Notes under the pieces: generated by a model
Told to the model about the DNA's origin: nothing
Databases searched by the model: none
What the model saw: only the letters and a program-made list of their open reading frames with translations
Shown: positions 1 to 64,000 of the stretch, piece after piece
Layout of the letters: each line of letters starts with the position of its first letter
Position numbering within the stretch: the first letter of the stretch is position 1
NCBI GenBank assembly: GCA_964650355.1
Contig: CAZYTL010000001.1
Location: 85,552-149,551 of the forward strand
Source of the DNA: an uncultured Gammaproteobacteria bacterium
GTDB lineage: Bacteria > Patescibacteriota > Microgenomatia > CAYXHB01 > CAZYTL01
Length of the DNA stretch: 64,000 nucleotides
Direction of reading: 5' to 3'
Program-made: the position numbers and the translations under genes

Positions 1-797
1 CTTTTTTCCATCGCTTGCTTGAAGGCGGCAATTAAATTAGGCAGATTCTTGCGCGGTTGTAGAGTTCCCAAGTATAAAATGTAGTCACCCGGAATCTGAT
101 ATTTTGCTTTTACCCGATTAATTTCCTCATCCGGTTGAGGGAAAAAGTAGTGCTGATGATCAATCCCCATATGGGCCACCGTCACTTGCTGGTCAAATTT
201 ATTGTAATGCTTCAAAATGTCATTCTTAGTGTGCTGAGAAATGGCGATCACATGATTGGCGCGATTCACGGACCGCTTGGTCCAGGATTTCAGTTGAGCC
301 AGATCCTGTTTCTTAAAGTATTCGGGGAAGTCAAAATAGGCCGTGTCTAAAATCATGGTTACCAAAGGCACAGGACAGATTAAGGGCGCGTAATGTCCGG
401 GAGAAAAAAATATATCTAACTTTGGCCTTTCAGACAACAACCGTAACGGTAACCTTAAAATAGTCCACATTCTTTGCATGGGAATCACCTTATATTGCCA
501 ATTATCAGTTGCTTTAGGTAGATCTTCCAAAGGGGTATTTTTAAGATAAACTATCCATTTGTGAGCGACTTCAACCCGGTCAGGATTTTCTTCGTCGGTT
601 AAAGTCTTTAACCCGTGCAGCAGCTTAAAAGCTACCATGTTTGAACCCACGCGTTGTTTCACATTGGCCTCATTACCGTCAATCCCGATTACTAATGGTT
701 GCCTTCCCTCCTCATGCAATTTTTCATCAGCATGAATCTCATGCAAGGTTTTCTGGTCGAGTTGTTTAACGGCGGGTTGGGGTTTATCGTCTGCCAT
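1..797 (-). CDS. Glycosyltransferase family 4 (GT-B fold), C-terminally truncated by window edge; ATG at 797
   Basis: Translation from 797 downward (MADDKPQPAVKQL...GIDGNEANV...LYLGTLQPRKNL) has no stop before position 1. The GIDGNEAN and GTxxPRKN motifs are typical of GT4. Its start abuts the Nudix stop at 800. Confidence 0.6.
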   Translation of the reverse strand, partial: MADDKPQPAVKQLDQKTLHEIHADEKLHEEGRQPLVIGIDGNEANVKQRVGSNMVAFKLLHGLKTLTDEENPDRVEVAHKWIVYLKNTPLEDLPKATDNWQYKVIPMQRMWTILRLPLRLLSERPKLDIFFSPGHYAPLICPVPLVTMILDTAYFDFPEYFKKQDLAQLKSWTKRSVNRANHVIAISQHTKNDILKHYNKFDQQVTVAHMGIDHQHYFFPQPDEEINRVKAKYQIPGDYILYLGTLQPRKNLPNLIAAFKQAMEK

Positions 798-799
798 CG

Positions 800-1267
800 T
801 TATAATTTACTTAACATTTTAATGCCTTGCTTAGCATAAAATTGGTCATCTTCACGAATATTGTATTCTGAATCTGATAATTCATCAAAAGTAAACCATT
901 TATACTCCTTATGTTCTTGGGTATTTAATTTAACTTTATCAGATTCCGGTCTAGCGTAATATACCATCTTAACATCCCGATGAGCTTCATTAACCTTAGA
1001 AAGGTTCATATAGACCGGAGTATATAGCGATTCAACTATGTCTTTATCTAAATTGAACCTGGGTTTATTACCATAGATCTTAACTTGTAATCCACACTCT
1101 TCTTTTATTTCTTTAAACAATGCTTGTTCAGGATTTTCGTTTAGTTCTATATGACCGCCTATCGGCAACCACCTGTTAAACAAATTATGAAAAACGAAGA
1201 GGACTTTATCCTTGTAAACGAGGTAAATTGCCACGGTAAAATCAATTAAATTGCGGCTATGAGGCAT
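800..1267 (-). CDS. NUDIX hydrolase
   Basis: Nudix box GGHIELNENPEQALFKEIKEECGL (GX5EX7REUXEEXGU). Confidence 0.8.
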   Translation of the reverse strand: MPHSRNLIDFTVAIYLVYKDKVLFVFHNLFNRWLPIGGHIELNENPEQALFKEIKEECGLQVKIYGNKPRFNLDKDIVESLYTPVYMNLSKVNEAHRDVKMVYYARPESDKVKLNTQEHKEYKWFTFDELSDSEYNIREDDQFYAKQGIKMLSKL

Positions 1268-1299
1268 ATTTAAACCAATTTTTATTTTTTCAGAACTAA

Positions 1300-1665
1300 T
1301 TAATAAAGTGGATAAACGTACAGATCAACCGGGTAAAACCACCTTAAAATTACAAAAATTTTAGCCATAGTGTAGAACATTGCCCATAAATTTATTAAAT
1401 AAATAAGCCATTTTACCAAAATAGATTTATTGCGGACTTTGATTGAAGAATAAACCAGATAAGGAAATCCTATCAGAATCCACAAAAGCAATAGTAACCG
1501 AAGTATATTGGTTAAAAATGTGAACAATCTTAGGAAAGCAAACTGTTCAAAGTCAGCCCGAATAACATACTTAAGTACCGCAGGTAACACCATAAAAGTA
1601 GAAATAAACACCGAAAGATAAATGACAATGATCAGAAAGTCAGATTTTTTGAACTTAAGACTCAT
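1300..1665 (-). CDS. Small polytopic membrane protein (121 aa), tandem paralog of 1740..2105
   Basis: Hydrophobic with about 4 TM segments. Same length and position as the neighbouring copy; lies next to the duplicated GT4 3' end relic. Confidence 0.45.
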   Translation of the reverse strand: MSLKFKKSDFLIIVIYLSVFISTFMVLPAVLKYVIRADFEQFAFLRLFTFLTNILRLLLLLWILIGFPYLVYSSIKVRNKSILVKWLIYLINLWAMFYTMAKIFVILRWFYPVDLYVYPLY

Positions 1666-1712
1666 AAATATTTAGAGTTTCTATGCGACTTTTTCCCAGC
1701 TAAATTTATAAA
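1663..1712. repeat. Relic copy of GT4 3' end (copy A of a ~45 bp duplication; copy B = 2094..2140)
   Basis: tcataaatatttagagtttc...tttttcccagctaaattt occurs at both sites with an 8 bp divergent core. Copy A reads KFSWEKVA* out of frame; copy B encodes the real C-terminus ...KFSWEKTARETLNIYEQD. Confidence 0.7.
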
Positions 1713-1739
1713 TGAACTTTAACCAAATGCAAGCCCTAA

Positions 1740-2105
1740 TTAATAACTGAAATCACCGAGACCAAAAGACGCTTGAACGAATAAAGCAACCACAAAAGCC
1801 GCAGCTGTAAATATGTAACCGATAAATACAAAGAGTAAATTTGATGCCATCATATTTACCGGGCGCTTTTTGAGCCAGTTAACGAGTAGGATCACCAAAC
1901 TTGTTAACCCATAAAGGCCATTAACTAAGACTACCAAGGCAAGCAGTATTTGTGCCACGTTCCAAGCAGAGAACAATAGTTGAGTAATTATTTCGCTTTG
2001 AGTTACATGTAAGATCAACAGTAATAAAACAACTACGGTATAAATTGTAGAAGCTCCGGTTGTCAGCCATAATATTTTATAACGATTAATTTTAATCTTG
2101 TTCAT
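1740..2105 (-). CDS. Small polytopic membrane protein (121 aa)
   Basis: Hydrophobic 4-TM ORF whose ATG overlaps the last codons of the GT4 gene 2092..3222. Confidence 0.45.
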   Translation of the reverse strand: MNKIKINRYKILWLTTGASTIYTVVVLLLLILHVTQSEIITQLLFSAWNVAQILLALVVLVNGLYGLTSLVILLVNWLKKRPVNMMASNLLFVFIGYIFTAAAFVVALFVQASFGLGDFSY

Positions 2106-3222
2106 AAATATTTAGAGTTTCCCTGGCCGTTTTTTCCCAGCTAAATTTCTTCAACTGCTCAAATCCTCTTTTAATTAATCTGTTTCTGTCCGCCGGTTTT
2201 AAGTTTAACATCTTTTGGATACCCTCACGAATACTATCGGTGGAGTAGGGGTCAACATAAATAGCCGCTTTACCTGCCACCTCAGGCATACTGGAAATTC
2301 TGGATGTGAGCACTGGTATTCCGCAGGCAAAAGCTTCTAAAATTGAAATTCCAAACCCCTCGTATAAAGATGGGTACAGGAAGCCGCTGGATCCGCAGTA
2401 AAGGCGGGGAAGGTCTTCGTCTGGTACATAACCTATCAGTTGCACATTGTCTGTTTTAACGAGGCTCTCACCCCATCCTACTTTGCCGGCAATGACTAGG
2501 TTAGTTTTCCCAAGAGGACCCCTTCGGGGCAGTTTTGAGTTTTGAAGATCAGAAAAAACTTTTAGTACGCTAGCGAGATTTTTCCTGGGTTCTCGAGTCC
2601 CCACCATCAATAAGTAGTTACCCTCAATTCCATATTTCTGTTTTACTTCCTTAACTTTGAATTTTGAACCTTGAACTTTGAATTTATCATCCACCGCTTC
2701 ATAAATTACCGTGCTCAGCTCTTCCGGATAGTGCAATAATTCAATCAAATCATCTTTAGTGGATTTTGATACCGCAACCACCTGCAGTTTCTTTTCTTTA
2801 GCTCTTTTCAAACGTTTGATCATCGTTTCTTTATAGGGATATTGCTGCAAATCCGGCCGTTTTAAAAAGAATAAATCATGAATAGTAAGAACTGTTTTCG
2901 CCTTCGTAGGAGCCAAACTCCAGTCCGGACTGTGATAAACATCAATCGGGCCGAGTAGTTTTTCCAGGCTTAAAATATGCCAATCGTTCCAGAGGACCAT
3001 TTGCATTTTAGGAGACAAAGGGAAAATTTTCAGCTGAAAATTTTCCCCTAAATTACTCTGTTGAAAAAACTCTTCCACTGCCTTTCTTTGCCTCAAAGTC
3101 CCGGCAAATAGCACATATTCATTCTGTCGATCAATCTTAGCCAACGCCCTCACCAAATTTTTGGTATACACCGACACGCCTGTACCGTAAACCACTGAAG
3201 AGATGTCAATCGCTATTCTCAT
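2092..3222 (-). CDS. Glycosyltransferase family 4
   Basis: GTREPRKNL motif, followed by EGFGISILEAFACGIPV (the E-X7-E motif of retaining GT4 enzymes). Confidence 0.85.
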   Translation of the reverse strand: MRIAIDISSVVYGTGVSVYTKNLVRALAKIDRQNEYVLFAGTLRQRKAVEEFFQQSNLGENFQLKIFPLSPKMQMVLWNDWHILSLEKLLGPIDVYHSPDWSLAPTKAKTVLTIHDLFFLKRPDLQQYPYKETMIKRLKRAKEKKLQVVAVSKSTKDDLIELLHYPEELSTVIYEAVDDKFKVQGSKFKVKEVKQKYGIEGNYLLMVGTREPRKNLASVLKVFSDLQNSKLPRRGPLGKTNLVIAGKVGWGESLVKTDNVQLIGYVPDEDLPRLYCGSSGFLYPSLYEGFGISILEAFACGIPVLTSRISSMPEVAGKAAIYVDPYSTDSIREGIQKMLNLKPADRNRLIKRGFEQLKKFSWEKTARETLNIYEQD

Positions 3223-3262
3223 GCAATTATTTTACCTTAATTTTACTTCTCACATTTTAGTT

Positions 3263-4744
3263 CTATCCTGTTTTTTGATACACAAACACAAATCCTACCC
3301 CTCTAAAGTTCAGAGTATCAGTTAATTCATATCCATGATTGACCAGCCAGTCCGGGATTTTTCTTTCTGGGTCGCTCAGATCCGACAGATACTCAAAGTG
3401 ATAGATCGTGTTTGCGCCTTTGAGTTGATGGTCCATGATTAAATTGGAGTCGTTATCAAATACTAAATGGGGGACTAAACCTAAAGCATGAACCCAGGGA
3501 ACAGTCACGAATTGACTTGCATACCAGCTATAGGGAGCAAAAGGTTCGGGAAATGCAAAAGTTACCATAGATCCAGGATTTTGGGCTACTTTTTCCTCCA
3601 CCGTTTTCACTGCCGTGCGCCAATCTTCCCTCTGAAAATTCGGATTGGCATAATACAGGTACGACCCTAACAAAGACATAATTACGACTCCGCTGGTCAG
3701 CACAGTCTTCACCCGGGCATGTTTGACTTGTTCAATGCCAATCGCCAGCAATAAATACATGGCCGGCAGGGTGAATATCAATCTCCACGGGCCATTCACC
3801 GGCACCCAAAAGGAAATTAACCAGGCAGCTACAATGGGCACAACTAACCAATACCAGAGAAGGCTGACTTTTTTTGAATTAATGCGCACCGTTTTGAACA
3901 ACAAAGGAACCACAAACAAGCCACTGACTAACACCAACCCTGCGTACAACCACTTGTTGCTGAATGTAATCCTGCCCAACACGAACTTAGCATAAGTTAA
4001 AGGAAAGGCTTTCCAGGCTCCCGGACTGCTTAAAGTTCTCCATCCGGGCCAGATAGAAGGCAACTTTACCCCTGATGAAAATTGAGTGAGAAATTGGGGA
4101 ACCCAAAAACTAAACCCCAAGAGCGAAACAAGTAAACTATTGAGCCATGGTCTGAAACTGCTTTTTTCAACCCGCCAAAGATATACAATTTCTACCACCA
4201 GCATCAAAGGCAACAAGTAAAAAGTATAAAAACAGGCGATCAGCACCAGGGTATGCCAGAACCAGCGTTTAGTCAGCAAACAATAAATCAGCAAACTTGC
4301 CAATAACGCGGCCAGACTATACATGCGCAACTCTTGAGAGTAATAAATGTGATAGGGAGCAATCGCCAATAAAAAAGCTGCCAAAACCCCTACAGATTTA
4401 CCCTGAGGAAACACATATTTTCCCTTCTGCTTTACAGAACCCAGTAAAAAAATGACCCCCACGTTAGCTACCCCCAGCATCGCCGGCAACAATCTTAACC
4501 ACCATTCGCCACTGCCCAAAACCATGGCAAAATGCACCAGATAATAAAACAACGGCGGTTGAAAATCAGTTTGTAACTGCCATTGAGCACTAAAGGGTCG
4601 GGCGCTGGCCATGGCCTGGGCAGCCTCGTCCAGCCAAAAAGATTGATCCAAATGAAATAACCGCATTAGCAGAGCCAACAACAGTATCGACAACAGGGTA
4701 TTAGAAATCCGGATTTTTGAGAAGGAAAAATTGCGCAGCTTCAT
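3263..4744 (-). CDS. GT-C fold membrane glycosyltransferase (ArnT/PMT, GT39/GT83-like)
   Basis: More than 10 TM helices. First extracytoplasmic loop carries FWLDEAAQ, the DE motif of ArnT/PMT family enzymes. Confidence 0.7.
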   Translation of the reverse strand: MKLRNFSFSKIRISNTLLSILLLALLMRLFHLDQSFWLDEAAQAMASARPFSAQWQLQTDFQPPLFYYLVHFAMVLGSGEWWLRLLPAMLGVANVGVIFLLGSVKQKGKYVFPQGKSVGVLAAFLLAIAPYHIYYSQELRMYSLAALLASLLIYCLLTKRWFWHTLVLIACFYTFYLLPLMLVVEIVYLWRVEKSSFRPWLNSLLVSLLGFSFWVPQFLTQFSSGVKLPSIWPGWRTLSSPGAWKAFPLTYAKFVLGRITFSNKWLYAGLVLVSGLFVVPLLFKTVRINSKKVSLLWYWLVVPIVAAWLISFWVPVNGPWRLIFTLPAMYLLLAIGIEQVKHARVKTVLTSGVVIMSLLGSYLYYANPNFQREDWRTAVKTVEEKVAQNPGSMVTFAFPEPFAPYSWYASQFVTVPWVHALGLVPHLVFDNDSNLIMDHQLKGANTIYHFEYLSDLSDPERKIPDWLVNHGYELTDTLNFRGVGFVFVYQKTG

Positions 4745-4827
4745 TGATGATGAGATGATGATACACCTTTAAGTCACTCCTTGCTGTCTGAGTGGAATTA
4801 GAGTTTTGAACCCGTCAGCTTTGATGA

Positions 4828-5682
4828 CTACTTCGCCTTATTTCCCAGCATAATCATTTCCATGATACCTAAACTGATCCCTAAATCAAAAATAAGCTTA
4901 AAAATAAAAAATAAGGGTTCCCTGTATTTTACCGATTTATAAAGCCCGATGACTAAACTGACCGGGAATGAGGCCCTTGCCAAAGCAACCAACTTACCCA
5001 CAAATTTGAGTTTATATTCTCTTTTGCCAACCCATTTCGCTTGCTGAAAGACGCCCGACAAGCGAGCCGGATTATGGTGATAAAATACTGCTCCGGGAGC
5101 GTGAATAGGTTTATAACCCAACTTTTTAACCAAAGTCCAAGTGTCGTTATAGCCCACATGGTCATACCCATTTACTCGCTGAAACTCTGACTTCAGGATG
5201 GCCCGAAAGTCTTCTCCCTTGTCAGGATAATTCAATGGCAATCTGCGCTTAGGTGCCAAATTTAGATTCCAATTCCAGCACCTGGCCCAGACATTGTCCC
5301 AGTTGGCCACAAACTCTTCCTTGCTAAAAGTCCCCTTGACAGCCTTCTGTTTGATTGGCTGAATCAAATGCTTAATAAAATCCTCGTCAAACTCCATGTC
5401 AGCGTCAACCAACACCAGTATTTCGCCTCTGGCCATCTTAGCGCCCTGATTCCTGGCAATCGCCGGACCCTGGTGAGCCTGATGCAACAACTTTACTTCA
5501 GGAAACTGCTTAATTCTCTTAACAGAAGCGTCTTTTGAGCCGTCATCCACCACAATGATTTCCATCTCATCATTGGTTTCCAGCTTTTGTTTTTGCAAAG
5601 ATGCCAAACATCTGCCGATGTACTTAGCTTCGTTATAAGTAGGGATGATCACCGAGATGAGCATGGATGCCAAGAAGAACAA
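4828..5682 (-). CDS. GT2 glycosyltransferase, polyprenyl-phosphate sugar synthase-like (DPM1/ArnC-like) with C-terminal TM
   Basis: ISVIIPTYNEAKYI, VVDDGSKD and VDADMEFDE (the DXD region), with a hydrophobic C-terminus. Confidence 0.8.
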   Translation of the reverse strand: MFFLASMLISVIIPTYNEAKYIGRCLASLQKQKLETNDEMEIIVVDDGSKDASVKRIKQFPEVKLLHQAHQGPAIARNQGAKMARGEILVLVDADMEFDEDFIKHLIQPIKQKAVKGTFSKEEFVANWDNVWARCWNWNLNLAPKRRLPLNYPDKGEDFRAILKSEFQRVNGYDHVGYNDTWTLVKKLGYKPIHAPGAVFYHHNPARLSGVFQQAKWVGKREYKLKFVGKLVALARASFPVSLVIGLYKSVKYREPLFFIFKLIFDLGISLGIMEMIMLGNKAK

Positions 5683-5804
5683 TAAACTTTCCTCATGAGT
5701 TTACCCCAACCCGGAAGGTAAGTAAATCAAGAGTCACACGGGGATTATTAGTTTTTTCAAACCGATAATTATGATATCACCAGGTTGGGTGGTAAAATAG
5801 CATC

Positions 5805-6497
5805 GTGGATCCCGATGATGACGATTACGATATTTTCAATCCTCAAATTGGAGGGGGCTCTATAATACCAAAGCATATGCCAAGCGAAGAAGAAAAACTA
5901 TATCACGAACTAATAGGTAAATATCAGGGGACCATAGGAGAAACAGGAACAACCACAGAAAAAGTGATGTGGGAATCTGTCAATGCAGTTTTGCAACAGT
6001 TGGTGGACAAAGGGCATAGCCATTACTCCAGATTCATGATAGAGCCAACCAAATTGGGGCCAAGTGATTTTGTCAACTTTGGTTCCTTTCGCTCACAACT
6101 CATGAGTGCTTTACAAAGAATGTCACAAGATTTCGATTTGGCAGATCCCAGTTATTTAATCTATGAACATATGCCTAAATCTAACGCACAGATAAGTAAT
6201 CAAGCAATCTCTTCACCCATTCAGAGCAATAACCAGAGTCAAACTCAACAGCAAAGCCAAGAAGTTGAATTGTCTATCGATCAGAGAATCTCGTTAATAG
6301 AACAAGAATTAGAAGAGAAACTTACTGAAGAACAGCTAACAGAAATAAAACCGACACTGGAGGAATTTAAAGCAGAACCGACTAAATGGAGTAAAGCTTC
6401 CAAACTAATCAAGGCTGTATTGGGACTCAGCAAAGATGTAGCTGTAGGTGTAATTTCAAATATTGTAGCTACTCAAATAGGTTTCCCCCAAGTTTAA
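5805..6497 (+). CDS. Hypothetical protein, acidic N-terminus (MDPDDDDYD), Q/S-rich linker and coiled-coil C-terminus
   Basis: ORF with coding-like composition and no recognisable catalytic motif. Confidence 0.45.
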   Translation: MDPDDDDYDIFNPQIGGGSIIPKHMPSEEEKLYHELIGKYQGTIGETGTTTEKVMWESVNAVLQQLVDKGHSHYSRFMIEPTKLGPSDFVNFGSFRSQLMSALQRMSQDFDLADPSYLIYEHMPKSNAQISNQAISSPIQSNNQSQTQQQSQEVELSIDQRISLIEQELEEKLTEEQLTEIKPTLEEFKAEPTKWSKASKLIKAVLGLSKDVAVGVISNIVATQIGFPQV

Positions 6498-6516
6498 GAT
6501 AGCTGTTTTTCTCTCC

Positions 6517-6612
6517 CTAATCATCGTCATCTTGATTCAACCAGGGCGGTAGTGTAGTTGTGGTCTTAGAAGAAGCTACTCTCGGTGGGGTAGAGGTTGA
6601 GCTAGATGTCAT
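6517..6612 (-). CDS. Micro-ORF, 31 aa (MTSSSTSTPPRVASSKTTTTLPPWLNQDDDD), ATGA-coupled to upstream gene
   Basis: Its ATG (6612-6610) overlaps the TGA stop (6611-6609) of the 6609..7238 gene. Ser/Thr-rich with a DDDD tail. Not in the ORF track because it is under 60 aa. Confidence 0.2.
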   Translation of the reverse strand: MTSSSTSTPPRVASSKTTTTLPPWLNQDDDD

Positions 6613-7238
6613 AGTTTAAGATCTTTAACCATACTTGGGTGAGGTAGTGAAGCACCCGATACTGGAGTTGAATATAGTTTTGCGATATCAGGATCTACTT
6701 TAAATTTTAGATTACCCTTAAATTGATTATTGTATCTGTTTACCATCAGCTCCATCAATTTTGTATCTGTTTTTAGAACCTTCTTAAGTTTTTCCACAGC
6801 CAATTTGAAAGCTTCGGCAAATTGGTCTGCGTCTAAAACTAAATGATTGTTTTCAACAGTGAAGGGATCTGCTTTAGTTCGACTAATTCCAGCTGCCTTT
6901 GCAAAGTAATTGTGAGCCAACCCGTTGCGGAAAATGTTTACAAAATTCCTTCTATGTGGTTTTAACTTTTCTTTGAAATCATCTGGAAAATAGTCATCAA
7001 TAAAACCCATTATGCTTGCTTGGGCATATCCTTTCTTGGGTAAGGACTTTCCTGAAAAAGTTAGTTGACCTAAGAATTCAACACATGCAAACGTATAGAG
7101 TGCAATGGGAAAATTGCAGTTACCAGCAGCTCCAGAGCGATGAGGAATGCTTGTTAGTCTCTCAAGATCGGTTAGCATCCAGCCATCAACGACTTCGGCT
7201 ATAAAATAATCTAAAATTACGGTCTTATTTTTGTCCAT
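6609..7238 (-). CDS. Hypothetical protein with HEPN-like Rx4HxY motif (possible Abi/HEPN RNase)
   Basis: IFRNGLAHNYF matches the HEPN R-X4-H signature. No other assignable domain. Confidence 0.45.
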   Translation of the reverse strand: MDKNKTVILDYFIAEVVDGWMLTDLERLTSIPHRSGAAGNCNFPIALYTFACVEFLGQLTFSGKSLPKKGYAQASIMGFIDDYFPDDFKEKLKPHRRNFVNIFRNGLAHNYFAKAAGISRTKADPFTVENNHLVLDADQFAEAFKLAVEKLKKVLKTDTKLMELMVNRYNNQFKGNLKFKVDPDIAKLYSTPVSGASLPHPSMVKDLKL

Positions 7239-7318
7239 ACAATTTTATCTTTGGTTCCAATTATACATTCCAGCCACATATTCTTAAAGTTTCTAGGCTC
7301 AAGTAGTAAAATAAGAGA

Positions 7319-8053
7319 ATGAAAGAGGAAGCTATCAAATTACTAGCCAAAACTGACGAAACTCTACTGCTCGGTAAAAAGGGATTAGCGAGAGTTACTG
7401 AAACAAATGAGGTTGAAAAAGAACTAAAGACTTTTTTGAATGCCAACTTAGATTTTGACTCAGAACTTGGCAGAGAATATGAGAAGTGGAGCAAAACCAC
7501 TATTTGGAAGACTATCCCAGGGGATGGTTTTGCAAATCAAAGCTATATATCTCCTATAATCATGTTGAGAGATTTCCTTACAAGGTTTTTGGACGTGAGC
7601 GATATTCAAGCACCGCCCACACAACAATATGTTAAAACTGGAGAGGTCTACACAGGAAGAAAAGTTTTGCGGGACATTTTAAGCCGAGCAAAAAATAAGA
7701 TTGACGTTCAAGATAACTATCTGGACCAAGAAATATTTGCCATCCTCCAACCATATTTTGAAAATAATGCAAATATCGAAGTTAGGCTCTTAACAAATCA
7801 AGCAAACAACGCTTTTAAATCCGACTTTGATGTTTTTAGTAAGCAGTATGGGAGAGCAAAAGCAAAGTACAACAATCAAGCCCACATCAGATTAATAATT
7901 TTAGATTCTAATGAGGTATTTAGTATTGGTCATTCCCTCAAAGACGTTGGAAAAAAAGCTGATGCAGTTTCAAAGATCGAGGATGATGATGCGAGGAAAA
8001 AGGCAATAGACGATTTTGAAAGTTGGTGGAAAAACGGGACTCAAATAAATTAA
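7319..8053 (+). CDS. Hypothetical protein (244 aa); weak PLD-like H-x-R-x4-D...G-H-S segment near C-terminus
   Basis: AHIRLIILDSNEVFSIGHS loosely resembles an HKD motif with R in place of K. Divergent from the HEPN-like gene. Confidence 0.45.
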   Translation: MKEEAIKLLAKTDETLLLGKKGLARVTETNEVEKELKTFLNANLDFDSELGREYEKWSKTTIWKTIPGDGFANQSYISPIIMLRDFLTRFLDVSDIQAPPTQQYVKTGEVYTGRKVLRDILSRAKNKIDVQDNYLDQEIFAILQPYFENNANIEVRLLTNQANNAFKSDFDVFSKQYGRAKAKYNNQAHIRLIILDSNEVFSIGHSLKDVGKKADAVSKIEDDDARKKAIDDFESWWKNGTQIN

Positions 8054-8209
8054 TTTTCGAAAGCGAAGTCTGACTAAAAGCCATTAGGGGTTCGAACCTC
8101 GTTACCGGTATTTCTCATTTCCAGGCTAACTCCTAAAAAACAAAAAACCTGGCTCGTATTTACCTCACTGAAGCTCTGGCGAAGCGGGTCAGATTATTTA
8201 TTTTCAGGC

Positions 8210-8467
8210 CTATTTGTCTAGTTTCTTCTGGGAGTACCCTTTTAGTTTTCTTCTTCCTGCCCCACTTTTCCACCAATTCTCTCGTTTTCTTGCTTCTTTT
8301 AATGATTCGAACTCTTCAATAAACAACACCCTAAAGGGAATTCTATGTTTTGTAGACTTAACTTGACCAGAATTATGTTGTTTAAGTCGCCTCGTGAAGT
8401 CGCTGGTTGAATCCACATATGTTCTGCCATCAGGCAAACTTTGCAGAATATACGTAGTAGCAGGCAT
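8210..8467 (-). CDS. GIY-YIG nuclease family protein (YhbQ/UPF0213-like, 85 aa)
   Basis: YILQSLPDGRTYVDSTSDFTRRLKQHN (GIY...YVG core) and the conserved R...E...K tail. Immediately downstream of tRNA-Gly. Confidence 0.75.
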   Translation of the reverse strand: MPATTYILQSLPDGRTYVDSTSDFTRRLKQHNSGQVKSTKHRIPFRVLFIEEFESLKEARKRENWWKSGAGRRKLKGYSQKKLDK

Positions 8468-8537
8468 TTTTATAATACAAGGGAGCGGGCCCCGCCCTCT
8501 GGGCGAGGTGCCTCGCTCAAGCGCCTTTGGCGACTTG

Positions 8538-8608
8538 AGCGGGATACGGGGGTCGAACCCGTCTTTCTACCTTGGGAAGGTAGCGTTGAGCCGCTCAACT
8601 AATCCCGC
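8538..8608 (-). tRNA. tRNA-Gly(CCC)
   Basis: Reverse complement GCGGGATTAGTTGAGCGGCTCAACGCTACCTTCCCAAGGTAGAAAGACGGGTTCGACCCCCGTATCCCGCT folds as a cloverleaf. Acceptor GCGGGAT/ATCCCGC, anticodon stem CTACC/GGTAG with loop TTCCCAA, T-arm ACGGG-TTCGACC-CCCGT. No encoded CCA. Confidence 0.75.
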
Positions 8609-8720
8609 GAAGTTTTGCCCATCTCCACTTTTTCTGGGCAATACAAACCAACGAGCTCTGTCCAGCAGGTGACATAGCTGACGGTTTAATTAATTAAAGA
8701 GTTCTACGAACGAGATCTGG

Positions 8721-9419
8721 TTATCTGGGGATTGTCAGTTCCAATCCGGAATGAATCAAATCTGGGTTGGTTAAATGATTGGCTCTGGCGATATCCACCC
8801 ATTTATAGCCGTCGTTATAAGCCCGGATGGCAATTTTCCACAAATAATCGCCTCGTTGAGTCGTATATTTGTCTCCTTCTATCGGGTTTTCCACTTGTGG
8901 TTGAGACGATGACGCGGCCTGTTTAGCCATTTCTTCATCGTATGACGTGGTGCTGGCACCTCCAATCGCCGGTTCCCGCTCCTTAACAGTCATGGGGTAT
9001 GCTTTGGCCAATTGAGGAATGGTTAATTCCTCGTCTTTTACAATTACATTGGGATTGTTCAATTTATTGGCGGCGGCAATCTCTACCCATCCGTATCCGG
9101 TTTGGTAATATCTTTCAGCAATTCTCCACAGGTTATCACCTTGTCTGACTTTGTAACTGGTTGGCAATTCACCCTCAAACGGCGGCAATTCTTCAGCAGG
9201 CGTATCAGAAAATTCTTCTTTTTGGGCTTCATCAACAGGCACATTCTGATCTTCTACAGTGGGCAATTCTGCAGGTTTGGAACGGAAGTAATTAACTACC
9301 AAGCCACCAACGACAATCACTACTCCTAACCCTAACAACATGCTAATCATTGACTCATTGAGTTTAATAGTCTTCAGAATATTCTTTAGGGTACTTTCCA
9401 TAACGGAATTAATAATCAC
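8721..9419 (-). CDS. LysM-domain protein (2 LysM repeats) with N-terminal TM anchor
   Basis: Two repeats: YKVRQGDNLWRIAERYY...LTIP and YTTQRGDYLWKIAIRAY...LTIP. Confidence 0.8.
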   Translation of the reverse strand: MIINSVMESTLKNILKTIKLNESMISMLLGLGVVIVVGGLVVNYFRSKPAELPTVEDQNVPVDEAQKEEFSDTPAEELPPFEGELPTSYKVRQGDNLWRIAERYYQTGYGWVEIAAANKLNNPNVIVKDEELTIPQLAKAYPMTVKEREPAIGGASTTSYDEEMAKQAASSSQPQVENPIEGDKYTTQRGDYLWKIAIRAYNDGYKWVDIARANHLTNPDLIHSGLELTIPR

Positions 9420-9533
9420 TCCTTTCTAGGGCAGAAAAGCGATAATTAGTTACCAGTTTCAAGTTTTTAGCTAGTCTTTTCTTTTATAGTTTGTTGTTCA
9501 ATAACCAGAAACTTTAAACTGGATACTTTATTG

Positions 9534-9607
9534 CGGGACCGACGGGACTCGAACCCGCGACCTCCTGCGTGACAGGCAGGCGCTCTAGCCAACTGAGCTA
9601 CGATCCC
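9534..9607 (-). tRNA. tRNA-Asp(GTC)
   Basis: Reverse complement GGGATCGTAGCTCAGTTGGCTAGAGCGCCTGCCTGTCACGCAGGAGGTCGCGGGTTCGAGTCCCGTCGGTCCCGC. Anticodon loop CTGTCAC, canonical D and T arms. Confidence 0.85.
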
Positions 9608-9786
9608 TTTTCGAACAAACCCTAAGAAATGCCATTAACCAAATATCAATTTTCAAACAATAGATTAAATTCAAAATTCAAATAATCAAACTTTATTAAC
9701 CTGATGCTCACAATATGAAATTTCTCTCGGTCAGTATAACAAAACATTGCTTTCAGTTCAATCACTCAGTATCATAAGAGGGAGAC

Positions 9787-11559
9787 ATGAAACCAAATAA
9801 AAACCCTTCGAATCAGGAACTTGCAGAAATCCTTCGAGCTGTAGCTGCTGCACTGGAAGTGAAAGGGGCCAGTCAGTTTCGCACCATTGCTTACCAACGG
9901 GCAGCAGATAGCATTGAACACGCGACTTCCGAAGTCAAAGATCTCTGGGACGACCACCAATTAGGACAGCTTCCGGGAGTGGGGGCCAGTATTGCCAGTC
10001 ATTTAGATGAAATCTTCAGGACAGGCAAATCTAATCATTTTGAACAGGAACTCAAAGGTTTACCTCCAGGTATGTTTCCTTTACTCGAAGTCCCGGGGAT
10101 CGGACCTAAAAGCGCCTACAAACTTAGTTTGACTTTAGGTCTTACCCGGGCCCATTCTGCCATCAGTAAGCTAGAAAAATCTGCTCAACAAGGGGAAATT
10201 AGAAACATTGAAGGGTTTGGAGAAGAGAGTGAAGCCCGGATTTTACAGGGCATTGAAGAGTTAAAAGGTCGGAGCAACCGGATCTTGCTTCACAAAGCTG
10301 ATAAAACCAGTTCGGAACTGATCGACTATCTGACTAAGTTACCTCAAGTAAAGGCTGCTTATCCTTTAGGCAGTTTAAGGCGGCGGGTTTCTACTGTGGG
10401 AGACATTGACATTGCCGTAGCCTCCAGCGACCCCACCGGGGTGATCAAATACTTCACTAAATATCCCGCAGCTAAAAGAGTAGTCGAGGCAGGAGACGTG
10501 TCAGCCACCATTCTTTTGCCTGATAATATTCATGTCGATTTATTAGTTCAGGACCCACAAGGTTTTGGTAGCTTACTGCAACATTTCACCGGCTCAAAAC
10601 ATCATAATATCCACTTAAGAGAAATTGCCCAAAAGCAAGGCTGGTCTCTATCTGAAAAGGGGATCAAAAAGGTGAAAACGAAGAAATTAACCACCTTCAA
10701 CACCGAAGAACAACTCTACGCTTTTTTTAAGATGGACTATATCCCTCCTGAATTACGGGAAGACAATGGCGAGATTGAAGCTGCTCAAAAAGGTAAGCTC
10801 CCCCAACTGGTTGAGTTAACTGACATCAAAGGCGATCTGCATGTGCACTCGGATTTTGACATCGAGCCGTCTCATGATCTAGGACTGAGCAGCATGGAAG
10901 TGATGATCACTCAGGCACAGCAACTTGGCTATCAATATTTGGGATTCAGCGAACACAATCCCAGCATGTCGCAACATAAAGACCAGCAAATCACTGATCT
11001 GGTTAAGAGGAAACAAGAGACAATAGCTAAGTTAAATGAAAAGCATGAAAAAAATGAAAAGACTGTGAAAATACTTAACGGGTTAGAAATTGATATTCGC
11101 CCGGATGGCAAATTATCCATCCCGGAAAAGGCGTTTGATTATCTGGACTTCGGTATCGCTTCGATCCACTCCAGTTTCCGTTTAAACAAACAAAAAATGA
11201 CTCAACGCATCCTTGATGGTTTAAATCATCCCAAAATTAAAATCCTCGGCCACCCCACCGGCCGAGTTCTGAACGAAAGAGAAGGCTATGAATTAAACTG
11301 GGACAAAATATTCGACTACTGTCTTAAACATCATAAGTGGGTGGAAATTGACGCCTGGCCGGATCGTCTTGATCTTCCCGACTCCCTGGTCAGAGAAGCT
11401 GTTAATAGGGGAGTGAGACTAATCATCGACAGCGATTCCCACCAGGTGGATCACATGCAGATGTTGAAATACGGAGTTTCCGTAGCTCGCCGCGGCTGGG
11501 CAGAAAAAAAGGATGTCATCAACACGTTAACTTTTGCACAATTAATAAAGTTAATCTGA
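9787..11559 (+). CDS. polX: DNA polymerase X family protein (Pol beta-like nucleotidyltransferase plus C-terminal PHP phosphoesterase)
   Basis: N-terminal HhH and GIGPKSA motifs, nucleotidyltransferase core GDIDIAVAS, and PHP motifs HVHSDFD and FSEHNPS. Confidence 0.85.
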   Translation: MKPNKNPSNQELAEILRAVAAALEVKGASQFRTIAYQRAADSIEHATSEVKDLWDDHQLGQLPGVGASIASHLDEIFRTGKSNHFEQELKGLPPGMFPLLEVPGIGPKSAYKLSLTLGLTRAHSAISKLEKSAQQGEIRNIEGFGEESEARILQGIEELKGRSNRILLHKADKTSSELIDYLTKLPQVKAAYPLGSLRRRVSTVGDIDIAVASSDPTGVIKYFTKYPAAKRVVEAGDVSATILLPDNIHVDLLVQDPQGFGSLLQHFTGSKHHNIHLREIAQKQGWSLSEKGIKKVKTKKLTTFNTEEQLYAFFKMDYIPPELREDNGEIEAAQKGKLPQLVELTDIKGDLHVHSDFDIEPSHDLGLSSMEVMITQAQQLGYQYLGFSEHNPSMSQHKDQQITDLVKRKQETIAKLNEKHEKNEKTVKILNGLEIDIRPDGKLSIPEKAFDYLDFGIASIHSSFRLNKQKMTQRILDGLNHPKIKILGHPTGRVLNEREGYELNWDKIFDYCLKHHKWVEIDAWPDRLDLPDSLVREAVNRGVRLIIDSDSHQVDHMQMLKYGVSVARRGWAEKKDVINTLTFAQLIKLI

Positions 11560-11565
11560 TTTAAC

Positions 11566-11802
11566 ATGTCTCTGAAGGTTCTAAAATTCATTTTAGTCTG
11601 TTTATTAATCCTCTTATTTTTGCTGGGAATAGCTATTTTAAACAGACATTTCGATCTTGTTCGCTTTACCTGGAGAACGGAAGATGAACTAAAAATCACC
11701 CACGAAGTAAGCATGATTTTTTGTGACTATACAGGTATTTGGGTGAAGCGACTCCATCCTCTGATCAGAATTGTACTTGTTAAAAGATGTACCTTTATTT
11801 AA
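11566..11802 (+). CDS. Small hypothetical membrane protein (78 aa)
   Basis: Starts 7 nt after the polX stop, with a hydrophobic N-terminus. Could be a spurious ORF. Confidence 0.25.
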   Translation: MSLKVLKFILVCLLILLFLLGIAILNRHFDLVRFTWRTEDELKITHEVSMIFCDYTGIWVKRLHPLIRIVLVKRCTFI

Positions 11803-11811
11803 GATACCAAT

Positions 11812-12387
11812 ATGAGGAAAATCGTGCTGGCTTCAGCTTCCCCTAGACGGAAACAAATTTTCGCTTTAACCGGACTTAAATTTGAAATAGACCCTAGTGA
11901 ATATGAAGAAGACTTAAGTTTGAACCTGCCACCCAAAGAATTAGTTATTCAAATGTCACAGGGCAAGGCCAAGCAAGTAGCCAAACATCATCAAAACGCC
12001 ATTGTTATCGGTGCCGACACCGTGATCGTTTACCAGGGGGAGATAATCGGAAAGCCTCAAACACAATCCAGAGCCAAACAAATACTATCAAAGTTAAGCG
12101 GCCAATCTCATTCAGTGATTACCGGTTTTACCATCATAGACACCGCCAATAATCAGACAGTCGCCCAAGCTATAGAAACCCGGGTGACTTTCAAACAGTT
12201 ATCACCCGAGGAGATAATTAGCTATGTGGAATCAGGTGAGCCACTAGATAAGGCCGGTGCTTATGCAATCCAAGGCCTCGGGGCAGTGCTGATTGAAAGG
12301 ATAGAAGGCGACTATTATAATGTCGTCGGTCTACCTCTCTGTGCCCTGGTAAACCAGCTTAAAAAACTTGACATTTTTGTTTTATAA
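11812..12387 (+). CDS. maf: Maf-like nucleoside triphosphate pyrophosphatase
   Basis: LASASPRRKQIF and GADTVIV are Maf family signatures. Confidence 0.85.
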   Translation: MRKIVLASASPRRKQIFALTGLKFEIDPSEYEEDLSLNLPPKELVIQMSQGKAKQVAKHHQNAIVIGADTVIVYQGEIIGKPQTQSRAKQILSKLSGQSHSVITGFTIIDTANNQTVAQAIETRVTFKQLSPEEIISYVESGEPLDKAGAYAIQGLGAVLIERIEGDYYNVVGLPLCALVNQLKKLDIFVL

Positions 12388-12394
12388 TTAACTT

Positions 12395-12568
12395 ATGCAA
12401 AATCCTCCCAACCCTAAAATCATGTTGCTGATTGCTGTTGGACTGGGAGTCGTGATTTTGGCTTTTGTGACCTATATCTACCTCAATTATATTGCCAAAC
12501 CTTCACCGGCCCCGGCTAACCCCAACCCACCAGCAGCAGTTAACCTGACCCCGTCAGCTAATTTTTAA
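12395..12568 (+). CDS. Small membrane protein (57 aa, Pro-rich tail)
   Basis: MQNPPNPKIMLLIAVGLGVVILAFV... has a single TM helix. Below the ORF-track size cutoff. Confidence 0.3.
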   Translation: MQNPPNPKIMLLIAVGLGVVILAFVTYIYLNYIAKPSPAPANPNPPAAVNLTPSANF

Positions 12569-12618
12569 AATTTAGATATTAGAATATAGAAATTGTCTAG
12601 TAGGGAGGTGAATAAATT

Positions 12619-13209
12619 ATGTTAATCCCAGTATTAGTTGTTCTCGTCTTACTCGCTGCCTACGTCCTGGCCACTTACAACGGTTTTGTGACCATGAAAA
12701 CCAGGATCAAGGCATCTATTCAGGAAATTGGCAATCAATTAAAGCGACAAGCAGATCTCATCCCTAATCTTGAAAGTTCAGCCAAAGGCTATCTCAAACA
12801 CGAAAAGGGAATTTTCAAGGAATTGGCCGATGCCCGCAAGGCCGTGGCTAAAGCTGCCGAATCAGGCAATCTAGACCACGCGGCCAAGGCGCAAGACATG
12901 CTCTCACAGGTGTTGCCTAAACTCCAGGTAGTGGTGGAAAGCAACCCCGAGATTAAAGGTGTCGAAGTCGTTTCCAAGTTGATGAATGAATTGCGTGACA
13001 CTTCGGACAAAGTCATGTATGCTCGTCGCACCTTAATCGACCTGGTGGCTGACTTTAACATCAAGGTCAAGACCATGCCCAGCGCGCTGGTAGCCCAAAT
13101 CTTCGGATTCAAAGAAGAAACCGGGCTGAAGATGGCCGAAGCCAGTGTTGCCGAAGCCACAGAGGTCAAAGCCGAGGATGCCAAGACACCAAAAGTCGAT
13201 TTAAATTGA
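12619..13209 (+). CDS. lemA: LemA family protein
   Basis: N-terminal TM then NGFVTMKTRIKASIQEIGNQLKRQADLIPNL. Its position before htpX is a common arrangement. Confidence 0.85.
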   Translation: MLIPVLVVLVLLAAYVLATYNGFVTMKTRIKASIQEIGNQLKRQADLIPNLESSAKGYLKHEKGIFKELADARKAVAKAAESGNLDHAAKAQDMLSQVLPKLQVVVESNPEIKGVEVVSKLMNELRDTSDKVMYARRTLIDLVADFNIKVKTMPSALVAQIFGFKEETGLKMAEASVAEATEVKAEDAKTPKVDLN

Positions 13210-13320
13210 CTTGAGCTTAAAACTCAAAACGCAAAGCTCAAAGCTGCAAACCCAAAATAACAACTTTAATTTTTAAGCTGTGGTTTTGAGCTTTAACTTT
13301 TTAGTTTTAAGTTTTTTACT
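13210..13320 (+). terminator. Long imperfect inverted repeat with T-rich tail between lemA and htpX
   Basis: ttgagctt/aagctcaa (13210-13241) and aaagctcaaa/tttgagcttt (13233-13294), followed by tttttagttttaagtttttt. Confidence 0.4.
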
Positions 13321-14229
13321 ATGATCAATATCTACGAACAAGTTGATGCCAACAAGCGCAAGAGTTGGCTGATTATTATTCTGTTTATCGCCTTTATCAC
13401 TCTGGTCGCTTATGTATTTTCTCAGGCCTTGGATTACGGCTTGAGTTTTGTGGGTTGGGCCTTAATCCTCTCCGGAATCATGAGTTTCGCCAGCTATTAC
13501 TACTCAGACAAGATTATTCTGTCTTTATCCGGAGCCAGACCAGCCGACCGGGAAAAAGATTTTGATTTCTATACCGTGGCGGAAAATCTGGCCATGGCAG
13601 CCCAAATTCCAGTTCCCAAGTTATACGTGATTGATGATACAGCCCTGAACGCTTTTGCCACCGGCAGAGATCCTGAGCACGCCGTGGTAGTGGCCACCAG
13701 CGGCATTTTGCAGAAATTGGATCGTACCGAACTTGAAGGAGTGGTCGCTCACGAACTATCTCATGTGCGCAACTATGACATTCGGTTGATGTCTTTGGTC
13801 ACCATTTTGGTTGGGGTAGTTACTTTACTGGCGGACTGGTTCTTAAGAATCTCTTTTTGGGGTGGTGGCAAAAAGAGGGAACGGGGAGGCGGCCAGTTGC
13901 AGGCTATCATTGCGGTAGTAGCCATTGTTTTGGCCTTATTGTCTCCATTGTTTGCCAACTTAATCAAACTGGCTATTTCCCGCCGCCGGGAGTTTTTGGC
14001 TGATGCCGCCGGAGTACAACTAACCAAATTTCCTGACGGCCTGGCCAGAGCATTAGAAAAAATCGCCGCTGATACCGAACCGTTGGAAGCTGCCAACAAA
14101 GCCACGGCCCACCTATATATTTCCAACCCCTTGAAAAACCTTCACTCCGGAGTAGGCTGGTTCGCCAACCTCTTCAATACCCATCCCCCGATCGAGGAAC
14201 GCATCGCTGCTTTGAGGCAAATGAGCTAA
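13321..14229 (+). CDS. htpX: M48 zinc metalloprotease HtpX
   Basis: HELSHV (HExxH) in a 4-TM architecture. Confidence 0.85.
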   Translation: MINIYEQVDANKRKSWLIIILFIAFITLVAYVFSQALDYGLSFVGWALILSGIMSFASYYYSDKIILSLSGARPADREKDFDFYTVAENLAMAAQIPVPKLYVIDDTALNAFATGRDPEHAVVVATSGILQKLDRTELEGVVAHELSHVRNYDIRLMSLVTILVGVVTLLADWFLRISFWGGGKKRERGGGQLQAIIAVVAIVLALLSPLFANLIKLAISRRREFLADAAGVQLTKFPDGLARALEKIAADTEPLEAANKATAHLYISNPLKNLHSGVGWFANLFNTHPPIEERIAALRQMS

Positions 14230-14238
14230 GTAATTTGT

Positions 14239-14727
14239 ATGTCTGAGACCGAAAAAACAGCAGAGCTTGATTTATCTTCACTTATCTCTGTTGGCACAAG
14301 TTTCCTTGAAGGAAATAATTCTGAGAAAGGAATTGAAGCAGTCACAAAACTGGCTAGCCAGGCAGGGTGGAAGGTAGAAGAGTACCCGAAAGTAAGCTCG
14401 GATGTGGGAAGGTTCATCTTAAAGAATGGGGAAAAAAGGATAGATCTTTTTACTAAGCATGTGGATGATTGTGTAACACTTTATTGGTTTTTGCACGAAC
14501 TATCATGGGGAGAAAATACCAGAAGGGCACAGTCAAGTCCCGATCCGTTTAAATTCTTAAACGAACGAGTGGAAGATATAGCCAAGACCGATATAGCTAT
14601 CGCAGACCAGATACCTGATGCGGAGATCAGAGATTATATTACCCAGAAAAGGCAAGACGTATTAGAAAAGTTGAGGTCCGATCCTAAATTCAGAAAAGAT
14701 GCCATTGACAGACTGCTAAGGCATTAA
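14239..14727 (+). CDS. Hypothetical protein (162 aa)
   Basis: Coding-like ORF with no recognisable motif. Confidence 0.45.
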   Translation: MSETEKTAELDLSSLISVGTSFLEGNNSEKGIEAVTKLASQAGWKVEEYPKVSSDVGRFILKNGEKRIDLFTKHVDDCVTLYWFLHELSWGENTRRAQSSPDPFKFLNERVEDIAKTDIAIADQIPDAEIRDYITQKRQDVLEKLRSDPKFRKDAIDRLLRH

Positions 14728-14823
14728 TAACAATTAACAGGGACTTGTTTACTAATTCGTCTATCTGCTTTCCGATTCAGTAATACCTCTCTATTCCAAG
14801 CATGATGAGTTGATTTAATTATC

Positions 14824-15132
14824 ATGGCCAAGCGTTTGATTTTCTATCCGATTTTCATAATTTTCATAATTATTTTTGGAATCTTGGTTAAACAACAAAG
14901 AGAATTGATCATTTCCACATATGAGCCTAGGGTTGGCAATTTTAAAAAATGTCCCAATGGAGACCGAATATTAAGCTGTCCTCCTACTGCATTTGATTGC
15001 CAAGGTTATTCAGTATACACGTCAGATGGTAGGTTAATTTACTCCACCGGAAGTTCGTGGTGGAGGATCAAAGGAAAAAAGACATATCTCTATTACCTCC
15101 GGAAGTTAACTTTCCAGCCTTTTTGTAAATAG
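14824..15132 (+). CDS. Small secreted/anchored Cys-containing hypothetical protein
   Basis: N-terminal TM or signal sequence, then 5 Cys residues. Confidence 0.4.
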   Translation: MAKRLIFYPIFIIFIIIFGILVKQQRELIISTYEPRVGNFKKCPNGDRILSCPPTAFDCQGYSVYTSDGRLIYSTGSSWWRIKGKKTYLYYLRKLTFQPFCK

Positions 15133-15183
15133 ATTGATCAACCTACACTTCTTAATGGCATAAACTTCTGCTAAAATAGCCTC

Positions 15184-15498
15184 ATGGCTAAAAAACGAAA
15201 AACTTCCACCCTTTCTCCTGACGACGTCAGACATGTGGCTGATTTAGCCCATCTTCCCTTAACTGAAGCCGAATTAAAGAAATTTCAAAAACAGCTTTCC
15301 AGTATTTTAGATTACGTGAACCAATTACAGGAAGTGGATACTTCAAAAGTAAAAGAAACTTCGCAAGTTACGGGGTTAAGTAATGTATTCAGATCCGATG
15401 AGGTCGGTGAAGGTCTTACCCAATCTGAAGCTTTATCTAATGCCAAGCAAACCAAAGACGGTTATGTGCAAGTAAAAGCTGTGTTTAACCAAGAATAA
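15184..15498 (+). CDS. gatC: Asp/Glu-tRNA amidotransferase subunit C
   Basis: LSPDDVRHVADLAHLPLTEAELKKFQKQLSSILDYV is the GatC consensus. Confidence 0.8.
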   Translation: MAKKRKTSTLSPDDVRHVADLAHLPLTEAELKKFQKQLSSILDYVNQLQEVDTSKVKETSQVTGLSNVFRSDEVGEGLTQSEALSNAKQTKDGYVQVKAVFNQE

Positions 15499-15503
15499 TA
15501 AAT

Positions 15504-16940
15504 GTGTGTATGGATCTCTCAACACTGACGATTTCACAACTCCATCAAGACTACCTGCAGGGCAAGTATTCTGTTACTGAACTGGTTAAAGCTTACCTTA
15601 GTCGGATTAAAAAATATAATCCCCTATTAAACGCTTACTTAACCATCAGCGACAATTACGCTTTAGAGCAAGCTAGAATACTAGATTCGGAGTTACGTAA
15701 CAAGCAAGTACTAATAAAAAAATATCCTTTGTTTGGTGTACCGATTGCCCTAAAGGATCTTTATCTCACAAAAGGAATTCGTACCACCGCAGGTTCCAAA
15801 GTCTTGGAAGATTACATTCCCCAGTATTCATCTACTGCTTGGGAAAGATTGAGAGAGGCCGGGGCAATATTATTAGGCAAAACAAATTTGGATCAGTGGG
15901 GTTATGGCGGTAGTGGCGAAAATTCTGACTTTGGACCAACAAAAAATCCCTGGGACCAAACCCGCGTGGCAGGCGGGACTTCTAGTGGATCAGCTGCCGC
16001 AGTTGCTTCAGATTTATGCCTAGTTGCAGGTGGAACTGACACTGGTGGATCAATCCGTAATCCTTCAAGTTTCTGCGGAGTGGTAGGATTGAAACCTACA
16101 TATGGACGGGTCTCTCGTTATGGAATAATTGCCCAGACGCCTTCGTTTGATTCAATCGGACATTTGTCAAAATCAGTTTGGGATTGCGCCAAATATTTAG
16201 AAGTTACTGCCGGTAATGATAGCCATGACGCGACGACTCCGAAGAATAAGGTCCTCAAATACACTGAAATATTAAGTCGGTCCTTTAATTTAAACCAGGT
16301 TAAAATTGGCATTCCTCAAGAGTATTTTATTAAAGGAATTGATCAAGATGTTGAGAATTCTGTTAAACAGGCGATCAAAACACTGGCAGCGAATGGCGCA
16401 AGAGTTAAGCAGATATCATTACCTCATACTGAATATGGAGTACCAACTTACTATATAATTGTTTTTTCTGAAACTTCTTCCAACCGAGGAAGATATGACG
16501 GCATCCGTTTCGGTCACGATCGAACCTATTTTACCGATGAGGCAAAACGAAGAATTATGCTGGGGACCTTCTCACTTTCAGCTGGGTACTATGATGCTTA
16601 TTATAAAAAGGCAACTAAAGTCAGAACTTTAATCAAGAAAGATTTTGAGGATGCCTTTAAAAGGGTCGATGTGATCATTACCCCGGTAATGCCTACACCA
16701 GCTTTCAAATTTGGAGAACGCCAAGATCCCTTGCAAATGTATTTAGCTGATATCTTTACTGCCCCGATAAATCTTTCAGGCGTTCCAGGATTAGCCGTTC
16801 CTTGTGGATTTTCAAAGAATAAATTGCCAATCGGAATGCAAATCATCGGGCCGCATTTCTCTGAACCATTGTTATTTCAAGTCGGCCATGCTTATCAGCA
16901 GATCACTGACTGGCATACTCGTCGACCCCAATTAGTTTAA
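15504..16940 (+). CDS. gatA: Asp/Glu-tRNA amidotransferase subunit A (amidase signature family)
   Basis: GGSSGGSAAAVA amidase signature and K-S-S catalytic context. Confidence 0.9.
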   Translation: MCMDLSTLTISQLHQDYLQGKYSVTELVKAYLSRIKKYNPLLNAYLTISDNYALEQARILDSELRNKQVLIKKYPLFGVPIALKDLYLTKGIRTTAGSKVLEDYIPQYSSTAWERLREAGAILLGKTNLDQWGYGGSGENSDFGPTKNPWDQTRVAGGTSSGSAAAVASDLCLVAGGTDTGGSIRNPSSFCGVVGLKPTYGRVSRYGIIAQTPSFDSIGHLSKSVWDCAKYLEVTAGNDSHDATTPKNKVLKYTEILSRSFNLNQVKIGIPQEYFIKGIDQDVENSVKQAIKTLAANGARVKQISLPHTEYGVPTYYIIVFSETSSNRGRYDGIRFGHDRTYFTDEAKRRIMLGTFSLSAGYYDAYYKKATKVRTLIKKDFEDAFKRVDVIITPVMPTPAFKFGERQDPLQMYLADIFTAPINLSGVPGLAVPCGFSKNKLPIGMQIIGPHFSEPLLFQVGHAYQQITDWHTRRPQLV

Positions 16941-16947
16941 TCAATTT

Positions 16948-18243
16948 ATGAATCTAACGACCGTTTCTAAAATTTCAGAATTTGTTAACCAATCTGTGAC
17001 TATCCAGGGTTGGGTTTACAATAAACGCTCAAGCGGCTCGATCATCTTCCTGCAATTCCGTGACGGGACAGGCACGATCCAGGGAGTGATAGTTAAAGAC
17101 AACGTGACTAAAAAAATATTTGAACAAGCGGATAAGATCACTTTTGAATCTTCGGTGGCCCTAACCGGCCAGGTAACAGAGGATAAACGCGCGCCCAGCG
17201 GCTACGAGCTCCAGATTGAAGATGTGAAAGTTATCCAGTTGGCCCCGGATGACTATCCTATTGGCAAGAAGGAGCATGGGGTAGATTTTCTGCTCAATCA
17301 CCGACATCTATGGATCAGGTCGCACACGCAATGGGCCCTGTTAAAAATCAGGTCTACGATTTTTCAAGCGGTAGAGGATTTTTATCAACAAAACGGATTC
17401 ACCAGGTTTGATACCCCGGTAATTTCACCAAGCGCTTGCGAAGGTACCACTACATTGTTTGAAATAGATTACTTCGGAGACAAAGCTTACCTTTCCCAAT
17501 CAGGTCAGTTGTATCTTGAGTCAGCCATTGCCAGTTTGGGTAGAGTATATGATTTGCAACCGGTTTTCCGGGCTGAAAAATCAAAAACCCGCAGGCATTT
17601 AATCGAATTTTGGATGACTAATGCAGAAATCGCTTATTGCGATTTAAATCAAATAATGGAAATTCAAGAGCAAATGATTATTTACTTGCTACAAAGAGTC
17701 CTGAAAGACTGTGCCAACGAACTAAATATCATCGAGAGAGATATTAGTTTATTAAAAAAAATCAAACCCCCTTTCAAAAGAGTTACTTATCTTAAGGCCA
17801 TAGAACAACTCCATAAGCTGGGTTCTGATATCAGAGCCGGAGATGACTTCGGGAATGACGATGAAACACTACTTATGAATCACTATCAACAGCCAATTTT
17901 TGTCACCCACTATCCTGCTGCAGTCAAAGCCTTTTATATGAAGCGCGATCCGCAAGAATCAGATAAAGCCCTGTGTTGTGACCTGCTCGCTCCTGAAGGT
18001 TACGGGGAAATCATTGGCGGAAGCGAGCGTGAAGACGATTACCAGGTATTGCTATCATCAATGGAGAGACATCAACTTCCCGTCAATGATTACCAATGGT
18101 ACTTGGATTTGAGAAAATACGGTAGCGTTCCTCATAGCGGATTCGGATTAGGCATTGAGAGACTAGCTGCCTGGATCTGTGGGCTAAAACATGTCAGAGA
18201 AACCATTCCTTTTCCTCGGCTGTTAAACCGCTATTATCCTTAA
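16948..18243 (+). CDS. Class IIb aminoacyl-tRNA synthetase: archaeal-type (probably non-discriminating) AspRS or AsnRS
   Basis: OB-fold N-terminus, then motif 2 FRAEKSKTRRHLIEFWM and motif 3 HSGFGLGIERL. 431 aa. Embedded between gatA and gatB. Confidence 0.8.
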   Translation: MNLTTVSKISEFVNQSVTIQGWVYNKRSSGSIIFLQFRDGTGTIQGVIVKDNVTKKIFEQADKITFESSVALTGQVTEDKRAPSGYELQIEDVKVIQLAPDDYPIGKKEHGVDFLLNHRHLWIRSHTQWALLKIRSTIFQAVEDFYQQNGFTRFDTPVISPSACEGTTTLFEIDYFGDKAYLSQSGQLYLESAIASLGRVYDLQPVFRAEKSKTRRHLIEFWMTNAEIAYCDLNQIMEIQEQMIIYLLQRVLKDCANELNIIERDISLLKKIKPPFKRVTYLKAIEQLHKLGSDIRAGDDFGNDDETLLMNHYQQPIFVTHYPAAVKAFYMKRDPQESDKALCCDLLAPEGYGEIIGGSEREDDYQVLLSSMERHQLPVNDYQWYLDLRKYGSVPHSGFGLGIERLAAWICGLKHVRETIPFPRLLNRYYP

Positions 18244-18288
18244 AATATCTAATTTATTTAACTATCCGTTCCTTTTAACTATTTAATC

Positions 18289-19686
18289 ATGAAACCATCT
18301 CAGTATTCTTATCTCCCTATCATCGGCTTGGAGATTCACGTCGAGCCCAAAACCAAATCAAAAATGTTTTGTGGGTGTGACGCCCATCACTTTCAAGTGA
18401 AACCCAACACCCACACTTGCCCCGTGTGTCTGGGCTTGCCCGGTGCATTACCAGTACCCAACCAAACCGCCATTGAAGCTTGTGTGAAGTTGGGTCTGGC
18501 TTTGGGATGCAGCATTAACAAATTTTCTAAATTTGACCGGAAAAATTATTTCTATCCGGACTTGCCCAAGGGTTACCAGATTTCCCAGTATGACGTCCCC
18601 TTTTGTTATCAGGGAAAATTCGAGTTCGCCATTCATGACGCCAAAGAATTGGCCCAACAGAAAGAATTGGCTACTAAAACGGTCGGCATCACCAGGGTGC
18701 ATATGGAAGAAGACACCGGCAAATTAGTACACGCCACAGTCAAAGGCAAAAAAGTGACCTTGGTAGACTTTAACCGGTCAGGCGTGCCCTTAATTGAAAT
18801 CGTGACCGACCCTGACCTCCGGTCAGCCGCAGATGCCAAAAGGTTTTTGAAGTGGTTAAGCCGCACCATTCAATTTCTGGATATCTCTGATTGTGACATG
18901 GAAAAGGGCAGCATGCGGTTGGAAGCCAACGTTTCGGTTAAAAAGTTTAAAAATCCCAATGAGATACTTAAGAACGAAAATTTGCCAAAGTATAAAGTAG
19001 AATTAAAAAACATTAATTCGTTTAGATTTCTGGAAAAAGCGGTTGAATATGAAATCGAGAGACAAACCGAATTGCTAAAAGAGGGTAATACCCCGATTCA
19101 AGAAACCAGAGGCTACAACGAAAACAAAGGTGTGACTTTTTCCCAACGCACCAAGGAGGAGGCTCAAGATTACCGCTACTTTCCCGAGCCGGACATTCCT
19201 CCGGTGGAATTCAAGCAGCGAGAAATAGATGGCCTCAAATCTCAAATTCCCGAATTGCCATTAGAAGCGGCCGAGAGATTGATTAAAAAGCACCAAATCA
19301 GGCCTGACTACGCAGAGTTGCTCTGTTCAGAGAGGCAAACTCTATCTAAATTTGAACAGCTGCTCAAACTTCTGCCTCAGGACATTAGCGCTAACGATGC
19401 AGCTAAACAAATCATCAACCAAAAAGTTAATCTGGTCAAACTCAACCCAGAGGAGATCCTTAAGAAAATTAACCAAGCCCGCGCCAAGTTTACCATTGAC
19501 GAAAAAGAGTTAGCCCGAATCATTAACCAAGTACTTCATGAAAATCTCCAGGCAGTCGTGGATTACCAGGCAGGTAAAACCAATGTCGTCGGCTTTCTTA
19601 TCGGCCAGGTAGCCAAAGCTACCAAAGGTCAAGCCGATCCCCAGTTAGTGAAACGACTCTTGGAATCAAAACTGACATCACCTTAA
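18289..19686 (+). CDS. gatB: Asp/Glu-tRNA amidotransferase subunit B
   Basis: IGLEIHVE...CPVCLGLPGALPV is GatB/GatE consensus. Confidence 0.9.
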   Translation: MKPSQYSYLPIIGLEIHVEPKTKSKMFCGCDAHHFQVKPNTHTCPVCLGLPGALPVPNQTAIEACVKLGLALGCSINKFSKFDRKNYFYPDLPKGYQISQYDVPFCYQGKFEFAIHDAKELAQQKELATKTVGITRVHMEEDTGKLVHATVKGKKVTLVDFNRSGVPLIEIVTDPDLRSAADAKRFLKWLSRTIQFLDISDCDMEKGSMRLEANVSVKKFKNPNEILKNENLPKYKVELKNINSFRFLEKAVEYEIERQTELLKEGNTPIQETRGYNENKGVTFSQRTKEEAQDYRYFPEPDIPPVEFKQREIDGLKSQIPELPLEAAERLIKKHQIRPDYAELLCSERQTLSKFEQLLKLLPQDISANDAAKQIINQKVNLVKLNPEEILKKINQARAKFTIDEKELARIINQVLHENLQAVVDYQAGKTNVVGFLIGQVAKATKGQADPQLVKRLLESKLTSP

Positions 19687-19743
19687 ACATCCACTAACAA
19701 AAGAAGATTTATCTTGTCCTGAGAAGATAACGACAGTGATATC

Positions 19744-20232
19744 CTATTTATTATTCGTAAAACTTCCTACTTCTGGTTTAACGATTTGTAAATAATCCTT
19801 GCTCTTCATGATCATTGATCTGGTGTGCACGCCGGCATTAAAGCAGATTTGTTTCTCCTTTAACAACTGTTCTTCTACATAGGTTGTCAAGCCCAATGCT
19901 TTACCGATTGGCGGAATTGCCCCGACTTCAATCCCGGTGATTTTAGTTACCTCTTCAGGAGTTGCAAAACGCAAATCTTTAATCCTCTGCCACCGCTTAA
20001 ATTCCTTAACATCCAATTTGGTAGAGCAGGGGAGCACAATCAAAATCGGTTGTCCATCAGCCACACACACCAAAGCTTTGGCTCCTTGATCAGGCGACGT
20101 GCCTCTGATTTTTGCCGCGTCTTCGCAGGTATGCACCCGTTCATGATCCATTACCTGATATTGGATTCCGGCCTGGTCCAGAAGCTGTTTGATTTTATTA
20201 AAAACATCCATAAGCCAATCTTCACCTAACAC
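19744..20232 (-). CDS. YbaK/ProX-family aminoacyl-tRNA deacylase
   Basis: About 160 aa with GAKALVC...IGKALG pattern typical of Cys-tRNA(Pro)/Ala-tRNA(Pro) trans-editing proteins. Confidence 0.7.
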   Translation of the reverse strand: MLGEDWLMDVFNKIKQLLDQAGIQYQVMDHERVHTCEDAAKIRGTSPDQGAKALVCVADGQPILIVLPCSTKLDVKEFKRWQRIKDLRFATPEEVTKITGIEVGAIPPIGKALGLTTYVEEQLLKEKQICFNAGVHTRSMIMKSKDYLQIVKPEVGSFTNNK

Positions 20233-20292
20233 GTATCACGTAGCAGAAATATTAAATATTATTTGTTACGTGTTATGTGCTACGTGTTACGT
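20228..20292. promoter_or_regulatory. Inverted array of CACGTA / TACGTG hexamers in ybaK upstream region
   Basis: aaCACGTAtCACGTAg, then an AT-rich spacer, then tTACGTGTTAtgtgcTACGTGTTACGTGa. Confidence 0.4.
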
Positions 20293-20294
20293 GA

Positions 20295-20987
20295 TTAGAA
20301 TCCTCCTTCGAGAACCGCGAAACCTAAATTTGCCGCGCCGCAACCATACTTAAAGGATCCGTCTGCGAGCAGGAATCGTCGGTGGGGTGGGGAAGAATCC
20401 CAACCCATGACCGCATCCCAGGCTGTGTCATATCCGCTAGCCAAATTCTCGGCCACGTTAGTCAACGCCTGACCGGAGAGATCTGATATTTCATGTTCAT
20501 TAAAATAGTTTTCAAAACCCACATGATTATCCAAATCTCCCAAGTTGATCAACTCTCCCAATCTGAGACTGGCCAACTGACATAGACCCGAATGCAGCTG
20601 TAGCTCCGGAACTCCGTGCTCCCGCCGATACTTATTCACCGCTTGCATTAAATCTTCACCGGTATAATACGACTGTGAATTAGTTTGAGCCACGGGTTTG
20701 GGAGTCGGCGCAGTCGTTGCCCTGGGAGCTGGAGTCTTAGAATCAGTCTGCAAAGAATTCAGTTGTGCTGCCAGCGTAGAAATCTGCTCATTCGCATCTT
20801 GAAGTTGCTGTGCCTGTTGTTTCAGCATTTTGTCCGCCGCTCTTAACGCTTGAGCAGCCTGCAAACTTGACGCCCCGGCCATCTGGTCTGTTGCCCAGAG
20901 TACCCCTACCAGAAAACCGGCCACTATTCCCAAAATCGCAATTCCTAACAAAATCACTACATTCCGAATCTGGTGATTCACCGGCAT
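20295..20987 (-). CDS. CAP/SCP (YkwD-like) domain protein with N-terminal TM and coiled-coil
   Basis: C-terminal YYTGEDLMQAVNKYRREHG...NHVGFEN...ENLASGY... matches CAP-domain motifs. Confidence 0.65.
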   Translation of the reverse strand: MPVNHQIRNVVILLGIAILGIVAGFLVGVLWATDQMAGASSLQAAQALRAADKMLKQQAQQLQDANEQISTLAAQLNSLQTDSKTPAPRATTAPTPKPVAQTNSQSYYTGEDLMQAVNKYRREHGVPELQLHSGLCQLASLRLGELINLGDLDNHVGFENYFNEHEISDLSGQALTNVAENLASGYDTAWDAVMGWDSSPPHRRFLLADGSFKYGCGAANLGFAVLEGGF

Positions 20988-21014
20988 ATCCCTAGTTTAT
21001 CAAAAAACCTAACT

Positions 21015-21246
21015 CTTGACAGGAGTGAACAATTTGATACACTACTTGATAATTCTAATAAATAAAGGCTGTGAAGGAGTCGGTTGGGACTCCCGAGAAG
21101 CCGATCAGGCTATCCAACGAAGGAATGTCTGACCCGCAAGCCAAGCGTTATCAAACGGCAACAGTGTGTCGGCCATTACAGTTGGAGCACTGCACAATAA
21201 GGGTATCTTGTTTTGCAACTGTAACCGAGTCTGACTCGGTTTTTTT
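21015..21246 (+). ncRNA. Candidate small RNA or riboswitch-like leader: sigma70-like promoter to intrinsic terminator (~200 nt)
   Basis: TTGACA(21015)-N16-TACACT, then a structured region (ggagtc/gactcc, tccaac/gttgga, acagttg/caactgt), then ccgag-tctga-ctcgg + T7 at 21224-21246. Confidence 0.3.
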
Positions 21247-21394
21247 GTTTCCCAGAACAAGATACTGAACCAAGGTGGCACCGCCACTGATAGCTTTCAG
21301 CTTATAGCTGACAGCTTTTAGAAGGCCCTTGTAGATTTCCGAGATATTAACTCGGTGTTCTGCAAGGGCCTTTTTATTGACTCTTTAAACACTT

Positions 21395-22465
21395 ATGACC
21401 AAAGAAGTACGTCAAGTTTTAGGGAATTACCCTGAACCATATCTGACTTACGTCCGGGAAAGAAACGGGCGCGTGGGTCAACGGTTAGCAGATATATTAG
21501 GCGTAGAATACAACCCAGCCGGCATTACTGAAAACCACCATGGGGATACGTACTGGGTATTTTCTAAACCCGTGACAACGGGTGAAGCCAATGAGCTACG
21601 ATTACAGTCAGGTCAATATTTCGGTGCAGTAGTTGGGCACTCCGCTTTGGCAGACAAGGGTGTACTGCAACCATTAGTCAACGCCAATGCCTTTCACCCT
21701 GATTATTATCCTCATGGTCTAGCTGAAGAAATTGACGGAAGCGTAATTGATGGGCATCTTGTTTTTAGTAGAAAAGATGCTCAGCATAGCTATTATAGTT
21801 TAAGAACCCGAGGGCCAGTCAGACTGAAATATCCTCCCTCAAGTGACCATGATAATCAATGGATATTGAATACGGAAGACGATTTAACACTAGCCCTGAG
21901 TAATTTTTCTGGCGACCAACTTGAACAATCTGGATTAGTTCTCCAATTGGATCTCAGTCACTTACATCCCGTAACCAGAAACATAGGCCAATTAAGAATC
22001 GGTGATCACTATTTCAGTTTTATCGGCCGACAACAAAGTATTGTCCATGCAGGTAGACTAAAATATGGTGGAACCGAATTAACCATGTTTAGAGGTGGGT
22101 TAGAAGAGTTGCAGCAAACACACAGAAGAAAAATTAATGTCCATCCCCACCTGACAGAAGCCATCGAATCTGCTATAAAACTTCGACGTGCGTATCCTGG
22201 TTATGGTGTGCAAGCAACTCGTTTTTGTGTCGACACTGTAGACCAATTTGTAGTGGATCCTTCACTACGACCGGGAGGAGCCACCCCAGCTTCAGTATTG
22301 GCTATCGCTGAGTTACTGGGTAATCCCGGCGCAGATCATGTTAGTGCTGCTTCACGGTTGCATTACGATCCTGTCCCAGGGCGTGATTATCCGGGTGAAG
22401 TGTTTTTAAATCATCCAGATTTGACCATCACCGCTAGAGTGACTGGTATAAATAACGGCTTTTAA
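21395..22465 (+). CDS. Hypothetical protein (356 aa), GC-richer than neighbours
   Basis: Long ORF with no recognisable motif. Confidence 0.5.
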   Translation: MTKEVRQVLGNYPEPYLTYVRERNGRVGQRLADILGVEYNPAGITENHHGDTYWVFSKPVTTGEANELRLQSGQYFGAVVGHSALADKGVLQPLVNANAFHPDYYPHGLAEEIDGSVIDGHLVFSRKDAQHSYYSLRTRGPVRLKYPPSSDHDNQWILNTEDDLTLALSNFSGDQLEQSGLVLQLDLSHLHPVTRNIGQLRIGDHYFSFIGRQQSIVHAGRLKYGGTELTMFRGGLEELQQTHRRKINVHPHLTEAIESAIKLRRAYPGYGVQATRFCVDTVDQFVVDPSLRPGGATPASVLAIAELLGNPGADHVSAASRLHYDPVPGRDYPGEVFLNHPDLTITARVTGINNGF

Positions 22466-22620
22466 ATATGATTAACCTATATAAACTTTACCAACTGATT
22501 TGACTTTCCACTCGGGGATAATTAAATACTTGCGCGGCAGATGGGTCTTGGGCCGAGCCTCTCAGCAAGACAATTTCAAGATTCAATTTCGTTCGCCGCA
22601 TAGTTGTATTGTACAGATTT

Positions 22621-23706
22621 TTAATTAATCGACAACAGGAACTGTTTAAGAATTAAATAGTAATCATGCAAACTTTTAACACTCACCCACTCTTCATCGG
22701 TATGCAGACCTGAACCAATCGGACCAAAGGTGACACCGTCACAACCCACCTGATTATAGAGACGAATATCAGAACCACCATGTTTAACAATCAGCTTTGA
22801 AGGCTTTCCAGTAATCTTCCTGGTGGCTTGTCTGAGCTTCTTCACATACTGGTTTTGTTCATCAGTAAATTGGCAAGGTTCATTAACCACCACCTCGATC
22901 TCGGCCAAACCTTTCAGTATCTGTTTAATTCTGTTAAGAATTTCTTCTTTGTCAGCAGGAATATAGCGCACATCCACACCCAAAATACAATCTTCTGGAA
23001 CCTTATTAAAGGTTTGGTTGGTAGTCTGCAGCATTGCCAAATTAGCTGTTGTTTTCCAAGCCTCTTCCGAGGGCACCGGAAAATGTTGGTTAAATTTTTC
23101 CATTACCAGACCCATTTGGTGAATCGCATTCTCACCATTCCACGGATAAGCTCCGTGTGCAGCCTTACCTTTAGTTTTAATTTTCAGCCAAATAATTCCC
23201 TTGGCCTGATTATTCACACCGAAGTCTGTAGGTTCTCCTGCAATCACGAAATCGGCCTTAATACCTTTTTCTATCTGATATTTAGTGCCATGAAAACCGC
23301 CCACTTCTTCATCCGTTACCAACTGCAAACCCAGGGGGTAATTGACTTTGTCCGCCAACTCTTTAAATAACAAAACCATCACCGCCGCAGCGCCTTTCAT
23401 ATCTTGAGCTCCTCTACCATACAACTTGCCGTCTCTCAATTTTGGGCTGAACATCTTTTCTGGGCCGGGCACTACATCCAAATGAGCATTCAAAATTACG
23501 CGAAACCGCTGAGGAAAACTAACTTTTTTGCAAACCAATAAACTTGGTATCCCCTGGCTTTCAAACCTTTTTACGGAAAATTCTTTTAACTCTGTTTCAC
23601 ACACCTTCAGAACTTCGTGCATGGCACTTAGGTTATCCGTAACCGAATTAATTCCAATCAGTCTTTCAGCTAATTGTCTAGTCATAGTACCTGATACATA
23701 TTCCAT
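22621..23706 (-). CDS. M20 family metallopeptidase/amidohydrolase (ArgE/DapE-like)
   Basis: HLDVVP..., GRGAQDMKG and metal-binding E/H pattern of M20. Confidence 0.8.
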   Translation of the reverse strand: MEYVSGTMTRQLAERLIGINSVTDNLSAMHEVLKVCETELKEFSVKRFESQGIPSLLVCKKVSFPQRFRVILNAHLDVVPGPEKMFSPKLRDGKLYGRGAQDMKGAAAVMVLLFKELADKVNYPLGLQLVTDEEVGGFHGTKYQIEKGIKADFVIAGEPTDFGVNNQAKGIIWLKIKTKGKAAHGAYPWNGENAIHQMGLVMEKFNQHFPVPSEEAWKTTANLAMLQTTNQTFNKVPEDCILGVDVRYIPADKEEILNRIKQILKGLAEIEVVVNEPCQFTDEQNQYVKKLRQATRKITGKPSKLIVKHGGSDIRLYNQVGCDGVTFGPIGSGLHTDEEWVSVKSLHDYYLILKQFLLSIN

Positions 23707-23712
23707 TCAAAG

Positions 23713-25083
23713 TCAACCAAAGTTCTCCATATATTTTTCAGTATATATCGAAATACGCTCACGATACTTTCTTAAATGTTCATTATCTTTAGATCCGAAA
23801 AAAGCCACCGTGTTTAAAAAAGTAAATATATCTATCAAAAAATTGTCTAAATTTTCATCCATCTTATTTAAATCTATATAAAATTTTCCGTTTTTAATCT
23901 CTAAAATTTCATACTGCTGTGCCTTTAATAGCCATAAACTTGTCGAATATAAATATTCTTCTCGGAGTCCCATATTTTTATATCTTTGATATTTATATTC
24001 AAATAACAACCAATCCAACACTAGTAAATCTCTAGTTGCACCTTTATCTAACATCGAATTTTGTTCTAATAAATAAGACAAATAGAGGGAATTTATTTCA
24101 GCCCGGCCTTCCTCTATTAAAGTATAATACTTACCGAGATTAAAACTCGCATTATTCGGTTTTAAATAAGTGTGTCCGTATTCATGTAAAATTAGACTCA
24201 GTAAATACAACTTCTCCACATTGTTTTCAATATTAGTTTTTAACTTTTTATCTAATTCAAACCGAGGCCGAGCCTTCTTGACAAAAGGTACTAACTTCGC
24301 CACTTTGCTCTTCAAATTGTTAACCATAATCATTTTTATTGTCCCGTATTTCTTCGCTAAATTGACATTTTCAGGTCTTGACCAACCTTCCGTATCTAAT
24401 TTCGCCACTTCTCCACCCTCAGATACTACGTCTCCTATAAACAAGTGAACAGCCTTATTTTCATCGCTAATGGGTAAAAATGAAAGATTATTCCTCGTAA
24501 CTTCTGACAATGAATTCCAAATCTTATTATAAAATTGATATTGTAAATTTTTATACAAAAACACAGCTGTGTAAAATCTCTTCGTTCCCAATATTTTATC
24601 ATGATAACGTTCGATCGGCCCGACACTCATTAAAAAAAATGCCGATTCATCAAAACGAAGAAATTCTTTATCAGCCTTCTCCCACTCGTCAGTTAAGAAC
24701 GCTTTTTCTAAACTAGAATAAAACCTTAACCACCTTTGCGCATTAAAACTTTCTTTTATGTTGTTAACTTCGTTTTTAATATCATTAATCAATATCACAA
24801 TTTTTTTCAAATCAAATTTGTAATAATCGTGGTAAGGAATCTCTTTAACCCTACCCGCTTTAACCATCATTACAGAATACGCATTGGTTTGATACCCAGG
24901 ATTTTGGCGTAGGAAGTCTTTAACTTCTCCTTGATAAACTCCTCCCTTTTTACTCAACTGTTTTATAAACAGTCGATCTATCTCTTTAACCAACTCGATA
25001 TTCAACTTCACAAAATCAATATAAACTTTAGGGATCTTCTTAACTATATCATCGTGTGTCCGGAGATATTTTTTCATAACCAA
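23713..25083 (-). CDS. Hypothetical protein with HExxH (LILHEYGHTY), putative zinc metallopeptidase; strongly AT-rich
   Basis: HEYGH motif. Composition differs from adjacent genes. Confidence 0.45.
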   Translation of the reverse strand: MVMKKYLRTHDDIVKKIPKVYIDFVKLNIELVKEIDRLFIKQLSKKGGVYQGEVKDFLRQNPGYQTNAYSVMMVKAGRVKEIPYHDYYKFDLKKIVILINDIKNEVNNIKESFNAQRWLRFYSSLEKAFLTDEWEKADKEFLRFDESAFFLMSVGPIERYHDKILGTKRFYTAVFLYKNLQYQFYNKIWNSLSEVTRNNLSFLPISDENKAVHLFIGDVVSEGGEVAKLDTEGWSRPENVNLAKKYGTIKMIMVNNLKSKVAKLVPFVKKARPRFELDKKLKTNIENNVEKLYLLSLILHEYGHTYLKPNNASFNLGKYYTLIEEGRAEINSLYLSYLLEQNSMLDKGATRDLLVLDWLLFEYKYQRYKNMGLREEYLYSTSLWLLKAQQYEILEIKNGKFYIDLNKMDENLDNFLIDIFTFLNTVAFFGSKDNEHLRKYRERISIYTEKYMENFG

Positions 25084-25091
25084 TTACAATT

Positions 25092-26579
25092 TTAAGTCAC
25101 AATAAAAGCACCAAAACCGGCATTCGCCATCACTAAGGTCTTGAACCACGCTTCTGCCTGAGTACAACTATCTGTCGATTCTATTTCTTTAGCCATCTCT
25201 TTTATTTGATCAATAATATACTCTTGATGAGACATAGTCATTCCGTTCTCAGGAGTATATGGCTTATGCGCTCCCACTCGGGTAAAACCAAATCCATCCA
25301 AGGCGGTCGTCCTTAACTCCAAAATTCCGCCCGGTGCTAAAGGTCCTTCCGTCATCCCATTAGGAACAATTCTTAAGATATCAACCACAGGTTGGATTAA
25401 ACGGTTATTTCTAGCCTTTAATTCGTCTAATCTGCCGAACTCAATCCCATACCCAGAATCCCCGCTTACAGGTTTGTCGATAAACATCATCGCATCCTTT
25501 CCCTCCAAATCAACTTCCCCTGGGGTACAAAAGCTGGGTATCAACATTGATACCGGACCGTATTTTTCATAAACAGGCGCAAAAGTTCCTTTAGTCAACA
25601 TCGCCATTGCAACTGGATGTTCTGTCCACATATCAGGTGAATTCAGTATCCTCTTGAACATTGCTCTCTCTTCTTCATCCATCGAACTCATCACATAGCC
25701 TATTTCTCTAGGGGTGGTATTATTCAAAAAACTTTGTCCTTCAGTACTATCTGTTCTTAATCGCCCAACGAGGTCACGAATATCTATCGGATGTCTGTCG
25801 CTTCTCCCCCAAACCTGGTTAGTAGTTACCTTGTCCGGTAAAGCATGATGTATCTCTCCGGGGCGCTCGTGTACCTTGTAATCAACAACCGAAAAATCAG
25901 ACCACCCGGCAAATATTCTAGACCTCACCTCCCAATCAAAGCGACCTAAATCTACTTGGCCTCCAAAAGCTCCATTAATTAAAAAATTACGTGTAAAACC
26001 GTAATAACCCTTGAATGAGCCCTGGCCTTCCATCCCCATGAACATAAATTGCAACTCTTTCTTCTCTACGCGCCGGTGAACCTCCTCCCAATGATTGTCT
26101 CTATCATCTATTCCCACTGCCACAGGTAATCCATTTCTAACTTCAATCGGCACCGACACAAAGTCTACTACCGGAGCTAAACCTTCCTGAAAAGATTTTT
26201 CCTTAACTGCTAAAACGGTTTCCTCACTAAACAGTTTTGGGTCTTCAACTCCATACTTCTGAAGACTTGCTGCGAAAGTTAGGTTTACTCTGGCCACGGT
26301 ATCCGCATCATTTTCGTGAGCAGCTTCCTCCACCAACAAGTCAGTCGCCCGCCTTAAATACTGATAAATATACCCAGGCACCTCTACCGGGAAACTAACC
26401 ATCCTAGTCCCTGTGAAGGTACCTTGCCAATCTCGATGAGATGTACCTTGTCCTAACCCTGCCCTGCTATTAGGCCAGCCCCGGTAAGTTTCACCCAAGC
26501 TGTCGACCATCAACTTATTAGCCTGTCTCAGTTCACCAGCATTTAATTTACGCTCAGGAATAAAGTTTATGTTTCCCAT
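25092..26579 (-). CDS. Hypothetical protein (495 aa)
   Basis: Long ORF, co-directional and tightly spaced with the ligase-like gene. Confidence 0.5.
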   Translation of the reverse strand: MGNINFIPERKLNAGELRQANKLMVDSLGETYRGWPNSRAGLGQGTSHRDWQGTFTGTRMVSFPVEVPGYIYQYLRRATDLLVEEAAHENDADTVARVNLTFAASLQKYGVEDPKLFSEETVLAVKEKSFQEGLAPVVDFVSVPIEVRNGLPVAVGIDDRDNHWEEVHRRVEKKELQFMFMGMEGQGSFKGYYGFTRNFLINGAFGGQVDLGRFDWEVRSRIFAGWSDFSVVDYKVHERPGEIHHALPDKVTTNQVWGRSDRHPIDIRDLVGRLRTDSTEGQSFLNNTTPREIGYVMSSMDEEERAMFKRILNSPDMWTEHPVAMAMLTKGTFAPVYEKYGPVSMLIPSFCTPGEVDLEGKDAMMFIDKPVSGDSGYGIEFGRLDELKARNNRLIQPVVDILRIVPNGMTEGPLAPGGILELRTTALDGFGFTRVGAHKPYTPENGMTMSHQEYIIDQIKEMAKEIESTDSCTQAEAWFKTLVMANAGFGAFIVT

Positions 26580-26618
26580 AGTCAGAGAATTAAAAAATTA
26601 GAAGTAATCATATCACAA

Positions 26619-28217
26619 TTATCGCCGTACACCCAATCTTAGTTTTAAATCATCCATAAAAACTCTTCCTGCCTCCTTATTTGTCTCTCGTATCTTTTCT
26701 TCACCCGATCCTGGAACCGTGTACGCGTAATTTAAAGCTGCCCGACCTAAATTTCCTTTCAAATAAGTACCATTTCTATTATCAAAAAACCCACCCAGCC
26801 CATACTCACCCGGTAAGTTAGCTGGAGTTAATAATCGAGAAACCACATCAACGGCTCGCTCCCAATCTGCTGATCTCTCATCAGGACTTGTCCATTCTAT
26901 TAGATGTTCCCAACCCTCAGCTACCGTAACTTCTCCTCGATTTAACTTTAATACAGCCTGATCACCATATGTGATAGCCTGCACCCGATTCTCCACCCTT
27001 TTATCCATGCTTAGTGGTTGCAAAAATGCCGGCAATGGCTCTTCATCGCTTATAACATGCTTAGCTACTCTTAAAACAAATTCTCTCTGAATCACCGCTA
27101 AGGCTAAAGCCAGTTCAAAGTGATTGCCGTCGCCAGGCCCGGTCTCAAACGTCCCTGTCCTATACTTTGTCCTCGTATCTTTATGAGAACCATTTGGTCG
27201 TGATTCCTGAATTGACAACCCCATTCTTCGTTTAGCTCTCAAAACTGCCTCATCCTTGTCATCGTTCCTTCCTCCTGCTCTTTCAGGTAAAGGAATCAAA
27301 TTCTCCCGCATTAAAAGATCTCCCCGTCTCAAATGGGCAATTGCATCTACGGGAATATTTGCCTGAACGCCTCCCCTGGTGTACATTTCCCATCTTGAAA
27401 GCTCTCTGTTTGATACCCTACCAGTCAGCTGACCTTTCCAAAACGGCGCTGCCGTGGCAATCGCATTTACCAAAGTAGCCGGCAGAGTATTATAAACGTT
27501 TCCTACATAAAGCCCAAACTCAGCACTACCTCCAAACGGCATTAAATCAGTATGACACTGGATACTCGCCGCATCAAAATCAAGAGATTGCCCATTTAGA
27601 TTATATTTCATAATCCGTGCAATTAACGGGTGAGGAGAAATATTTCCCCAACCATCAGGCAGACGAGTGCCCACCATACCCAAAGGAAGTAACAAAGCTC
27701 CTTCAACTTCACATGCATCAACTAAGGGGCCTAATCCCTTCAACAAACTATCTTCTAATTCATCCCAAGTCCTGCCCGGCGGTGTGGGAATCTCGACCAC
27801 ATAATTCTGGGCTTCCGGACTGCCTCCTGCTCTATCCAATAACCATTCTCTACCGCCTCTTGTTACAGTAATCTGATCATCTTCAAATTTCACGATCCTG
27901 TCGCCACCATAAACATTAAACGGTTCACCGGTATTTGCATCGACCACCGCCAACTCATACTCTATTCCCATTCCCACCTCTCTACTATCAGGTGGTAATC
28001 TTAAACTCTTTGTCATCTTCGCGGTATGCAGACGGATAGGCAAAAGATCCGATTCTCCCACATCAAACATGGTGTCCTCCTCGCCCTCTTGTCTCAATCT
28101 ATAGGGAACTGGTTTAACGCTTAGGCTTTTTCCCCACCATACCCCTCCCTTTCTCAAGCCATCTGGTACCTGTACTGGTCTGAAACCTTCTATTTGATTA
28201 AAACCTGCCATAACCAA
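26619..28217 (-). CDS. Carboxylate-amine ligase, glutamate-cysteine ligase family 2 (YbdK/GCS2-like) with C-terminal extension
   Basis: GMGIEYELAVVDANTGEP resembles the YbdK N-terminal GIELE.Q.V motif. NYVVEIPT resembles the E(L/I)xT motif. IQCHTDL may be the H.H motif. Confidence 0.5.
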   Translation of the reverse strand: MVMAGFNQIEGFRPVQVPDGLRKGGVWWGKSLSVKPVPYRLRQEGEEDTMFDVGESDLLPIRLHTAKMTKSLRLPPDSREVGMGIEYELAVVDANTGEPFNVYGGDRIVKFEDDQITVTRGGREWLLDRAGGSPEAQNYVVEIPTPPGRTWDELEDSLLKGLGPLVDACEVEGALLLPLGMVGTRLPDGWGNISPHPLIARIMKYNLNGQSLDFDAASIQCHTDLMPFGGSAEFGLYVGNVYNTLPATLVNAIATAAPFWKGQLTGRVSNRELSRWEMYTRGGVQANIPVDAIAHLRRGDLLMRENLIPLPERAGGRNDDKDEAVLRAKRRMGLSIQESRPNGSHKDTRTKYRTGTFETGPGDGNHFELALALAVIQREFVLRVAKHVISDEEPLPAFLQPLSMDKRVENRVQAITYGDQAVLKLNRGEVTVAEGWEHLIEWTSPDERSADWERAVDVVSRLLTPANLPGEYGLGGFFDNRNGTYLKGNLGRAALNYAYTVPGSGEEKIRETNKEAGRVFMDDLKLRLGVRR

Positions 28218-28218
28218 T

Positions 28219-28290
28219 AAAAAAACCTCCCTTTTTTAGGAGGTTGGGAAAAATAAAATGGGACGAACTTAAGTCATCTGTTGCCCTAAC
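28219..28290 (-). promoter_or_regulatory. 5' leader attenuator: AACCUCC/GGAGGUU hairpin + U-run 10 nt before ATG, with upstream GGGAGGUUAGGG copy
   Basis: Minus strand: ggctgaGGGAGGTTaggg ... ttCCCAACCTCCtaaaaaaGGGAGGTTttttttta-ATG. Confidence 0.55.
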
Positions 28291-28380
28291 CTCCCTCAGC
28301 CGTTAATAATAACGACTTCTCGGGAGATAGTAATGACGACAACAGAAAAATTCATATTAGCACTATTAGATTTGAAGTAT

Positions 28381-28443
28381 ATTTTAACCTTTTGTAGCTG
28401 GCTGTCAAGCAGCACTTGACAAAATTGAATCTATTGATAATAT
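28381..28443. promoter_or_regulatory. Back-to-back divergent sigma70-like promoters
   Basis: Plus strand: TTGACA(28416-21)-N16-TAATAT(28438-43). Minus strand: TTGACA(28408-03)-N16-TAAAAT(28386-81). Confidence 0.55.
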
Positions 28444-28513
28444 AAGCTCTAATGTATAGAGAATTATCTCTCCTTAGCCTTCTTAGCTTGCTCCTCCTTG
28501 AGGAGTAGCTAAA

Positions 28514-28582
28514 CGTGGGGAGAGACGTATTCTTTTTAATTCACTTTTATCAATTCACCTCTCCCCAGGAGAGGTTTTTTTA
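28514..28582 (+). promoter_or_regulatory. 5' leader attenuator: ACCUCUCC/GGAGAGGU hairpin + U7, upstream GGGGAGAG copy
   Basis: gtGGGGAGAGacg (28517-24) ... cACCTCTCCccaGGAGAGGTttttttt (28557-81), then ATG at 28608. Confidence 0.55.
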
Positions 28583-28607
28583 TTGCTAGAAAATACATTA
28601 CTCGCTT

Positions 28608-29870
28608 ATGGCATTTAATACAGATGAGACCAAGAATCATTTGTTTTCCGGCTGGTGGAACGATGTGAGCAGAAAATTTCCCCAACCCGTACATCAAGAT
28701 CAATCAGCTCGGGAAATACTAACTACTGCTCGTCAAGAGGCGCGACCGGTAGCTTTATTAATGGTTGGTTGTTTAAATTGGAGACAGGCTGAGTACGATC
28801 CAGAAAATAATTGGATAACTGCGTTGGATTCCCAAAACAAAAGACTTCAAGCCACCAGGGATCGGATTGCCAGTTTAGTATCTGGGTTACATTCCTTTGG
28901 AATTCCCACTCAACAATTTTTAAGCTTATCTCGCTTAGAAGCTGAGACTCTTACCTTAGGTACTCTGGGAAAGAGTGTCGTTAACACTCCCGAAGAGATC
29001 AGGGCGGTTCAAGAAAAGAGCATCGATACTGCTCATCAACTTTTCGCTGAACGGGGAGTAGCCGTCACTTTTATAGATGATACACAAGTGTTTATGCGTG
29101 AACATCATGCTGATAGCATCTCGACACTGCAAGAAAGGCTCATAGGTGATGGGGACGGTATAAGTGGCTTTTATACCGGTATGTATGAAAGTTTAGTAAG
29201 ACATCTTCCTCCAGAAGCACTTAGTAAGACCATGGAACAGACAGATCAGACTCCAGCAGGCATTATCTGGCTAGATCTAATGTCACCTCTTGCCGGACCT
29301 CATAGAGCCGAACTTTTGGACATGGGAACACGGTATAGACCAGAAATGCCAATTATTACTCCTTCCGCCAACTCGGGTAAGTGGTGGACACCTAGGACTA
29401 GAGAAGCAATGTTTCCCGACAAACTAGATTTTATTGGCCGCAGGCTAGGAATATCTACCTATCCGGGAGCTTCTATTGGGGAAGAAGATCTTATTAGAAT
29501 AATTCCTAAATTAGGAAGAACCAAACTAGCAAGATTTTTCGATGTTCCAAGGGATCAAATCAACAGAGGGGATGCTATCGACAGAATCTTTGAAATATCA
29601 GGGGTCAGAAACTCAGCTCAAGAAGCAACGCCTGATGACGCTCCGTACACCGCAGAACCTGGCGACAATATCCTTGGTGTTTACAAAGAAGTTACCGGAA
29701 AAAGTACCAATCATACGATTAAAGATCTCCGTAGGGGTATTTGGGCAGAAATACCTGTTGATGGAAATCCAGAGAGGAAACTAATTAAGGATGGTCGGAT
29801 CCCTGTTCAGCCGGGAATGAGACTAAATACCGGTAGAAACCAATGGACTTTGATTAACTTTCCAGAATAA
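28608..29870 (+). CDS. Hypothetical protein (420 aa)
   Basis: Long ORF, first gene of the plus-strand operon. Confidence 0.5.
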   Translation: MAFNTDETKNHLFSGWWNDVSRKFPQPVHQDQSAREILTTARQEARPVALLMVGCLNWRQAEYDPENNWITALDSQNKRLQATRDRIASLVSGLHSFGIPTQQFLSLSRLEAETLTLGTLGKSVVNTPEEIRAVQEKSIDTAHQLFAERGVAVTFIDDTQVFMREHHADSISTLQERLIGDGDGISGFYTGMYESLVRHLPPEALSKTMEQTDQTPAGIIWLDLMSPLAGPHRAELLDMGTRYRPEMPIITPSANSGKWWTPRTREAMFPDKLDFIGRRLGISTYPGASIGEEDLIRIIPKLGRTKLARFFDVPRDQINRGDAIDRIFEISGVRNSAQEATPDDAPYTAEPGDNILGVYKEVTGKSTNHTIKDLRRGIWAEIPVDGNPERKLIKDGRIPVQPGMRLNTGRNQWTLINFPE

Positions 29871-29872
29871 AT

Positions 29873-30907
29873 ATGAATACCAAATTAATTACTGACATTA
29901 GAGATCTGCTAATCAAGATGAAACTTGAGGCTGTGGTCATTTATTCGGGGAGCTCTGACGATCGTTTTATGAAAGCCATCGCTGGAACGCCGTCATTATT
30001 AGAAGATTACGTTTTAATTACACCTAAAAACGCTTTCATTTCTGAGCCAAGATATATAACGGCTTATACCAGACGCAAAACCACAATCCCTATTTTGGAT
30101 GCTCCAAGCGAAAGACAACTTATAGAACCCTTGATCGCCGTTATCGGAGGTCACAAAAATATTGGGATTGCAGGGAGTTGTAGATATCAAGATATTGTCA
30201 GCCTTAAACCGAATCAAGTGACAGATATCACTTCCCAAATCAACAAATTGTTAAGACATAAATCCGACTCTTATATTAAAAAACTAAAAAAGTTAGCCAA
30301 AAGTACTTCTCGAATAATGGAATCTCTCGCGATTAAAACAGGCGATCAACAATCAAAAATTGCTCAAAAGCTACACACCGCAGCTATTGAGTTAAATGGT
30401 GATTTAGCTTTTCCGATCTGTATCACCAGTGGCCGTGATCTGGAAACTAGTACCAGTACTCCTGCTAGTGCAAAAGTAATAAGAAAAAACGACGCTGTTT
30501 GTATTGATATGGGGATAAAGAGCGACATTTATGCCACCGACTGCACCAGAATGTATTTTATTAACCATCCGAACAAGAAAGCCCTCTATTTAGGAATCGT
30601 TAAAGCTCATAACGAAATTATAGATAATTTCATCAGACCTGAGAGGACTTTCAGAGAAATTATTGATGAGTATCACAGAAAATTTAAAAACCACCGCCAT
30701 ATTAAAGAAATTAGAGAGTTAGGTATTGGACATGGTATTGGCTATGGGCTTCATGAATATCCTGAAATTGCAGAAGTAGATAAAGAACCCGTGGGTACAA
30801 ATATTGTCTTCACCCTAGAGCCGACTTTTATCACTACCATGGGAAGATTTAGAGTTGAAGACATGATCAGCGTTGATTCTCAGGGGGTAGTTAGCAAGTT
30901 AACTTAA
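29873..30907 (+). CDS. M24-family (creatinase/prolidase 'pita-bread' fold) metallopeptidase-like protein
   Basis: D...D (CIDMGIKSDIYATD), H (GHGIGYGLHEYP) and E (FTLEP) in M24 order. Paralog of 31919..32944. Confidence 0.65.
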   Translation: MNTKLITDIRDLLIKMKLEAVVIYSGSSDDRFMKAIAGTPSLLEDYVLITPKNAFISEPRYITAYTRRKTTIPILDAPSERQLIEPLIAVIGGHKNIGIAGSCRYQDIVSLKPNQVTDITSQINKLLRHKSDSYIKKLKKLAKSTSRIMESLAIKTGDQQSKIAQKLHTAAIELNGDLAFPICITSGRDLETSTSTPASAKVIRKNDAVCIDMGIKSDIYATDCTRMYFINHPNKKALYLGIVKAHNEIIDNFIRPERTFREIIDEYHRKFKNHRHIKEIRELGIGHGIGYGLHEYPEIAEVDKEPVGTNIVFTLEPTFITTMGRFRVEDMISVDSQGVVSKLT

Positions 30908-30912
30908 AATAT

Positions 30913-31869
30913 ATGACAATTACAACATCCGAAACGCGGCGATTTCGAGGGCTTCAATGGGAGTTAGCGCCCCCTATAGGGGATAACGGTGCTGGCAAAG
31001 TGAACACTTTACCAGAGAGTACTATCGGCTATCTTGCTGACCAAATTGATGCCAGATTTACATTACCGGGAAGTGCAAAAGGGGGATTACAAAATTTAGA
31101 CAGATTACGTTTACTTGGTGACCGTTTACCTGTAACAGTCGTACTTTGCCCCTTGTACTTAAAAGCAGGTGGATTTGTAACTAGAGAGTCAGGTTTAACC
31201 ATCGAAGACAGCCGAATAGGAATAAAATGGCGGGAACAAGAAAAGATGTTAGATTTACTTGGCGCGGTAACTGAGAAGGAAGGTCTGAAATTAGATCCCA
31301 GATTTACTTTTGCCGATAGAGGAGTAATTGTTCCTGAAAGCCCAAATGGGAAGCTTGCCTCTATATTAGCCTATCATCAGGATCTTTATCAAAGTAGACT
31401 TGACGGCTTATTCCCAGAAGGTTATCAACTAGACACCTTTACCAGTTTAACAGACCAATACCCGACTATCGCGGGTGATTACCCCCGTTTTATAATTCCG
31501 GATGGAATACAAGACCAGAAGTACGTCCAAAGTCAAGAACCTACTACAATAGCTGCTCTTCAAGACTTAGTAGACAGAGGACTTGTTGAATCTAATGATG
31601 TATTCAGGGTTAATCCAGCAGGTGAGAAAGAATTACTAAAACGCGTTAGAAACCGCCTAAGAGGTTTAGTAAAGTTTGGTGGATATAATCTGGCATTAGA
31701 ATTTGTCCGTCAATATCACACTTTCAACAATGCCCTTGTAGCATCTAATCCCGAACATGGTTTGCATACCTACTTTGAACGCGTTGATTATCTTCTGACT
31801 TCGATGAATACTTTGGCTCGGAGATCTCCTGCTGCCACTAATCCCCGAGTAGAAGTCCTCTGTAAATAA
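30913..31869 (+). CDS. Hypothetical protein (318 aa)
   Basis: ORF between the two M24 paralogs. Confidence 0.5.
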   Translation: MTITTSETRRFRGLQWELAPPIGDNGAGKVNTLPESTIGYLADQIDARFTLPGSAKGGLQNLDRLRLLGDRLPVTVVLCPLYLKAGGFVTRESGLTIEDSRIGIKWREQEKMLDLLGAVTEKEGLKLDPRFTFADRGVIVPESPNGKLASILAYHQDLYQSRLDGLFPEGYQLDTFTSLTDQYPTIAGDYPRFIIPDGIQDQKYVQSQEPTTIAALQDLVDRGLVESNDVFRVNPAGEKELLKRVRNRLRGLVKFGGYNLALEFVRQYHTFNNALVASNPEHGLHTYFERVDYLLTSMNTLARRSPAATNPRVEVLCK

Positions 31870-31918
31870 GTTGAGCAATCCATAGAATTCAAAAGGGGCG
31901 ACTAGAAAATAGATTAAA

Positions 31919-32944
31919 TTAGGTTATTTTTATAACTTCTTTCTTTGAATTGACCGCAATCATATCTTCAATTCTCATTCTGCCGTACGGGGTAATAAAA
32001 GTAGGCTCTAAAGTAAAAACTATATTCTTACCGATTTTCGAACTACCTGACTCCACATTTGGTTTTTCATGAAGTGCGAACCCTATCCCGTGTCCTAAAT
32101 CAGATTCCATCACTTCTTCAATCTGATGATATTTTTTTGAAAAACGACGATATCTTTGAATAGTTTCATCAAATCTTGTATTGCTTGTAAGGCTGTCAAT
32201 TACTTTATTGTGGATCCGAATTATTTGTTGATATAAGCTTTCAGCTTTTGGTTGATTAACAAAAAACATTCTTGTGAAATCAGTTGTATAAATTGAATAT
32301 TTAACTCCCATATCGATACAAATCATGTCTTTAGCTCCAATAATTTTATTACTCGCCAAACAACTGGTAGAAATTTTTATATCCTGGCCGCTGGTGATAC
32401 AAACAGGAAAAGCTAACTGTAAATTTCTGTTTATAACTTTCACCTGCAACCTTTTACTCAATTCCAATTGATTTATAGAAGAAACTACCTGGATAGACGT
32501 TAAAATCTTATTCGTAACTCTTGCATACCGTTTCAAGTTGTTAATATAATCATCACTTTTATATCTCACTACATCACTAGCACTAAGGTTTAAATCTATT
32601 GTTGATTTAGGTTCCAAACTAACTATATCTGGATATTTACAATTACCCACGATACCAATCAATTTGTTTGTCCCGATTATAGATTTAATACCATTGATCA
32701 CTTCATTTTCACCCTCTACTGAGACAATATTTAAAGTTGTCCTTTTTTTTAAATCAGCTACTAAATAACTCGCTTCTGAGATGCTTATACTATTAGCAGT
32801 AACCACCAGATAATTTTGCAATACTGAATAAGTACCACTAAGTGCTTTCATATACCTGTCGTCATATGCGTTAGCATAAACAACGATCGCGTCTAGTGTA
32901 TATTTTTTAAGCAGCCTTTGAAATTTTTGAATGTAATAATTCAT
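31919..32944 (-). CDS. M24-family metallopeptidase-like protein (paralog)
   Basis: CIDMGVKYSIYTTD, LGHGIGFALHEKP and FTLEPTFIT align with 29873..30907. Confidence 0.65.
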   Translation of the reverse strand: MNYYIQKFQRLLKKYTLDAIVVYANAYDDRYMKALSGTYSVLQNYLVVTANSISISEASYLVADLKKRTTLNIVSVEGENEVINGIKSIIGTNKLIGIVGNCKYPDIVSLEPKSTIDLNLSASDVVRYKSDDYINNLKRYARVTNKILTSIQVVSSINQLELSKRLQVKVINRNLQLAFPVCITSGQDIKISTSCLASNKIIGAKDMICIDMGVKYSIYTTDFTRMFFVNQPKAESLYQQIIRIHNKVIDSLTSNTRFDETIQRYRRFSKKYHQIEEVMESDLGHGIGFALHEKPNVESGSSKIGKNIVFTLEPTFITPYGRMRIEDMIAVNSKKEVIKIT

Positions 32945-33999
32945 AAGCCGTATTCACTAGCTTCATCAGCTATGGTTTCTAAAGATTTACCTAAATAAGG
33001 CACCTTTACTGCCCCGTCACTCAACAGTACAAGATTGTGAAAAGGTCTTAATATTGATGTTCTAGGTCGGGAACCACCATCAGGATAATCTAAATTATAC
33101 GCATAAAATTCCTTATGCCCAGGATTTAAAGGTCCCGGTATAGTATCTAACATGACTACGTCTCCCTTGTGTGTCAACTTTGTTCCAAACAAAGTATTAC
33201 TAAAGTCTTGGAGGTGATCGCCTGTTGCTGCAACTAATCCAAAATTTTCATCGACCACTCTCTGTATAATTTCTTCCCTTGTCGTGTACCCTCCCCAGGC
33301 ATATTGAAGCCATGAACCATCTGCTTCTACAGTAGTCCTTAGTAATCCTGCCCAGCGATTATCACCCTCAGCCATTATTCCTCTCAGCTGAGAATTCCAC
33401 CAATCCCAGTGATGATAAAAGCCATCAACTTGTACTTTGCTTTCTGGATGTGCAACAATATCCGTTAATTTTACAACCTTAGTAGACATAGGGATATCTC
33501 CATTAAAAGAACGCTGGGATAACCCGTGAGATAGTAAATTTGTGATAGTTTCAACGTTACGGCAGGTAGTTAAACGAATATGTTCTTTTAATTCTTCTGC
33601 TGATCTACCTCTATGGTCAAGATTTAATGGACTAAATAATTGCTCACTCATACCGACATCAACTAAAACTATTCCGAGATTAAACGGGATACCTAAGAGA
33701 TTTAAATCTAATAATCGACTGGGTAGTTCTTCATGTAATAATACATAACCACGCCTTAAACCATATCCAGAACTGTCCCACACCATTTCATTGTGAACGG
33801 TAGGTCTACGTACTCCATCTATTTGATAAGTTTCATAATTAGCACAAATAGGAGAAACTAATGGAGCTGGAATTCCAGACTCTGCGGCCTGGGTTAGTAT
33901 ACGCACCGCTTGATCAGGATATTCAAATCTCTCTTTGGAAAGAGACTCCTTTTGCCATCTTTGAATAACAGCTTCAATTTCTAGTTGTTTATTTGACAT
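32941..33999 (-). CDS. Hypothetical protein (352 aa)
   Basis: ORF with a 4-nt overlap onto the downstream M24 paralog. Confidence 0.5.
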   Translation of the reverse strand: MSNKQLEIEAVIQRWQKESLSKERFEYPDQAVRILTQAAESGIPAPLVSPICANYETYQIDGVRRPTVHNEMVWDSSGYGLRRGYVLLHEELPSRLLDLNLLGIPFNLGIVLVDVGMSEQLFSPLNLDHRGRSAEELKEHIRLTTCRNVETITNLLSHGLSQRSFNGDIPMSTKVVKLTDIVAHPESKVQVDGFYHHWDWWNSQLRGIMAEGDNRWAGLLRTTVEADGSWLQYAWGGYTTREEIIQRVVDENFGLVAATGDHLQDFSNTLFGTKLTHKGDVVMLDTIPGPLNPGHKEFYAYNLDYPDGGSRPRTSILRPFHNLVLLSDGAVKVPYLGKSLETIADEASEYGL

Positions 34000-34015
34000 A
34001 ATTAATGTTTATCCA

Positions 34016-34096
34016 CTAAAAAAACCTCCTTTTAGGAGGTTTGTGATTTAATAATTGTGGTTTAGTTTTATTTATCTTCTGCCACAAACCTCCGCT
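34016..34096 (-). promoter_or_regulatory. 5' leader attenuator: CACAAACCUCC/GGAGGUUU hairpin + U-run, with upstream GGAGGUUUGUG copy
   Basis: Minus strand: gcGGAGGTTTGTGgc (34081-95) ... tCACAAACCTCCtaaaaGGAGGTTTttttttag (34046-16), then ATG at 33999. Confidence 0.55.
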
Positions 34097-34261
34097 TCTT
34101 TAGTTAAAGAAGAAAAAGAAGGTCTGGAAAGCAAAAGAGTTTGATTGCATACTGATCTGTAGACTTATTATGGGTGATAATACTAGATTCGGAAACAGTG
34201 TCAAGTATTAAAATTGACTTAAACGGCACTTAGACAATTATGTTTTTGAAATCTTTACACT

Positions 34262-34891
34262 TCAATTAATAAAAGTAAACAAATCTGATTCAGGGAACCT
34301 GATTTTGCTGGCCTTAGGCTCTGATTCACGATACCCGATGGCCAATAACACCACGGTCTGCAGGTGAGTTGGCGACTTTAACCACTTGGCTGTCAGATGA
34401 GGATTAAATCCTTCCAGCGGACAGCAATCGATCTCCAATTCCATACAAGCAGCCACGGCAAACCCCAAGGCAATATATGTCTGCTTGGCAGCCCAAGCCA
34501 ATTTTGCTTGATGGTCGTGAAAATTGACCTGCATGGCCGCTTGAGTACCCTTTTCCAGAGCAAGCTTTTTAAATCGATCCAAAAAATGCTCGCCTGCCTG
34601 GAGATTCACGTACTGAGTTACTCGGTGATGAAGATCAGTTCTGGCGCAAAACACCAGCAAATATTGACAGTCGCTCACCTGGGATTGCAGCCACGACCAT
34701 AATTTAATTTGTTTCTGCAGGTTGCGGTTGGATACCACATAAACGTGATAGGGCTGAATCCCGAATGAGCTGGGAGCGTATTGAATTGCCTTCAAAATCT
34801 GCAGCAAATCTTTCTTGGTGACTGGCTTTTTCCGGTCGAACTTTTTAGTGGCGAATCTCCAGTCTAGTTGACTTAAAAACAATTTAGGCAT
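34262..34891 (-). CDS. Nitroreductase family protein
   Basis: LQILKAIQYAPSSFGIQPYHVYVV and a C-terminal G...R pattern of NAD(P)H nitroreductases. Confidence 0.7.
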   Translation of the reverse strand: MPKLFLSQLDWRFATKKFDRKKPVTKKDLLQILKAIQYAPSSFGIQPYHVYVVSNRNLQKQIKLWSWLQSQVSDCQYLLVFCARTDLHHRVTQYVNLQAGEHFLDRFKKLALEKGTQAAMQVNFHDHQAKLAWAAKQTYIALGFAVAACMELEIDCCPLEGFNPHLTAKWLKSPTHLQTVVLLAIGYRESEPKASKIRFPESDLFTFIN

Positions 34892-34906
34892 GCAAAATCT
34901 GGTTAT

Positions 34907-36112
34907 TTACGATTTGAAAACCCGGTAAACCGCTCCGGCTTTATCATCGGAAATATAAAGGGTGCCCTGGTTATCAAACTCCAAATCCACCGGCCTTCCC
35001 AAGGCAGATGAACCTTGAAGGAATCCGGTGATAAAATCTTCGCTTCCTGAAATTTGATCTCCGTTCATCTTCAGACGCACTACCTTGTATCCGTCAGGCA
35101 CGGATCTATTCCAGGATCCGTGGTAAGCCACCAGCAAATCTCCCTGCCAGTCATCAGGCAATTGGGGAGAGTTGATAAACACCAACCCCAGAGGTGCTGA
35201 ATGGGCCGGGATGGCAAACACCGGAGGAATTTTGTCCGCACACGGATCTCGGATATAAGTATTTTTGTCAAACGCTGTGTCGTGAATATTGTTGCCGTAA
35301 CAAATTGGCCATCCGTAGTCTCCGTTTTGTTTAATTAAATTAATCTCGTCAGGGGGCAGGTTGTCGCCTAAAAAGTCCCGACCCATTTCCGTAGACCACA
35401 ACTCATTCCCTTGCTGATTAAAATTGATAAACACGGCGTTCCGTAATCCTTTGGCGTACAGTTGGGGAGTGGCCCCTTCTTGATCAGACACGATAATGGC
35501 AGCCAGGAATGGGTCTTTTTCATAACACACATCACAAGTCGACCCAATTGATACAAATAACCTGCCTTGACTATCAAAAGCCAATGATCTGGTAAAATGG
35601 CGTCCCCCCGAAGGTAAATCAAACAACTTTTTATCCAACCTTGCTTCCAGCAGATTTTCATCCCAGAAATATCTGCTCACCTTGGTTTCTTCAGCCACAA
35701 ATAACATCCCGTTAAAAAAGGCCAAGCCGTGAGGATTTCTTAATCCTGACAACGCCGTTTTGCTTTCATCAACCTCTCCGTTGTCGTCTTTGTCAGGCAA
35801 GGCCAGGACTTTTCCTGCCTTAGTTACCGAAACCAGTAATGTGCCTTGAGGCGACATTTGCAAATCTCTGGCCGGTCCCAAATCTTTCGCAAACACCGAA
35901 ATTCCCATTCCTTCAGGCAATCGCAAAGGAAAATTTACGGGCTGGCCCAAAGGTTGTTTCTTAGGTTGAACAGTCACTTGCTGGATGATTTCCGGCAAGG
36001 ATTTCTCAGGAGGCAACATCACCGGCCGTAAATCTCCTATTGACTGTTTCGCCCACCACCCTAGTCCGGCGATTAAAAATACTATCCCGAGAACCAATAA
36101 ATATCTTTTCAT
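34907..36112 (-). CDS. PQQ-dependent soluble sugar (aldose/sorbosone) dehydrogenase-like beta-propeller
   Basis: N-terminal signal/TM. GLRNP, ELWSTEMGRD and NGDYGWP motifs of the SGDH/YliI family. Confidence 0.7.
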   Translation of the reverse strand: MKRYLLVLGIVFLIAGLGWWAKQSIGDLRPVMLPPEKSLPEIIQQVTVQPKKQPLGQPVNFPLRLPEGMGISVFAKDLGPARDLQMSPQGTLLVSVTKAGKVLALPDKDDNGEVDESKTALSGLRNPHGLAFFNGMLFVAEETKVSRYFWDENLLEARLDKKLFDLPSGGRHFTRSLAFDSQGRLFVSIGSTCDVCYEKDPFLAAIIVSDQEGATPQLYAKGLRNAVFINFNQQGNELWSTEMGRDFLGDNLPPDEINLIKQNGDYGWPICYGNNIHDTAFDKNTYIRDPCADKIPPVFAIPAHSAPLGLVFINSPQLPDDWQGDLLVAYHGSWNRSVPDGYKVVRLKMNGDQISGSEDFITGFLQGSSALGRPVDLEFDNQGTLYISDDKAGAVYRVFKS

Positions 36113-36216
36113 GACTGATTCTCATTATACAGGAGCGAATCATTTAACTTTTCCTGCACATCCATCATTAGCTTACTCTCAGCTTTTTTTCAGCAAACTG
36201 ATATAATTTCAATTAA

Positions 36217-36894
36217 ATGCGCATACTAGTGGTCGAGGATGAGCACAAAATCGCCAACTCCATTAAAAAGGGCCTGGAACAGGAATCTATGGCCGTGGAC
36301 GTGGCCTATGACGGCGAGGAAGGGTTTGGCTTTGCCTCTACTGAGGAATATGATGTCATCGTTCTGGACCTGATGTTACCCAAGATGGACGGTTTAGAGA
36401 TTTGCCGACAGTTAAGGAAAGAAAACATCCACACTCCGATTCTCATGCTCACTGCCAAATCCCAGCTGGATGATAAAGTCACCGGTCTGAATGCCGGCGC
36501 CGATGATTATCTGGTTAAACCCTTTGCTTTCGCTGAACTATTAGCCAGAATCAGGGCGCTTGCCAGGAGGCCCAAGCGCCAACTGGATCCGGTGTTGACC
36601 GTCGGGGACCTAAATCTTAATCCCCTGACCTTCGAAGTCACCCGGGCAGGGAAAACTCTCAAACTATCTAGAAAAGAATTTGCCTTACTTGAATATCTGA
36701 TGCGCCACCCGGATCAAATTTTAACCAAAGACCAGATCATTAACCATGTGTGGAATTATGACGCTGACATCTTACCCAATACCGTGGAGGTCTATATCGG
36801 ATACTTAAGAAATAAAATCGATAAACCCTTTAAAAATAGTGAGGCCTTAATCCATACCGTCAGAGGGTTCGGGTATAAAATGTCATTAAAATAA
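36217..36894 (+). CDS. OmpR-family response regulator
   Basis: REC domain (VVEDEHKI...D...LDLMLP...K) plus winged-helix domain (VRGFGYK). Confidence 0.9.
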   Translation: MRILVVEDEHKIANSIKKGLEQESMAVDVAYDGEEGFGFASTEEYDVIVLDLMLPKMDGLEICRQLRKENIHTPILMLTAKSQLDDKVTGLNAGADDYLVKPFAFAELLARIRALARRPKRQLDPVLTVGDLNLNPLTFEVTRAGKTLKLSRKEFALLEYLMRHPDQILTKDQIINHVWNYDADILPNTVEVYIGYLRNKIDKPFKNSEALIHTVRGFGYKMSLK

Positions 36895-36942
36895 GAGAAC
36901 ACCAGATCACTGGATCAGGGTGTTTAATGATTTCCTATTTTT

Positions 36943-37974
36943 ATGTTTCATTCGGCCCGCATCAAACTTACTGCCTGGTATCTGCTGATCATCATGGTGA
37001 TTAGCCTGCTCTTCAGTGTGGTCATCTATGCCGGAGTATCCCGGGAATTAGAACGGGGTTTTCATCGCGTGGCCATCGGAATGCGCATGCCCGGATTCGG
37101 TTCTACTTTTCTTCAGTTGATGCCTGAACAATTTGCAGACATCAACGCTCAATTGGAAGAGGAACTGGAAGCGGCTAAACACAGAGTTATCTGGAATTTA
37201 GTAATCATCAACGGCTTCATTTTGGGATTTTCCGCGGCCGCCGGGTATGTTTTAGCCGGAAAAACCCTAAAACCGATCGAAACCGCTTTGGAAGAACAAA
37301 AAAGATTTGTGGGTGACGCTTCGCACGAATTGCGCACTCCTCTGACCGCTCTGAAAACCTCTATCGAAGTAGCCCTCAGAGACAAACACATGAACCTCAA
37401 ACAAGCCAAGGACACCCTTCACAGCAGTTTGGAAGATATTGATAGTCTGGAATCGCTCGCCAACAATCTCTTAAGTCTGACTCAATACCAAACCGGCCAC
37501 AATCACTTTGATTTCCAAGACGTGAATATCCGGGAGGTCATTCAAGATGCGGTGAAAAAAATCACTCCTTTGGCTAAGAAAAAAGGCATCGAGCTTAAAC
37601 TTGACCTCATTGACCAAACTATTCCTGCGAACAAACAAAGCTTAGACAAACTACTGCTCATCTTGCTGGACAATGCCGTCAAATACACCTCAAAAGGCGG
37701 TCAGGTTACCCTCAGCACTCAAACCAGGGGCAGATATCTGCTCCTGAAAATCAAAGACACCGGCATGGGCATTTCCCAGCAGGACCTGCCCCATATTTTT
37801 GACCGGTTTTACCGAGCGGACCAATCGCGATCCAAACATCAGGTATCTGGATTTGGCTTAGGCTTGTCTCTGGCCAAACAAATCGTCCACCTCCATAAAG
37901 GTTTCATTAAAGCTGATAGCCTAGTAAACAAAGGCACTACCTTCACCATCAAATTGCCTCTTCACCACTCGTAA
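36943..37974 (+). CDS. Sensor histidine kinase
   Basis: TM segments, HisKA H-box HELRTPL, and HATPase_c motifs (DNAVKYT, GMGI, GFGLGL). Confidence 0.9.
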   Translation: MFHSARIKLTAWYLLIIMVISLLFSVVIYAGVSRELERGFHRVAIGMRMPGFGSTFLQLMPEQFADINAQLEEELEAAKHRVIWNLVIINGFILGFSAAAGYVLAGKTLKPIETALEEQKRFVGDASHELRTPLTALKTSIEVALRDKHMNLKQAKDTLHSSLEDIDSLESLANNLLSLTQYQTGHNHFDFQDVNIREVIQDAVKKITPLAKKKGIELKLDLIDQTIPANKQSLDKLLLILLDNAVKYTSKGGQVTLSTQTRGRYLLLKIKDTGMGISQQDLPHIFDRFYRADQSRSKHQVSGFGLGLSLAKQIVHLHKGFIKADSLVNKGTTFTIKLPLHHS

Positions 37975-38094
37975 ATACCAGAATAGGAGCCAGAATCTCT
38001 TCTAAGCGTTTTCTCAATTTGCTTGGGTATATTCACAACAGGTTTCCCAATCACTGATCATTAACAGCATTTTCCAGAACGGAGGTGAATATAC

Positions 38095-38535
38095 TTGAAT
38101 AAAAAACTACTGGTTACCCTTCTCGGCGTCGCCGTTTTAGCTTTGGTAGCTACAGTCGGACTCAAAACCGTGCGGGCAGACGACAGCACTACTAATTACC
38201 CACCCCTTATCCAAAAACTAGCCGAGAAATTTAATCTCAATCAAGACGAGGTGCAAGGTGTTTTTAACGATATGCAACAGGAACGCTTGCAAACCATGCA
38301 ACAATTAAGAGAGCAAAAATTGGAGCAAGCAGTTACTGACGGAGTCATCACCAACGATCAGAAACAAGCCCTGCTCACCAAATGGTCTGAAATGGAACAA
38401 GCCAGAGAAAAGCAAAGACAGGAAATGCAGACCTGGTTTCAACAGCAAGGCATTGACCAAACTAAGCTAACACCTTATCTGGGCTTCGGTCACCACGGCG
38501 GATTCGAACACATGGGCATGATGGGCTGGAAATAA
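38095..38535 (+). CDS. Secreted Gln-rich hypothetical protein
   Basis: Signal peptide, then a Q/E-rich helical region. Confidence 0.45.
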   Translation: MNKKLLVTLLGVAVLALVATVGLKTVRADDSTTNYPPLIQKLAEKFNLNQDEVQGVFNDMQQERLQTMQQLREQKLEQAVTDGVITNDQKQALLTKWSEMEQAREKQRQEMQTWFQQQGIDQTKLTPYLGFGHHGGFEHMGMMGWK

Positions 38536-38563
38536 ACCGGCAATATCCCTCAATCCCTCATCA

Positions 38564-38600
38564 CCAGGCACTCCTTAACTTCAGGAGTGCCTGGATTTTT
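38564..38600 (+). terminator. Rho-independent terminator
   Basis: ccaggcactcc-ttaacttca-ggagtgcctgg + ttttt. Confidence 0.7.
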
Positions 38601-38610
38601 CCCTCAGAAG

Positions 38611-39267
38611 TTAATCTTCAGAGACTGCAGCTTCAATTACCAGATAAGGGTTTTTAATCAATACATACGGGTTGTCAGGCCCGGGGGGCAGGTCAAAATT
38701 TGTGCCGATTTCTAAATCTGGTGTTGTTCGCCAATTCTTTTCGGGTATATGCATCACTTCCTGGTTGATAATTTTCAGACCGCATTTGGGGAACAAATCA
38801 ACCAGTTGATCTGCGCTGAGCACTTTTTCGCCCGTGTCGGTGGCATCATTTTCCCAATAATCAGTCACGACTACAATTTTACCACCGGGTTTGGTGATCC
38901 GTTTTAATTCCCTCAAAGCTTGCTCAGGATCATCAGCCAGCGGCAATACATTAGCACTAAATGCCATATCCACAGACTGATCCTCTATTCCTGTCTCTTG
39001 CTGGTCCGCCAGCAACCGGTCTTCGATACCATACTCAGCCACTTTGTTTATCATCTCAGCATATTTATTGACAGCAATTACATGAGCCTGGCGAACTTGT
39101 TGTAAATATTGGGAATCAGGCCCTTCAGCTCCGATCTCCGCCACTGTCAAACCCGGTTTAAATGCCACCTGGTCCAGAACTGAATGCCAGGATCTCTGGG
39201 GAAATTTTTCCATTCTAAATGTCACGTGGGCGGGAATCTTGTTCATAGGTTCGAATAAGTTTAGCAC
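38611..39267 (-). CDS. Putative class I SAM-dependent methyltransferase
   Basis: VAEIGAEG (motif I-like), VDMAFSANVL (motif II) and LKPGGKIVVV (motif III). Confidence 0.55.
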   Translation of the reverse strand: MLNLFEPMNKIPAHVTFRMEKFPQRSWHSVLDQVAFKPGLTVAEIGAEGPDSQYLQQVRQAHVIAVNKYAEMINKVAEYGIEDRLLADQQETGIEDQSVDMAFSANVLPLADDPEQALRELKRITKPGGKIVVVTDYWENDATDTGEKVLSADQLVDLFPKCGLKIINQEVMHIPEKNWRTTPDLEIGTNFDLPPGPDNPYVLIKNPYLVIEAAVSED

Positions 39268-39351
39268 GATTTCTCCTTAAGGTTCACCCATCCGGTTGTT
39301 CCTTAGTTCCTCTCAGTATTTTCTCAGCCTTATTAGCTAGCTTGGAAAGAC

Positions 39352-40464
39352 ATGTCATTAAAAGTTAAACTGGTGGCTCTGTTTCTCATCCTCTTGGGCG
39401 GTGGCTATGCAATTTGGCGCTTCTCAATCTTCAGGCCAGCTTCGTCAAAGTCTTCGTTATCAACTACTGAATCTACGATAGGGGAGTCAGCTGATGATCT
39501 TCAGGAGGACCAAGGAGGTCTGCTGATTGATCAAAATCCCTTATCAATACCTTATATGCGCCAACAACAATATCCAGGTAGTGATCTGGTGATCGAGCAG
39601 ACCTTGAATCCCGGCACTAACTACCAGCGCTACATCGTGTCGTATAAATCGGAAGGACTCAAACAGTTCGCCATGTTAACCGTTCCTGACGGCACCCCAC
39701 CTTCGTCAGGTTGGCCCGCCATCGTTTTTAATCACGGCTATATCCCTCCAGATCAGTACCGCACCACCGAACGTTACGTGGCTTACGTTGATGGTTTTGC
39801 CGGTCAGGGCTACGTGGTGCTTAAACCTGATTACCGTGGCCATGGCAATTCCGAGGGCCAGGCCGTAGGCGGCTATGGTTCACCGGCTTATACCATTGAT
39901 GTCTTAAACGCCTTTTCCTCTTTACAAAAGTATCCCGGAGTCGATCCTCAGCGCATCGGCATGTGGGGCCATTCCATGGGCGGATCCATTACCCTCAGAG
40001 CCATGGTCATCACCCCGGACATCAAAGCCGGGGTGATTTGGTCCGGTGTAGTCGGATCTTACCCTGATCTGATCAACAACTGGCACCATCATCCCACTCC
40101 CACCCAGATACCCACCAGTAGCCTAACTAATAACAACCAGGATTGGTCAGGCAGACGCCGCTGGCGGGACACTTTAATCGATCAGTACGGTCCGCCCACC
40201 GAAGATTCAGAATTCTGGCAATCCATTTCTCCCACCGCCTACCTGCAGGACATTTCCGGACCATTACAACTGCATCATGCCACCGGTGATACTTCAGTTC
40301 CAGTGGAATTCTCTCGGTCCCTGCAAACCCGCATGCAAGCAGTAGGCAAACCTTCGGAACTCTATATTTACCAAGGTGACAATCACAACCTGTCCCAAAA
40401 TTTCTCTCTGGCCATGCAAAGATCAGTTGCCTTCTTTGATAAATATTTAAAAAGTGTAGAATAA
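39352..40464 (+). CDS. Secreted alpha/beta hydrolase (S9 prolyl-oligopeptidase/esterase-like)
   Basis: N-terminal TM, nucleophile elbow GHSMGG, later D (HATGDTSVP) and H (GDNHN). Confidence 0.7.
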   Translation: MSLKVKLVALFLILLGGGYAIWRFSIFRPASSKSSLSTTESTIGESADDLQEDQGGLLIDQNPLSIPYMRQQQYPGSDLVIEQTLNPGTNYQRYIVSYKSEGLKQFAMLTVPDGTPPSSGWPAIVFNHGYIPPDQYRTTERYVAYVDGFAGQGYVVLKPDYRGHGNSEGQAVGGYGSPAYTIDVLNAFSSLQKYPGVDPQRIGMWGHSMGGSITLRAMVITPDIKAGVIWSGVVGSYPDLINNWHHHPTPTQIPTSSLTNNNQDWSGRRRWRDTLIDQYGPPTEDSEFWQSISPTAYLQDISGPLQLHHATGDTSVPVEFSRSLQTRMQAVGKPSELYIYQGDNHNLSQNFSLAMQRSVAFFDKYLKSVE

Positions 40465-40521
40465 AACTAGATACCGGCCTTTCTCAGTCTTCTCTCAGTT
40501 TGAATTAATACTATTGTTACA

Positions 40522-41787
40522 ATGGCTGAAAATATGGGTCTTACTCCTGAACAAAGTTCAAGGATTTTAAGCAAATTAAAAAGTCTGGTCAATAGCCGCA
40601 AGAAGATGGCGGCTTTAATCGTGATTCTCATTGTGGCCGGCTATCTGGGATGGCGCCGATTCAGTTCTCAGGAACAAACTCCTCAATACCAAACTGCCAC
40701 CGTAGAAAAAGGTACTATTGTTTCTTCGATCACTGCTTCAGGCAACGTGCTGGTTTCCAATATTCAGAAAATCAACACCCAAGCTTCGGGCATGGTCAAA
40801 AAGGTTTACGTTCAAAATGGCGATCAGGTTAAACAAGGACAAACCTTAGTTGATGTTCAGCTGGATACCCAAGGAGCCCAAAGCCAAGCCCAAGCCTATG
40901 CCTCGTACCTGAGTGCCAAGTCCAGCCTGGAATCTGCCAAAGCTACCGAATATACTCTTAACTCCTCTATGTGGGTCGCTAACCAGAAATTTATTAATGA
41001 CGCTCTTGATAGGGGACTGGCTGACACAGATCCCACTTACATCGAAGAGAGTTCGGATTGGCTAGCCGCGGAAGCCAAATACAAAAACCAACAACAAGTA
41101 GTGGCCCAGGCTCAAGTGTCTTTAAACAACGCCTGGCTCAGCTACCAATCTACCCGGGCTACCATTACCGCGCCTGTGGCCGGCACCGTTACCGGACTGA
41201 GTGTGGCAGAAGGCATGCAGATCGGCTCCACCGATTCCAGCACAGGCAACCGCCTTTCTCAACAGGTAGCTGCCATCTCTATCGGCGGTACTCCTTTGAT
41301 CTCCCTTAACGTGAATGAGATAGACGTACCCAGAGTGGAATCAGGCCAGAAAGTCACATTAACCCTGGATAGTATTCCGGATTCCACTTTTACCGGCCAG
41401 GTCGCCAGCGTGGATAAACTCGGCAGCATCAGCAGCGGAGTGACCTCTTACCCGGTAGTCGTCAAATTAGACACCAACGCGCCCCAGATCTTACCTAACA
41501 TGAGCGTATCCGGCAACATTATCGTCGCTTCTAAAAGTGATGTGTTGATCGTTCCTTCAGGCGCTGTTCAGGAACAAAACGGCCAGTCATATGTCAGAGT
41601 GCTTAACAACGGCCAGGTGACCAACGCTCCAGTGGAAACCGGATTGACTTCAGATACCCAAACTGAAATTGTTTCCGGGGTGACGGAAGGTGAACAAGTG
41701 GTTACCAATATCTCGTCTTCTACGCAAAATGGCCAATCTCCTTTTGGCGGCGGTGGTTTCGGTGGCGGATTCAGAGTTCTTCGTTAA
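40522..41787 (+). CDS. HlyD/MacA-type periplasmic adaptor (membrane fusion protein)
   Basis: TM, lipoyl-like TLVDV hairpin, coiled-coil, beta-barrel region. Confidence 0.8.
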   Translation: MAENMGLTPEQSSRILSKLKSLVNSRKKMAALIVILIVAGYLGWRRFSSQEQTPQYQTATVEKGTIVSSITASGNVLVSNIQKINTQASGMVKKVYVQNGDQVKQGQTLVDVQLDTQGAQSQAQAYASYLSAKSSLESAKATEYTLNSSMWVANQKFINDALDRGLADTDPTYIEESSDWLAAEAKYKNQQQVVAQAQVSLNNAWLSYQSTRATITAPVAGTVTGLSVAEGMQIGSTDSSTGNRLSQQVAAISIGGTPLISLNVNEIDVPRVESGQKVTLTLDSIPDSTFTGQVASVDKLGSISSGVTSYPVVVKLDTNAPQILPNMSVSGNIIVASKSDVLIVPSGAVQEQNGQSYVRVLNNGQVTNAPVETGLTSDTQTEIVSGVTEGEQVVTNISSSTQNGQSPFGGGGFGGGFRVLR

Positions 41788-41885
41788 ACATCACCATTCT
41801 CATCGGATCCACTGTTTACCCCATCCGCAACTCTGGGAATCTTAACTCAGCAATCAAAATCTCCAATTATTTATCTTAATTAAAT

Positions 41886-42605
41886 ATGCCCAAACAAATC
41901 ATCCAAATCAGAGACGTGACTAAAATCTATCGTACCGGTACTGTAGAAACCGTGGCATTGAGAGACGTGACTTTTGAGATCAACAAAGGCGAGTTTGTGG
42001 CCATTATGGGTCCGTCCGGATCAGGAAAATCAACCCTCATGCATATCATGGGCGCCTTGGATAAACCCACCAGCGGAGAGTACTTTTTGGACGGAGTCAA
42101 AGTCGAGACCTTAAATGACGACCAGTTAGCCGAAATCAGGAACCAGAAAATCGGCTTTGTCTTTCAGGCTTACAATTTGCTGCCCAGAACTACCGCCTTA
42201 AAAAACGTTATGCTGCCCATGATGTACGCGGACATTTCTCATGAACAAAGGATTAACAAAGCCAAAGACCTGCTTGATGCGGTTGGTTTGAGCGACCGCA
42301 TGGAACACACTTCCAACCAGCTCTCCGGAGGCCAACAACAGCGGGTGGCGATTGCCAGATCTCTGGCAATGGATCCCAGCATTGTGTTGGCTGACGAACC
42401 CACCGGCAATATCGCCACTAAACAGGCGGAAGAAATCATGGAGGTTTTTCAGGATCTTAACCAGCGGGGCCATACCATTGTCATGATCACTCATGATTCA
42501 GAAATTGCTGAATTTGCCAGAAGAATAATTCACATCCGCGACGGCAAATTAGTCAAAGACCATCATAACGGCAAACAAAAACAAGCCCAAAAACGTCCTC
42601 ATTGA
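41886..42605 (+). CDS. ABC transporter ATP-binding protein (MacB/LolD-like)
   Basis: Walker A GPSGSGKST, signature LSGGQQQRVAIARSL, Walker B VLADEPTG. Confidence 0.9.
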   Translation: MPKQIIQIRDVTKIYRTGTVETVALRDVTFEINKGEFVAIMGPSGSGKSTLMHIMGALDKPTSGEYFLDGVKVETLNDDQLAEIRNQKIGFVFQAYNLLPRTTALKNVMLPMMYADISHEQRINKAKDLLDAVGLSDRMEHTSNQLSGGQQQRVAIARSLAMDPSIVLADEPTGNIATKQAEEIMEVFQDLNQRGHTIVMITHDSEIAEFARRIIHIRDGKLVKDHHNGKQKQAQKRPH

Positions 42606-42637
42606 TATTTACGTCCAATTAAAATTTTATCCATCTT

Positions 42638-43861
42638 ATGGACTACAAAGAATTGCTTTCCGAAAGCTTTTCCACTCTTAATCTGAATAAAATCAGAACT
42701 GGCCTGGCCATGCTGGGCGTGATCATCGGCATTGGCAGCGTAATTGCTCTAATCTCCCTGGGCCAAGCCTCTCAGCTATCTGTCGAAAATCAGATTAAAT
42801 CCTTAGGGTCAAACTTATTAACAGTTTCTCCCGGGTCGCAGTCTAACCGAGGCATTCGGGAAGCCCCCGGCAGCATTCAAACCCTCACTTATCAGGATGC
42901 CCAGGCTATCATGAGTTCCCCCAATGTGACCACCGTTCAAAACGTGTCAGCTGAATATAATAGCCGGGCACAAATCGTAGCCGGCAGAAACAACACCAAT
43001 ACCCAGGTAATCGGCACTACTCCCAGCTACACATCAATTCACAATTTGAATATTGCCCAAGGCACTTTCTTTAGCCAATCCCAGCTTAATGGCATTTCTC
43101 AAGTGGCAGTGATTGGCCCCACCGTGGCTGAAGATCTGTTCGGATCAGCCACCAATGGGCTGGGTAGTTCCATCAGGATTGATCAACAACCCTTTACTGT
43201 CATTGGCATCACCGAAGCCAAGGGCGGCACCGGGTTTCAGAACCAGGATGATCGGGTATATATTCCGCTCACTACAGCCCAGAAATTACTCTTCGGAGTC
43301 GATTATGTCAGCGACATTTCTGTGGAAGCCCAAAGCGCTTCGGTCATGACCGAAGCCCAAAATCAAATCGGCTATCTTCTACTGCAACGACATCATCTCA
43401 AAGATCCCACCCAGGCTGACTTCTCCATTTTTTCTCAGGAAGACCTCTTGGGTACGATTAGTCAGGTTACCGGTACCTTTACTACATTGCTGTCCGGGAT
43501 TGCCGCCATCTCTTTGGTGGTGGGAGGCATAGGTATCATGAACATCATGTTGGTCACAGTGACCGAACGCACCAGGGAGATCGGTCTTCGCAAAGCTCTG
43601 GGGGCGAAAAAGAAATGGATCGTGGCTCAATTTCTCACCGAAGCCGTGATCATTACCTTTATCGGCGGAGTCATCGGAGTGTTATTGGGTGTAGGGATTT
43701 CCTATTTACTCACCAGAATTATGAGCCTGCCGTTTACTATCGCGCCGACTTCAGTGCTGCTTGCCTTTGGTGTATCAGCCGTCATCGGCATTCTCTTCGG
43801 CTGGTATCCCGCCCGCAAAGCCGCCAATTTGCAGCCTATTGAAGCCCTAAGATACGAATAA
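42638..43861 (+). CDS. ABC transporter permease, FtsX/MacB-type
   Basis: N-terminal TM, large periplasmic domain, 3 C-terminal TM helices with a TEAV...G motif. Confidence 0.85.
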   Translation: MDYKELLSESFSTLNLNKIRTGLAMLGVIIGIGSVIALISLGQASQLSVENQIKSLGSNLLTVSPGSQSNRGIREAPGSIQTLTYQDAQAIMSSPNVTTVQNVSAEYNSRAQIVAGRNNTNTQVIGTTPSYTSIHNLNIAQGTFFSQSQLNGISQVAVIGPTVAEDLFGSATNGLGSSIRIDQQPFTVIGITEAKGGTGFQNQDDRVYIPLTTAQKLLFGVDYVSDISVEAQSASVMTEAQNQIGYLLLQRHHLKDPTQADFSIFSQEDLLGTISQVTGTFTTLLSGIAAISLVVGGIGIMNIMLVTVTERTREIGLRKALGAKKKWIVAQFLTEAVIITFIGGVIGVLLGVGISYLLTRIMSLPFTIAPTSVLLAFGVSAVIGILFGWYPARKAANLQPIEALRYE

Positions 43862-43894
43862 ATCGTCTCAAGTTAAAAAGTTAACAGTTAGGAG

Positions 43895-44371
43895 GTGAAT
43901 AACATGAAAAACACCATTATTATTGCCGTTATCGTCGCAGTCGTTTTCGGAGCCGGAGGATTCTTCGGCGGTATGCAGTATCAGAAATCCCAACGGCCGA
44001 GTTTCGGAAATGGCAATTTTCAATTTCAGGGCAATGGTCAAGGCAATCGGAATTTTTCCAGGTCAGGTGGTCAATCCGGCCAAGCAAACCAATTTCAACG
44101 CGGAAATGGCGGAGGTCGGGTAGCGGGAGAAATCCTCAGCATTGACAACAACACCATGACAGTAAAAATGCCTGATGGAAGCAGCAAAATTGTTATCCTT
44201 TCCGACACTACCCAATACACCCAATCTTCCCAAGGCTCGCAAAGCGATCTGCAGGTGGGTCAACAAGTAGGAGTTTTCGGAGTCACCAACTCTGACGGCA
44301 GTGTTACTGCCCAGGATGTGCAAATCAACCCTGCCTTTAGACTCAATCCCAGTGGCGCGCCTCAACAGTAA
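43895..44371 (+). CDS. Secreted low-complexity (G/N/Q-rich) hypothetical protein
   Basis: Signal anchor, then GNGQGNRNF-type repeats. Confidence 0.45.
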   Translation: MNNMKNTIIIAVIVAVVFGAGGFFGGMQYQKSQRPSFGNGNFQFQGNGQGNRNFSRSGGQSGQANQFQRGNGGGRVAGEILSIDNNTMTVKMPDGSSKIVILSDTTQYTQSSQGSQSDLQVGQQVGVFGVTNSDGSVTAQDVQINPAFRLNPSGAPQQ

Positions 44372-44377
44372 AAATGG

Positions 44378-45874
44378 TTAAAACTCCATCACTGTTTCTG
44401 TACCCGCGGTTTTCCTTTTTGTTTTGATAAACAGCGCGGCAAACCCGCCCACAATCATAAAAAAGATTGCTGTGCGGAATACCGTGGCAAAAGACACAAT
44501 GTTGGCTTTGATTACCATTAATCCCATCAGTTGCTGCATTACCAGAAGTGACGAGGTATTCACACTGGAAAATCTCTGAATTGCCATTAAATTGGACGTC
44601 AGGCTATCAGTTAAAATCGTGGCAAAAATCGCTACCCCGAACGCTCCTGAAATATTCCTGGCCAGAGCCAGCACTGAAGAGGCAATCCCCACTTCTTCCA
44701 TCGGCACGGTGGAAGTGGCCGCGTTAGTCAGCGGCGCCATTCCCAGTCCCAAACCGGCTGCAAACAGAGCCATCCGCCAGGCAATGTCAAACCCGGTCCA
44801 CTTAATATCAATTCCTGTAAACAGCCACATCACCATCGCGGCCCAAAACATCCCGAATGAGGTCAAGAACCTGGGCTCAATCTTCGCTGACAATCTACCC
44901 CCCAAGGGCGCGGCAATCATCATCCCCAAAGCCATGGGAATAAATAACAGGCCGGTCTTGGTAACGGAAAAACCCAAATAATTCTGGATGAAAATCGGCA
45001 AAGCAAACATTCCTCCCATCATGCCCATAAAAGAAATAAAAGAAGTTACAATGGCTGCAGAAAAAGCCGGAATCCTGAAAAATTTCAAATCCACCACAGG
45101 TTCTTTGGCTTTAATTTCCGTTAATACGAACCAAATCATGGCCGCGCTGGACACCAAGTATGTAATCAGACTCTTGGTACTTAACCAACCCCAGCTTCGC
45201 CCTTGGTCTAAGACCAACACCAGACTGGCCAATGAAATGCCCAGTAGTAGGGCTCCTTCGATGTCAAAATTCTTTAATCCTCTGGTTTTTGATACCGGTT
45301 CCTTGATGAAGGTTAAAGCCATGATTGTGCCCACTATTCCGATCGGTACATTAACGTAAAATACTGAGCGCCAGGAAAAATGGTCAATCAGCGGTCCCCC
45401 GATCAAAGGTCCGAATACTATCGCCGCCGCAAAAATCGCTGACCACAATCCCATGGCCTGGGCGCGACGGTCTTCGTCCTTAAACGTAAACGCGATAATT
45501 GACAAAGCGATCGGGTAATCAATCGATACGGTAATGGCCTGTAAAACCCGGAAAATAATTAAAGATTCGAAATTAAAAGATAAACCAGCCAACATGGATG
45601 AAATCACGAATCCCACAATTCCGAAAATATACAATGGTTTGCGGCCAATCAGATCGCCCAATTTCCCGAAAATAGGCACGAAGATCGCATTGGCGATAAT
45701 ATATGCAGTGGAAATCCAACCTGCTTGGGACACAGTAATCCCAAAATCAGTAATGATTTTGGGTAAGGCTAAATTTACGATCGTGCCGTCCAGCCTGCCT
45801 AGGAAACTGGCCACCATCACCGTGATCAATACCATCCAGGAATTAGTATTATTCTGAGAAGCCTTCTTTACCAT
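44378..45874 (-). CDS. MFS transporter, DHA2 (EmrB/QacA) family, 14 TM
   Basis: GRLDGTIVNLALP, GKLGDLIGRK and 14 hydrophobic segments. Confidence 0.85.
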   Translation of the reverse strand: MVKKASQNNTNSWMVLITVMVASFLGRLDGTIVNLALPKIITDFGITVSQAGWISTAYIIANAIFVPIFGKLGDLIGRKPLYIFGIVGFVISSMLAGLSFNFESLIIFRVLQAITVSIDYPIALSIIAFTFKDEDRRAQAMGLWSAIFAAAIVFGPLIGGPLIDHFSWRSVFYVNVPIGIVGTIMALTFIKEPVSKTRGLKNFDIEGALLLGISLASLVLVLDQGRSWGWLSTKSLITYLVSSAAMIWFVLTEIKAKEPVVDLKFFRIPAFSAAIVTSFISFMGMMGGMFALPIFIQNYLGFSVTKTGLLFIPMALGMMIAAPLGGRLSAKIEPRFLTSFGMFWAAMVMWLFTGIDIKWTGFDIAWRMALFAAGLGLGMAPLTNAATSTVPMEEVGIASSVLALARNISGAFGVAIFATILTDSLTSNLMAIQRFSSVNTSSLLVMQQLMGLMVIKANIVSFATVFRTAIFFMIVGGFAALFIKTKRKTAGTETVMEF

Positions 45875-45965
45875 AGAGAAGATAATTGAGGATAAACAAA
45901 TTTCTAGTGACTACTAATCACCCCACGCAGTATGCGACACTAAAAGAATTTGAATAAACAGTGCC

Positions 45966-46604
45966 TTAGGAGTTATTCAAATAAACAGTCATTTTTGCCG
46001 ACATCCCATTCTTGATCTGAGGAAAATTCACGGCGTCAAATTTGGCATACACATCAAACTGCTGCGTTGGCCTTTCGCTGGAAATGGAAAAAGCCACCTG
46101 AGTTTGTCTGGCTGTCTGGCCGACTTCATCCACGTACCCCCAAAATGTCTGTCCTGGTAAGGCATCTATGGTAAAAGCCACCACCTGACCGGGTCTTATT
46201 TTATTCAAACCTCTATTTTCATCTAACACACCGTCTATTCTGGTTAACGATGGATTAACCATTTTTATCACTGGTACACCCGGAGACATTAAACCGCCGA
46301 CCTGCTGATTAGTTTCAATGATCATGCCGTCTGTAGCGGCCCGGATTACTTCTGTACCCACGATTGCTAATTGATCACCCTTTTTAACTGTTTCCCCTTC
46401 AACAACGTCCACCTCTTTTAGTGTCCCGCCAGTGGTCGCTGACAGACTGATAATCGGTGTGTTCACTGTCGAATTCTCAATCGAAATCCGGTTAGCAGTA
46501 GACAAATAATAATAAGCGCCAGCTGCCACCATCATCACAGCCACTACCACAGCTAAAATTCTGAGCAGCTGTTGATTCTTAATAATTTTGGATAACTTTT
46601 CCAT
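45966..46604 (-). CDS. HlyD-family secretion adaptor (short, EmrA-like)
   Basis: N-terminal TM plus beta-barrel/lipoyl motifs. Upstream of emrB-like gene. Confidence 0.65.
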   Translation of the reverse strand: MEKLSKIIKNQQLLRILAVVVAVMMVAAGAYYYLSTANRISIENSTVNTPIISLSATTGGTLKEVDVVEGETVKKGDQLAIVGTEVIRAATDGMIIETNQQVGGLMSPGVPVIKMVNPSLTRIDGVLDENRGLNKIRPGQVVAFTIDALPGQTFWGYVDEVGQTARQTQVAFSISSERPTQQFDVYAKFDAVNFPQIKNGMSAKMTVYLNNS

Positions 46605-46621
46605 AACCTTAAAAACTTACT

Positions 46622-47722
46622 TTAATAAATTAAATAGTCATGATTAATCAAATTTTCTGGTTCGGTAATTAACTGGTCGTTTTCAGATATCCCACTCAAA
46701 ATTTCAGTATATTGACCGTTGACTTGCCCGGTTTCTACCAATTTTAATACCGGTTTACCGTCTTCCATTACCCACACCTGATTACCTCCCAAAACCAGCC
46801 ATGAAGGCACCAGGGTGACCGGTTGCTCGGAATTAATGTTAATTGTAGCCACACCCCCTTGCTGATAATTCAGATCAGCAGTGAATTGGTCGCTGGCAAC
46901 ATCCACTTGATAGACATTTTCCCCAGTAGGCAGAGTCATTCGCTCAGGATAGATCTTAATCACCGTACCCTGATAGTTAGTCTTTTCTTGCCCGTTAAGT
47001 TTCACGGTCGCTGCTAATCCGGTTTGCATGTAAGGCATGTCCTCTTCTGCTATCTGAGCGCGGAAAATATATGTCTGCGGGTCAACAATGATAAAGGACG
47101 CCTGCGGACTGACAATTAGATTGGGAGTATTCACGTCCTGATGAATCAGTACTCCATTGATTGGTGAGGTGAGAGTTGCCAACGTATAAGCGTAATGGGC
47201 CAACTCCACCTGGATCACCGAATTGTCCAGCGTAGCTTGAGATTGGTCCAGAATTCTTTTTACCGCATTATTAATCGCCACATCCTTTTCACTGCCGCCC
47301 AGGTATGCTTGTTTATAAAGGTCATAGGGATATGTTTGTTGTGCCCGCAAGATGTTATTCTGGTTGTTTTCCTGCATCTGATCAAAAGTATCCCGGGCTG
47401 ACCGATAAGTATTTAAAGCGGCCTGGAGTTGCCTTTGAATCGTATAAGTATCCAGTGAAGCCACGGTTTGCCCTTTGTATACCTTGTCTCCTTCTTTAAA
47501 CCCTAAATAGGTTAACTTGCCCCCTGTAGCAAAATGCAGATTCGCTTCGTTTTGAGAACGAATATTTCCTTTGGCCAAAATCTGGTTGCTGATCTGCTTG
47601 GGCTGCACGGTTTCTGTAGTGATATTCACACTTCTGATCCGGCTGATACCCACCACCAGACCCGTAGCCAACAATGCTAAAAATAAAAGTGTCTTAGCAA
47701 AAAATCCCACAATTTTTTTCAT
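46622..47722 (-). CDS. HlyD/efflux periplasmic adaptor (EmrA-like)
   Basis: TM, lipoyl hairpin (GQTVASLD), coiled-coil, beta-barrel. Confidence 0.7.
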   Translation of the reverse strand: MKKIVGFFAKTLLFLALLATGLVVGISRIRSVNITTETVQPKQISNQILAKGNIRSQNEANLHFATGGKLTYLGFKEGDKVYKGQTVASLDTYTIQRQLQAALNTYRSARDTFDQMQENNQNNILRAQQTYPYDLYKQAYLGGSEKDVAINNAVKRILDQSQATLDNSVIQVELAHYAYTLATLTSPINGVLIHQDVNTPNLIVSPQASFIIVDPQTYIFRAQIAEEDMPYMQTGLAATVKLNGQEKTNYQGTVIKIYPERMTLPTGENVYQVDVASDQFTADLNYQQGGVATININSEQPVTLVPSWLVLGGNQVWVMEDGKPVLKLVETGQVNGQYTEILSGISENDQLITEPENLINHDYLIY

Positions 47723-48162
47723 TATTTTTCCTCCTTTTCCGTATTGAGATGCTCATACAGTTTGTGCAGAATCGCCAGTAAATTTTTCTGTTCCTGCGGT
47801 TCCAGATAATTAAGGTATTTTTTTAAACGCTTGGTTTTCAGATCGATCGATTGTCTCATCATCTGCTCTCCTTCGTCAGTGATTTTGACATAGATTTTGC
47901 GTCTGTCTTGGCTTCCCGTCATTCTGGTAACTAATCCGGACGATTCCAATCTATCGATCAGTAAAGTTGCGGTCGGCAGTTTAATTCTCAATTTGTCTGC
48001 AATTTCACTGGTGGTCAGCCCGACACTATTCAATAGCATCAAAGTCCTCATTTGTAAAGGGCTTAACTCATCGTCTAAACGATGTCGCTCGTCTCTGAGT
48101 AATCTGCCAACTTTGTAAGCCAAAAAAATAATTTGTTCGGCCCGGTCTCTGGGTTTAAACAT
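47722..48162 (-). CDS. MarR-family transcriptional regulator
   Basis: wHTH LSPLQMRTLMLL...TSEIADKLRIKLPTATLLIDRLE. Confidence 0.85.
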   Translation of the reverse strand: MFKPRDRAEQIIFLAYKVGRLLRDERHRLDDELSPLQMRTLMLLNSVGLTTSEIADKLRIKLPTATLLIDRLESSGLVTRMTGSQDRRKIYVKITDEGEQMMRQSIDLKTKRLKKYLNYLEPQEQKNLLAILHKLYEHLNTEKEEK

Positions 48163-48325
48163 AAAATTTATACATAGAATTATTAGCAGAGCTAAATATT
48201 AGCATGACAAATCAAATCTGTCAAATGAACCATAGATTTGTTCAAACACTATTATTAAATTGAATACCGAGTTATAATACTATGTCTACCTCACTTAACA
48301 ACGGACTACCCAAGACTTAATCTTT

Positions 48326-49123
48326 ATGAATCCTAAAACCAACACTCAGATCAAAATCCACGTGCCCACAGAGAATAATCAGTTGCTGGAGCAAGCTCTT
48401 GATTTAATTAATCAAAGTGAAGAAGTCAGCACTCTATGGCACGTAATTAATGTTAACGCCATTGACCGTTTAGGCATGACCGACCATGGCCCTGTCCATT
48501 TTCAGATCGTTTCCAACATCGCTTTGAAACTTGCCCGGCTGTTAATGAAAAACCAGGTGACCATGTCAGTTTGTCAGGATTTTGACTTATCACCAGACCA
48601 CGCCGAACTCATCATTCTGCTAACCAGTTTATTTCATGACTTGGGCATGTCCATTAACCGGGCAGGACACGAAGATTACAGTCTGTTTCTGACCAATACC
48701 TTACTCAGGGAATTGCTCACCTTCTTACCCGTCAAAGAGAGAACCATCGTCATTTCCGAAACCCTGCAAGCCATCATCGCCCATCGCAGTGACGGCAAAC
48801 CCCGCACCATTGAAGCCGGTATTGTCAGGGTGGCCGATGCTTTGGACATGAGCGAAGGCCGGTCCCGAATCCCTTATGAAGCCGGTATAGTCGATATTCA
48901 TTCCATTTCCGCTGCCGCCATCGACGAAGTGAAAATCGCTCCCGGAGAAAAGAAACCCATTCAAATCCTCATTATCATGAACAATTCATCCGGAGTTTTC
49001 CAGGTAGACGAACTGCTTAAAAAGAAACTTTCCGGATCAGGTATCGAGCAATATGTGTCCGTCAAAGCTTTTATCAACCGGGAACACGAAAAAAACCTCC
49101 TCAAAGAATTCCAAATCTCCTAA
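48326..49123 (+). CDS. HD-domain metal-dependent phosphohydrolase-like protein
   Basis: H...HD pattern (HGPVHF ... LFHDLG). Confidence 0.55.
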   Translation: MNPKTNTQIKIHVPTENNQLLEQALDLINQSEEVSTLWHVINVNAIDRLGMTDHGPVHFQIVSNIALKLARLLMKNQVTMSVCQDFDLSPDHAELIILLTSLFHDLGMSINRAGHEDYSLFLTNTLLRELLTFLPVKERTIVISETLQAIIAHRSDGKPRTIEAGIVRVADALDMSEGRSRIPYEAGIVDIHSISAAAIDEVKIAPGEKKPIQILIIMNNSSGVFQVDELLKKKLSGSGIEQYVSVKAFINREHEKNLLKEFQIS

Positions 49124-49158
49124 CCTTTCTTCTTACCCCAACACTCAATAGGAAACTG

Positions 49159-49923
49159 TTACCTGATATAGATTAGCCAGAAGAGCATGGCGAGTATAAT
49201 CCGATAAATCCCAAAGGGAATGAATGAGTGGTGCTGAATATAGCGAATAAAAAGTTTGACAGTTACCAAGGCGGTCAGAAAAGCCATCATAAATCCCATG
49301 ATTAGAGTTGTCCATTGTTCGGAAGAAAAATTCAGATTCGATTTCCAGAGATCCAATCCGGTAGCAGCTGCCATCGTTGGTAAAGCTAACAGAAAAGAGA
49401 ATTCCACCGCAGATCGCTTTGGTAAGCCTACTACCATGCCGCCAAAGATGGTGGCCGCTGCCCGGGAAACACCAGGAACCATAGATAAAGATTGCATTAG
49501 CCCGATCGCCAATGCCTGTCTGTAAGTAGGTTGACCAGTCGGTTGTTGAGCGGTGTTGATCAGTTTTTCCAGCAGAATAAATACCGCGCCGCCTATCGCC
49601 AGCGCCCAAAGAGTCACCGTGTAGTTGTTGAGTAAAGTAGACTTGATAAAATCGTAAGCTAACAAACCAATAAACGCTGTGGGAATGAAAGCTGTCAGTA
49701 GTTTGAACCACAGAGTAAAGTTCGTCAACAATTTTCTGGTGTAAATAGTCGCCACAGCCATGATGGCTCCCAGTTGGATAAATATTTCAAAAGAGGTCAG
49801 AAAATCAGTCTCATTAAGCCCCAGAAGTTTGGTAGTCAAAATCAAGTGACCGGTGGAGGACACAGGCAGAAATTCTGTAATCCCTTCTACAATACCCAAG
49901 ACGAATGTGTGAAGCAGAGACAT
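49159..49923 (-). CDS. uppP: Undecaprenyl-diphosphatase
   Basis: GIVEGITEFLPVSSTGHLIL, the N-terminal BacA/UppP signature. Confidence 0.9.
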   Translation of the reverse strand: MSLLHTFVLGIVEGITEFLPVSSTGHLILTTKLLGLNETDFLTSFEIFIQLGAIMAVATIYTRKLLTNFTLWFKLLTAFIPTAFIGLLAYDFIKSTLLNNYTVTLWALAIGGAVFILLEKLINTAQQPTGQPTYRQALAIGLMQSLSMVPGVSRAAATIFGGMVVGLPKRSAVEFSFLLALPTMAAATGLDLWKSNLNFSSEQWTTLIMGFMMAFLTALVTVKLFIRYIQHHSFIPFGIYRIILAMLFWLIYIR

Positions 49924-49945
49924 ACCCTATTAGTTCAACAATGAT

Positions 49946-50116
49946 CTACATGTTCAGAAGTTCCAATACTTTATAAACTAGCACTCCTGGCCAAAATATC
50001 GCCTTAACAATCCCGACGATCCCATCTGCGAAAGTGGTGGCGTGCTGGACAAAATAAATTACCGCCCCGATCAAACCTAAACCATAAATGGCACCAGAAC
50101 CGGCGTTATTTTTCAT
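49946..50116 (-). CDS. Small membrane protein (56 aa)
   Basis: MKNNAGSGAIYGLGLIGAVIYFVQH... with one or two TM helices. Below the ORF-track cutoff. Confidence 0.3.
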   Translation of the reverse strand: MKNNAGSGAIYGLGLIGAVIYFVQHATTFADGIVGIVKAIFWPGVLVYKVLELLNM

Positions 50117-50232
50117 TTCTACCTTCTTTCTTAAATCAGTATTTATCAGATCAGCTTACTTGTCAATCCGATAAGGAAAACTTAATCAGTAGAGTGGCGG
50201 GTGTATTTGAACGAGTCTCCGATAAAGATTTT

Positions 50233-51039
50233 TTACTCCAGCAATTTTCGTTTACTGAAAATATAGACGATCATGAAAATTTGCATGACTTCTCCTCCCA
50301 TACAAATTAAGGTATCCGTTAGAGTAGGTTTATTTAAGTAAGAAAAAAATAACGATTGGGGTCTGTTAGATTGATAATTTTCCGGATTTAAAAAATAAGG
50401 TAAAGATATCAGCAAACCATAAGCTGTCAAAAATAAAAATCCGTATAGAGCCCATTTCTTCAACTTCCACAAACCAACCCCGACAATAACCCAAATTATG
50501 TTTACGATTAATGACCTTAATCTGTAATAAGATTTGTCTTGGTAAATATATGAGGAGAAGAAGAGAGCCGGAGCTTCCTCGTATCCTAAATAACTTCTGA
50601 TTATTACTTGGGGAACAAGTTGATACAAAGGAACTTTTTTAATTTTAACTCCTGTTAATACCACGCCCACGCTACCTTCACCAGGAGGAGGATTTATTCG
50701 AGGGGCCAGCGCAACAGAGAGAGATTGCTGGTCTCGTTCAATTTCTATGCTTACTTCTTTGCCCCGATTGGCATCAACTAGTTCTACAAAGTCTGACGGG
50801 GTATCAATAATCTCATTATTTACAGAAATGACTTCATCTCCTACCTTCAATTGCGCCTTGGCAGCAGGAGTATTTGGTTGGACCTCAAGAATATTTACTT
50901 TAGCTTTAACAGTAAGGCCCTTCTGCTCAATAGAATGAAAAAGACCAAATAAAGGTAAAGAAAGGATAACTCCGATTATGCCGCCTAAGATAGTGAAAAT
51001 GGCTATGATGGACAGCAGTTTGGGACGTTTATTCTTCAT
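50233..51039 (-). CDS. PDZ-domain membrane protein
   Basis: N-terminal TM, PDZ (GLTVKAKVNILEVQPNTPAAKAQLKVGDEVISVNNE), then 3-4 C-terminal TM helices. Confidence 0.65.
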   Translation of the reverse strand: MKNKRPKLLSIIAIFTILGGIIGVILSLPLFGLFHSIEQKGLTVKAKVNILEVQPNTPAAKAQLKVGDEVISVNNEIIDTPSDFVELVDANRGKEVSIEIERDQQSLSVALAPRINPPPGEGSVGVVLTGVKIKKVPLYQLVPQVIIRSYLGYEEAPALFFSSYIYQDKSYYRLRSLIVNIIWVIVGVGLWKLKKWALYGFLFLTAYGLLISLPYFLNPENYQSNRPQSLFFSYLNKPTLTDTLICMGGEVMQIFMIVYIFSKRKLLE

Positions 51040-51190
51040 ATCATCCTCAACTCTACCCCTTTAAGATACAATATCACTATGAAATTAGTCGACAAAATTG
51101 TAGACTTGACCTCATCTAAATTGTTAAGGAGGTATAAAATACAACGTTGCTAATGATCCTCTAAAAATAAACGATCAATACCAAGATTCG

Positions 51191-51928
51191 TTGGATTTAA
51201 TTAAAAGTCTATATCAAAAGGCATATTACTGGCACGGCACCGGCCGGTATCACTATCAACACCCAAGCCGGTCAAAATATCACTCTCAAACTAATAGTAA
51301 AATCTTTGATGTACTTCAGTCTCTTATCCACCATGGCGGACTTACCCCTCAATATGATTTATGGACCAACATGTCATCGATTTCTCTTACTAAGAACAGA
51401 ATTTATGCCAGAGCCTATGTCCAGTTTCACCAATTCGAACGCACTCCGTTGCTCTATGAGTACGGCACAACTAAATTCTGGTTTCATACATTAGGAATAA
51501 AACAACTTTTTACCAATAATTTCGGGCACAATATCATCAGTGTCATGAAAATGCGAACCAATAAAGACTTTGATAATCGGTTTCGCCAATGGGCTGGTTA
51601 TGTAAGAAAGGATATTAAGAAACATCCAATTTCATTACTCTCGTTTTATAAACTTAGATCAGACATTTACGGAAACTTCGGAATACTATTCGGTATTAAA
51701 AAACCCTCCGTTCAGGAAATACCCTTTAATTCAACCATTGACCGCTATGAGGTGCGTTGCATTAAGGCAATCACATTTAAACAAATGACCCATGCGGAAG
51801 TGCCATTAGCTAATGTTGAAGAAACAAAGAAAATATTTGGGGGAAATAAAATTAAACTACCTGTTTTACCAATCGAACTATCCGAAATTTACTGTAACTC
51901 GTTGAATTATGAATATCTTGGAGGATAA
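51191..51928 (+). CDS. Hypothetical protein (245 aa)
   Basis: ORF with no recognisable motif. Confidence 0.45.
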   Translation: MDLIKSLYQKAYYWHGTGRYHYQHPSRSKYHSQTNSKIFDVLQSLIHHGGLTPQYDLWTNMSSISLTKNRIYARAYVQFHQFERTPLLYEYGTTKFWFHTLGIKQLFTNNFGHNIISVMKMRTNKDFDNRFRQWAGYVRKDIKKHPISLLSFYKLRSDIYGNFGILFGIKKPSVQEIPFNSTIDRYEVRCIKAITFKQMTHAEVPLANVEETKKIFGGNKIKLPVLPIELSEIYCNSLNYEYLGG

Positions 51929-51962
51929 GGCGATGGATGAAGGAAGACTCAAATTAAACCTT

Positions 51963-52655
51963 TTAAGTCAGATCAAATCTGGTTATTATCTCTTTTTCAT
52001 CAATCTCAAAATACTTAGCGAAGTAGTTGAATAGGTTTTGGAGATCGCGTTTCAACAATTCATCTTTGTGAGGATTGTGGCGGATGTCAACGGCTTGAGG
52101 TAGGTCGATGATATAGGGTTTCTCCTGCCACCAGAGAATGTTGTAGGCAGAGAGATCGCCGTGGACTACACCGCATTGGAGGAGAAGTTTGACATCGTGA
52201 AGGATATGTTGAAAGGCTGATTGGGCTTGTGATTTGGTTAGAATCACGTCGGTTAAACGTGGAGCGACATGTTCGTCTCCGATGAATTCCATCAGGATAG
52301 ATTCCGGCGTCCAGTCGTAAACCTTAGGCACATTGGCGCCTAGGCTGTTCAGCTTTTTCAGGAGATAAAATTCTCTTCTTACCCAATTTCTGTGCATCAG
52401 CTTTCTGCCGAATTTTCCTCGCTTAAGCACTGCTTTTCTCTCCGATGGTTTGCGGTAATACTTGCCTTCCAAATAAGCGGAGTTATTTTGGAAGGAGCGG
52501 AACTGGGGATCAATGTAGACTTTCAACGCCAAAGTTTGCCTGCCGAATTCAACCATAAACACCATAGCCTCCTTGCCTGTCTTTACTTTACGCGGGTGGC
52601 GGAGGTGGTAATTTTTCTGCTCATAGGCCCGGATAATATGATCTAAATTAATCAC
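51963..52655 (-). CDS. RIO-type atypical serine protein kinase
   Basis: ALKVY...K, hinge MEFIGD, catalytic loop VHGDLSAYNIL, and IIDLPQAVD metal-binding motif. Confidence 0.7.
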   Translation of the reverse strand: MINLDHIIRAYEQKNYHLRHPRKVKTGKEAMVFMVEFGRQTLALKVYIDPQFRSFQNNSAYLEGKYYRKPSERKAVLKRGKFGRKLMHRNWVRREFYLLKKLNSLGANVPKVYDWTPESILMEFIGDEHVAPRLTDVILTKSQAQSAFQHILHDVKLLLQCGVVHGDLSAYNILWWQEKPYIIDLPQAVDIRHNPHKDELLKRDLQNLFNYFAKYFEIDEKEIITRFDLT

Positions 52656-52714
52656 TTAAATGGTATTGTAGTACAATTATTTAGAAATAGCTAAGTGAAA
52701 TACAAAACACAGTC

Positions 52715-53491
52715 ATGAAATTCTTAGTCGCAGTAGCTCAATACGCTGTGCCTGAAGATGTTTCCGGCTCGATCTCCAAACTAGATGAGCTGGCAGCTAA
52801 GGTAGCCAAAGATGGAGCTCGATTATTAGTCGCGCCTGAAACAGCTATTGGCATGCTGGCAGATGTTAAAACTGCTTCCACCGACTACTTGCCTGATTTG
52901 AAGAACATCGCCAGTGAACACAAAATTGCCATAGCCACCAGCTTTTATAAAAAATCCACAGGAGGGGAACATTTTAACCAGGGTTATATCGTAAGTTCAT
53001 CTGGTGAAGTTTTACATTCCCATCGAAAAATATACCTTGCTCCTCCTGAACGAGAGGTTGACGGCATTTCCAGCGGCCATGAATTGACGGTCTCAAAAAC
53101 AGAAATAGGAAAACTGGGCATGTTGATCTGCAAAGACGGGTTTAACCGGTACTCCCACTTTTTGTATGAAAGATTTAATCAGTTAGGGACCGAAATTATT
53201 TGCATTCCTACCTGGTCAATTGGGTGGGATGAAATGAATACTCAGGAATATATCAGGTCCTTGTTCGTTTACGGCTCATTTACTAGCCGGGCATATGTGC
53301 TTGTTTCAGGGAACCTGAATCGCAAAGATAAATCATTTGGCCGTTCTTTAATCGTCAGCCCCGTCCGGGGCGTCCTCCGTGAAGGATCAACAGATCAGGA
53401 AGAATTAATCGTCCAAGAAATTGACCTTAAAGAAGTAAAAACAGCCAGAGATTTCGATTCCCGGTGGCAACCGAAAGGGAGGATCTTGTAA
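52715..53491 (+). CDS. Carbon-nitrogen hydrolase (nitrilase superfamily) protein
   Basis: E (LLVAPE), K and C (GMLICKDG) triad spacing. Confidence 0.7.
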   Translation: MKFLVAVAQYAVPEDVSGSISKLDELAAKVAKDGARLLVAPETAIGMLADVKTASTDYLPDLKNIASEHKIAIATSFYKKSTGGEHFNQGYIVSSSGEVLHSHRKIYLAPPEREVDGISSGHELTVSKTEIGKLGMLICKDGFNRYSHFLYERFNQLGTEIICIPTWSIGWDEMNTQEYIRSLFVYGSFTSRAYVLVSGNLNRKDKSFGRSLIVSPVRGVLREGSTDQEELIVQEIDLKEVKTARDFDSRWQPKGRIL

Positions 53492-53548
53492 TCCTTAAGA
53501 TTTACTGCCTTAAAAGTGTTTCCTATTTTTAATTCTCAAATTGAGTCG

Positions 53549-53590
53549 AAGGCCGAGCAGGCCGGTCTAGGACCGCTCAGGCCTTTTTAA
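53549..53590 (+). terminator. Branched GC-rich hairpin + T5
   Basis: aaggccgagc...(ggtc-tag-gacc)...gctcaggcctt + ttttt. Confidence 0.5.
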
Positions 53591-53641
53591 CGATTGTCTC
53601 AGATTTAGGCTAAATAAGATAACAAAACAGGGCAACGATAA

Positions 53642-54763
53642 CTATAATGCTATATTATTCATCAGAATCATTCCATTATACTTAACAATCACGTTCTCAA
53701 CTTCCCTGAATTCTTGTTTGTATTTTTTCTTCAAAGTGTCGATCATTTTGGATATTTTAATTAGCATCCTAGAAGAACTGGAGGGACTCCTGCCCGGTTT
53801 TCGAAATACAGAGGATTTACTAAGCACGCTTTCTAAAACAAACTCCGTATAGTACCAGTCCCACTTAAATTCCTTGAAGACTGTTTCTCTCAATCTTAGT
53901 TCAATTTCATGTTTGAGGCTGTTCTTACGGGTGTCTTTTATAAGTTTATCAAGATCTATATTGTTAAAAATTGGAGCTATTCGTGGCTGCTTCTCAATTT
54001 CCGCTAATCCTTTGAGATAATATCTTTCACATAGCTTAACCAATCTATCTAACTTGTCACGTTGACGTTTTTGTGGAGCCCGAAGTTTGTATATCCGAAA
54101 TTTTTTACCATTAAATTCTGTAGTCATTTCTCGAATAAGAATAACTTCTGGCTTAATAATTAAATCGATAAACACAACCCTTTTCCCATCTGATTTTCCC
54201 CAGATTTTAAGTGCATTACCTGAGTAATCCATTTTCCAGATATGTTGTGTGTCAATTCTAAGCTCATTGTCTTTAACAAGATAAACTGGATTATCGTTCT
54301 GAACACGAGCTAAAATGCTGAGTTTCAAAATCCCTGAAGAAAGATCGACGGACAGTAATGAATGTCTTCCAGAGAGGTTAAACAAAGATGTTCTTTCTCC
54401 ATGGCTAACAAAACTTGAGCCAATGAAAAAGGAATAACCTCTTTTTCTCTCTAATGGAAATTTATCTACTAATACTAAAGGTTTAGCTGGCCTTGCCTTA
54501 TATTTATAAAGTTCTTTTTTTGAAAAAAAACAACCACCCCTTCCGTGAATGCGTCTATGACACTCATCACAAATTGGGATTAGGTACCTTTCGTCATTCG
54601 AAAATTTCTTTGACCATTCTTCAATATGATGAAATACAACTGGGATTTTGCCGCAAATGGAACAACTAAAGCGCGATTGAGATAAAAGTCTCTGTTTTGC
54701 ATCAGCTTTGATATACTCTCTAGCGTTGTGAATACAAGTAGAATAACTCATTTTTGTTTTCAA
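53642..54763 (-). CDS. HNH (His-Me finger) nuclease-domain protein with ~300 aa uncharacterised C-terminal region; AT-rich
   Basis: CSICGKIPVVFHHIEEW...LIPICDECHRRIH (C-x2-C...HH...C-x2-C-H). Confidence 0.6.
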   Translation of the reverse strand: MKTKMSYSTCIHNAREYIKADAKQRLLSQSRFSCSICGKIPVVFHHIEEWSKKFSNDERYLIPICDECHRRIHGRGGCFFSKKELYKYKARPAKPLVLVDKFPLERKRGYSFFIGSSFVSHGERTSLFNLSGRHSLLSVDLSSGILKLSILARVQNDNPVYLVKDNELRIDTQHIWKMDYSGNALKIWGKSDGKRVVFIDLIIKPEVILIREMTTEFNGKKFRIYKLRAPQKRQRDKLDRLVKLCERYYLKGLAEIEKQPRIAPIFNNIDLDKLIKDTRKNSLKHEIELRLRETVFKEFKWDWYYTEFVLESVLSKSSVFRKPGRSPSSSSRMLIKISKMIDTLKKKYKQEFREVENVIVKYNGMILMNNIAL

Positions 54764-55006
54764 ACTTCTATAGAGTTTACGGTCGCTTAGTGTCCAATCG
54801 TGCTGTAGGGCTAGGATTCCCGCCTACCCTTGCCTGTCGTCTTAGTTGATTGCAACTGCGGCGGCAGGGACGTAATCGGCGGACACAGCGAACAGATTGC
54901 ATTTTTCTATTAAAAGTTATTCTAACACATTTTCACTTCAGCCCTTCTTTTATCAATAAATAGTCCGGCAATTCTTCATGTCCGTTTATTGTTGTCCCAT
55001 ATCTGG

Positions 55007-55696
55007 TTAAGGTCCGTCTACTTCACCCCGGAAATCGCTTGTTCTTGGTTGGAGAGCAACCGCCAAATTTCTCACCTGGAGATACCGGGCCATAGCTATT
55101 TCATAACGGGAATTTAAATATTCACCCTGATCTGCTTGCCTTCTGGTATTGGGATTACAGCTAAAAAACAATGCCTGGTCCATCGTGGCCGGCGCTAAAA
55201 ATCTCCACTCTATCATAAATTTAGAATCGAAAGAAACAAACGAACCTAATCTCCAATTGAAAGCGTTAGTTCTATTCAGTGCTGCTAATGCTTGATCGTA
55301 ACCCATTTCTGCTTCTCCTAAATATAATCTCTCACCTCCAACTACTTGTCGATATAGGCGGAGAGCGTCCTCGAAAACTTGGAAAGTGAAATCTTCCCCT
55401 CTAATTCCCAAAGGATTAAACTGATCTTCCTTAATTTGGGCGGAAATTGTCCCTTCACTAAGTGGGCGAGAAAGAAGAGGACAGGAACGCAGATTATTAA
55501 TGGGGTAATTGTCTAACCATTTCCATCGTCTTCCCCAAAGACAAACCTGACCAATAGGTTCATGAGCAGCAGCCCAGGTGTGATTGACTACCATCCTGTT
55601 AAATTCACAATCAGGACAATCCCTAGTCGGGCGTTTTCTGTCTCCATAACGAAGATGGGAATCTGGTAGATTATAGACATCGATTTCCTTAGACAT
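55007..55696 (-). CDS. Hypothetical protein (229 aa, CPDCEF Cys pair), GC-richer
   Basis: ORF overlapping the GIY-YIG stop by 8 nt. Confidence 0.45.
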   Translation of the reverse strand: MSKEIDVYNLPDSHLRYGDRKRPTRDCPDCEFNRMVVNHTWAAAHEPIGQVCLWGRRWKWLDNYPINNLRSCPLLSRPLSEGTISAQIKEDQFNPLGIRGEDFTFQVFEDALRLYRQVVGGERLYLGEAEMGYDQALAALNRTNAFNWRLGSFVSFDSKFMIEWRFLAPATMDQALFFSCNPNTRRQADQGEYLNSRYEIAMARYLQVRNLAVALQPRTSDFRGEVDGP

Positions 55697-56006
55697 AAGT
55701 TTTGGTTTTTAATTCTTCGAAGCTTTCTTTCAGCATTATTTTTATCGCCTTTTTACCGGCGGTTGTTTTAAAGTATTTTTCTCTTCTCAAAGCGTCTTTC
55801 TTGGAGTAAAAATATTCACAAAAAATTAGTCTTAATGGCCTTCTGGGCGCAGTAGCTTTTGAATTACCGCGAAAGTGTTCTGTTAACCTCTGTTTTAGAT
55901 CTGAAGTGAAGCCGATGTATAATTGACCGTCTTTTTCGCTAAGAAGAACATATACGCACCAGTTGAGTTTAGTCATCTTTGTTTCTGAAGAATCATCTCG
56001 GGCCAT
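55689..56006 (-). CDS. GIY-YIG nuclease family protein (YhbQ-like, 105 aa)
   Basis: WCVYVLLSEKDGQLYIGFTSDLKQRLTEHF and REKYFK. Immediately downstream of tRNA-Gln. Confidence 0.75.
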   Translation of the reverse strand: MARDDSSETKMTKLNWCVYVLLSEKDGQLYIGFTSDLKQRLTEHFRGNSKATAPRRPLRLIFCEYFYSKKDALRREKYFKTTAGKKAIKIMLKESFEELKTKTYV

Positions 56007-56059
56007 AAAGTAGAACGAAGTTCACTTTACGGCCATGAAGTGATCTCTGATCTACTTCA

Positions 56060-56133
56060 TGGCTGCGGGGCATGGATTCGAACCATGATAGACGGCTCCA
56101 AAGGCCGCAGTCCTACCGTTAGACGACCCCGCA
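56060..56133 (-). tRNA. tRNA-Gln(TTG) with encoded CCA
   Basis: Reverse complement TGCGGGGTCGTCTAACGGTAGGACTGCGGCCTTTGGAGCCGTCTATCATGGTTCGAATCCATGCCCCGCAGCCA. U1-A72 pair, anticodon loop CUUUGGA, T-arm CATGG-TTCGAAT-CCATG. Confidence 0.8.
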
Positions 56134-56198
56134 TTATGCCTTAAAAGCAAAATTGAACTGCAAGGTTTATTTTAACACTTTTAAGTTCATTTTGCTGT

Positions 56199-56918
56199 AT
56201 GATATCAATAATGTCAGCCGCACAAGTTAAACGAGCCTTAAGTGCTCTCGCCAATCCGGAAAGGGCCAAACATTCAGTCCGTTTCTTCAAAACCGGACCA
56301 GGAGAGTACGGAGCAGGGGATAAGTTTTTAGGCATTACAGTGCCCCAACAGAGACAAATTGCCAAAAAATTCAAGGATTTACCATTAACAGAAGTAGAGA
56401 AATTACTGCATAGCTCCTATCACGATCATCGACTTACTGCTTTAGTAATTCTCACTTACCAATTTCCCAAAGCCGACTCTTCGACTCAAATCAAGATTTA
56501 TAACTTTTACCTGAAAAACACCCGTTATATTAACAACTGGGATCTAGTGGATCTATCCGCCCCTAAAATTGTCGGCCAGCATCTGCTTGATAAACCAGAA
56601 CAAAGAACCATTCTTTATCAATTAGTTAAATCAAAAAACCTATGGGAAAGACGCATCGCCATTCTGGCTACCTTCTCTTTTATTAAACAAACAGACTTCA
56701 AAGATGCTCTTCAAATAGCTGAGTTATTGGTAAAAGATAACCACGACCTCATCCATAAAGCCGTAGGTTGGATGCTTAGAGAAATCGGCAAACAAGACGA
56801 AAAAGTCCTTTTAAGATTCCTTGATCAATATGCCTCTACCATGCCCCGCACCATGCTCCGCTATTCTATAGAAAAACTTACTCCTGCGCGAAGAAGTTTT
56901 TATTTGAAAAAGTCGTGA
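56199..56918 (+). CDS. DNA alkylation repair enzyme (AlkD/AlkC-like HEAT repeat)
   Basis: VKRALSALANPERAKHSVRFFKTGPGEYG and a repeated helical architecture. Confidence 0.7.
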   Translation: MISIMSAAQVKRALSALANPERAKHSVRFFKTGPGEYGAGDKFLGITVPQQRQIAKKFKDLPLTEVEKLLHSSYHDHRLTALVILTYQFPKADSSTQIKIYNFYLKNTRYINNWDLVDLSAPKIVGQHLLDKPEQRTILYQLVKSKNLWERRIAILATFSFIKQTDFKDALQIAELLVKDNHDLIHKAVGWMLREIGKQDEKVLLRFLDQYASTMPRTMLRYSIEKLTPARRSFYLKKS

Positions 56919-56929
56919 TTTTACAATCG

Positions 56930-57433
56930 TTATCTTCGCAAATAAGGGCTGAAGTCATCGAAATGGTATGAAAAAACGTTAAACTGAGTACTCAGAAAAA
57001 AGATTAAAACAATTATCAAGACCGATAGTTTGTCTTTCTTTATAATTCGAAATTTTAAATTTATCAAATTAAACAAAGAAAAAATATACAGTAATCCGAG
57101 AAGGATCAACAAATATGTTTTGTCATGTAAATCAAATAAGAAAAAATCATAATTAATTACATTATCGATTTTATCCGGTTGGAAACTGATGATTTTTATC
57201 GACTGAAATATCAAAATAGCAAATGTCCAAAGTATAACAAAATACAATTTATTTATCCTCTTGGCAAAAATAAGTAACAAGACAATCAACAGCGATACAA
57301 GAAGCAACCAGGGTACCCAAGCCTGACACGAGACTTCGAGACAGAAAAAAAGATCAAACAAATTGAAAAGGATGACCAATGGAAGAGCATAAATCATTGA
57401 GAGTATTCCGCCTAAACTTTGGATTATTTGCAT
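56930..57433 (-). CDS. Hypothetical polytopic membrane protein, AT-rich
   Basis: 4-5 TM segments. Confidence 0.4.
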   Translation of the reverse strand: MQIIQSLGGILSMIYALPLVILFNLFDLFFCLEVSCQAWVPWLLLVSLLIVLLLIFAKRINKLYFVILWTFAILIFQSIKIISFQPDKIDNVINYDFFLFDLHDKTYLLILLGLLYIFSLFNLINLKFRIIKKDKLSVLIIVLIFFLSTQFNVFSYHFDDFSPYLRR

Positions 57434-57470
57434 AATTTAAATCCTTGATGTTTGACCGGGAGATCGAGAG

Positions 57471-58067
57471 TCAGTTAGATTTTCCTAGTAAATTACTTAC
57501 TACTTGATTCATTTTACTATCAGAGAAATCATTAAGCAATTTTTTGTAAAACTCCCACACTGCCATGGCATCGTCCAGTGCCCGGTGCCGATGAGCCACT
57601 TTAATCTGGAATCGATCTATGATCTGATCTAAGCCATGATGGCGATACTCAGGAAAGAGTTTTCTTGACAATTTTACAGTGCAGAGTAGGGGAGCGGAAA
57701 AACTCATTTTTTGTCTGGCAAATTCAGTGGTTAAAAATCCGTAATCAAACTGGGCGTTGTGAGCCACTAAAGTGCCGTCGGTTAACAAGGTCCATAGATC
57801 ATCCTGAATTTGCCTGAAACTTGGCGCGTACTCCAGATCTAAGGGACTGATGCCGGTGAAATATTGAATGAACCTGGGCACTTCGCACAGCGGATTAATT
57901 AGCGTTTGGTAAGTATCAATTATTTGACCATTTTCTACCTTAATTACTCCGATATCAATGATTCGGTTGTTTGCCGGACTCAACCCTGTAGTTTCCACAT
58001 CCACAAATATTAGCCTCTGACTTTGATTAAGCCTGTCCATACCTGGATATAAGCATAACACTTTCAC
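57471..58067 (-). CDS. DEDDh 3'-5' exonuclease (DnaQ/Pol III epsilon-like)
   Basis: Exo I FVDVETTGL, Exo II VAHNAQFDYGFL, Exo III HRALDDA. Confidence 0.8.
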   Translation of the reverse strand: MKVLCLYPGMDRLNQSQRLIFVDVETTGLSPANNRIIDIGVIKVENGQIIDTYQTLINPLCEVPRFIQYFTGISPLDLEYAPSFRQIQDDLWTLLTDGTLVAHNAQFDYGFLTTEFARQKMSFSAPLLCTVKLSRKLFPEYRHHGLDQIIDRFQIKVAHRHRALDDAMAVWEFYKKLLNDFSDSKMNQVVSNLLGKSN

Positions 58068-58090
58068 TGGTATTAAGTTATATTAAAAAC

Positions 58091-59572
58091 ATGAAGGCTA
58101 TCAGCGGGATTAAAATCCTTGTCGGAGTATCTCTGATCTTCATTGCCTGGCGCTATCGCATCCGCCAATACAATATCATTCCCAAAGTCGACAGCACCTT
58201 TGACGAACAAGCCTATCTCTGGGCTGGTGAAAGCCTGTTGCAATCAGGAGTGCCTATTGGTTGGTCGATTCTGGATCTTTACTTTGAGCCCCCTTATTCC
58301 TTGCCAGGTGAGTCTGAAATTTCTCTGAGCGGTTATACATTGACAGTCAACGGCCAGCCTCGGACTTTGGCTAACTGGCGGCAATGGCCTCAAACTCTGG
58401 CCACCAAACAGGAAGTGGATATCGATGGCTATAAATCGCAGTTTAAAATTATCCAGCCATTCCTGGAGAATCCGCCTTTGACCGGTTTGCTGTTAGCTGT
58501 AGTACATACCGGCGATCAATTACTCTCCACTTCAGTTAAACAAATTCGGCTGGTACCTATCACTTTCACTAGCCTGACTGCCGGAGGCGTCTATTGGTTA
58601 GCTTATTTGCTTGGTGGGTTAGGTCCAGGCTTAATCGCTGGCCTGATATATGCTCTTAGTCCGGGTATGGTTGTTTCCGGCAGACTGGCCATCCCAGAGA
58701 ACTTGATTGCCAGCCTACTTGTTTTTACTTTAATAGCTTTATATTACTATCTAAAACGCCCTCGGCGTTTGCTTCTCTGGCTGTTGCTCATCCCTGCCTT
58801 TCTTGCGCCGTTACTGAAGATTTCCGGGTTGATCATCCCCGGCACCGTGAGCGTCATCTTATTCAGACAAAAGAAGTTCCGTCCGGCCATCTACGTGGTT
58901 ATCAGCTCTTTATTAGGAATAATTACTTATTTCGCCTATGGCCTGTTCTATGATGCGCAAGTATTTATTGCCATTCTCCAAGCCCAAGGCCAGCGCAAAT
59001 TCCTTGGCCCCATGAGTCTGGCCGTCAAAGCTTTGTTCCCTCAAATCCCGCTTCCCATGTACGAAGGCTGGATTCTGTTAGGCTACTTATCAATCCTCTG
59101 GCTAATCGGCCGGCGGATTAAAAACGCCCACTTAATCATTACCGGAGTCATTATTCACTGGATCTTTTTCGGACTTTACGGGGGTAGTTTTCCCTGGTAT
59201 CAATTTATTGCCTTCCCTTTGTTGGCAGTCGCCGGTGGTTTAACCCTCAATCATTTTTTTCGGAAACCCCAAATCTATTTCAACATCTTTGTATTTATCA
59301 TTACCTTTTCCACGTTAATGCACTACGCCTATTTAAGATCGGGTCTTCAATGGAATGACCTTATTAACCAATATAGATTATTTATCGGAATATTAATTAT
59401 CATTCCCTTAGTCGCCTGGATATTCAGAAAAGGTAGCCGCCTGCTAACCCAATTAAGCCTGTCCGTCATCCTTCTTAGTTCATTTTATTTCAGTATCCAA
59501 ATCATTAACCGCATGCAGGAGTTGTGGGTCATCCTTGAAAATCTGCCCTATCCGCTTACCTGGGTGCCTTAA
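58091..59572 (+). CDS. GT-C fold membrane glycosyltransferase (PMT/ArnT-like), second copy in window
   Basis: Polytopic, with a DEQAY acidic motif in the first loop. Confidence 0.55.
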   Translation: MKAISGIKILVGVSLIFIAWRYRIRQYNIIPKVDSTFDEQAYLWAGESLLQSGVPIGWSILDLYFEPPYSLPGESEISLSGYTLTVNGQPRTLANWRQWPQTLATKQEVDIDGYKSQFKIIQPFLENPPLTGLLLAVVHTGDQLLSTSVKQIRLVPITFTSLTAGGVYWLAYLLGGLGPGLIAGLIYALSPGMVVSGRLAIPENLIASLLVFTLIALYYYLKRPRRLLLWLLLIPAFLAPLLKISGLIIPGTVSVILFRQKKFRPAIYVVISSLLGIITYFAYGLFYDAQVFIAILQAQGQRKFLGPMSLAVKALFPQIPLPMYEGWILLGYLSILWLIGRRIKNAHLIITGVIIHWIFFGLYGGSFPWYQFIAFPLLAVAGGLTLNHFFRKPQIYFNIFVFIITFSTLMHYAYLRSGLQWNDLINQYRLFIGILIIIPLVAWIFRKGSRLLTQLSLSVILLSSFYFSIQIINRMQELWVILENLPYPLTWVP

Positions 59573-59579
59573 AAAGAAA

Positions 59580-59608
59580 AGCCGGGTGCTGGGTCACCCG
59601 GCTTTAAA
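59580..59608. terminator. Bidirectional hairpin terminator between convergent genes
   Basis: agccgggtg-ctgggt-cacccggct flanked by A-run (5') and T-rich (3'). Confidence 0.65.
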
Positions 59609-60811
59609 TCACTCTCTGCTTTGCTCCTCAGAGGTTTGATACATTCCTGGGTTAGTGGCTGTGAAGATTGCCAAAAGGGGTAGCAATCCACCTACCATTA
59701 AAGCTATGCTGAGCGATTTGTCCGCCAGCATCCCCATAAGCGGATTTAGAATTATCAGTGGGACCTTGTGGGCCATCGCCACAAAAGAAAGCATCGTGGC
59801 TCTCTCGTTTTCGGGAATATGCACATTTACGTGTGTGGCGATCAACTCCCGTCTGGTCAATCCCACGCCACCGGCTAACACTAGAAAACACGCAATAGTT
59901 AACAGGCTGGGATATAAAGCCGTAATCCCAAAACCCACTGCTGTTACAATTGCCGATACCCGTAAATACCGGTGGGTGGAACGAAACAATTTCTCAGAGA
60001 ACGGGAACAGCAAAGCTACCAGTACTTCTATGACCACCAGACCACCGTGTATCCAACCATAGTACTCTATACCTACCCCCTGGGACTTTAATAACGGCTG
60101 ATATAACCAGATTACATAATAAGCTCCTGTAGCTACCAGAATTGAGTCGATCGCCATCCATTTGATAGCTCTATTTTTCCACACGTATCTACCCCCTTTC
60201 TTGGCTATCGTTAGCCATCTTTTACTCTCACTTATCTGGTTTCTTCTCGGCGGTTCTTTAATACTCCAACAGGTGACTGCTGCCAAGAAGAAAGGTATAG
60301 ACGACAGATACATCGGAGCATTGATGCTGATGTGAGAGGCTATTATCCCGCCTATCGGGGCAGAGATCGCCATCGCCGCAAATTTGACTGCATAAGCCCT
60401 TCCGAAGATTTTTGTTCTTTTAGCTTCTAGGTTTGCCGACCTTAAGGTGTCGTAAAGGAGGGCGTTATCTGCACCAGAGGTCAGAGCCAAACCCATGGCA
60501 AACAAAAATTCTCCTAGCAAAAACACCTCAAATTTGGGAAAGCTTCCGTAAACCACGGTAGCCATACTTACCACCAAGGCTCCTAATGCTACCGAATGTT
60601 TCCGGCCAAAGTAGTCAGCCACTACTCCAGTGGGAACCTCCAGTACAAAAGCCCAAAACATGAACCAGGACTGTAGAAAGTAAGCGTGAAACAATCCCAG
60701 TCCTGCCCAGTCTGTGAATAACGGCGTGAGCACAGCCGCAAACAAACTGGCATTTTTAAAAAACACATACAGGTAGTATTTAATTAAAGTGTTTCTGAAA
60801 GTGGTATTCAT
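59609..60811 (-). CDS. MFS transporter (12 TM)
   Basis: Hydrophobicity pattern and GRK/ADKS loop motifs. Good SD (aaggagacagatcATG). Confidence 0.8.
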   Translation of the reverse strand: MNTTFRNTLIKYYLYVFFKNASLFAAVLTPLFTDWAGLGLFHAYFLQSWFMFWAFVLEVPTGVVADYFGRKHSVALGALVVSMATVVYGSFPKFEVFLLGEFLFAMGLALTSGADNALLYDTLRSANLEAKRTKIFGRAYAVKFAAMAISAPIGGIIASHISINAPMYLSSIPFFLAAVTCWSIKEPPRRNQISESKRWLTIAKKGGRYVWKNRAIKWMAIDSILVATGAYYVIWLYQPLLKSQGVGIEYYGWIHGGLVVIEVLVALLFPFSEKLFRSTHRYLRVSAIVTAVGFGITALYPSLLTIACFLVLAGGVGLTRRELIATHVNVHIPENERATMLSFVAMAHKVPLIILNPLMGMLADKSLSIALMVGGLLPLLAIFTATNPGMYQTSEEQSRE

Positions 60812-61021
60812 GATCTGTCTCCTTTCTTTAATGTTTGTTAAAGTGCCCGGCTAATAACGGATATTCCCAGATCCGTAGATCACCCGATCCTGAGCGAATC
60901 AGAATTAGTGATTTGTTTAGCCGGGTAAACCTCCGAGAAAAGGATTATTAAAAATTATTAACATTGCTTATCTGTGATAAATTTCTCTAGTTTAATTAGT
61001 TAATTTTCATGCTTTGCCATT

Positions 61022-61160
61022 AAAAAAGCCTCCTTTTCGGAGGCTGTGTCGGGAAAACAAATGTGATTGAATTATTAACTTCCACCCACGACTACAACCT
61101 CCATGGCCGGGTTAGCATCGACAGAGTCGATAGCTCCAGCGAAAAGCATGGAGGTTTTGG
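61022..61160 (-). promoter_or_regulatory. Leader attenuator (4th copy): AGCCUCC/GGAGGCU hairpin + U-run, upstream GGAGGUUGU copy, 6-codon uORF
   Basis: Minus strand: ggccatGGAGGTTGTag (61119-05) ... gaCACAGCCTCCgaaaaGGAGGCTtttttaATGGCAAAGCATGAAAATTAA. Promoter TTGACT-N17-TAAAAT at 61288-61260. Confidence 0.5.
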
Positions 61161-61295
61161 GATATTGTTGCCAGCAACGTTGTCTTTCCATAAACTACTT
61201 TAAGAGTCGAAATAGTTATTTATACAGCAGAAGCTATGCTCCAATCCGTATATTGGTATATTTTATCCCATAAGTTAAATTAAGTCAAAAAACCG

Positions 61296-61856
61296 TTACC
61301 AATCTCCCTGTCCAATGTCCAACAATTCATTTGATTTCAGAATTCGGTTTAAAATTTGAGGCGTACAAATCGGAGCCATCATCACGTCCTTGGCTTTGGT
61401 AGTGTGCAGATTATTGTTAACGTCACGATATTGGTAGGCTTTATGAACGGCTGTGAACCCTACATGACCGTACAACTTCGCCCCTCGTTTTACATTTGTT
61501 TGCAATAAGCCAATATCGCATTTCTCCCTTCTCAAGATCTTCATCGCCTCCTTTAACAATCTGCCCGCCATCTTTCTACCTCTCTGGTTTTTTCTAGTAC
61601 ACACGTCTCCTATGCCCCCGATTATCATTTGCTGGTTATCAAAGACGGTGGGACGTTTAATTATTCTCAGGTAAGAAACTAACTCATTATCTGAGTAGAG
61701 TAACAAATGTCTAAAAGTAGGTGAGAAATACAAATTTTTTCGCTCTTGTTCAAACTTCTCGACATTAACCTCAAAACAATTCACGATCATCTCGTTGATC
61801 TCTTCTCTTAACTGATCAATAACCTGGGAATCTTTAAGAACTTTTATCTTTAGCAT
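61296..61856 (-). CDS. GNAT family N-acetyltransferase
   Basis: Motif A IGGIGDVCTRKNQRGRKMAGRLL (Q/R-x-x-G-x-G/A). Confidence 0.7.
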   Translation of the reverse strand: MLKIKVLKDSQVIDQLREEINEMIVNCFEVNVEKFEQERKNLYFSPTFRHLLLYSDNELVSYLRIIKRPTVFDNQQMIIGGIGDVCTRKNQRGRKMAGRLLKEAMKILRREKCDIGLLQTNVKRGAKLYGHVGFTAVHKAYQYRDVNNNLHTTKAKDVMMAPICTPQILNRILKSNELLDIGQGDW

Positions 61857-61911
61857 ATCTTTTTAATAAGCCATAATTCCCCTCACTTAAAGTCTATTAT
61901 AAAATAAGCCC

Positions 61912-62358
61912 ATGCTTTATACCCGAAAACCTAAAAATTTCGTACCCGATTTTGAAGCAGTCTGCTGTTATTGTTTTTCAGATGGAAAAATCTTACTGCT
62001 AAAGCGACAATCAAGTAAATACCAAGGATTGCATTGGGGACCACCGGCTGGAAAAGTTAATTCAAACGAACCCATAACAGATGCCATTATCAGAGAAATT
62101 AGAGAAGAAACGGGCTTAAGCATTAACCAAATAAAAATAAAATATATTACTTGCTATTATGTACGCCAATCAAAGATGAATTATAACTATCATGTCTTTA
62201 TTACACAGGTTGAATCTAAGCCCCAAATAATTTTATCGACCAGTGAACATTGCAAGTACCGATGGATTTCGCCCCAGAAAGCACTTCAGTTAGATTTATT
62301 TGAGGACGAAGACCAAAGTCTAATGTTGACTTTCAATTTAAACAACCAGCATGCATGA
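61912..62358 (+). CDS. NUDIX hydrolase
   Basis: Nudix box GKVNSNEPITDAIIREIREETGL. Confidence 0.8.
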   Translation: MLYTRKPKNFVPDFEAVCCYCFSDGKILLLKRQSSKYQGLHWGPPAGKVNSNEPITDAIIREIREETGLSINQIKIKYITCYYVRQSKMNYNYHVFITQVESKPQIILSTSEHCKYRWISPQKALQLDLFEDEDQSLMLTFNLNNQHA

Positions 62359-63385
62359 CTACTTCTCTACCTTTATTAGTGGTTTTCAAGGCGTGATCGC
62401 ACAAGCATTGGAAGAAAAATTGCCTGATGCGACCATCAAACGATTATTGGATGGGTTAGTTACCTACCAAACATCTGCTTCTGCAAACCAGATTTCCAAG
62501 CTGCGATTTTTTAACAACAGCTTCATCCTAATTCATCAAATTAACTTTCAGAATGAAACCAACCCTCCACTGCTAATAAAACAGCTCTTAAAAGAGTTTG
62601 ATTTCGACTCTCTTAATTCAAATCTTGATTCTCAAAACAAAAAATTCAAAATAGTCGTTTCTCAAGAAAATCAATTTGTAGCCGTCAACAAAAATTTACT
62701 CACTAAATTGGAAACTCGTATCCAACAATTTACCCGACTGCGGGTTAACCCTTCTCGTCCGGAAATGGAATTTTGGTTGCTAATTAGGAGTGAAAATCTG
62801 GCCCTATTCGGAATCAGAATTACCAAAAGTGTCAGTTCGCGAAGAATTATGCATCAAGGAGAACTACGTCCCGAACTGGCCCATCTGTTATGCTTCATTT
62901 CTCAGCCACAAATAAAAGATGTGGTGCTTGACCCCTTTTGCGGCTCCGGTTCTATAATTATCGAACGAGCTAAGCATTTTCCTTATACCAAAGTTTACGC
63001 CAGTGATCAGGATCCTCGATTAGTTAAAAATCTTAAAATAAAATTGCAAAAATTTCCTCACCTTGAGATCAAGCCACAAAACGCTCTGCAGCTTACCAAA
63101 ATCCGCTCCAATACAGTTAATAAAATCATCACCGATCCGCCCTGGGGAATGTACCGGAAACTCACGAATCCGGAAAAATTTTACACCCAGATGCTTGATC
63201 AGTTTCATCGCGTATTAACCAAAGATGGGTTAGTCGTTATCCTTACAGGCGCCAAAAATGAATTCGAGATAGCTTTAAAAAAGAGTAGTCACTTCAAATT
63301 ATCTAATACATACCACATTCTCGTTTCGGGCAAAAAAGCCGGAGTCTACAAATTGAATAAAGTACCAAATAAAGCACTCCCATAA
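62351..63385 (+). CDS. Putative SAM-dependent RNA methyltransferase (THUMP-like N-terminus; DPPW catalytic motif)
   Basis: Motif I VLDPFCGSGS, motif IV ITDPPWG. Confidence 0.65.
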   Translation: MHDYFSTFISGFQGVIAQALEEKLPDATIKRLLDGLVTYQTSASANQISKLRFFNNSFILIHQINFQNETNPPLLIKQLLKEFDFDSLNSNLDSQNKKFKIVVSQENQFVAVNKNLLTKLETRIQQFTRLRVNPSRPEMEFWLLIRSENLALFGIRITKSVSSRRIMHQGELRPELAHLLCFISQPQIKDVVLDPFCGSGSIIIERAKHFPYTKVYASDQDPRLVKNLKIKLQKFPHLEIKPQNALQLTKIRSNTVNKIITDPPWGMYRKLTNPEKFYTQMLDQFHRVLTKDGLVVILTGAKNEFEIALKKSSHFKLSNTYHILVSGKKAGVYKLNKVPNKALP

Positions 63386-63465
63386 ATTGTTATTATTCGT
63401 GGAAAAATTATTAATCGTGTGGATTAGGAATTCCCAATTCGGCTGAATCGTATATACTAAAGATT

Positions 63466-63996
63466 ATGAAATCGGCTTTAATTCTTCATGCTTGGTTGAA
63501 TGGTCCGGACACCCATTGGTACCCGTGGTTGAAAACCGTACTGGAAAATAAAAAATATCAAGTTTACCTTCCCGTAATTCCTACCATGCAGACCAAACTA
63601 CCAAGTTTGAAGAAACAAATGAATTTTATTACCAAGCACATCCCCGTAGACGAAAATTTAGTAGTCATTGGCCACAGTCTAGGAGCCTTGTTAGGAATGA
63701 GATTAGCTGAAAGATACAGGTTTAACAAACTTTTTCTTGTGGCGGGATGGGATTTTAATGATTTGACGGTAGAGCACCGTTTATTTTGGCAGAATCGAAT
63801 TAATCATCAAAGAATTAAACAACACGTTAAACAAATATATTGCGTTTCGTCAGACAATGACCCTTATTATACTGCCTGTCTAGCAAATGAGATGTGTAAC
63901 AGGTTAAGTGGTAAATTTATTCTGATCAAAGGGGCTGGCCACTTCACGACCAAATACGGGATTACTCAACTTCCGGAAATTCTAAAGTACCTTTAA
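63466..63996 (+). CDS. Alpha/beta hydrolase (YdeN/RBBP9-like serine hydrolase)
   Basis: GHSLGA nucleophile elbow, later D and H (GAGHF). Confidence 0.65.
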   Translation: MKSALILHAWLNGPDTHWYPWLKTVLENKKYQVYLPVIPTMQTKLPSLKKQMNFITKHIPVDENLVVIGHSLGALLGMRLAERYRFNKLFLVAGWDFNDLTVEHRLFWQNRINHQRIKQHVKQIYCVSSDNDPYYTACLANEMCNRLSGKFILIKGAGHFTTKYGITQLPEILKYL

Positions 63997-64000
63997 TCAT

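Follow-up and report, generated by a model that had tools for sequence, protein, structure and literature searches.

A compact tRNA-side slot with two candidate defence genes, a HEPN-like and a PLD-fold protein, in an uncultured bacterial lineage

Uncultured small-genome bacteria are thought to be poor in recognised defence systems. In a 64,000-nucleotide stretch of DNA from an uncultured bacterial lineage (the window, by which we mean the whole stretch analysed), several small genes lie between a GT2 gene and tRNA-Gly(CCC), and the initial annotation described three of them as orphan genes of an accessory segment. The question is which of these genes are accessory, what proteins they encode and whether they have a part in defence. 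Our analysis suggests, with fair probability, that in this lineage, which is probably Patescibacteria/CPR-like, a defence-gene hotspot lies between the gene orfA and the tRNA-Gly(CCC) 3' end. It also seems rather likely that the slot in the window holds two independent candidate anti-phage effectors, orfB and orfC, together with a small GIY-YIG gene. The features of the locus are:

4828-5682, minus strand: GT2 gene
5805-6497, plus strand: orfA, open reading frame of 230 aa
6517..6615, minus strand: out-of-frame remnant of the orfB C-terminal tail (three-frame translation and alignment)
6609-7238, minus strand: orfB, open reading frame of 209 aa
7239..7318, no strand: 80-bp spacer from which orfB and orfC diverge
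7319-8053, plus strand: orfC, open reading frame of 244 aa
8089-8098, no strand: palindrome GGTTCGAACC, at chance level and outside the system
8210-8467, minus strand: small stand-alone GIY-YIG gene, 85 aa (Pfam E 1.5e-12)
8537-8608, minus strand: tRNA-Gly(CCC) (ARAGORN and Rfam), the variable slot being bounded on the right by its 3' end

The coordinates of the three open reading frames are those proposed in the initial annotation, as is the divergent arrangement of orfB and orfC, which are separated by 80 bp. A sigma-70-like site (TTAAGA-16-TATAAT, a consensus match only) lies upstream of orfB at 7287..7260 on the minus strand. The GIY-YIG gene is located immediately 3' of the tRNA-Gly and is co-oriented with it.

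Useful relatives of the locus were retrieved via homologues of orfA; the proteins of the flanks (PolX in GTDB genomes and a membrane protein in metagenomes) led to relatives at 27-38% only. In four related metagenomic loci (L029, L032, L033 and L034), the frame formed by orfA, an orthologous tRNA-Gly(CCC), LysM and tRNA-Asp is kept, with orfA upstream of tRNA-Gly(CCC)-LysM in unchanged orientation, and the frame is followed by PolX in three of the four. The content of the slot, on the other hand, is variable. The window carries orfB, orfC and the GIY-YIG gene; L032 carries a DUF4145 HEPN protein (Pfam E 4e-11; PADLOC PD-T7-4 E 4e-11); L029 carries a SIR2 cluster, made up of the SIR2 gene itself (Aga_SIR2 E 2e-15), a 167-aa and a 294-aa gene; L034 carries a 257-aa gene of no assigned family and a GIY-YIG gene; and in L033 the slot is empty, only 30 bp separating orfA from tRNA-Gly(CCC). 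In addition, the neighbours of orfA in L030, L033 and L034 include a type IIG/ISP R-M enzyme (E 3e-281) and an RmrA-like gene. The alternative cargo of the relatives is, with these SIR2, PD-T7-4-like HEPN, type IIG/ISP R-M and RmrA-like genes, of the defence type. The GIY-YIG gene is itself variable slot content, as it is present beside a tRNA in L001, L030 and L034 and absent from L029, L032 and L033. The idea of an accessory segment by tRNA-Gly is therefore upheld in that the slot content differs among relatives, one of which has an empty slot, but it has to be narrowed with respect to orfA.

The orfA gene, previously grouped with the accessory genes, shows conserved synteny across the relatives and is the left frame gene of the slot, not cargo. 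Its product consists of an acidic amino terminus, a Q/S-rich linker, a predicted coiled coil and a hydrophobic carboxy terminus, and has 13 full-length homologues (61-82% identity), all of them unannotated metagenomic proteins. No significant family match was obtained for it in profile libraries including Pfam and PADLOC. Weak PADLOC matches to AbiTi (E 0.004) and to a type I S subunit (E 0.007) are treated as spurious because they fall on the coiled-coil, low-complexity half of the protein.

Other possible marks of an island were also considered. GC content is uninformative, since orfA is equally low in GC and still lower values occur elsewhere in the window. The palindrome GGTTCGAACC, which had been placed at 8075-8084, is at 8089-8098, and it is no more than expected by chance because the window contains 75 perfect 10-bp palindromes against about 62 expected (4^-5 per position). 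We reject it as a remnant of a tRNA or att site given this frequency and the lack of T-arm pairing; ARAGORN and Rfam give no tRNA or Rfam match at this position. The sole candidate att repeat, at 4789-4816, matches the 3' end of tRNA-Gly at 20 of 28 positions, a match equalled by 1 of 300 shuffles, and lies beyond the conserved GT2 gene. An island bounded by this repeat is judged doubtful because orfA is conserved and distant relatives still carry the GT2 gene next to the membrane-protein gene. No recombinase genes were found within 4.7-9.8 kb.

The cargo genes are not orphans, as had been supposed: orfB has 52 and orfC 20 close homologues (13 for orfA, as above), all metagenomic and unannotated. 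A profile search further extends the orfB superfamily to 566 cluster representatives, and no named cluster was found among the remote relatives.

The motif FRNGLAHNY, on which the initial annotation based a HEPN assignment, is found at residues 103-111 of orfB. It contains an invariant R-[HN]-G-L-A-H motif, of which the window version, R104-N-G-L-A-H109, closes helix 86-108 at its carboxy-terminal end. In HEPN proteins a conserved Rx4-6H motif, its R followed directly by a polar residue (N, D or H; PMC3710099), closes helix 3 of a four-helix up-down bundle that has an insert between helices 2 and 3, and helix 2 bears a second conserved acidic residue. In an alignment of 115 diverse orfB members, R104 is present in all 115, and 114 of them have H109; at position 105 a polar residue follows in 109 (H in 56, N in 47, D in 6), and an acidic residue (E/D54) is present in 103, although the Ex3[KR] form is not kept and the window copy has Q58. 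The AF2 model (pLDDT 84.8, pTM 0.80) contains helices at residues 3-30, 42-60, 71-83, 86-108 and 137-157, their order being read from secondary structure. E54 is inside helix 42-60 (helix 2), and in the model helix 71-83 is an extra helix inserted ahead of the motif helix and after helix 2, an order that fits the HEPN description (PMC3710099). Because the R is invariant and followed by H or N, the H is conserved, helix 2 carries an acid and the motif closes a helix, orfB fits the HEPN signature.

Significant profile or structure matches to HEPN proteins were, however, not obtained. Pfam, PADLOC and NCBIfam contain no curated family, HEPN or other, that matches orfB or any of 115 relatives, and sequence and profile searches of PDB were empty or spurious. 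The best Foldseek match has an E of 0.26, which is not significant, and the only low-rmsd fold matches, both HEPN proteins (1wwp and 1wty), are at E 3-5 and probability ~0.1. Likewise, when the orfB profile was aligned to a single DUF4145 protein with hhalign, no match was obtained (probability 0.1%), and Foldseek gave none against viral structures. By its proposed mechanism, orfB would most likely be a metal-independent HEPN-type RNase. It would dimerise like other HEPN proteins, bringing the R104/H109 motifs together, and, once activated, would cut RNA and thereby halt the growth of the infected cell. The window copy itself may be decaying because a frameshift has removed a conserved tail: most homologues end in a Ser/Thr/Pro-rich C-terminal tail, which in the window reads TSSSTSTPPRVASSKTTTTLPPWLNQDDDD and then stop, but out of frame, following a frameshift or truncation near codon 205.

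The orfC protein contains a four-helix N-domain (residues 1-93), a linker and a PLD-fold domain (residues 113-244). The degenerate HKD-like segment noted previously is present, with HIRLIILD at residues 189-196 and GHS at 204-206. In all 20 homologues the motifs Q131-D-N-Y-x-D136 and H189-x-R191-x4-D196-x7-G204-x-S206-x-K208 are invariant. A PLD relationship is borne out at the level of the fold: all 24 Foldseek matches of the AF2 model (pLDDT 85.6) to PDB at E <= 1e-3 are PLD-fold proteins, with E down to 5e-6, and TrmBL2, Zucchini, NucT, F13, SauUSI and PLD3 are matched at probability 1.00. By family profile the relationship falls short; the Pfam PLDc_2 match spans the domain (2-132/132) with E 0.0018, but reaches 18.6 bits where the cut-off demands 27. 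Sequence and profile searches of PDB gave no match. In addition, orfC is homologous to the C-terminal module of PDC-S05, the PADLOC profile being matched with E 2e-26 at positions 169-300 of 306, that is, over only 43% of the profile and not over its full length. RhuM-annotated Bacteroides plasmid proteins also match orfC (E 5e-11 and E 2e-18), the latter a BLASTP match to a B. fragilis protein that has the HxRx4D...GxSLKDxGKK motif in common with orfC. Pfam Virulence_RhuM, which matches the B. fragilis protein at residues 61-124, gives no match on orfC. In one study, a PDC-S05 (RhuM-like) representative protected E. coli from phages, with a roughly 1000-fold drop in the plating of T7 and T5 (bioRxiv 10.1101/2024.09.26.614923). 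The orfC protein would most likely be a PLD-fold phosphodiesterase or nuclease working as a homodimer, with H189 acting as nucleophile and R191 standing in for the canonical lysine.

The best fold matches of orfC are non-catalytic TrmB-type regulators, and orfC could accordingly be a TrmB-like transcription regulator whose N-domain binds DNA, whose PLD-like domain binds a ligand and which controls its divergent neighbour. Its targets would then be orfB in the window and nuclease operons elsewhere. The top Foldseek matches, TrmBL2 and TrmB, extend over ~220 columns at E 5e-6 to 5e-4, and in four of five distinct contexts orfC is arranged divergently, across 59-90 bp, to a minus-strand operon whose nuclease-type genes vary. 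We nevertheless consider a regulator unlikely. The whole-chain rmsd to TrmBL2 is 12.8-18.3 Å, Pfam detects no HTH or other DNA-binding family in residues 1-93, and orfC runs in the same direction as the adjacent genes in L009 and L010. The catalytic-type H, R, D, G, S and K of orfC are invariant and common to PDC-S05-type proteins. To our knowledge, the sugar-binding domains of TrmB have no such catalytic-type motif. PDC-S05, moreover, has been reported to be phage-protective on its own (bioRxiv 10.1101/2024.09.26.614923).

As far as it is read from location, a defence role of orfB and orfC is circumstantial. The two genes could instead have no part in defence and simply lie in a recombination-prone tRNA-side region, either as decaying remnants or with a lineage-specific housekeeping or regulatory task such as RNA processing through HEPN-like activity. 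The frameshifted tail and the lack of a PADLOC match for orfB are in keeping with this, as is the scarcity of direct signs of mobility. Contig scans found neither family on viral contigs, orfB gave no tblastn match in plasmid or phage records, and the site has no integrase and no clear att repeats. This reading is improbable, however, to about the same degree as a regulator. Relatives carry recognised defence genes in the same slot, orfC is homologous to a module of the tested defence candidate PDC-S05, and both families are patchily distributed in changing, nuclease-rich neighbourhoods, those of the orfC homologues including SNase, Mrr-like, DUF2726, NucC-like PD-(D/E)xK and HicB proteins and serine recombinases. 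A function for both proteins is argued for because their motif residues are strictly conserved.

It is likewise improbable that orfB and orfC form one interdependent two-gene system, either toxin and partner or sensor and effector, even though they are adjacent and divergent in the window, the L008 contig carries both families (74% and 66% identity) in one divergent cluster, and R-M loci have been described that combine HEPN-type with RhuM-like genes (PMC3710099). The L008 homologues are separated by two other genes, divergent transcription is uncommon for toxin-antitoxin pairs, and the families are unequal in size (52 close homologues and 566 representatives against 20). The orfC gene occurs without orfB in L001-L004, L005-L007 and L009-L010, and orfB without orfC in L011 and L012. 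Because each also occurs apart, the two genes are probably independent single-gene effectors.

A broader proposal can be put forward only tentatively, and we hold it to be somewhat less than an even chance. The orfB family could be a large undescribed branch of HEPN-like RNases serving as single-gene abortive-infection effectors in small-genome uncultured bacteria, and orfC could represent a portable PDC-S05 HxR PLD-like module with exchangeable N-domains. The orfB branch comprises at least 566 clusters at 50% identity, has been seen in metagenomes only and has no counterpart in Pfam, NCBIfam or PADLOC; its signature consists of D24, the GNCNFP loop, G57, R-[HN]-G-L-A-H and a Thr/Pro-rich tail. 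The orfB protein is a testable candidate effector from a HEPN-like family that no curated library contains, and orfC one whose putative active site, an HxR variant of that of PLD proteins, is common to the little-studied PDC-S05/RhuM-like proteins. A compact tRNA-side hotspot with an identifiable empty site also offers a simple way to harvest defence genes from uncultured small-genome bacteria.

Like the tRNA-adjacent defence hotspots described for Pseudomonas and E. coli, which core genes frame, the slot combines conserved flanks with interchangeable cargo in which defence genes abound, and it is empty in one relative. Unlike those hotspots, the site lacks an integrase, a transposase and clear direct repeats, measures only 0-2.7 kb and belongs to an uncultured small-genome group. 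Among the cargo, orfB resembles HEPN RNases (DUF4145/PD-T7-4, Abi2 and the MNT-associated HEPN 1wwp) in its Rx4H motif with N or H after the R, in the predicted placement of the motif at a helix end running into the next loop, in the second-helix acid, in the predicted insert before the motif helix and in being small and stand-alone. The DUF4145 HEPN of L032 occupies the same genomic slot. The orfB protein differs from the HEPN families in the additional conserved GNCNFP loop, D24 and G57, and in the beta-hairpin, two further helices and Thr/Pro-rich tail that follow the motif.

The orfC protein has the same fold as the HKD/PLD nucleases (Nuc/NucT, Zucchini, BfiI and the SauUSI PLD domain; Foldseek probability 1.00), with a TM of 0.5 on target for Zucchini, NucT and FAM83. 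Like them, it has one HKD-like half-site per chain with His and Asp conserved, which implies a dimer. Compared with their HxK(x)4D(x)6G(S/T)xN motif, H189 and D196 are kept, whereas the lysine is replaced by the invariant R191, the D-to-G spacing is seven rather than six, GxSxK stands in place of G(S/T)xN (GSxN), and the score remains below the PLDc_2 threshold. A further close parallel is PDC-S05 ('RhuM family'/'ORF6N domain'), whose C-terminal ~135 aa are homologous to orfC and have the IxDNYxD and HxRx4D...GxSLKDxGKK motifs in common with it. Each of the two is a single gene found in defence or mobile contexts. In contrast to PDC-S05, orfC has a lineage-specific four-helix domain instead of the ORF6N/RhuM-type N-domain, which this helical domain would replace in targeting or sensing.

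The initial annotation laid out the region between the GT2 gene and tRNA-Gly(CCC) as three genes, here called orfA, orfB (209 aa) and orfC (244 aa), followed by a small GIY-YIG gene, and this layout agrees with the ORF map of the window:

4828-5682, minus strand, GT2 gene, the left-hand border
5805-6497, plus strand, orfA (ORF map)
6609-7238, minus strand, orfB (ORF map)
7319-8053, plus strand, orfC (ORF map)
8210-8467, minus strand, small GIY-YIG gene (Pfam E 1.5e-12)
8537-8608, minus strand, tRNA-Gly(CCC)

None of the three is an orphan as first proposed: homologues, nearly all unnamed and metagenomic, were found for orfA (13), orfB (52) and orfC (20). Those of orfA share 61-82% identity across all 230 aa, which supports the GTG start at 5805. 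The palindrome GGTTCGAACC, also singled out at the outset, actually lies at 8089-8098, 14 bp from the place first noted; the window contains 75 perfect palindromes of this length, 10 bp, where chance alone would give about 62, and this one was discarded as a meaningful feature in view of this near-chance count and because neither ARAGORN nor Rfam detects an RNA at 8089-8098.

The orthologous locus in relatives was reached via contigs containing orfA homologues. Four related loci (L029, L032, L033 and L034) share with the window the order orfA (+), tRNA-Gly(CCC) (-), LysM (-) and tRNA-Asp(GTC) (-), with PolX (+) next in L029 and L032. The slot, defined as the interval from the orfA stop codon to the tRNA-Gly(CCC) 3' end, differs in content in every locus compared:

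L033: 30 bp, the empty site
L032: a 241-aa DUF4145 protein, minus strand (Pfam E 4e-11; PADLOC PD-T7-4 E 4e-11)
L029: a 167-aa gene, a SIR2 gene (PADLOC Aga_SIR2 E 2e-15) and a 294-aa gene
L034: a 257-aa gene and GIY-YIG
Window: orfB, orfC and GIY-YIG

The opposite flank of orfA is variable too, holding NUDIX in L032 and, in L034, both DUF4411 and an RmrA-like peptidase; a type IIG/ISP restriction-modification enzyme (E 3e-281) occupies the other side of orfA in L033 and lies downstream of orfA in the L030 contig. Such fixed flanks with changing cargo are the pattern of a defence hotspot. Thus the proposed accessory segment holds for orfB and orfC, whereas orfA is its frame and the only one of the three that belongs to a conserved core locus. 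No integrase or convincing att repeats were found at the slot. In L001, an orfC homologue again abuts the 3' end of a tRNA, here tRNA-His; a GIY-YIG gene and a tRNA array come next, so tRNA 3' ends are a recurring neighbourhood.

Several other features of the locus deserve mention. The orfA copy in L029 (8001-8690) is 81% identical to that of the window (5805-6497), whereas PolX reaches 47% and LysM 35%; the corresponding values in L032 are 61%, 56% and 43%. By these identities orfA, which lacks a known domain and sits amid a variable region, is far more strongly conserved than its syntenic neighbours, a sign of recent transfer or of unusual constraint. In four loci a tRNA (Gly-CCC, Arg-TCT or Gly-TCC) has, immediately downstream and oriented as it is, a small stand-alone GIY-YIG gene encoding 85-112 aa (window 8210-8467 (-); L001 6909-7166, inside the tRNA array between tRNA-Arg and tRNA-His; L030 14220-14558; L034 7577-7846). 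The corresponding site lacks these genes in L029, L032 and L033; their behaviour resembles that of a mobile or tRNA-linked element. To the left, the glycosylation cluster (2092-5682) comprises GT4, a 493-aa multi-pass membrane protein and GT2, an order retained in distant metagenomic relatives (L019-L028) at 27-56% identity. In direct orientation, 20 of the 28 nucleotides at 4789-4816, between the latter two genes, match the 3' end of tRNA-Gly(CCC), a score reached in only 1 of 300 shuffles of region 1-8500. This stretch could derive from a tRNA or att site that has since decayed, although the match is perhaps due to chance, since distant relatives also have GT2 next to the membrane-protein gene.

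The FRNGLAHNY peptide behind the HEPN motif proposed for orfB is present at residues 103-111. Searched with an orfB profile, 1.84 billion cluster representatives yielded 566 sequences at E <= 1e-3, of which 167 reach E <= 1e-10. Among 115 diverse relatives, R104 is conserved in all, H109 in 114, an H, N or D after R104 in 109 and E/D54 of the second helix in 103. In the confident AF2 model (pLDDT 84.8, pTM 0.80; helices 3-30, 42-60, 71-83, 86-108, 137-157 and 159-179; hairpin 126-136), the motif ends a long helix, preceded by an inserted helix, and continues into a loop. At the level of signature, these features fit the published HEPN definition well (PMC3710099). However, homology searches reveal no significant similarity to HEPN: curated libraries gave no match for orfB or any of the 115 relatives, sequence and profile searches of the PDB were empty or spurious, and Foldseek found no significant match, the sole compact superpositions being on the Thermus HEPN proteins 1wwp and 1wty (rmsd 5-6 Å, target TM 0.42-0.49, E 3-5). 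Because of this failed homology test, we describe orfB as HEPN-like, with family membership unproven; it is predicted most probably to function as a HEPN-type RNase. In L032 a bona fide DUF4145 HEPN gene fills the corresponding slot and is oriented as orfB is; this parallel is suggestive but does not count as evidence for homology. The orfB family further has nearly invariant D24 and G57, and its close homologues conserve a Ser/Thr/Pro-rich tail that ends in TTT(L/M)PP as well as a GNCNFP loop. The tail of most homologues (…TTTTLPPWLN…) sits at 6517-6615 (-), just beyond the orfB stop in another frame, indicating that the window copy is frameshifted, truncated or misassembled; one homologue, P0027 (208 aa), likewise lacks it.

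The HKD-like segment proposed for orfC (HIRLIILD...GHS, residues 189-206) is an HxR variant of that motif within a PLD fold. The Pfam PLDc_2 match is full-length but sub-threshold (E 0.0018, 18.6 versus 27 bits). The AF2 model (pLDDT 85.6) begins with four helices (1-93), which a linker of low confidence connects to an alpha/beta domain (113-244), and at probability 1.00 Foldseek matches the model in the PDB to PLD-fold proteins only: TrmBL2/TrmB (E 5e-6), Zucchini (1e-4), vaccinia F13, FAM83 DUF1669, NucT, SauUSI and PLD3. The 20 homologues, all full-length (42-70% identity), share invariant Q131, D132, N133, Y134, D136, H189, R191, D196, G204, S206, K208, G211, K213 and D215. In addition, residues 99-233 align strongly (E 2e-26) with positions 169-300 of the 306-position profile of PDC-S05, a RhuM-like PADLOC candidate defence family that has the same HxR variant. 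By tblastn the domain occurs in 55 plasmid records, almost all of them from Bacteroides or other, related genera of the Bacteroidales, in genes labelled 'RhuM family' or 'ORF6N domain'. One such protein (BLASTP E 2e-18) aligns LLIDNYVD and SHDRFLIVD...IGASLKDLGKK with IDVQDNYLD and AHIRLIILD...IGHSLKDVGKK of orfC; the Pfam RhuM model covers only its residues 61-124, so the common module is distinct from the RhuM/ORF6N N-terminal part. On a B. fragilis plasmid (L018, CP103159.1, 1888-7333), a RhuM-annotated protein with the orfC-type C-domain lies between a Fic family gene and helicase and exonuclease-domain genes, in a region adjoining a recombinase, consistent with the RhuM-Fic/DOC defence context (PMC3710099).

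A regulatory role for orfC is a live, though less likely, alternative, as the gene often lies divergent to a variable nuclease operon at a distance of 59-90 bp, and its fold matches include TrmB. Against it stand the invariant catalytic-type residues and the phage phenotype of a PDC-S05 representative, which in one study is reported to reduce T7 and T5 plating in E. coli ~1000-fold and T4 plating ~10-fold (bioRxiv 10.1101/2024.09.26.614923).

In the window orfB and orfC are adjacent and divergent. Both families occur in L008, separated by 193-aa and 168-aa genes; orfC occurs without orfB beside SNase, Mrr-like and DUF2726 genes (L005-L007), a 200-aa, 353-aa and NucC-like PD-(D/E)xK set (L001-L004) or DUF8168_C (L009, L010), and orfB without orfC in L011 and L012. 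The 200-aa protein of L001 is 82% identical to the 193-aa protein of L008, and the 353-aa protein of L001 shares 62% identity, over its N-terminal part, with a 208-aa protein beside orfB in L011, pointing to a common pool of shuffled small genes. We conclude that orfB and orfC are independent modules often found in the same islands. The shuffled, unannotated genes themselves (L001 3480-5941, L008 2271-3362, L011 5361-7323), together with a DUF6602 protein found there and matching NucC and Cas-associated PD-(D/E)xK profiles (E 4e-24), may be additional unrecognised defence modules.

By analogy with other HEPN proteins, orfB would dimerise and cut RNA metal-independently via H109 and R104, under control that may involve the tail. 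For its part, orfC would dimerise as single-domain PLD nucleases do and hydrolyse phosphodiester bonds via a phospho-histidine on H189, with R191 standing in for lysine and the N-domain putatively supplying target or trigger specificity.

The presumed effector module of orfC is common to PDC-S05, but the N-domain differs, and orfC is therefore not a strict member of that family. The logic of the hotspot is of a known kind, as are HEPN toxins and PLD nucleases. What is new is a large orfB family absent from Pfam, NCBIfam and PADLOC, an HxR PLD module joined to a new N-domain, and, in a lineage that has been little studied, a compact slot whose empty site can be identified.

Follow-up and report, generated by a model that had tools for sequence, protein, structure and literature searches.

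Stand-alone GIY-YIG genes behind paired hairpins at tRNA 3' ends: candidate compact selfish cassettes

We describe an arrangement, widespread and apparently undescribed, in which a stand-alone GIY-YIG protein of about 85 aa is encoded behind a conserved double hairpin set directly on the 3' terminus of a tRNA. Two such pairs occur in the window (the whole 64-kb stretch of DNA that was analyzed) and, judged from the loci collected from metagenomes, the pairing with a tRNA is a property of both protein families involved, not of the window alone. We propose with moderate confidence that each pair represents a compact selfish cassette, consisting of a palindromic leader and a gene for a predicted GIY-YIG nuclease of roughly 85-95 aa, lodged at the tRNA 3' end. 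The searchable literature holds no report of tRNA linkage, leader hairpins or insertion signatures for UPF0213, the protein family concerned.

Two tRNA and GIY-YIG pairs in the window

ARAGORN called three tRNA genes in the window, with concordant results from Rfam, and an HMM scan of all six frames found only two GIY-YIG ORFs, hereafter A and B. Their positions are as follows.

8537..8608, minus strand: tRNA-Gly(CCC) (ARAGORN; Rfam tRNA, 56 bits), CCA not encoded
8543-8537, minus strand: X1, CCCGCTC, the terminal 7 nt of tRNA-Gly (tRNA positions 68-74)
8210..8467, minus strand: ORF A, predicted stand-alone GIY-YIG nuclease gene of family A (UPF0213/Slx1-like), 85 aa
9533-9607, minus strand: tRNA-Asp(gtc) (ARAGORN)
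56060..56133, minus strand: tRNA-Gln(UUG) (ARAGORN, Rfam), CCA encoded at 56062-56060
55689..56006, minus strand: ORF B, predicted stand-alone GIY-YIG nuclease gene of family B, 105 aa as the longest ORF

Two of the three tRNAs precede the sole two GIY-YIG genes of the window, a situation expected by chance with a probability of roughly (3/60)^2. The earlier note had proposed two same-strand pairs of a tRNA and a paralogous GIY-YIG gene, and both were confirmed: tRNA-Gly(CCC) is followed after 69 nt by ORF A and tRNA-Gln(UUG) after 53 nt by ORF B, the two proteins being 41% identical over 73 residues (E 1e-19). The likely start of ORF B is Met11, at position 55976, where the homologues begin; the protein would then have 95 aa and the gap to the tRNA would be 83 nt. 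At the other end, the stop of ORF B and the beginning of the following ORF (55007-55696) overlap.

Both proteins matched the Pfam GIY-YIG family PF01541 well above the cut-off of 22.6 bits (A, E 1.5e-12, 48 bits; B, E 1.3e-17, 64.3 bits). The domain covers residues 4-72 of the 85 residues of A in a single-domain architecture, and domain scans revealed no second domain in either A (85 aa) or B (105 aa). The catalytic residues Tyr6, Tyr17, Arg27, His31 and Glu63 are all present in both window proteins. Across 22 aligned sequences, Y6, Y17, R27 and E63 never vary and H31 hardly does, and there is no C-terminal Asn-containing extension. In window copy A, an Asp replaces the Gly of the 'YIG' motif. 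The label 'YhbQ-type', given previously to these proteins, is upheld by the structure matches of the family profile, in which the best solved relatives (E about 1e-10) are the UPF0213 proteins 1ZG2 (E 2.3e-10) and 1YWL (9.5e-10), with eukaryotic SLX1 entries more weakly matched at 1e-4 to 1e-2. A and B belong to the same family as UPF0213/COG2827, which includes E. coli YhbQ, B. halodurans BH0048 (1ZG2) and E. faecalis EF2693 (1YWL) and whose members consist of a minimal GIY-YIG domain alone (PMC1564403). The scores of A and B against TIGR01453 (17.6 and 22.6 bits) were below its cut-off of 56.05.

Linkage to tRNA genes and the leader modules

In family A, a tRNA lies 53-232 nt upstream on the same strand in 38 of the 51 distinct assessable metagenome loci (p 9e-39 against a background of 5%), and each of the 38 is a tRNA-Gly (27 tcc, 7 ccc and 4 gcc). 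The module is also present in the remaining 13 loci, most of which show a degenerate tRNA 3' remnant. In family B, a same-strand tRNA with the module at its end was found in 8 of 10 contexts, one of them (L105) with an uncalled tRNA 3' end; the called tRNAs are Gln, Tyr (twice), Asn (twice), Glu-ttc and Glu-ctc, and the hosts are CPR bacteria and Bacteroidales. A contig search with a single protein returned only 3 loci, and a combined alignment of A and B was too divergent for pattern search.

Several GIY-YIG paralogues may be found per genome, including tandem examples. Two loci (L081, L062) have solo modules without an ORF, which counts against the cassette reading. CPR cassettes were also found inside tRNA arrays (L057, L073). 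Moreover, unoccupied tRNA-Gly genes share contigs with occupied ones, as in L073, where two different tRNA-Gly(UCC) genes occur and only one of them has a linked cassette.

The spacer behind tRNA-Gly holds what we call module A, with a further element after the gene.

8519..8536, minus strand: hairpin 1, AAGTCGCC AAA GGCGCTT, its first base directly after the tRNA (fold)
8511..8518, minus strand: X', GAGCGAGG, the complement of CCCGCTC with the A bulged (regex census, alignment)
8490..8510, minus strand: GC-rich core of hairpin 2, CACCTCGCCC AGA GGGCGGGG (fold)
8483..8489, minus strand: X2, CCCGCTC, repeating the tRNA-Gly 3' terminus, 15 nt 5' of the ATG
8182..8188, minus strand: X3, a weak third copy, CCCGCTT in CTGACCCGCTTCGCC, 21 nt past the stop codon

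Loci of family A carry a segment, GAGCG(A)GG, that can pair with the tRNA-Gly 3' terminus (CCCGCUC), and a duplicate of this terminus lies immediately 5' of the ATG. The segment GAGCG(A)GG (X') is nearly invariant in 30 aligned family A loci and has two pairing options, the tRNA 3' end (X1) or the downstream copy (X2), with the MFE fold for the spacer alone giving X1. Compensatory changes were found at all 7 pairs of hairpin 1 (16 loci). MAFFT alignment of all 30 spacers misaligned this hairpin, and a length-matched subset and a covariance model (CM) were used instead. The closing pair of hairpin 2 covaries from C-G to U-A. For module A, 95.7% of the cells are paired against 78% in shuffles, and the covariation score of 0.436 (0.133 in shuffles) was reached by none of 500 shuffles. 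The CM matched the window once (8483-8545, 54.3 bits, E 2e-12), about 60 family A loci and no family B locus; likewise, the module A pattern has a single occurrence in the window and matched none of 100 shuffles. The distance between X2 and the ATG has a median of 11 nt (53 loci), and in the window no Shine-Dalgarno-like motif lies between them. We considered whether a CCA after X2 would prove X2 to be the original tRNA end and rejected this argument, as the CCA was found in only 8 of 53 loci, a weak enrichment.

Module B, behind tRNA-Gln, consists of two hairpins.

56033..56062, minus strand: hairpin 1, CCA TGAAGT A GATC AGA GATC ACTTCA TGG (fold)
56003..56032, minus strand: hairpin 2, CCGTAAAGT GAAC TTC GTTC T ACTTTATGG (fold)

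The closing pairs of hairpin 1 are drawn from the tRNA's own CCA. Hairpin 2 is hairpin 1 inverted (a single pattern fits both, hairpin 1 being matched on the other strand) and it contains the first in-frame ATG of ORF B. The fold of the spacer has a z of -7.6, 12 pairs show compensatory changes with a score reached by none of 500 shuffles, and the hairpin 1 pattern is unique in the window. Neither spacer has an Rfam match, only tRNA being above the gathering threshold; the sub-threshold matches represent noise or overlap with the tRNA.

The leader complement to the tRNA 3' terminus is 7-8 nt long and specific for tRNA-Gly in family A, and is restricted to CCA in family B. Such a specificity fits the confinement of A to tRNA-Gly and the occurrence of B behind several tRNAs. 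The earlier note had left insertion at the tRNA and a functional link as alternatives; our data support tRNA-targeted insertion together with a physical link in cis, as the leader hairpins start at the tRNA 3' end and can pair with it.

Insertion signatures and alternative explanations

A signature of insertion at the tRNA 3' end is seen in a Bacteroidales locus (L085), in which a 680-bp family B cassette is flanked by a 31-nt, 97% direct repeat of the 3' part of tRNA-Asn and the distal copy retains the terminator. In family A, 17 of 65 loci have displaced ends of the CCCGCTC type up to 80 nt past the stop codon, whereas such ends occur in 6% of control windows (Fisher p 6e-7). In L038, the displaced end and its flank align with the end and flank of uninterrupted tRNA-Gly genes (L043 and L061). 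Additionally, in three loci (L073, L057, L055) another tRNA follows 2-24 nt after the ORF stop codon, and in others a displaced tRNA 3' end stands directly after the ORF. No clear case of a displaced end is present in the window itself. X3 is possibly a degenerate one, and such a lone instance is not significant by itself.

A further insertion signature comes from L011, the nearest relative and the only syntenic one found. There, a 512-bp insertion bearing a GIY-YIG gene of a third family (C) lies within the anticodon loop of a tRNA-Gly, whose joined halves are identical to the window tRNA-Gly(ccc) at 66 of 72 positions. The window tRNA-Gly is the empty allele relative to this cassette, which brings a complete second tRNA-Gly(ccc). 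Between the window and L011, GIY-YIG A shares 72% identity, whereas the flanking LysM protein shares 39%. Universal core synteny, which according to the earlier note would speak against its reading, holds in part: the adjacency of tRNA-Gly(ccc) and GIY-YIG gene is kept in L011, but the downstream content is different. The comparison gave no allele pair at strain level for the window cassettes; the relatives of AlkD, used for synteny at the tRNA-Gln locus, reached at most 64% identity.

An all-against-all blastn search found no near-identical cassettes in unrelated flanks, and therefore recent transposition is not demonstrated. The pair L006 and L009 (93.5%), a candidate for such an event, is explained by an IS-like insertion.

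From these features we infer both the mobility of the cassettes and its mechanism. Neither spacer has a promoter-like site or a terminator, and the GIY-YIG gene would lack a promoter and be expressed through read-through transcription from the tRNA promoter. The module hairpins, which in module A would give a 12-bp helix resembling an acceptor stem and ending in CCCGCUC, may permit tRNA maturation and free an mRNA with a short leader and no Shine-Dalgarno motif. The nuclease has no DNA-binding domain and would read structure, namely hairpin or cruciform DNA of the module and tRNA gene end, and nick there. Recombination or repair at the nick would then copy the cassette into unoccupied tRNA genes, with duplication of the tRNA 3' end. 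It is rather doubtful that the leader acts, beyond this, as a nucleic-acid guide, its hairpin-foot strand (GAGCG(A)GG in A, TGG in B) pairing with the 3' nucleotides of the tRNA gene or transcript and choosing the target for the roughly 85-aa nuclease. Such a guide would make the cassette a minimal hairpin-guided homing system for tRNA ends, re-targetable via the complement, and a minimal programmable nuclease of this kind would be of interest.

Alternatively, the pairs may represent host operons, in which a long-resident, vertically inherited nuclease is co-transcribed with the tRNA and acts on the locus or its product, either by processing the trailer or precursor or by resolving structures at heavily transcribed tRNA genes, with the hairpins as ordinary processing or stability signals. 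We regard this as unlikely, although several observations agree with it, such as the fixed orientation and spacing, the spacer without a promoter and the strong purifying selection within family A (dN/dS 0.04-0.18). Moreover, the adjacency shared by the window and L011 was kept despite saturated synonymous sites. The combination of low dN/dS and saturated synonymous sites between syntenic relatives fits long vertical residence and a selected function, unlike typical decaying homing-endonuclease genes. The absence of the family from phage records and its near absence from plasmid records point in the same direction; a phage origin was rejected as there were no matches in phage records, and a plasmid origin as plasmid records gave only two weak matches. 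A scan of viral contigs for family B was likewise empty. Nevertheless, one protein family is found behind different tRNAs, with several paralogues per genome that may also be in tandem, and unoccupied tRNA-Gly genes stand beside occupied ones on one contig (L073), none of which is favorable to a host operon. The displaced tRNA 3' ends, the 31-nt flanking repeat and the tRNA gene disrupted by the cassette in L011 argue against it as well, as does the identity of about 70% between family B proteins of CPR bacteria and those of Bacteroidales or Verrucomicrobiota.

It seems improbable that the tRNA is itself part of the cargo, that is, that the mobile unit comprises tRNA, module and GIY-YIG gene and that the constant tRNA-Gly of family A reflects co-transfer. 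The complete second tRNA-Gly(ccc) inserted in L011 would be accounted for in this way, and so would the link of one of the two tRNA-Gly(UCC) genes of L073 and the weak tendency of tRNA identity to rise with protein identity (Spearman 0.087, p 0.012). However, homology among unrelated loci starts at X' or hairpin 2, 40-70 nt before the ATG, leaving the tRNA outside. The linked tRNA bodies are diverse (about 70% identity among loci) and follow the host lineage, and in family B one module is associated with at least four tRNA identities. Finally, the displaced tRNA 3' ends indicate that a resident tRNA gene was hit. Isoacceptor switching was also considered as a proof of mobility, because the anticodon is unlinked to the protein tree (p 0.58). 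Yet anticodon point changes in one tRNA lineage can explain such mixing (the tRNA bodies of L080 and L083 are near-identical but carry CCC and UCC), and therefore this argument is not relied on here.

Still harder to sustain is an RNA decoy or toxin-antitoxin-like pair, in which the module RNA binds the nuclease or is cut by it, curbing its activity on tRNA 3' ends. Type III toxin-antitoxin loci, in which tandem RNA repeats and a terminator precede the gene of an endoRNase toxin that processes the repeats, have structured repeats directly 5' of a small nuclease gene, resembling this layout (the window spacers lack a terminator), and at least 10 relatives have 2-3 tandem copies of module A. Besides, hairpin 2 and X2 of family A mimic the acceptor stem of tRNA-Gly, mirroring G1-C72, C2-G71, G3-C70 and U73. 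The window, however, has a single module copy, the family B hairpins show no tRNA mimicry, and RNase activity is not known for the UPF0213 family. The wobble pairs also lack a strand bias (16 G.U against 13 A.C among the stem mismatches), a balance compatible with structures acting either as RNA or as DNA.

The genes downstream of the two pairs were read in the earlier note as parts of islands led by the GIY-YIG genes and carrying nuclease-type genes. Three of them are listed here.

6609-7238: ORF of 209 aa, no family match
7319-8053: PLD-like ORF of 244 aa, candidate defence family PDC-S05 (E 2e-26)
53642-54763: HNH ORF of 373 aa (Pfam HNH, E 9.6e-5)

The HNH assignment stood, and the 'HEPN-like' one was lost with the missing family match of the 209-aa ORF. 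Integration at the tRNA of an island of several genes (HNH, PLD-like and others) is very improbable and largely refuted: although the downstream genes are poorly conserved, including the PDC-S05 candidate and the HNH protein, the GC content of both segments is slightly low (0.37-0.38 vs about 0.42) and the window and L011 differ in what lies downstream, the ORFs of 5805-8053 and 53642-55696 have no recombinase domain, the far boundaries have no tRNA 3'-end repeats, tblastn found no homologues of five downstream window proteins (229 aa, HNH 373 aa, 209 aa, PLD-like 244 aa and 230 aa) in about 110 other GIY-YIG loci, and elsewhere another tRNA or a displaced end bounds the cassette 2-30 nt past the stop codon.

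The tRNA 3'-end repeats predicted at about 5700-5800 and 53500-53640 were absent in repeat scans and mismatch-tolerant searches, and with up to 3 mismatches no further copy of either tRNA 3' end was found in the window, only chance-level 11-mers. An 11-nt repeat, TGCCTTAAAAG, at 53506 and 56137 was rejected as an att repeat, being at chance level. In place of a multi-gene cassette, the unit comprises the hairpin module and the ORF only, about 0.33-0.7 kb. On the comparison of sequences, the HNH and PLD-like neighbors are placed outside it, as unrelated cargo of a variable region.

Significance and comparison with known systems

The link to tRNA 3' ends, which is family-wide and lineage-specific, provides a concrete, testable role for the old and widespread UPF0213/COG2827 (YhbQ-like) family. 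If mobile, the cassettes would be among the smallest autonomous elements known, with roughly 350 bp and one 85-aa protein, and, by way of split tRNA genes, replacement copies and tandem stacks, a force acting on the tRNA genes of CPR bacteria and Bacteroidota. The cassettes also mark tRNA-adjacent variable regions that gather defence-type genes.

Messages located 3' of a tRNA are found in tRNA-mRNA co-transcripts matured by tRNA processing enzymes, such as that of the E. coli thrU-tyrU-glyT-thrT-tufB operon, and MALAT1 mascRNA is an example of a tRNA-like 3' element. The cassettes are alike in having a coding message 3' of the tRNA and a tRNA-like structure as a possible processing signal, but the gene behind the tRNA encodes a predicted nuclease, present in multiple copies and with a patchy distribution.

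As in islands and prophages that integrate into tRNA genes, the 3' part of the tRNA is targeted, the tRNA remains intact and a partial 3' copy is found at the far junction (31 nt in L085). In contrast with integrase islands, the cassette has no recombinase and only one gene in 0.33-0.7 kb, and the leader of family A uses the duplicated segment again, as a strand of its conserved helix.

The Seg genes of T-even phages are similar in that a GIY-YIG gene lies among tRNA genes, as in L057 and L073. SegB is a free-standing GIY-YIG homing endonuclease gene of the T4 tRNA gene cluster that promotes the inheritance of itself and of the flanking tRNA region (PMC2330249; PMC13096335). Seg proteins have DNA-binding modules, whereas the cassette proteins (85-105 aa) have only the catalytic domain. 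Moreover, the cassettes differ from Seg genes in being chromosomal, without phage matches, and in that their hairpin leader is conserved and the tRNA 3' end duplicated.

The IS200/IS605 and REP/BIME-RAYT systems also have imperfect palindromes by a small nuclease gene, with a hairpin-foot strand that complements the flanking target, and BIMEs are made up of paired inverted hairpins as in family B. However, the enzyme here is GIY-YIG and not HUH/Y1, and each module is found once in the 64-kb window. A Verrucomicrobiota locus (L093) has REP-like multiple copies and a Y1_Tnp neighbor, being the sole locus with such a neighbor.

Two tRNA and GIY-YIG gene pairs

Only three tRNA genes were found in the 64 kb of the window (ARAGORN, with Rfam in agreement), and two of them are followed on the same strand by a small GIY-YIG gene, as the earlier note had proposed. 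We refer to the ORF behind tRNA-Gly and its relatives as family A, and to its paralogue behind tRNA-Gln and the relatives of that as family B.

8210-8467, minus strand: family A GIY-YIG ORF, 85 aa, 69 nt downstream of tRNA-Gly
8537-8608, minus strand: tRNA-Gly(ccc)
9533-9607, minus strand: tRNA-Asp(gtc)
55689-56006, minus strand: family B GIY-YIG ORF, 105 aa, 53 nt downstream of tRNA-Gln
56060-56133, minus strand: tRNA-Gln(ttg)

Both ORFs matched the Pfam GIY-YIG model well above threshold, and their products are 41% identical. A six-frame HMM scan of the 64-kb window revealed no GIY-YIG ORF beyond these, so that the only such genes present follow two of the three tRNAs. The label "YhbQ-type" is also supported, since the family A profile matches the solved structures of the UPF0213 proteins 1ZG2 and 1YWL (E ~1e-10) and, more weakly, eukaryotic SLX1. 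The names of the nearest database proteins place the host among Microgenomates-type CPR/Patescibacteria.

The association with tRNAs is a property of the GIY-YIG families, beyond the window. In a metagenome scan with the family A alignment we gathered 80 loci (numbered with the prefix L, as are the other loci fetched for comparison) and called their tRNAs with ARAGORN. A same-strand tRNA lies 53-232 nt upstream of the ORF (median 81 nt) in 38 of the 51 distinct loci with sufficient upstream sequence (binomial p 9e-39 against a 5% background), and it is always tRNA-Gly (27 UCC, 7 CCC and 4 GCC). The other 13 loci keep the leader module described below, mostly after a degenerate tRNA 3' remnant, GGTTCGAGC...GCTC. 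Directly upstream of a family A module that has lost its tRNA (L006, 1479-2204) there is a 241-aa ORF whose C-terminal region, judged by eye, resembles T5orf172/MUG113.

Family B, sampled through contig look-ups, has more varied partners: tRNA-Gln in the window, tRNA-Tyr in Daviesbacteria and Roizmanbacteria, tRNA-Asn in a Paceibacterota and a Bacteroidales, tRNA-Glu(UUC) and tRNA-Glu(CUC). At L105 the ORF comes after a tRNA 3' end that ARAGORN did not call. The Verrucomicrobiota locus L093 is the sole sampled family B locus that shows no tRNA; several REP-like copies of the family B hairpin (CCTGAAGTGAG...CTCTACTTCAGGG) lie on either side of its ORF (2200-2930), and its upstream neighbour is an IS200-type Y1 transposase gene.

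Near-identical tRNA-Gly bodies with different anticodons (CCC and UCC) were observed at L080 and L083, and two dissimilar tRNA-Gly(UCC) genes on one contig (L073, 288-902), suggesting anticodon remoulding among the tRNA-Gly genes of these CPR genomes. The mixing of anticodons in the protein tree was rejected as a sign of mobility, as anticodon point changes can account for it.

A structured leader complementary to the tRNA end

The recurrent unit consists of a tRNA, a leader module and a mini-nuclease gene, in which the structure of the leader is conserved and its sequence is complementary to the tRNA end. In family A the order, 5' to 3', is a tRNA-Gly without encoded CCA that ends in CCCGCTC (X1), a highly variable AT-rich hairpin 1, GAGCG(A)GG (X'), a hairpin 2 core (YTCGCC...GGCGR), a second CCCGCTC (X2) and, after a median of 11 nt with no Shine-Dalgarno-like motif, the ATG. 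CCCGCUC corresponds to positions 68-74 of tRNA-Gly and takes in the C2:G71 pair and U73, which are glycine identity elements. Pairing of X' with X2 would form a 12-bp helix that mimics the upper acceptor stem of tRNA-Gly. X' is also able to pair with the tRNA end proper, X1. In the predicted minimum-energy fold of the window tRNA-Gly and spacer, the tRNA 5' strand pairs with X2 and X1 with X'.

In a 16-sequence alignment of family A, 95.7% of cells were paired, compared with 78% in shuffles and 37-51% in slid controls. Two-sided changes occurred in all seven hairpin 1 pairs and in four around hairpin 2 (its closing C-G/U-A pair plus three in the core), with a covariation score of 0.436 against 0.133 and none of 500 shuffles as high. 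The X':X2 pairs are invariant in the alignment and speak neither for nor against the structure. Searched with a covariance model of these 16 sequences, the window gave a single strong match (8483-8545, minus strand, 54.3 bits, E 2e-12). About 60 family A loci matched strongly on the sense strand, and no family B locus did. At least 10 loci carry tandem duplicates of the module. Solo modules behind tRNA-Gly, with no GIY-YIG ORF, occur at L062 (296-2490) and L081 (5047-5176, minus strand); at L062 about 2 kb of unrelated genes separate two identical modules, with a degenerate tRNA 3' remnant just before the second.

Family B has a module of its own, again a double hairpin beginning where the tRNA ends. 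Its hairpin 1 reads CCA/TGAAGT-A-GANN...NNTC-ACTTCA-TGG, the closing pairs being formed by the tRNA's own CCA or, with tRNA-Tyr and the Bacteroidales tRNA-Asn (CCA not encoded), by the last bases of the tRNA. Hairpin 2 is an inverted version of hairpin 1. In six sequences covering four tRNA identities and two phyla, 90.8% of positions were paired against 79.6% in shuffles, 12 pairs had compensatory changes and 0 of 500 shuffles scored as high. Neither module matched an Rfam family.

The complement to the tRNA end covers 7-8 tRNA-Gly-specific nt in family A and the universal CCA in family B. The longer complement parallels the narrower target range (tRNA-Gly only, against several tRNAs), a correlation with no cause demonstrated. 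The data do not tell whether the spacer hairpins act as RNA or as DNA. No promoter-like site was found in the tRNA-Gly and tRNA-Gln spacers of the window, and for this reason the GIY-YIG genes would be transcribed from the tRNA promoters, with the hairpins possibly serving as processing and stability signals.

Duplicated and disrupted tRNA genes

tRNA ends are duplicated, and at least one tRNA gene is disrupted by a related cassette (module plus ORF). The Bacteroidales locus L085 has a 680-bp stretch with family B modules and ORF between direct repeats of the 3' part of tRNA-Asn (31 nt, 97%), and the distal copy is followed by the apparent native terminator of the tRNA. In L105 a distal copy of the tRNA 3' end measures 16 nt. 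Of 65 distinct family A loci, 17 have a third CCCGCTC-type copy no more than 80 nt past the stop codon, compared with 6% of control windows (Fisher p 6e-7). This displaced copy often reaches the T-stem 3' strand and is followed by CA. The uninterrupted tRNA-Gly genes of L043 and L061 have a 3' end and flank that align with the copy in L038 and its flank.

Among the fetched loci only L011 shares synteny with the window, in the order tRNA-Asp, LysM protein, tRNA-Gly(ccc), family A ORF. Its orthologue of the window tRNA-Gly(ccc) (1856-2441) is interrupted at the anticodon loop by 512 bp. The insertion holds a two-hairpin block (TCCGCC...GGCGGA) and a repeat of it, encodes a 91-aa GIY-YIG protein of a third family and carries a second tRNA-Gly(ccc) that is complete and differs in its acceptor stem. 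The joined halves are identical to the window gene at 66 of 72 positions and are called tRNA-Gly(ccc) by ARAGORN, so that the window, with its intact orthologue, represents an empty allele for the L011 cassette.

Occupied and unoccupied tRNA-Gly genes occur together on single contigs (L073, L057, L071), and in 14 loci a 5-kb stretch contains two or three GIY-YIG ORFs. The cassettes are tightly bounded, with the next tRNA 2-24 nt past the stop codon in L073, L057 and L055.

Further fragments were noticed. The displaced tRNA-Asn copy of L085 (2880-2938) retains 8 nt of the anticodon stem, with a TCCGCC TTA GGCGGA hairpin in place of the anticodon loop, which may be the footprint of another cassette since the hairpin is of the L011 insertion type. 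In the window, a T-arm-like fragment, AGGGGTTCGAACCTCGTTACCGG, followed by TTCCAGGCTAA, lies at 8086-8108 (plus strand), opposite in strand to the family A gene and about 100 nt past its stop; neither ARAGORN nor Rfam called a tRNA on it. Antisense copies of it also lie behind the family A ORFs of L006, L039, L044, L046, L048 and L072, and variants behind those of L011, L023, L033, L042, L056 and L071.

Selfish elements, host genes or islands

Based on these data, we lean towards regarding the cassettes as tRNA-targeting selfish mini-elements. SLX1 cuts branched and stem-loop DNA, and by analogy structure-directed nicking could spread the cassette. The mobile reading has its weaknesses: a search among unrelated flanks turned up no near-identical cassettes, and some modules stand alone with no ORF. 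Residence also looks long and partly vertical. Family A has dN/dS of 0.04-0.18 in 12 pairs, indicating strong purifying selection. Between the window and L011 the GIY-YIG proteins are 72% identical and the neighbouring LysM proteins 39%. Family B proteins of CPR, Bacteroidales and Verrucomicrobiota share about 70% identity between groups. No member of the GIY-YIG family turned up in 50,697 phage records, and hardly any in plasmids. The catalytic residues conserved across 22 homologues are present in both window proteins. At residue 19 the family A protein has YVD (Asp for Gly), where more than 90% of homologues have YVG/YIG, a change that may or may not affect activity.

A host operon with a tRNA-related function is unlikely, if still worth considering. 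That the tRNA is itself cargo of the mobile unit, as the second tRNA-Gly within the L011 insertion might evoke, seems improbable, and an RNA decoy or toxin-antitoxin-like pair even more so.

The cassettes and their proteins can be compared with known systems. In every feature tested the window proteins belong to the UPF0213/Slx1-like branch of the GIY-YIG superfamily. They fall outside the I-TevI/Seg homing-endonuclease class because they have no DNA-binding region and score below the TIGR01453 threshold. The proteins may nonetheless work like SegB, which sits in the tRNA cluster of T4 (PMC2330249). The cassettes resemble integrase-driven islands in the duplicated tRNA 3' end, but have no recombinase; with IS200/IS605 and REP/RAYT they share hairpins and target complementarity, but their enzyme is another one and they are not dispersed, each module occurring once in the 64-kb window. 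In the full-text literature searched, which is an incomplete collection, neither UPF0213 genes linked to tRNAs nor the leader modules are described; because of that incompleteness we do not take the arrangement as categorically new.

The multi-gene island of the earlier note, led by the GIY-YIG gene, is hardly credible: neither tRNA 3' end is repeated at any other place in the window, none of the window's five downstream genes has homologues in about 110 other GIY-YIG loci, and in L011 the gene after the family A ORF is unrelated to them. The HNH assignment in the note is supported.

7319-8053, plus strand: PLD-like protein, 244 aa, candidate anti-phage defence family PDC-S05 (E 2e-26 and 8e-24)
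53642-54763, minus strand: HNH-domain protein, 373 aa, HNH domain match

Both are more likely to occupy a variable stretch beside a tRNA than to belong to a GIY-YIG-led cassette. The PLD-like ORF, with only a sub-threshold Pfam PLDc_2 match, converges on the family A gene. The family B stop codon overlaps, at 55689-55696, the ATG of a 229-aa ORF with no family match, making translational coupling possible; this ORF was not seen beside other family B genes. The HNH protein has a sub-threshold match (27 bits, against a cut-off of 175) to the HNH region of the model for the RNA-guided endonuclease IscB, most likely reflecting shared HNH-domain similarity only.

Follow-up and report, generated by a model that had tools for sequence, protein, structure and literature searches.

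Genes at the locus

Positions 22,621 to 33,999 of the window (the whole 64,000-nucleotide stretch that was analyzed) carry nine open reading frames in three operons: op1 (minus strand, 28217-22621), op2 (plus strand, 28608-31869), and op3 (minus strand, 33999-31919), at the coordinates given in the initial annotation. Genes within an operon are separated by 2-39 nt or overlap by 4 nt. Together with a convergent neighbor, they are:

26619..28217, minus: lig532 (532 aa), divergent, possibly GCS2/YbdK-like carboxylate-amine ligase
25092..26579, minus: orf495, predicted ATP-grasp acid-amine ligase fold (GspS/YgiC/Cp1B/eukaryotic glutathione synthetase type)
23713..25083, minus: HExxH protein (456 aa), M49/DPP III-like metallopeptidase; HEYGH at residue 300, EEGRAE at 324
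22621..23706, minus: M20 ArgE/DapE-family deacylase or dipeptidase (361 aa)
28608..29870, plus: orf420, orphan; N-terminal part resembles orf352 (VGCLNW and LFAERGV motifs)
29873..30907, plus: M24B peptidase (344 aa), prolidase/aminopeptidase-P type
30913..31869, plus: orf318, predicted class-Ic aaRS/CDPS/PvcA-fold protein; invariant Cys79 (TLCPLY)
31919..32944, minus: M24B peptidase (341 aa), paralog of 29873-30907
32941..33999, minus: orf352, predicted class-Ic aaRS/CDPS/PvcA-fold protein; motif SPICANYE
21395..22465, plus: DUF3182 ATP-grasp protein, convergent neighbor; Pfam E 2e-43

The island had been described as GC-richer than its surroundings; the opposite was found, with a GC content of 0.397 against 0.420 for the window and 0.435 and 0.464 for the 10-kb flanks. 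The peptidase genes are its most AT-rich part (0.31-0.38). With GC lower here than on either side, horizontal acquisition as argued from a high GC content is not supported.

The peptidase assignments were confirmed, with E values of 9e-30 for the M20 protein and of 1e-27 and 3e-27 for the two M24 proteins, which share 44% identity and possess all five metal-ligand motifs. The protein with the HExxH motif, also as annotated, looks M49 (DPP III)-like (E 3e-4 against DPP III, PDB 5zum). The GCS2/YbdK-like call for lig532 holds weakly: the Pfam GCS2 match (E 0.017, 14.9 bits) lies under the 21-bit cutoff, and the NCBIfam matches (E about 1e-3) cover about 25 residues. The protein carries a precomputed PF04107 tag and the motifs GIEYE, CHTD, and APFWKGQLTGRVSNR, and a word-indexed search gave no relative.

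Five proteins had been listed as motif-less orphans. Four of these (orf495, orf420, orf318, and orf352) indeed match nothing in Pfam, NCBIfam, or the PDB sequences; the fifth, of 356 aa, is the product of the DUF3182 gene, which lies outside the three operons and has a Pfam family. The orphans do not fall into unrelated housekeeping families, and three of them (orf352, orf318, and orf495) are given folds by structure prediction. The models give orf495 the fold of GspS/YgiC-type ATP-grasp acid-amine ligases, although it has no detectable sequence similarity to glutathionylspermidine synthetase/amidase, the YgiC/YjfC peptidyl-polyamine synthetases, or Cp1B. As hydrolase it is paired with an M49-like zinc peptidase in place of the CHAP amidase of glutathionylspermidine synthetase/amidase, and, unlike those of GspS, YgiC, and Cp1B, its gene stands behind an Ile/Val attenuator (see below).

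The predicted fold of orf352 and orf318 is that of class-Ic aaRSs, cyclodipeptide synthases (CDPSs), and PvcA. Among known structures, a CDPS in complex with Phe-tRNAPhe matches best, and class-Ic aaRS catalytic domains are close behind. Neither protein possesses a HIGH or KMSKS motif or an anticodon-binding domain. A conserved Cys lies past strand 1 in both, and Cys52 of orf352 is kept in all full-length members of its family. For orf420 the same fold is probable from sequence similarity to orf352 (BLASTP E 0.008) and to its family (hhalign E 0.0045); a word-indexed search gave no relative. With these proteins and the ATP-grasp proteins orf495 and DUF3182, the ligase content exceeds that first perceived.

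Known CDPSs (AlbC, YvmC, Rv2275, 6y4b) likewise have a class-Ic aaRS Rossmann fold without HIGH or KMSKS (PMC4159871), and orf352 and orf318 are similarly tied to Phe and Leu. By comparison with CDPSs, however, the two proteins show 7-14% identity and no Pfam CDPS match, are longer by 60-130 residues, and would have Cys at the catalytic Ser position, as judged from secondary structure. They are partnered by metallopeptidases and not by tailoring enzymes, and would be induced when aminoacyl-tRNA is scarce. Unlike TyrRS/TrpRS catalytic domains and the isonitrile synthases PvcA/IsnA, the island proteins have neither ATP-binding signature motifs nor an anticodon-binding domain, and the island holds no isonitrile-pathway partner (PvcB-type oxygenase).

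Leader regions of the three operons

The three best promoter matches of a 13.5-kb scan sit exactly 5′ of three leaders, each with a short ORF, an antiterminator segment, and a terminator:

28381..28408, minus: op1 promoter, TTGACA-16-TAAAAT, 11/12 consensus, among the top matches of the scan
28296..28355, minus: op1 leader ORF, MNFSVVVITISREVVIING, 5 Val and 4 Ile
28284-28297, minus: op1 antiterminator segment GAGGGAGGTTAGGG, part of element 28219..28297
28219-28248, minus: op1 intrinsic terminator, CCCAACCTCC..GGGAGG+T7, part of the same element
28416..28443, plus: op2 promoter, TTGACA-16-TAATAT
28452..28508, plus: op2 leader ORF, MYRELSLLSLLSLLLLEE, 9 Leu
28517-28525, plus: op2 antiterminator segment GGGGAGAGA, part of element 28517..28581
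28556-28581, plus: op2 terminator, CACCTCTCCCC AGG AGAGG + T7, part of the same element
34177..34204, minus: op3 promoter, TTGACA-16-TATTAT, 11/12, best match of the scan
34100..34150, minus: op3 leader ORF, MQSNSFAFQTFFFFFN, 7 Phe with a run of 5 (chance probability ~1e-6)
34083-34093, minus: op3 antiterminator GGAGGTTTGTG, pairing perfectly with CACAAACCTCC, part of element 34018..34093
34018-34045, minus: op3 terminator, part of the same element

The op1 and op2 promoters overlap in a palindrome. No Shine-Dalgarno sequence precedes any of the three leader ORFs, and that of op2 is probably leaderless, since the -10 box ends 8 nt 5′ of its ATG. The initial annotation spoke of one unusual leader before each operon. 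A similar leader is indeed present in all three; what sequence and RNA folding predict is textbook ribosome-mediated attenuators with three different specificities, namely Ile/Val (op1), Leu (op2), and Phe (op3).

The MFE fold of every leader contains the 1:2 hairpin and the terminator. In all three, a ribosome placed on the regulatory codons leaves the terminator 5′ arm already paired before the 3′ arm exists, whereas with a ribosome on the last codons the 5′ arm is free; in op1, whose leader stop codon overlaps antiterminator segment 2, these positions are codons 2-16 and 18-20, respectively. Under stalled-ribosome masking the op3 MFE is the antiterminator for most Phe codons (6, 8, 11-14) and the terminator for Phe15, Asn16, or the stop codon. 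Full-length MFE folds of op1 and op2 mostly retain the terminator, so that for these two it is the kinetic (co-transcriptional) criterion that speaks for the antiterminator.

The leaders do not belong to any Rfam family (Phe_leader, 25.4 bits against a threshold of 55) and give no Rfam T-box match. They resemble the enterobacterial pheA, pheST, leu, ilvGMEDA/ilvBN, and trp attenuators in having a short ORF with many codons for the regulatory amino acid, in segments 1:2, 2:3, and 3:4 with the terminator and U-run just 5′ of the first gene, and in a stop codon so positioned that a terminating ribosome blocks segment 2. They differ in controlling peptidase and ligase-fold genes instead of biosynthetic or aaRS genes, in their leader ORFs (no Shine-Dalgarno; op2 probably leaderless), and in coming from a lineage that has rarely been sampled. 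The T-box regulons of Firmicutes also sense tRNA charging by a cis-acting RNA and antiterminate amino-acid-specific supply genes, but by tRNA binding, whereas the island leaders would work by ribosome stalling.

Relatives and gene neighborhoods

The families are extremely rare: a set of 1.84 billion representatives contains 3 to 30 relatives. Elsewhere the nine genes do not occur as one block; what recurs is two pairs, one of orf352 and a metallopeptidase, the other of orf495 and the HExxH protein, and these stand behind different attenuators in different genomes. In locus L012 the orf352 homolog is followed by an M24 gene, 51% identical to the 31919-32944 peptidase; L014 and L015 combine M28, the orf352 homolog, and M20, and the M20 ortholog that follows the homolog in L015 is 57% identical to that of the island. 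Homologs of orf495 adjoin the HExxH protein in L009 and L011 and occur with M42 in L010.

Phe-rich attenuators also lie 5′ of orf352 homologs in three other metagenomic organisms (L002, ..KFFVFFT..; L013, ..AFTFFFFN..; L015, ..TNFFFFFFY..). An antiterminator and terminator of the GGAGG type accompany each of them, and a run of 4-6 Phe has a chance probability of 1e-5 to 1e-7. In L002 and L013 the homolog lies upstream of thrS-infC-rplT-pheST, with an AlaX-like editing-domain gene 3′ of it in L013. A tRNA_bind protein is encoded two genes past an orf318 relative in L006.

Proposed role of the island

As first suggested, amide-bond ligases and amide-bond hydrolases stand here under a common type of cis-control, and the island fits no named pathway. 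From the leader codons, induction of the operons is expected when charged tRNA for Ile/Val, Leu, and Phe runs short, and three such attenuators would wire them in the manner of amino-acid biosynthesis or aaRS genes. The data point to an undescribed amino-acid rescue system, not a secondary-metabolite island. The reading we prefer, with a probability of about one half, is that of an amino-acid-limitation regulon in which exopeptidases and amino-acid-specific ligase-fold partners supply Ile/Val, Leu, and Phe.

Each operon would be transcribed from a strong sigma-70-type promoter into a leader in which a short ORF is accompanied by three hairpins that compete with one another. When cognate charged tRNA is ample, the ribosome would reach the leader stop codon and mask segment 2, the CCTCC/GGAGG terminator would form, and transcription would end just 5′ of the first gene. 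Stalling on Val/Ile codons in op1, on Leu codons in op2, or on Phe codons in op3 would let segment 2 bind the terminator 5′ arm, giving read-through into the operon. The metallo-exopeptidases, induced together, would form a complementary set: the M49/DPP III-like enzyme would free dipeptides, the M20 enzyme would serve as dipeptidase or deacylase, and the two M24B Xaa-Pro-type peptidases would complete it. Presumably these act on oligopeptides or aminoacyl conjugates and free the hydrophobic amino acid that is lacking. Most of them are paired with a protein of amide-ligase fold (orf495 with the M49-like enzyme; orf352, orf318, and probably orf420 with M24), which may bind or activate the same amino acid or aminoacyl group, orf495 via an acyl-phosphate and the aaRS/CDPS-fold proteins via an acyl-enzyme on the conserved Cys. 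From there the group would be passed on, perhaps to tRNA or from it. This reading does not account for the induction of ATP-consuming ligases alongside peptidases during starvation, and if the CDPS-fold proteins consumed aminoacyl-tRNA like true CDPSs, their induction at tRNA scarcity would be counter-productive.

Considerably less probable is a direct action of the Cys-containing aaRS/CDPS-fold proteins on tRNAPhe or tRNALeu, either stripping unusable acyl or peptidyl groups so that the tRNA is recycled (trans-editing or recycling) or moving the aminoacyl group between a peptide-derived donor and tRNA, the peptidases then processing the released or donor peptide. The CDPS-Phe-tRNAPhe match and nearby aaRS domains, attenuators that sense precisely the charged-tRNA pool, and the AlaX-like (L013), thrS-infC-rplT-pheST (L002, L013), and tRNA_bind (L006) genes near homologs all suit it, as does the preference of characterized bacterial CDPSs, mostly for Phe, Leu, Tyr, and Met (PMC4159871). 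Yet the fold is here devoid of anticodon-binding domain, HIGH, and KMSKS, the tRNA-gene neighborhood occurs in only two or three loci from perhaps closely related organisms, the partner that is conserved is in every case a peptidase and never a tRNA enzyme, and op1 is left unaccounted for.

It is unlikely that the island makes or turns over one small amide, gamma-glutamyl-type compound, or modified peptide (e.g., a cyclodipeptide or pseudopeptide), as initially proposed. Five or six proteins with amide-ligase folds (GCS2-like, GspS/YgiC/Cp1B-like ATP-grasp, DUF3182, CDPS-fold) favor such a cluster, and Cp1B-type ligases, which add hydrophobic amino acids during the biosynthesis of a natural product (PMC12568646), provide a precedent. 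Attenuators for three different amino acids, however, are typical of supply genes, and this wiring to charged tRNA speaks for a role in amino-acid supply, or one linked to tRNA, and against a single compound. Moreover, tailoring, export, and immunity genes are absent, the block is not kept as a unit (its pairs separate, behind different attenuators), four peptidases would destroy a peptide product, and the CDPS-fold proteins lack the CDPS sequence signature, with Cys at the Ser position.

Least probable is an inducible defense in which aaRS-fold proteins bind, and peptidases or ligases cleave or modify, inhibitors of PheRS, LeuRS, IleRS, or ValRS (aminoacyl-adenylate mimics, Trojan-horse peptide-nucleotides): such blockers give the same ribosome stalling, attenuators react to any loss of charged tRNA, an aaRS-like fold would be well suited to bind analogues of aminoacyl-adenylates, and amide hydrolases are known detoxifiers of such compounds. 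Nothing specific favors it, however; a resistant aaRS copy, an acetyltransferase, and an efflux gene are all absent from the operons, and the pairs are retained in metagenomic organisms that differ widely, which better fits a housekeeping nutritional role.

The DUF3182 family, described as ATP-grasp (PMC4431377), is absent near relatives of the island genes in the neighborhoods inspected. The DUF3182 gene here has its own structured leader and is possibly associated with the island.

Gene layout and base composition

The island at 22621-33999 is made up of nine ORFs in three tight transcription units (op1, op2, and op3), at exactly the positions given in the initial annotation:

28217-26619, minus strand, op1, lig532 (532 aa)
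26579-25092, minus strand, op1, orf495 (495 aa)
25083-23713, minus strand, op1, HExxH protein (456 aa)
23706-22621, minus strand, op1, M20 peptidase (361 aa)
28608-29870, plus strand, op2, orf420 (420 aa)
29873-30907, plus strand, op2, M24 peptidase M24_344 (344 aa)
30913-31869, plus strand, op2, orf318 (318 aa)
33999-32941, minus strand, op3, orf352 (352 aa)
32944-31919, minus strand, op3, M24 peptidase M24_341 (341 aa)

The M20 and the two M24 enzymes recognized there are borne out by Pfam and NCBIfam. A “356 aa orphan” listed with them is the neighbouring DUF3182 gene (21395-22465), the family of which is presented in PMC4431377 as an unrecognised ATP-grasp. The block had also been taken as GC-richer than its surroundings and so consistent with horizontal acquisition; its GC content (0.397) is lower than that of the window (0.420) and of the flanks (0.435 and 0.464), and the argument for acquisition from high GC falls with its premise. 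GC is low in three of the peptidase genes (HExxH, 0.314; M24_341, 0.320; M24_344, 0.378), while the M20 gene is at 0.414 and the ligase-fold genes of the island are at 0.39-0.45. Among loci in other metagenomic organisms (L002-L015), values are 0.31-0.42 where relatives of orf352 occur (L002, 0.36) and approximately 0.50 where those of orf495 occur. This unevenness among genes and loci may reflect mosaic origins of the modules.

Predicted leader-peptide attenuators of the three operons

To our knowledge leader-peptide attenuation, a textbook mechanism, has so far been tied to amino acid biosynthesis and aminoacyl-tRNA synthetase (aaRS) genes, and a literature search returned no description of attenuator-controlled operons for peptidases or for proteins resembling cyclodipeptide synthases (CDPSs). 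A scan of 13.5 kb for sigma-70-type promoters placed its three best matches upstream of the three operons, one before each. The leader ORF of op1, MNFSVVVITISREVVIING, contains five Val and four Ile among its 19 residues; that of op2, MYRELSLLSLLSLLLLEE, is half Leu (9/18), and seven of the 16 residues in that of op3, MQSNSFAFQTFFFFFN, are Phe. Every leader closes with a CCTCC...GGAGG hairpin and T7 directly before the first gene, forming intrinsic terminators with stems of 8-9 bp:

28224-28245, minus strand, terminator of op1
28557-28575, plus strand, terminator of op2
34022-34042, minus strand, terminator of op3

MFE folds place the regulatory codons in the 5′ arm of a long hairpin, the 3′ arm of which (segment 2) complements the 5′ arm of the terminator; in op3 the pairing of GGAGGTTTGTG with CACAAACCTCC is perfect. 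When the ribosome footprint was masked codon by codon and the leader refolded, the op3 MFE fold contained the antiterminator at most Phe codons (6, 8, 11-14), and the terminator was restored once the ribosome stood on Phe15, Asn16, or the stop codon. The full-length MFE of op1 and op2 still favored the terminator. A co-transcriptional criterion was also applied, namely whether the terminator 5′ arm is already paired before its 3′ arm is synthesised. In all three leaders a ribosome on the regulatory codons leaves this arm paired at 5/6 or 6/7 bases, and one on the last codons leaves it free (0 bases paired). A ribosome-position-dependent, mutually exclusive antiterminator is found directly in the MFE for op3 and by the co-transcriptional criterion for op1, op2, and op3. 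Judged from sequence and predicted folding, the leaders are amino-acid-specific attenuators, expected to respond to Ile/Val (op1), Leu (op2), and Phe (op3).

At the gathering threshold Rfam reports three tRNAs and nothing else in the whole window, and the score against Phe_leader (RF01859), 25.4 bits versus a threshold of 55, excludes membership. A known riboswitch or T-box as the identity of the leaders was considered and rejected, there being no T-box match and nothing except noise in permissive Rfam leader scans.

At none of the 16 start codons inspected in the window (e.g. 36217, 36112, 28452) is a Shine-Dalgarno sequence present; in several cases the -10 box is 8-11 nt 5′ of the start codon. 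Leaderless or SD-independent initiation seems to be the rule in the source organism, and leader ORFs devoid of an SD are therefore normal for it; that of op2 is probably leaderless. The divergent op1 and op2 promoters overlap at 28402-28421 in the palindrome TGTCAAG-CAGCA-CTTGACA, in which the -35 boxes are mirror images and which might double as an operator for a common regulator.

Protein families of the island and their relatives

The products of orf352 and orf318 are predicted to possess a class-Ic aaRS-like Rossmann fold. Structure was modeled on an orf318+orf495 fusion, each half being aligned to its own homologs with a cross-spill of only 10 residues; the orf318 half is confident (pLDDT approximately 85-95) and the orf495 half moderate (50-95). 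Structural matches over 165-230 aligned residues to TyrRS (10.7), CDPS (9.5), and PvcA (9.3) belong to the orf318 half, the fold of which is that of orf352, and the top matches in Foldseek, at weak E-values, are likewise TyrRS. CDPS membership is not seen at the sequence level for either protein in Pfam (E≤0.01) or the PDB (E≤10). The two families are colinear: a conserved Cys closes strand 1 (SPICANYE; TLCPLY), and approximately 55 residues past it lies a strand with a (V/A)D-x-G motif. In orf352 this residue is Cys52, at the end of strand 45-52 and conserved in all full-length members; in orf318 it is the invariant Cys79, following strand 71-78. Ser49 lies near the conserved Cys, yet is not invariant. 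In CDPSs the catalytic nucleophile is a Ser located past strand 1, with Tyr and Glu residues also conserved (PMC4159871), and we infer that the Cys of orf352 and orf318 is equivalent to that Ser position. Class I aaRSs carry the ATP-binding motifs HIGH and KMSKS and an anticodon-binding domain; the family alignments contain no invariant HIGH or KMSKS motif, and the proteins, at only 318-352 aa, do not qualify as members of that class.

The third protein, orf420, carries matching motifs (VGCLNW, LFAERGV) and has weak N-terminal similarity to orf352 (E about 0.0045-0.008); by sequence it probably belongs alongside the other two. Comparison of the three families by hhalign gave weak but colinear similarity (E 0.3, 0.0045, 0.027), for which reason the orf352-orf318 link rests on structure. 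PDB sequence and profile searches with orf420, the orf352 and orf318 families, and orf495 returned nothing significant.

Neither orf495 nor its family has a Pfam or PDB sequence match. The family alignment reveals an invariant E421-x-R423, and the model shows a three-domain ATP-grasp fold of the GspS/YgiC/eukaryotic-GS type.

GCS2/YbdK proteins share a glutamine-synthetase-like fold and the conserved motifs G-x-E-x-E and SSPFW..TG..S.R; lig532 carries GIEYE(84) and APFWKGQLTGRVSNR(257), possible counterparts of these motifs. The GCS2-like assignment proposed initially survives as a weak resemblance and not as family membership: the score against Pfam GCS2 (PF04107) is 14.9 bits (E 0.017) versus a curated cutoff of 21, and NCBIfam gives 14.6-18.2 bits versus cutoffs of 176-427, from short matches around APFWKGQLTGRVSNR. 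PDB sequence searches with lig532 gave no significant match, and a word-indexed search of 5.8e9 clusters returned the query alone for both lig532 and orf420. The partial ORF that lies 5′ of the L009 orf495 homolog was compared with lig532 and proved not to be homologous to it.

The M24 proteins (44% mutual identity; Pfam E 1e-27) both keep the five metal-ligand motifs (D, D, H, E, E) as CIDMG, TDxTR, GHGIG, LEP, and (V/I)ED, which identifies them from sequence as pita-bread M24 enzymes. The M20 protein, of the ArgE/DapE type, matches the catalytic and dimerisation domains in Pfam (E 9e-30 and 7e-16) and scores 193 bits against the TIGR01910 subfamily, just under the cutoff of 217.6. Assignment to M49 (DPP III) calls for HExxGH/HExxH and EExR(K)AE motifs and a family-level sequence match. 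The 456-aa protein has HEYGH, then EEGRAE 24 residues on, and weakly matches the bacterial DPP III structure 5zum (E 3e-4); Pfam M49 gives no match, with weak CiaB/DUF7897 matches instead. Its sequence looks like that of an M49-type zinc peptidase.

Every island protein is a singleton cluster in a collection of 15 billion proteins. Queried exhaustively by HMMER with concatenated orf495, orf352, and orf318, a set of 1.84 billion representatives contained three clear orf495 relatives (43-46% identity) and a fourth, distant one, along with approximately ten relatives of orf352 and approximately 30 of orf318. Pfam assigns no shared family to the 47 family members, and none of the relatives carries a Pfam domain or matches a PDB entry by sequence. 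An orf352 homolog occurs with an M24 peptidase in L012 (identities 50% and 51%), and between an M28-like peptidase and an M20 peptidase (57% identical to that of the island) in L014 and L015. For orf495 homologs the partner is an HExxH homolog at two loci (L009, L011) and an M42 peptidase at a third (L010); at L003, L004, and L006-L008 an alpha/beta hydrolase comes after a distant relative of orf318. What recurs is thus the pairing of a ligase-fold protein with an exopeptidase rather than the block of nine genes. One genome scan and one metagenome scan, each seeded with the orf352-family motif, yielded only four loci, none with the full block. None of the orphans beside orf352 homologs (599, 520, 412, 196, and 150 aa) resembles a protein of the island. 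In L003, L004, L007, and L008 (about 10001-11725 or equivalent) the orf318-family member (24-28% identity) is always followed by a 267-aa hydrolase with a weak Peptidase_S9 match and then by a shikimate dehydrogenase-like gene; these contigs carry many AbiE toxin-antitoxin genes.

The attenuators recur as well. Leader ORFs before the orf352 homologs of L002 (MDKAQQTLLANKSNKFFVFFTNIIKEVFY), L013 (MSLNQAFTFFFFNLQKREALT), and L015 (MKKIKLTNFFFFFFYLNLGGEIVLVNKL) are Phe-rich, each with a GGAGG-type antiterminator and terminator; this architecture is conserved 5′ of orf352 homologs. Further peptidase or orphan operons of L013 and L015 have Val/Ile/Leu-rich leaders. Leader-peptide attenuators are located at L013:173-320 and L015:413-560; leader MQKRVLFTVIKFVLICKGKNVVGGIL lies 5′ of an operon of two orphans, a creatininase-family amidohydrolase, and an M28-like peptidase, and MMKTQVLSIIFVLFILIAA lies 5′ of the 599-aa orphan, which lacks a Pfam match. 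These attenuators suggest a wider attenuator-controlled regulon in the lineage. The orf352 homologs of L002 and L013 lie immediately 5′ of thrS-infC-rplT-pheS-pheT (L002:4244-10239, L013:5433-13352). In L013 a 240-aa AlaX-like gene (C-terminal part of tRNA-synt_2c) comes directly after the orf352 homolog, and in L006 a tRNA_bind protein comes after the orf318 relative and hydrolase pair.

Possible function, and other elements of the window

Here and in several uncultured relatives, predicted attenuation would control operons pairing exopeptidases with ligase-fold proteins that are very rare and of which at least two are, from their modeled fold, unrecognised relatives of class-I aaRSs and cyclodipeptide synthases. 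The attenuators label the orphan families, Phe marking orf352, Leu orf420 and orf318, and Ile/Val orf495 and lig532, and turn hypothetical proteins into testable candidates for a new amino acid or tRNA rescue route. Scarcity of charged tRNA for Ile/Val, Leu, or Phe would induce op1, op2, or op3; the M49-like, M20, and M24B exopeptidases would then free these amino acids from peptides or conjugates, and the ligase-fold partners would act on the same amino acid, the ATP-grasp protein by an acyl-phosphate and the CDPS-fold Cys by an acyl-enzyme. The pathway first proposed, synthesis or turnover of a small amide, gamma-glutamyl-type compound, or modified peptide, should give way to such an attenuator-controlled system for amino acid rescue, composed of new families with aaRS/CDPS and ATP-grasp folds. 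Its main difficulty is the co-induction of ligases with peptidases under starvation; this could be explained by a tRNA-linked role or by the opening of resistant compounds, cyclo(Xaa-Pro) among them.

A more specific proposal, to which we give a probability of roughly one in five, is that orf352, orf318, and orf420 form a new Cys-dependent class of aminoacyl-transfer enzymes on the aaRS/CDPS fold, each constituting with a dedicated metallopeptidase an amino-acid-specific rescue pathway, expression of which is set by attenuators reading the cognate charged-tRNA pool. In one version, cyclo(Phe-Pro), cyclo(Leu-Pro), or other resistant conjugates would be opened via an acyl-enzyme and an M24 prolidase would complete the reaction; in another, tRNAPhe or tRNALeu would exchange aminoacyl groups with peptide-derived donors in an ATP-independent manner. 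A biosynthetic cluster for a single product is less likely, since three different amino acid signals govern op1-op3, the modules are shuffled between genomes, and tailoring and export genes are absent. The orf352 and orf318 families widen the known diversity of the aaRS/CDPS/isonitrile-synthase fold.

Further structured elements lie outside the island:

20988-21394, plus strand, 407-nt region 5′ of the DUF3182 ATP-grasp gene, RNA very stable (z = -7.2)
21016-21043, plus strand, promoter TTGACA-16-TACACT within that region

The DUF3182 leader includes an internal terminator (21223-21241) with a T-run, a second long hairpin and T-run just before the ATG, and a T-box-like GGTGGCACCGCC. With no Rfam match at E<1 and no amino-acid-rich leader ORF, 20988-21394 may represent an sRNA plus leader or an unknown riboswitch. 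On the minus strand, 61027-61191 contains a mini-ORF ending MEVVVVGGS, a hairpin (AACCTCCATG..CCATGGAGGTT), and a terminator (AGCCTCCGAAAAGGAGGC plus T6), approximately 215 nt 5′ of a multi-pass membrane transporter gene (60811-59609); it may be another Val attenuator or merely the terminator of the upstream gene. Within 15504-20232 an AsnRS/AspRS-type class II synthetase gene sits between gatA and gatB, and a free-standing YbaK/ProX-type tRNA-editing domain gene (19744-20232) is located three genes from the island.
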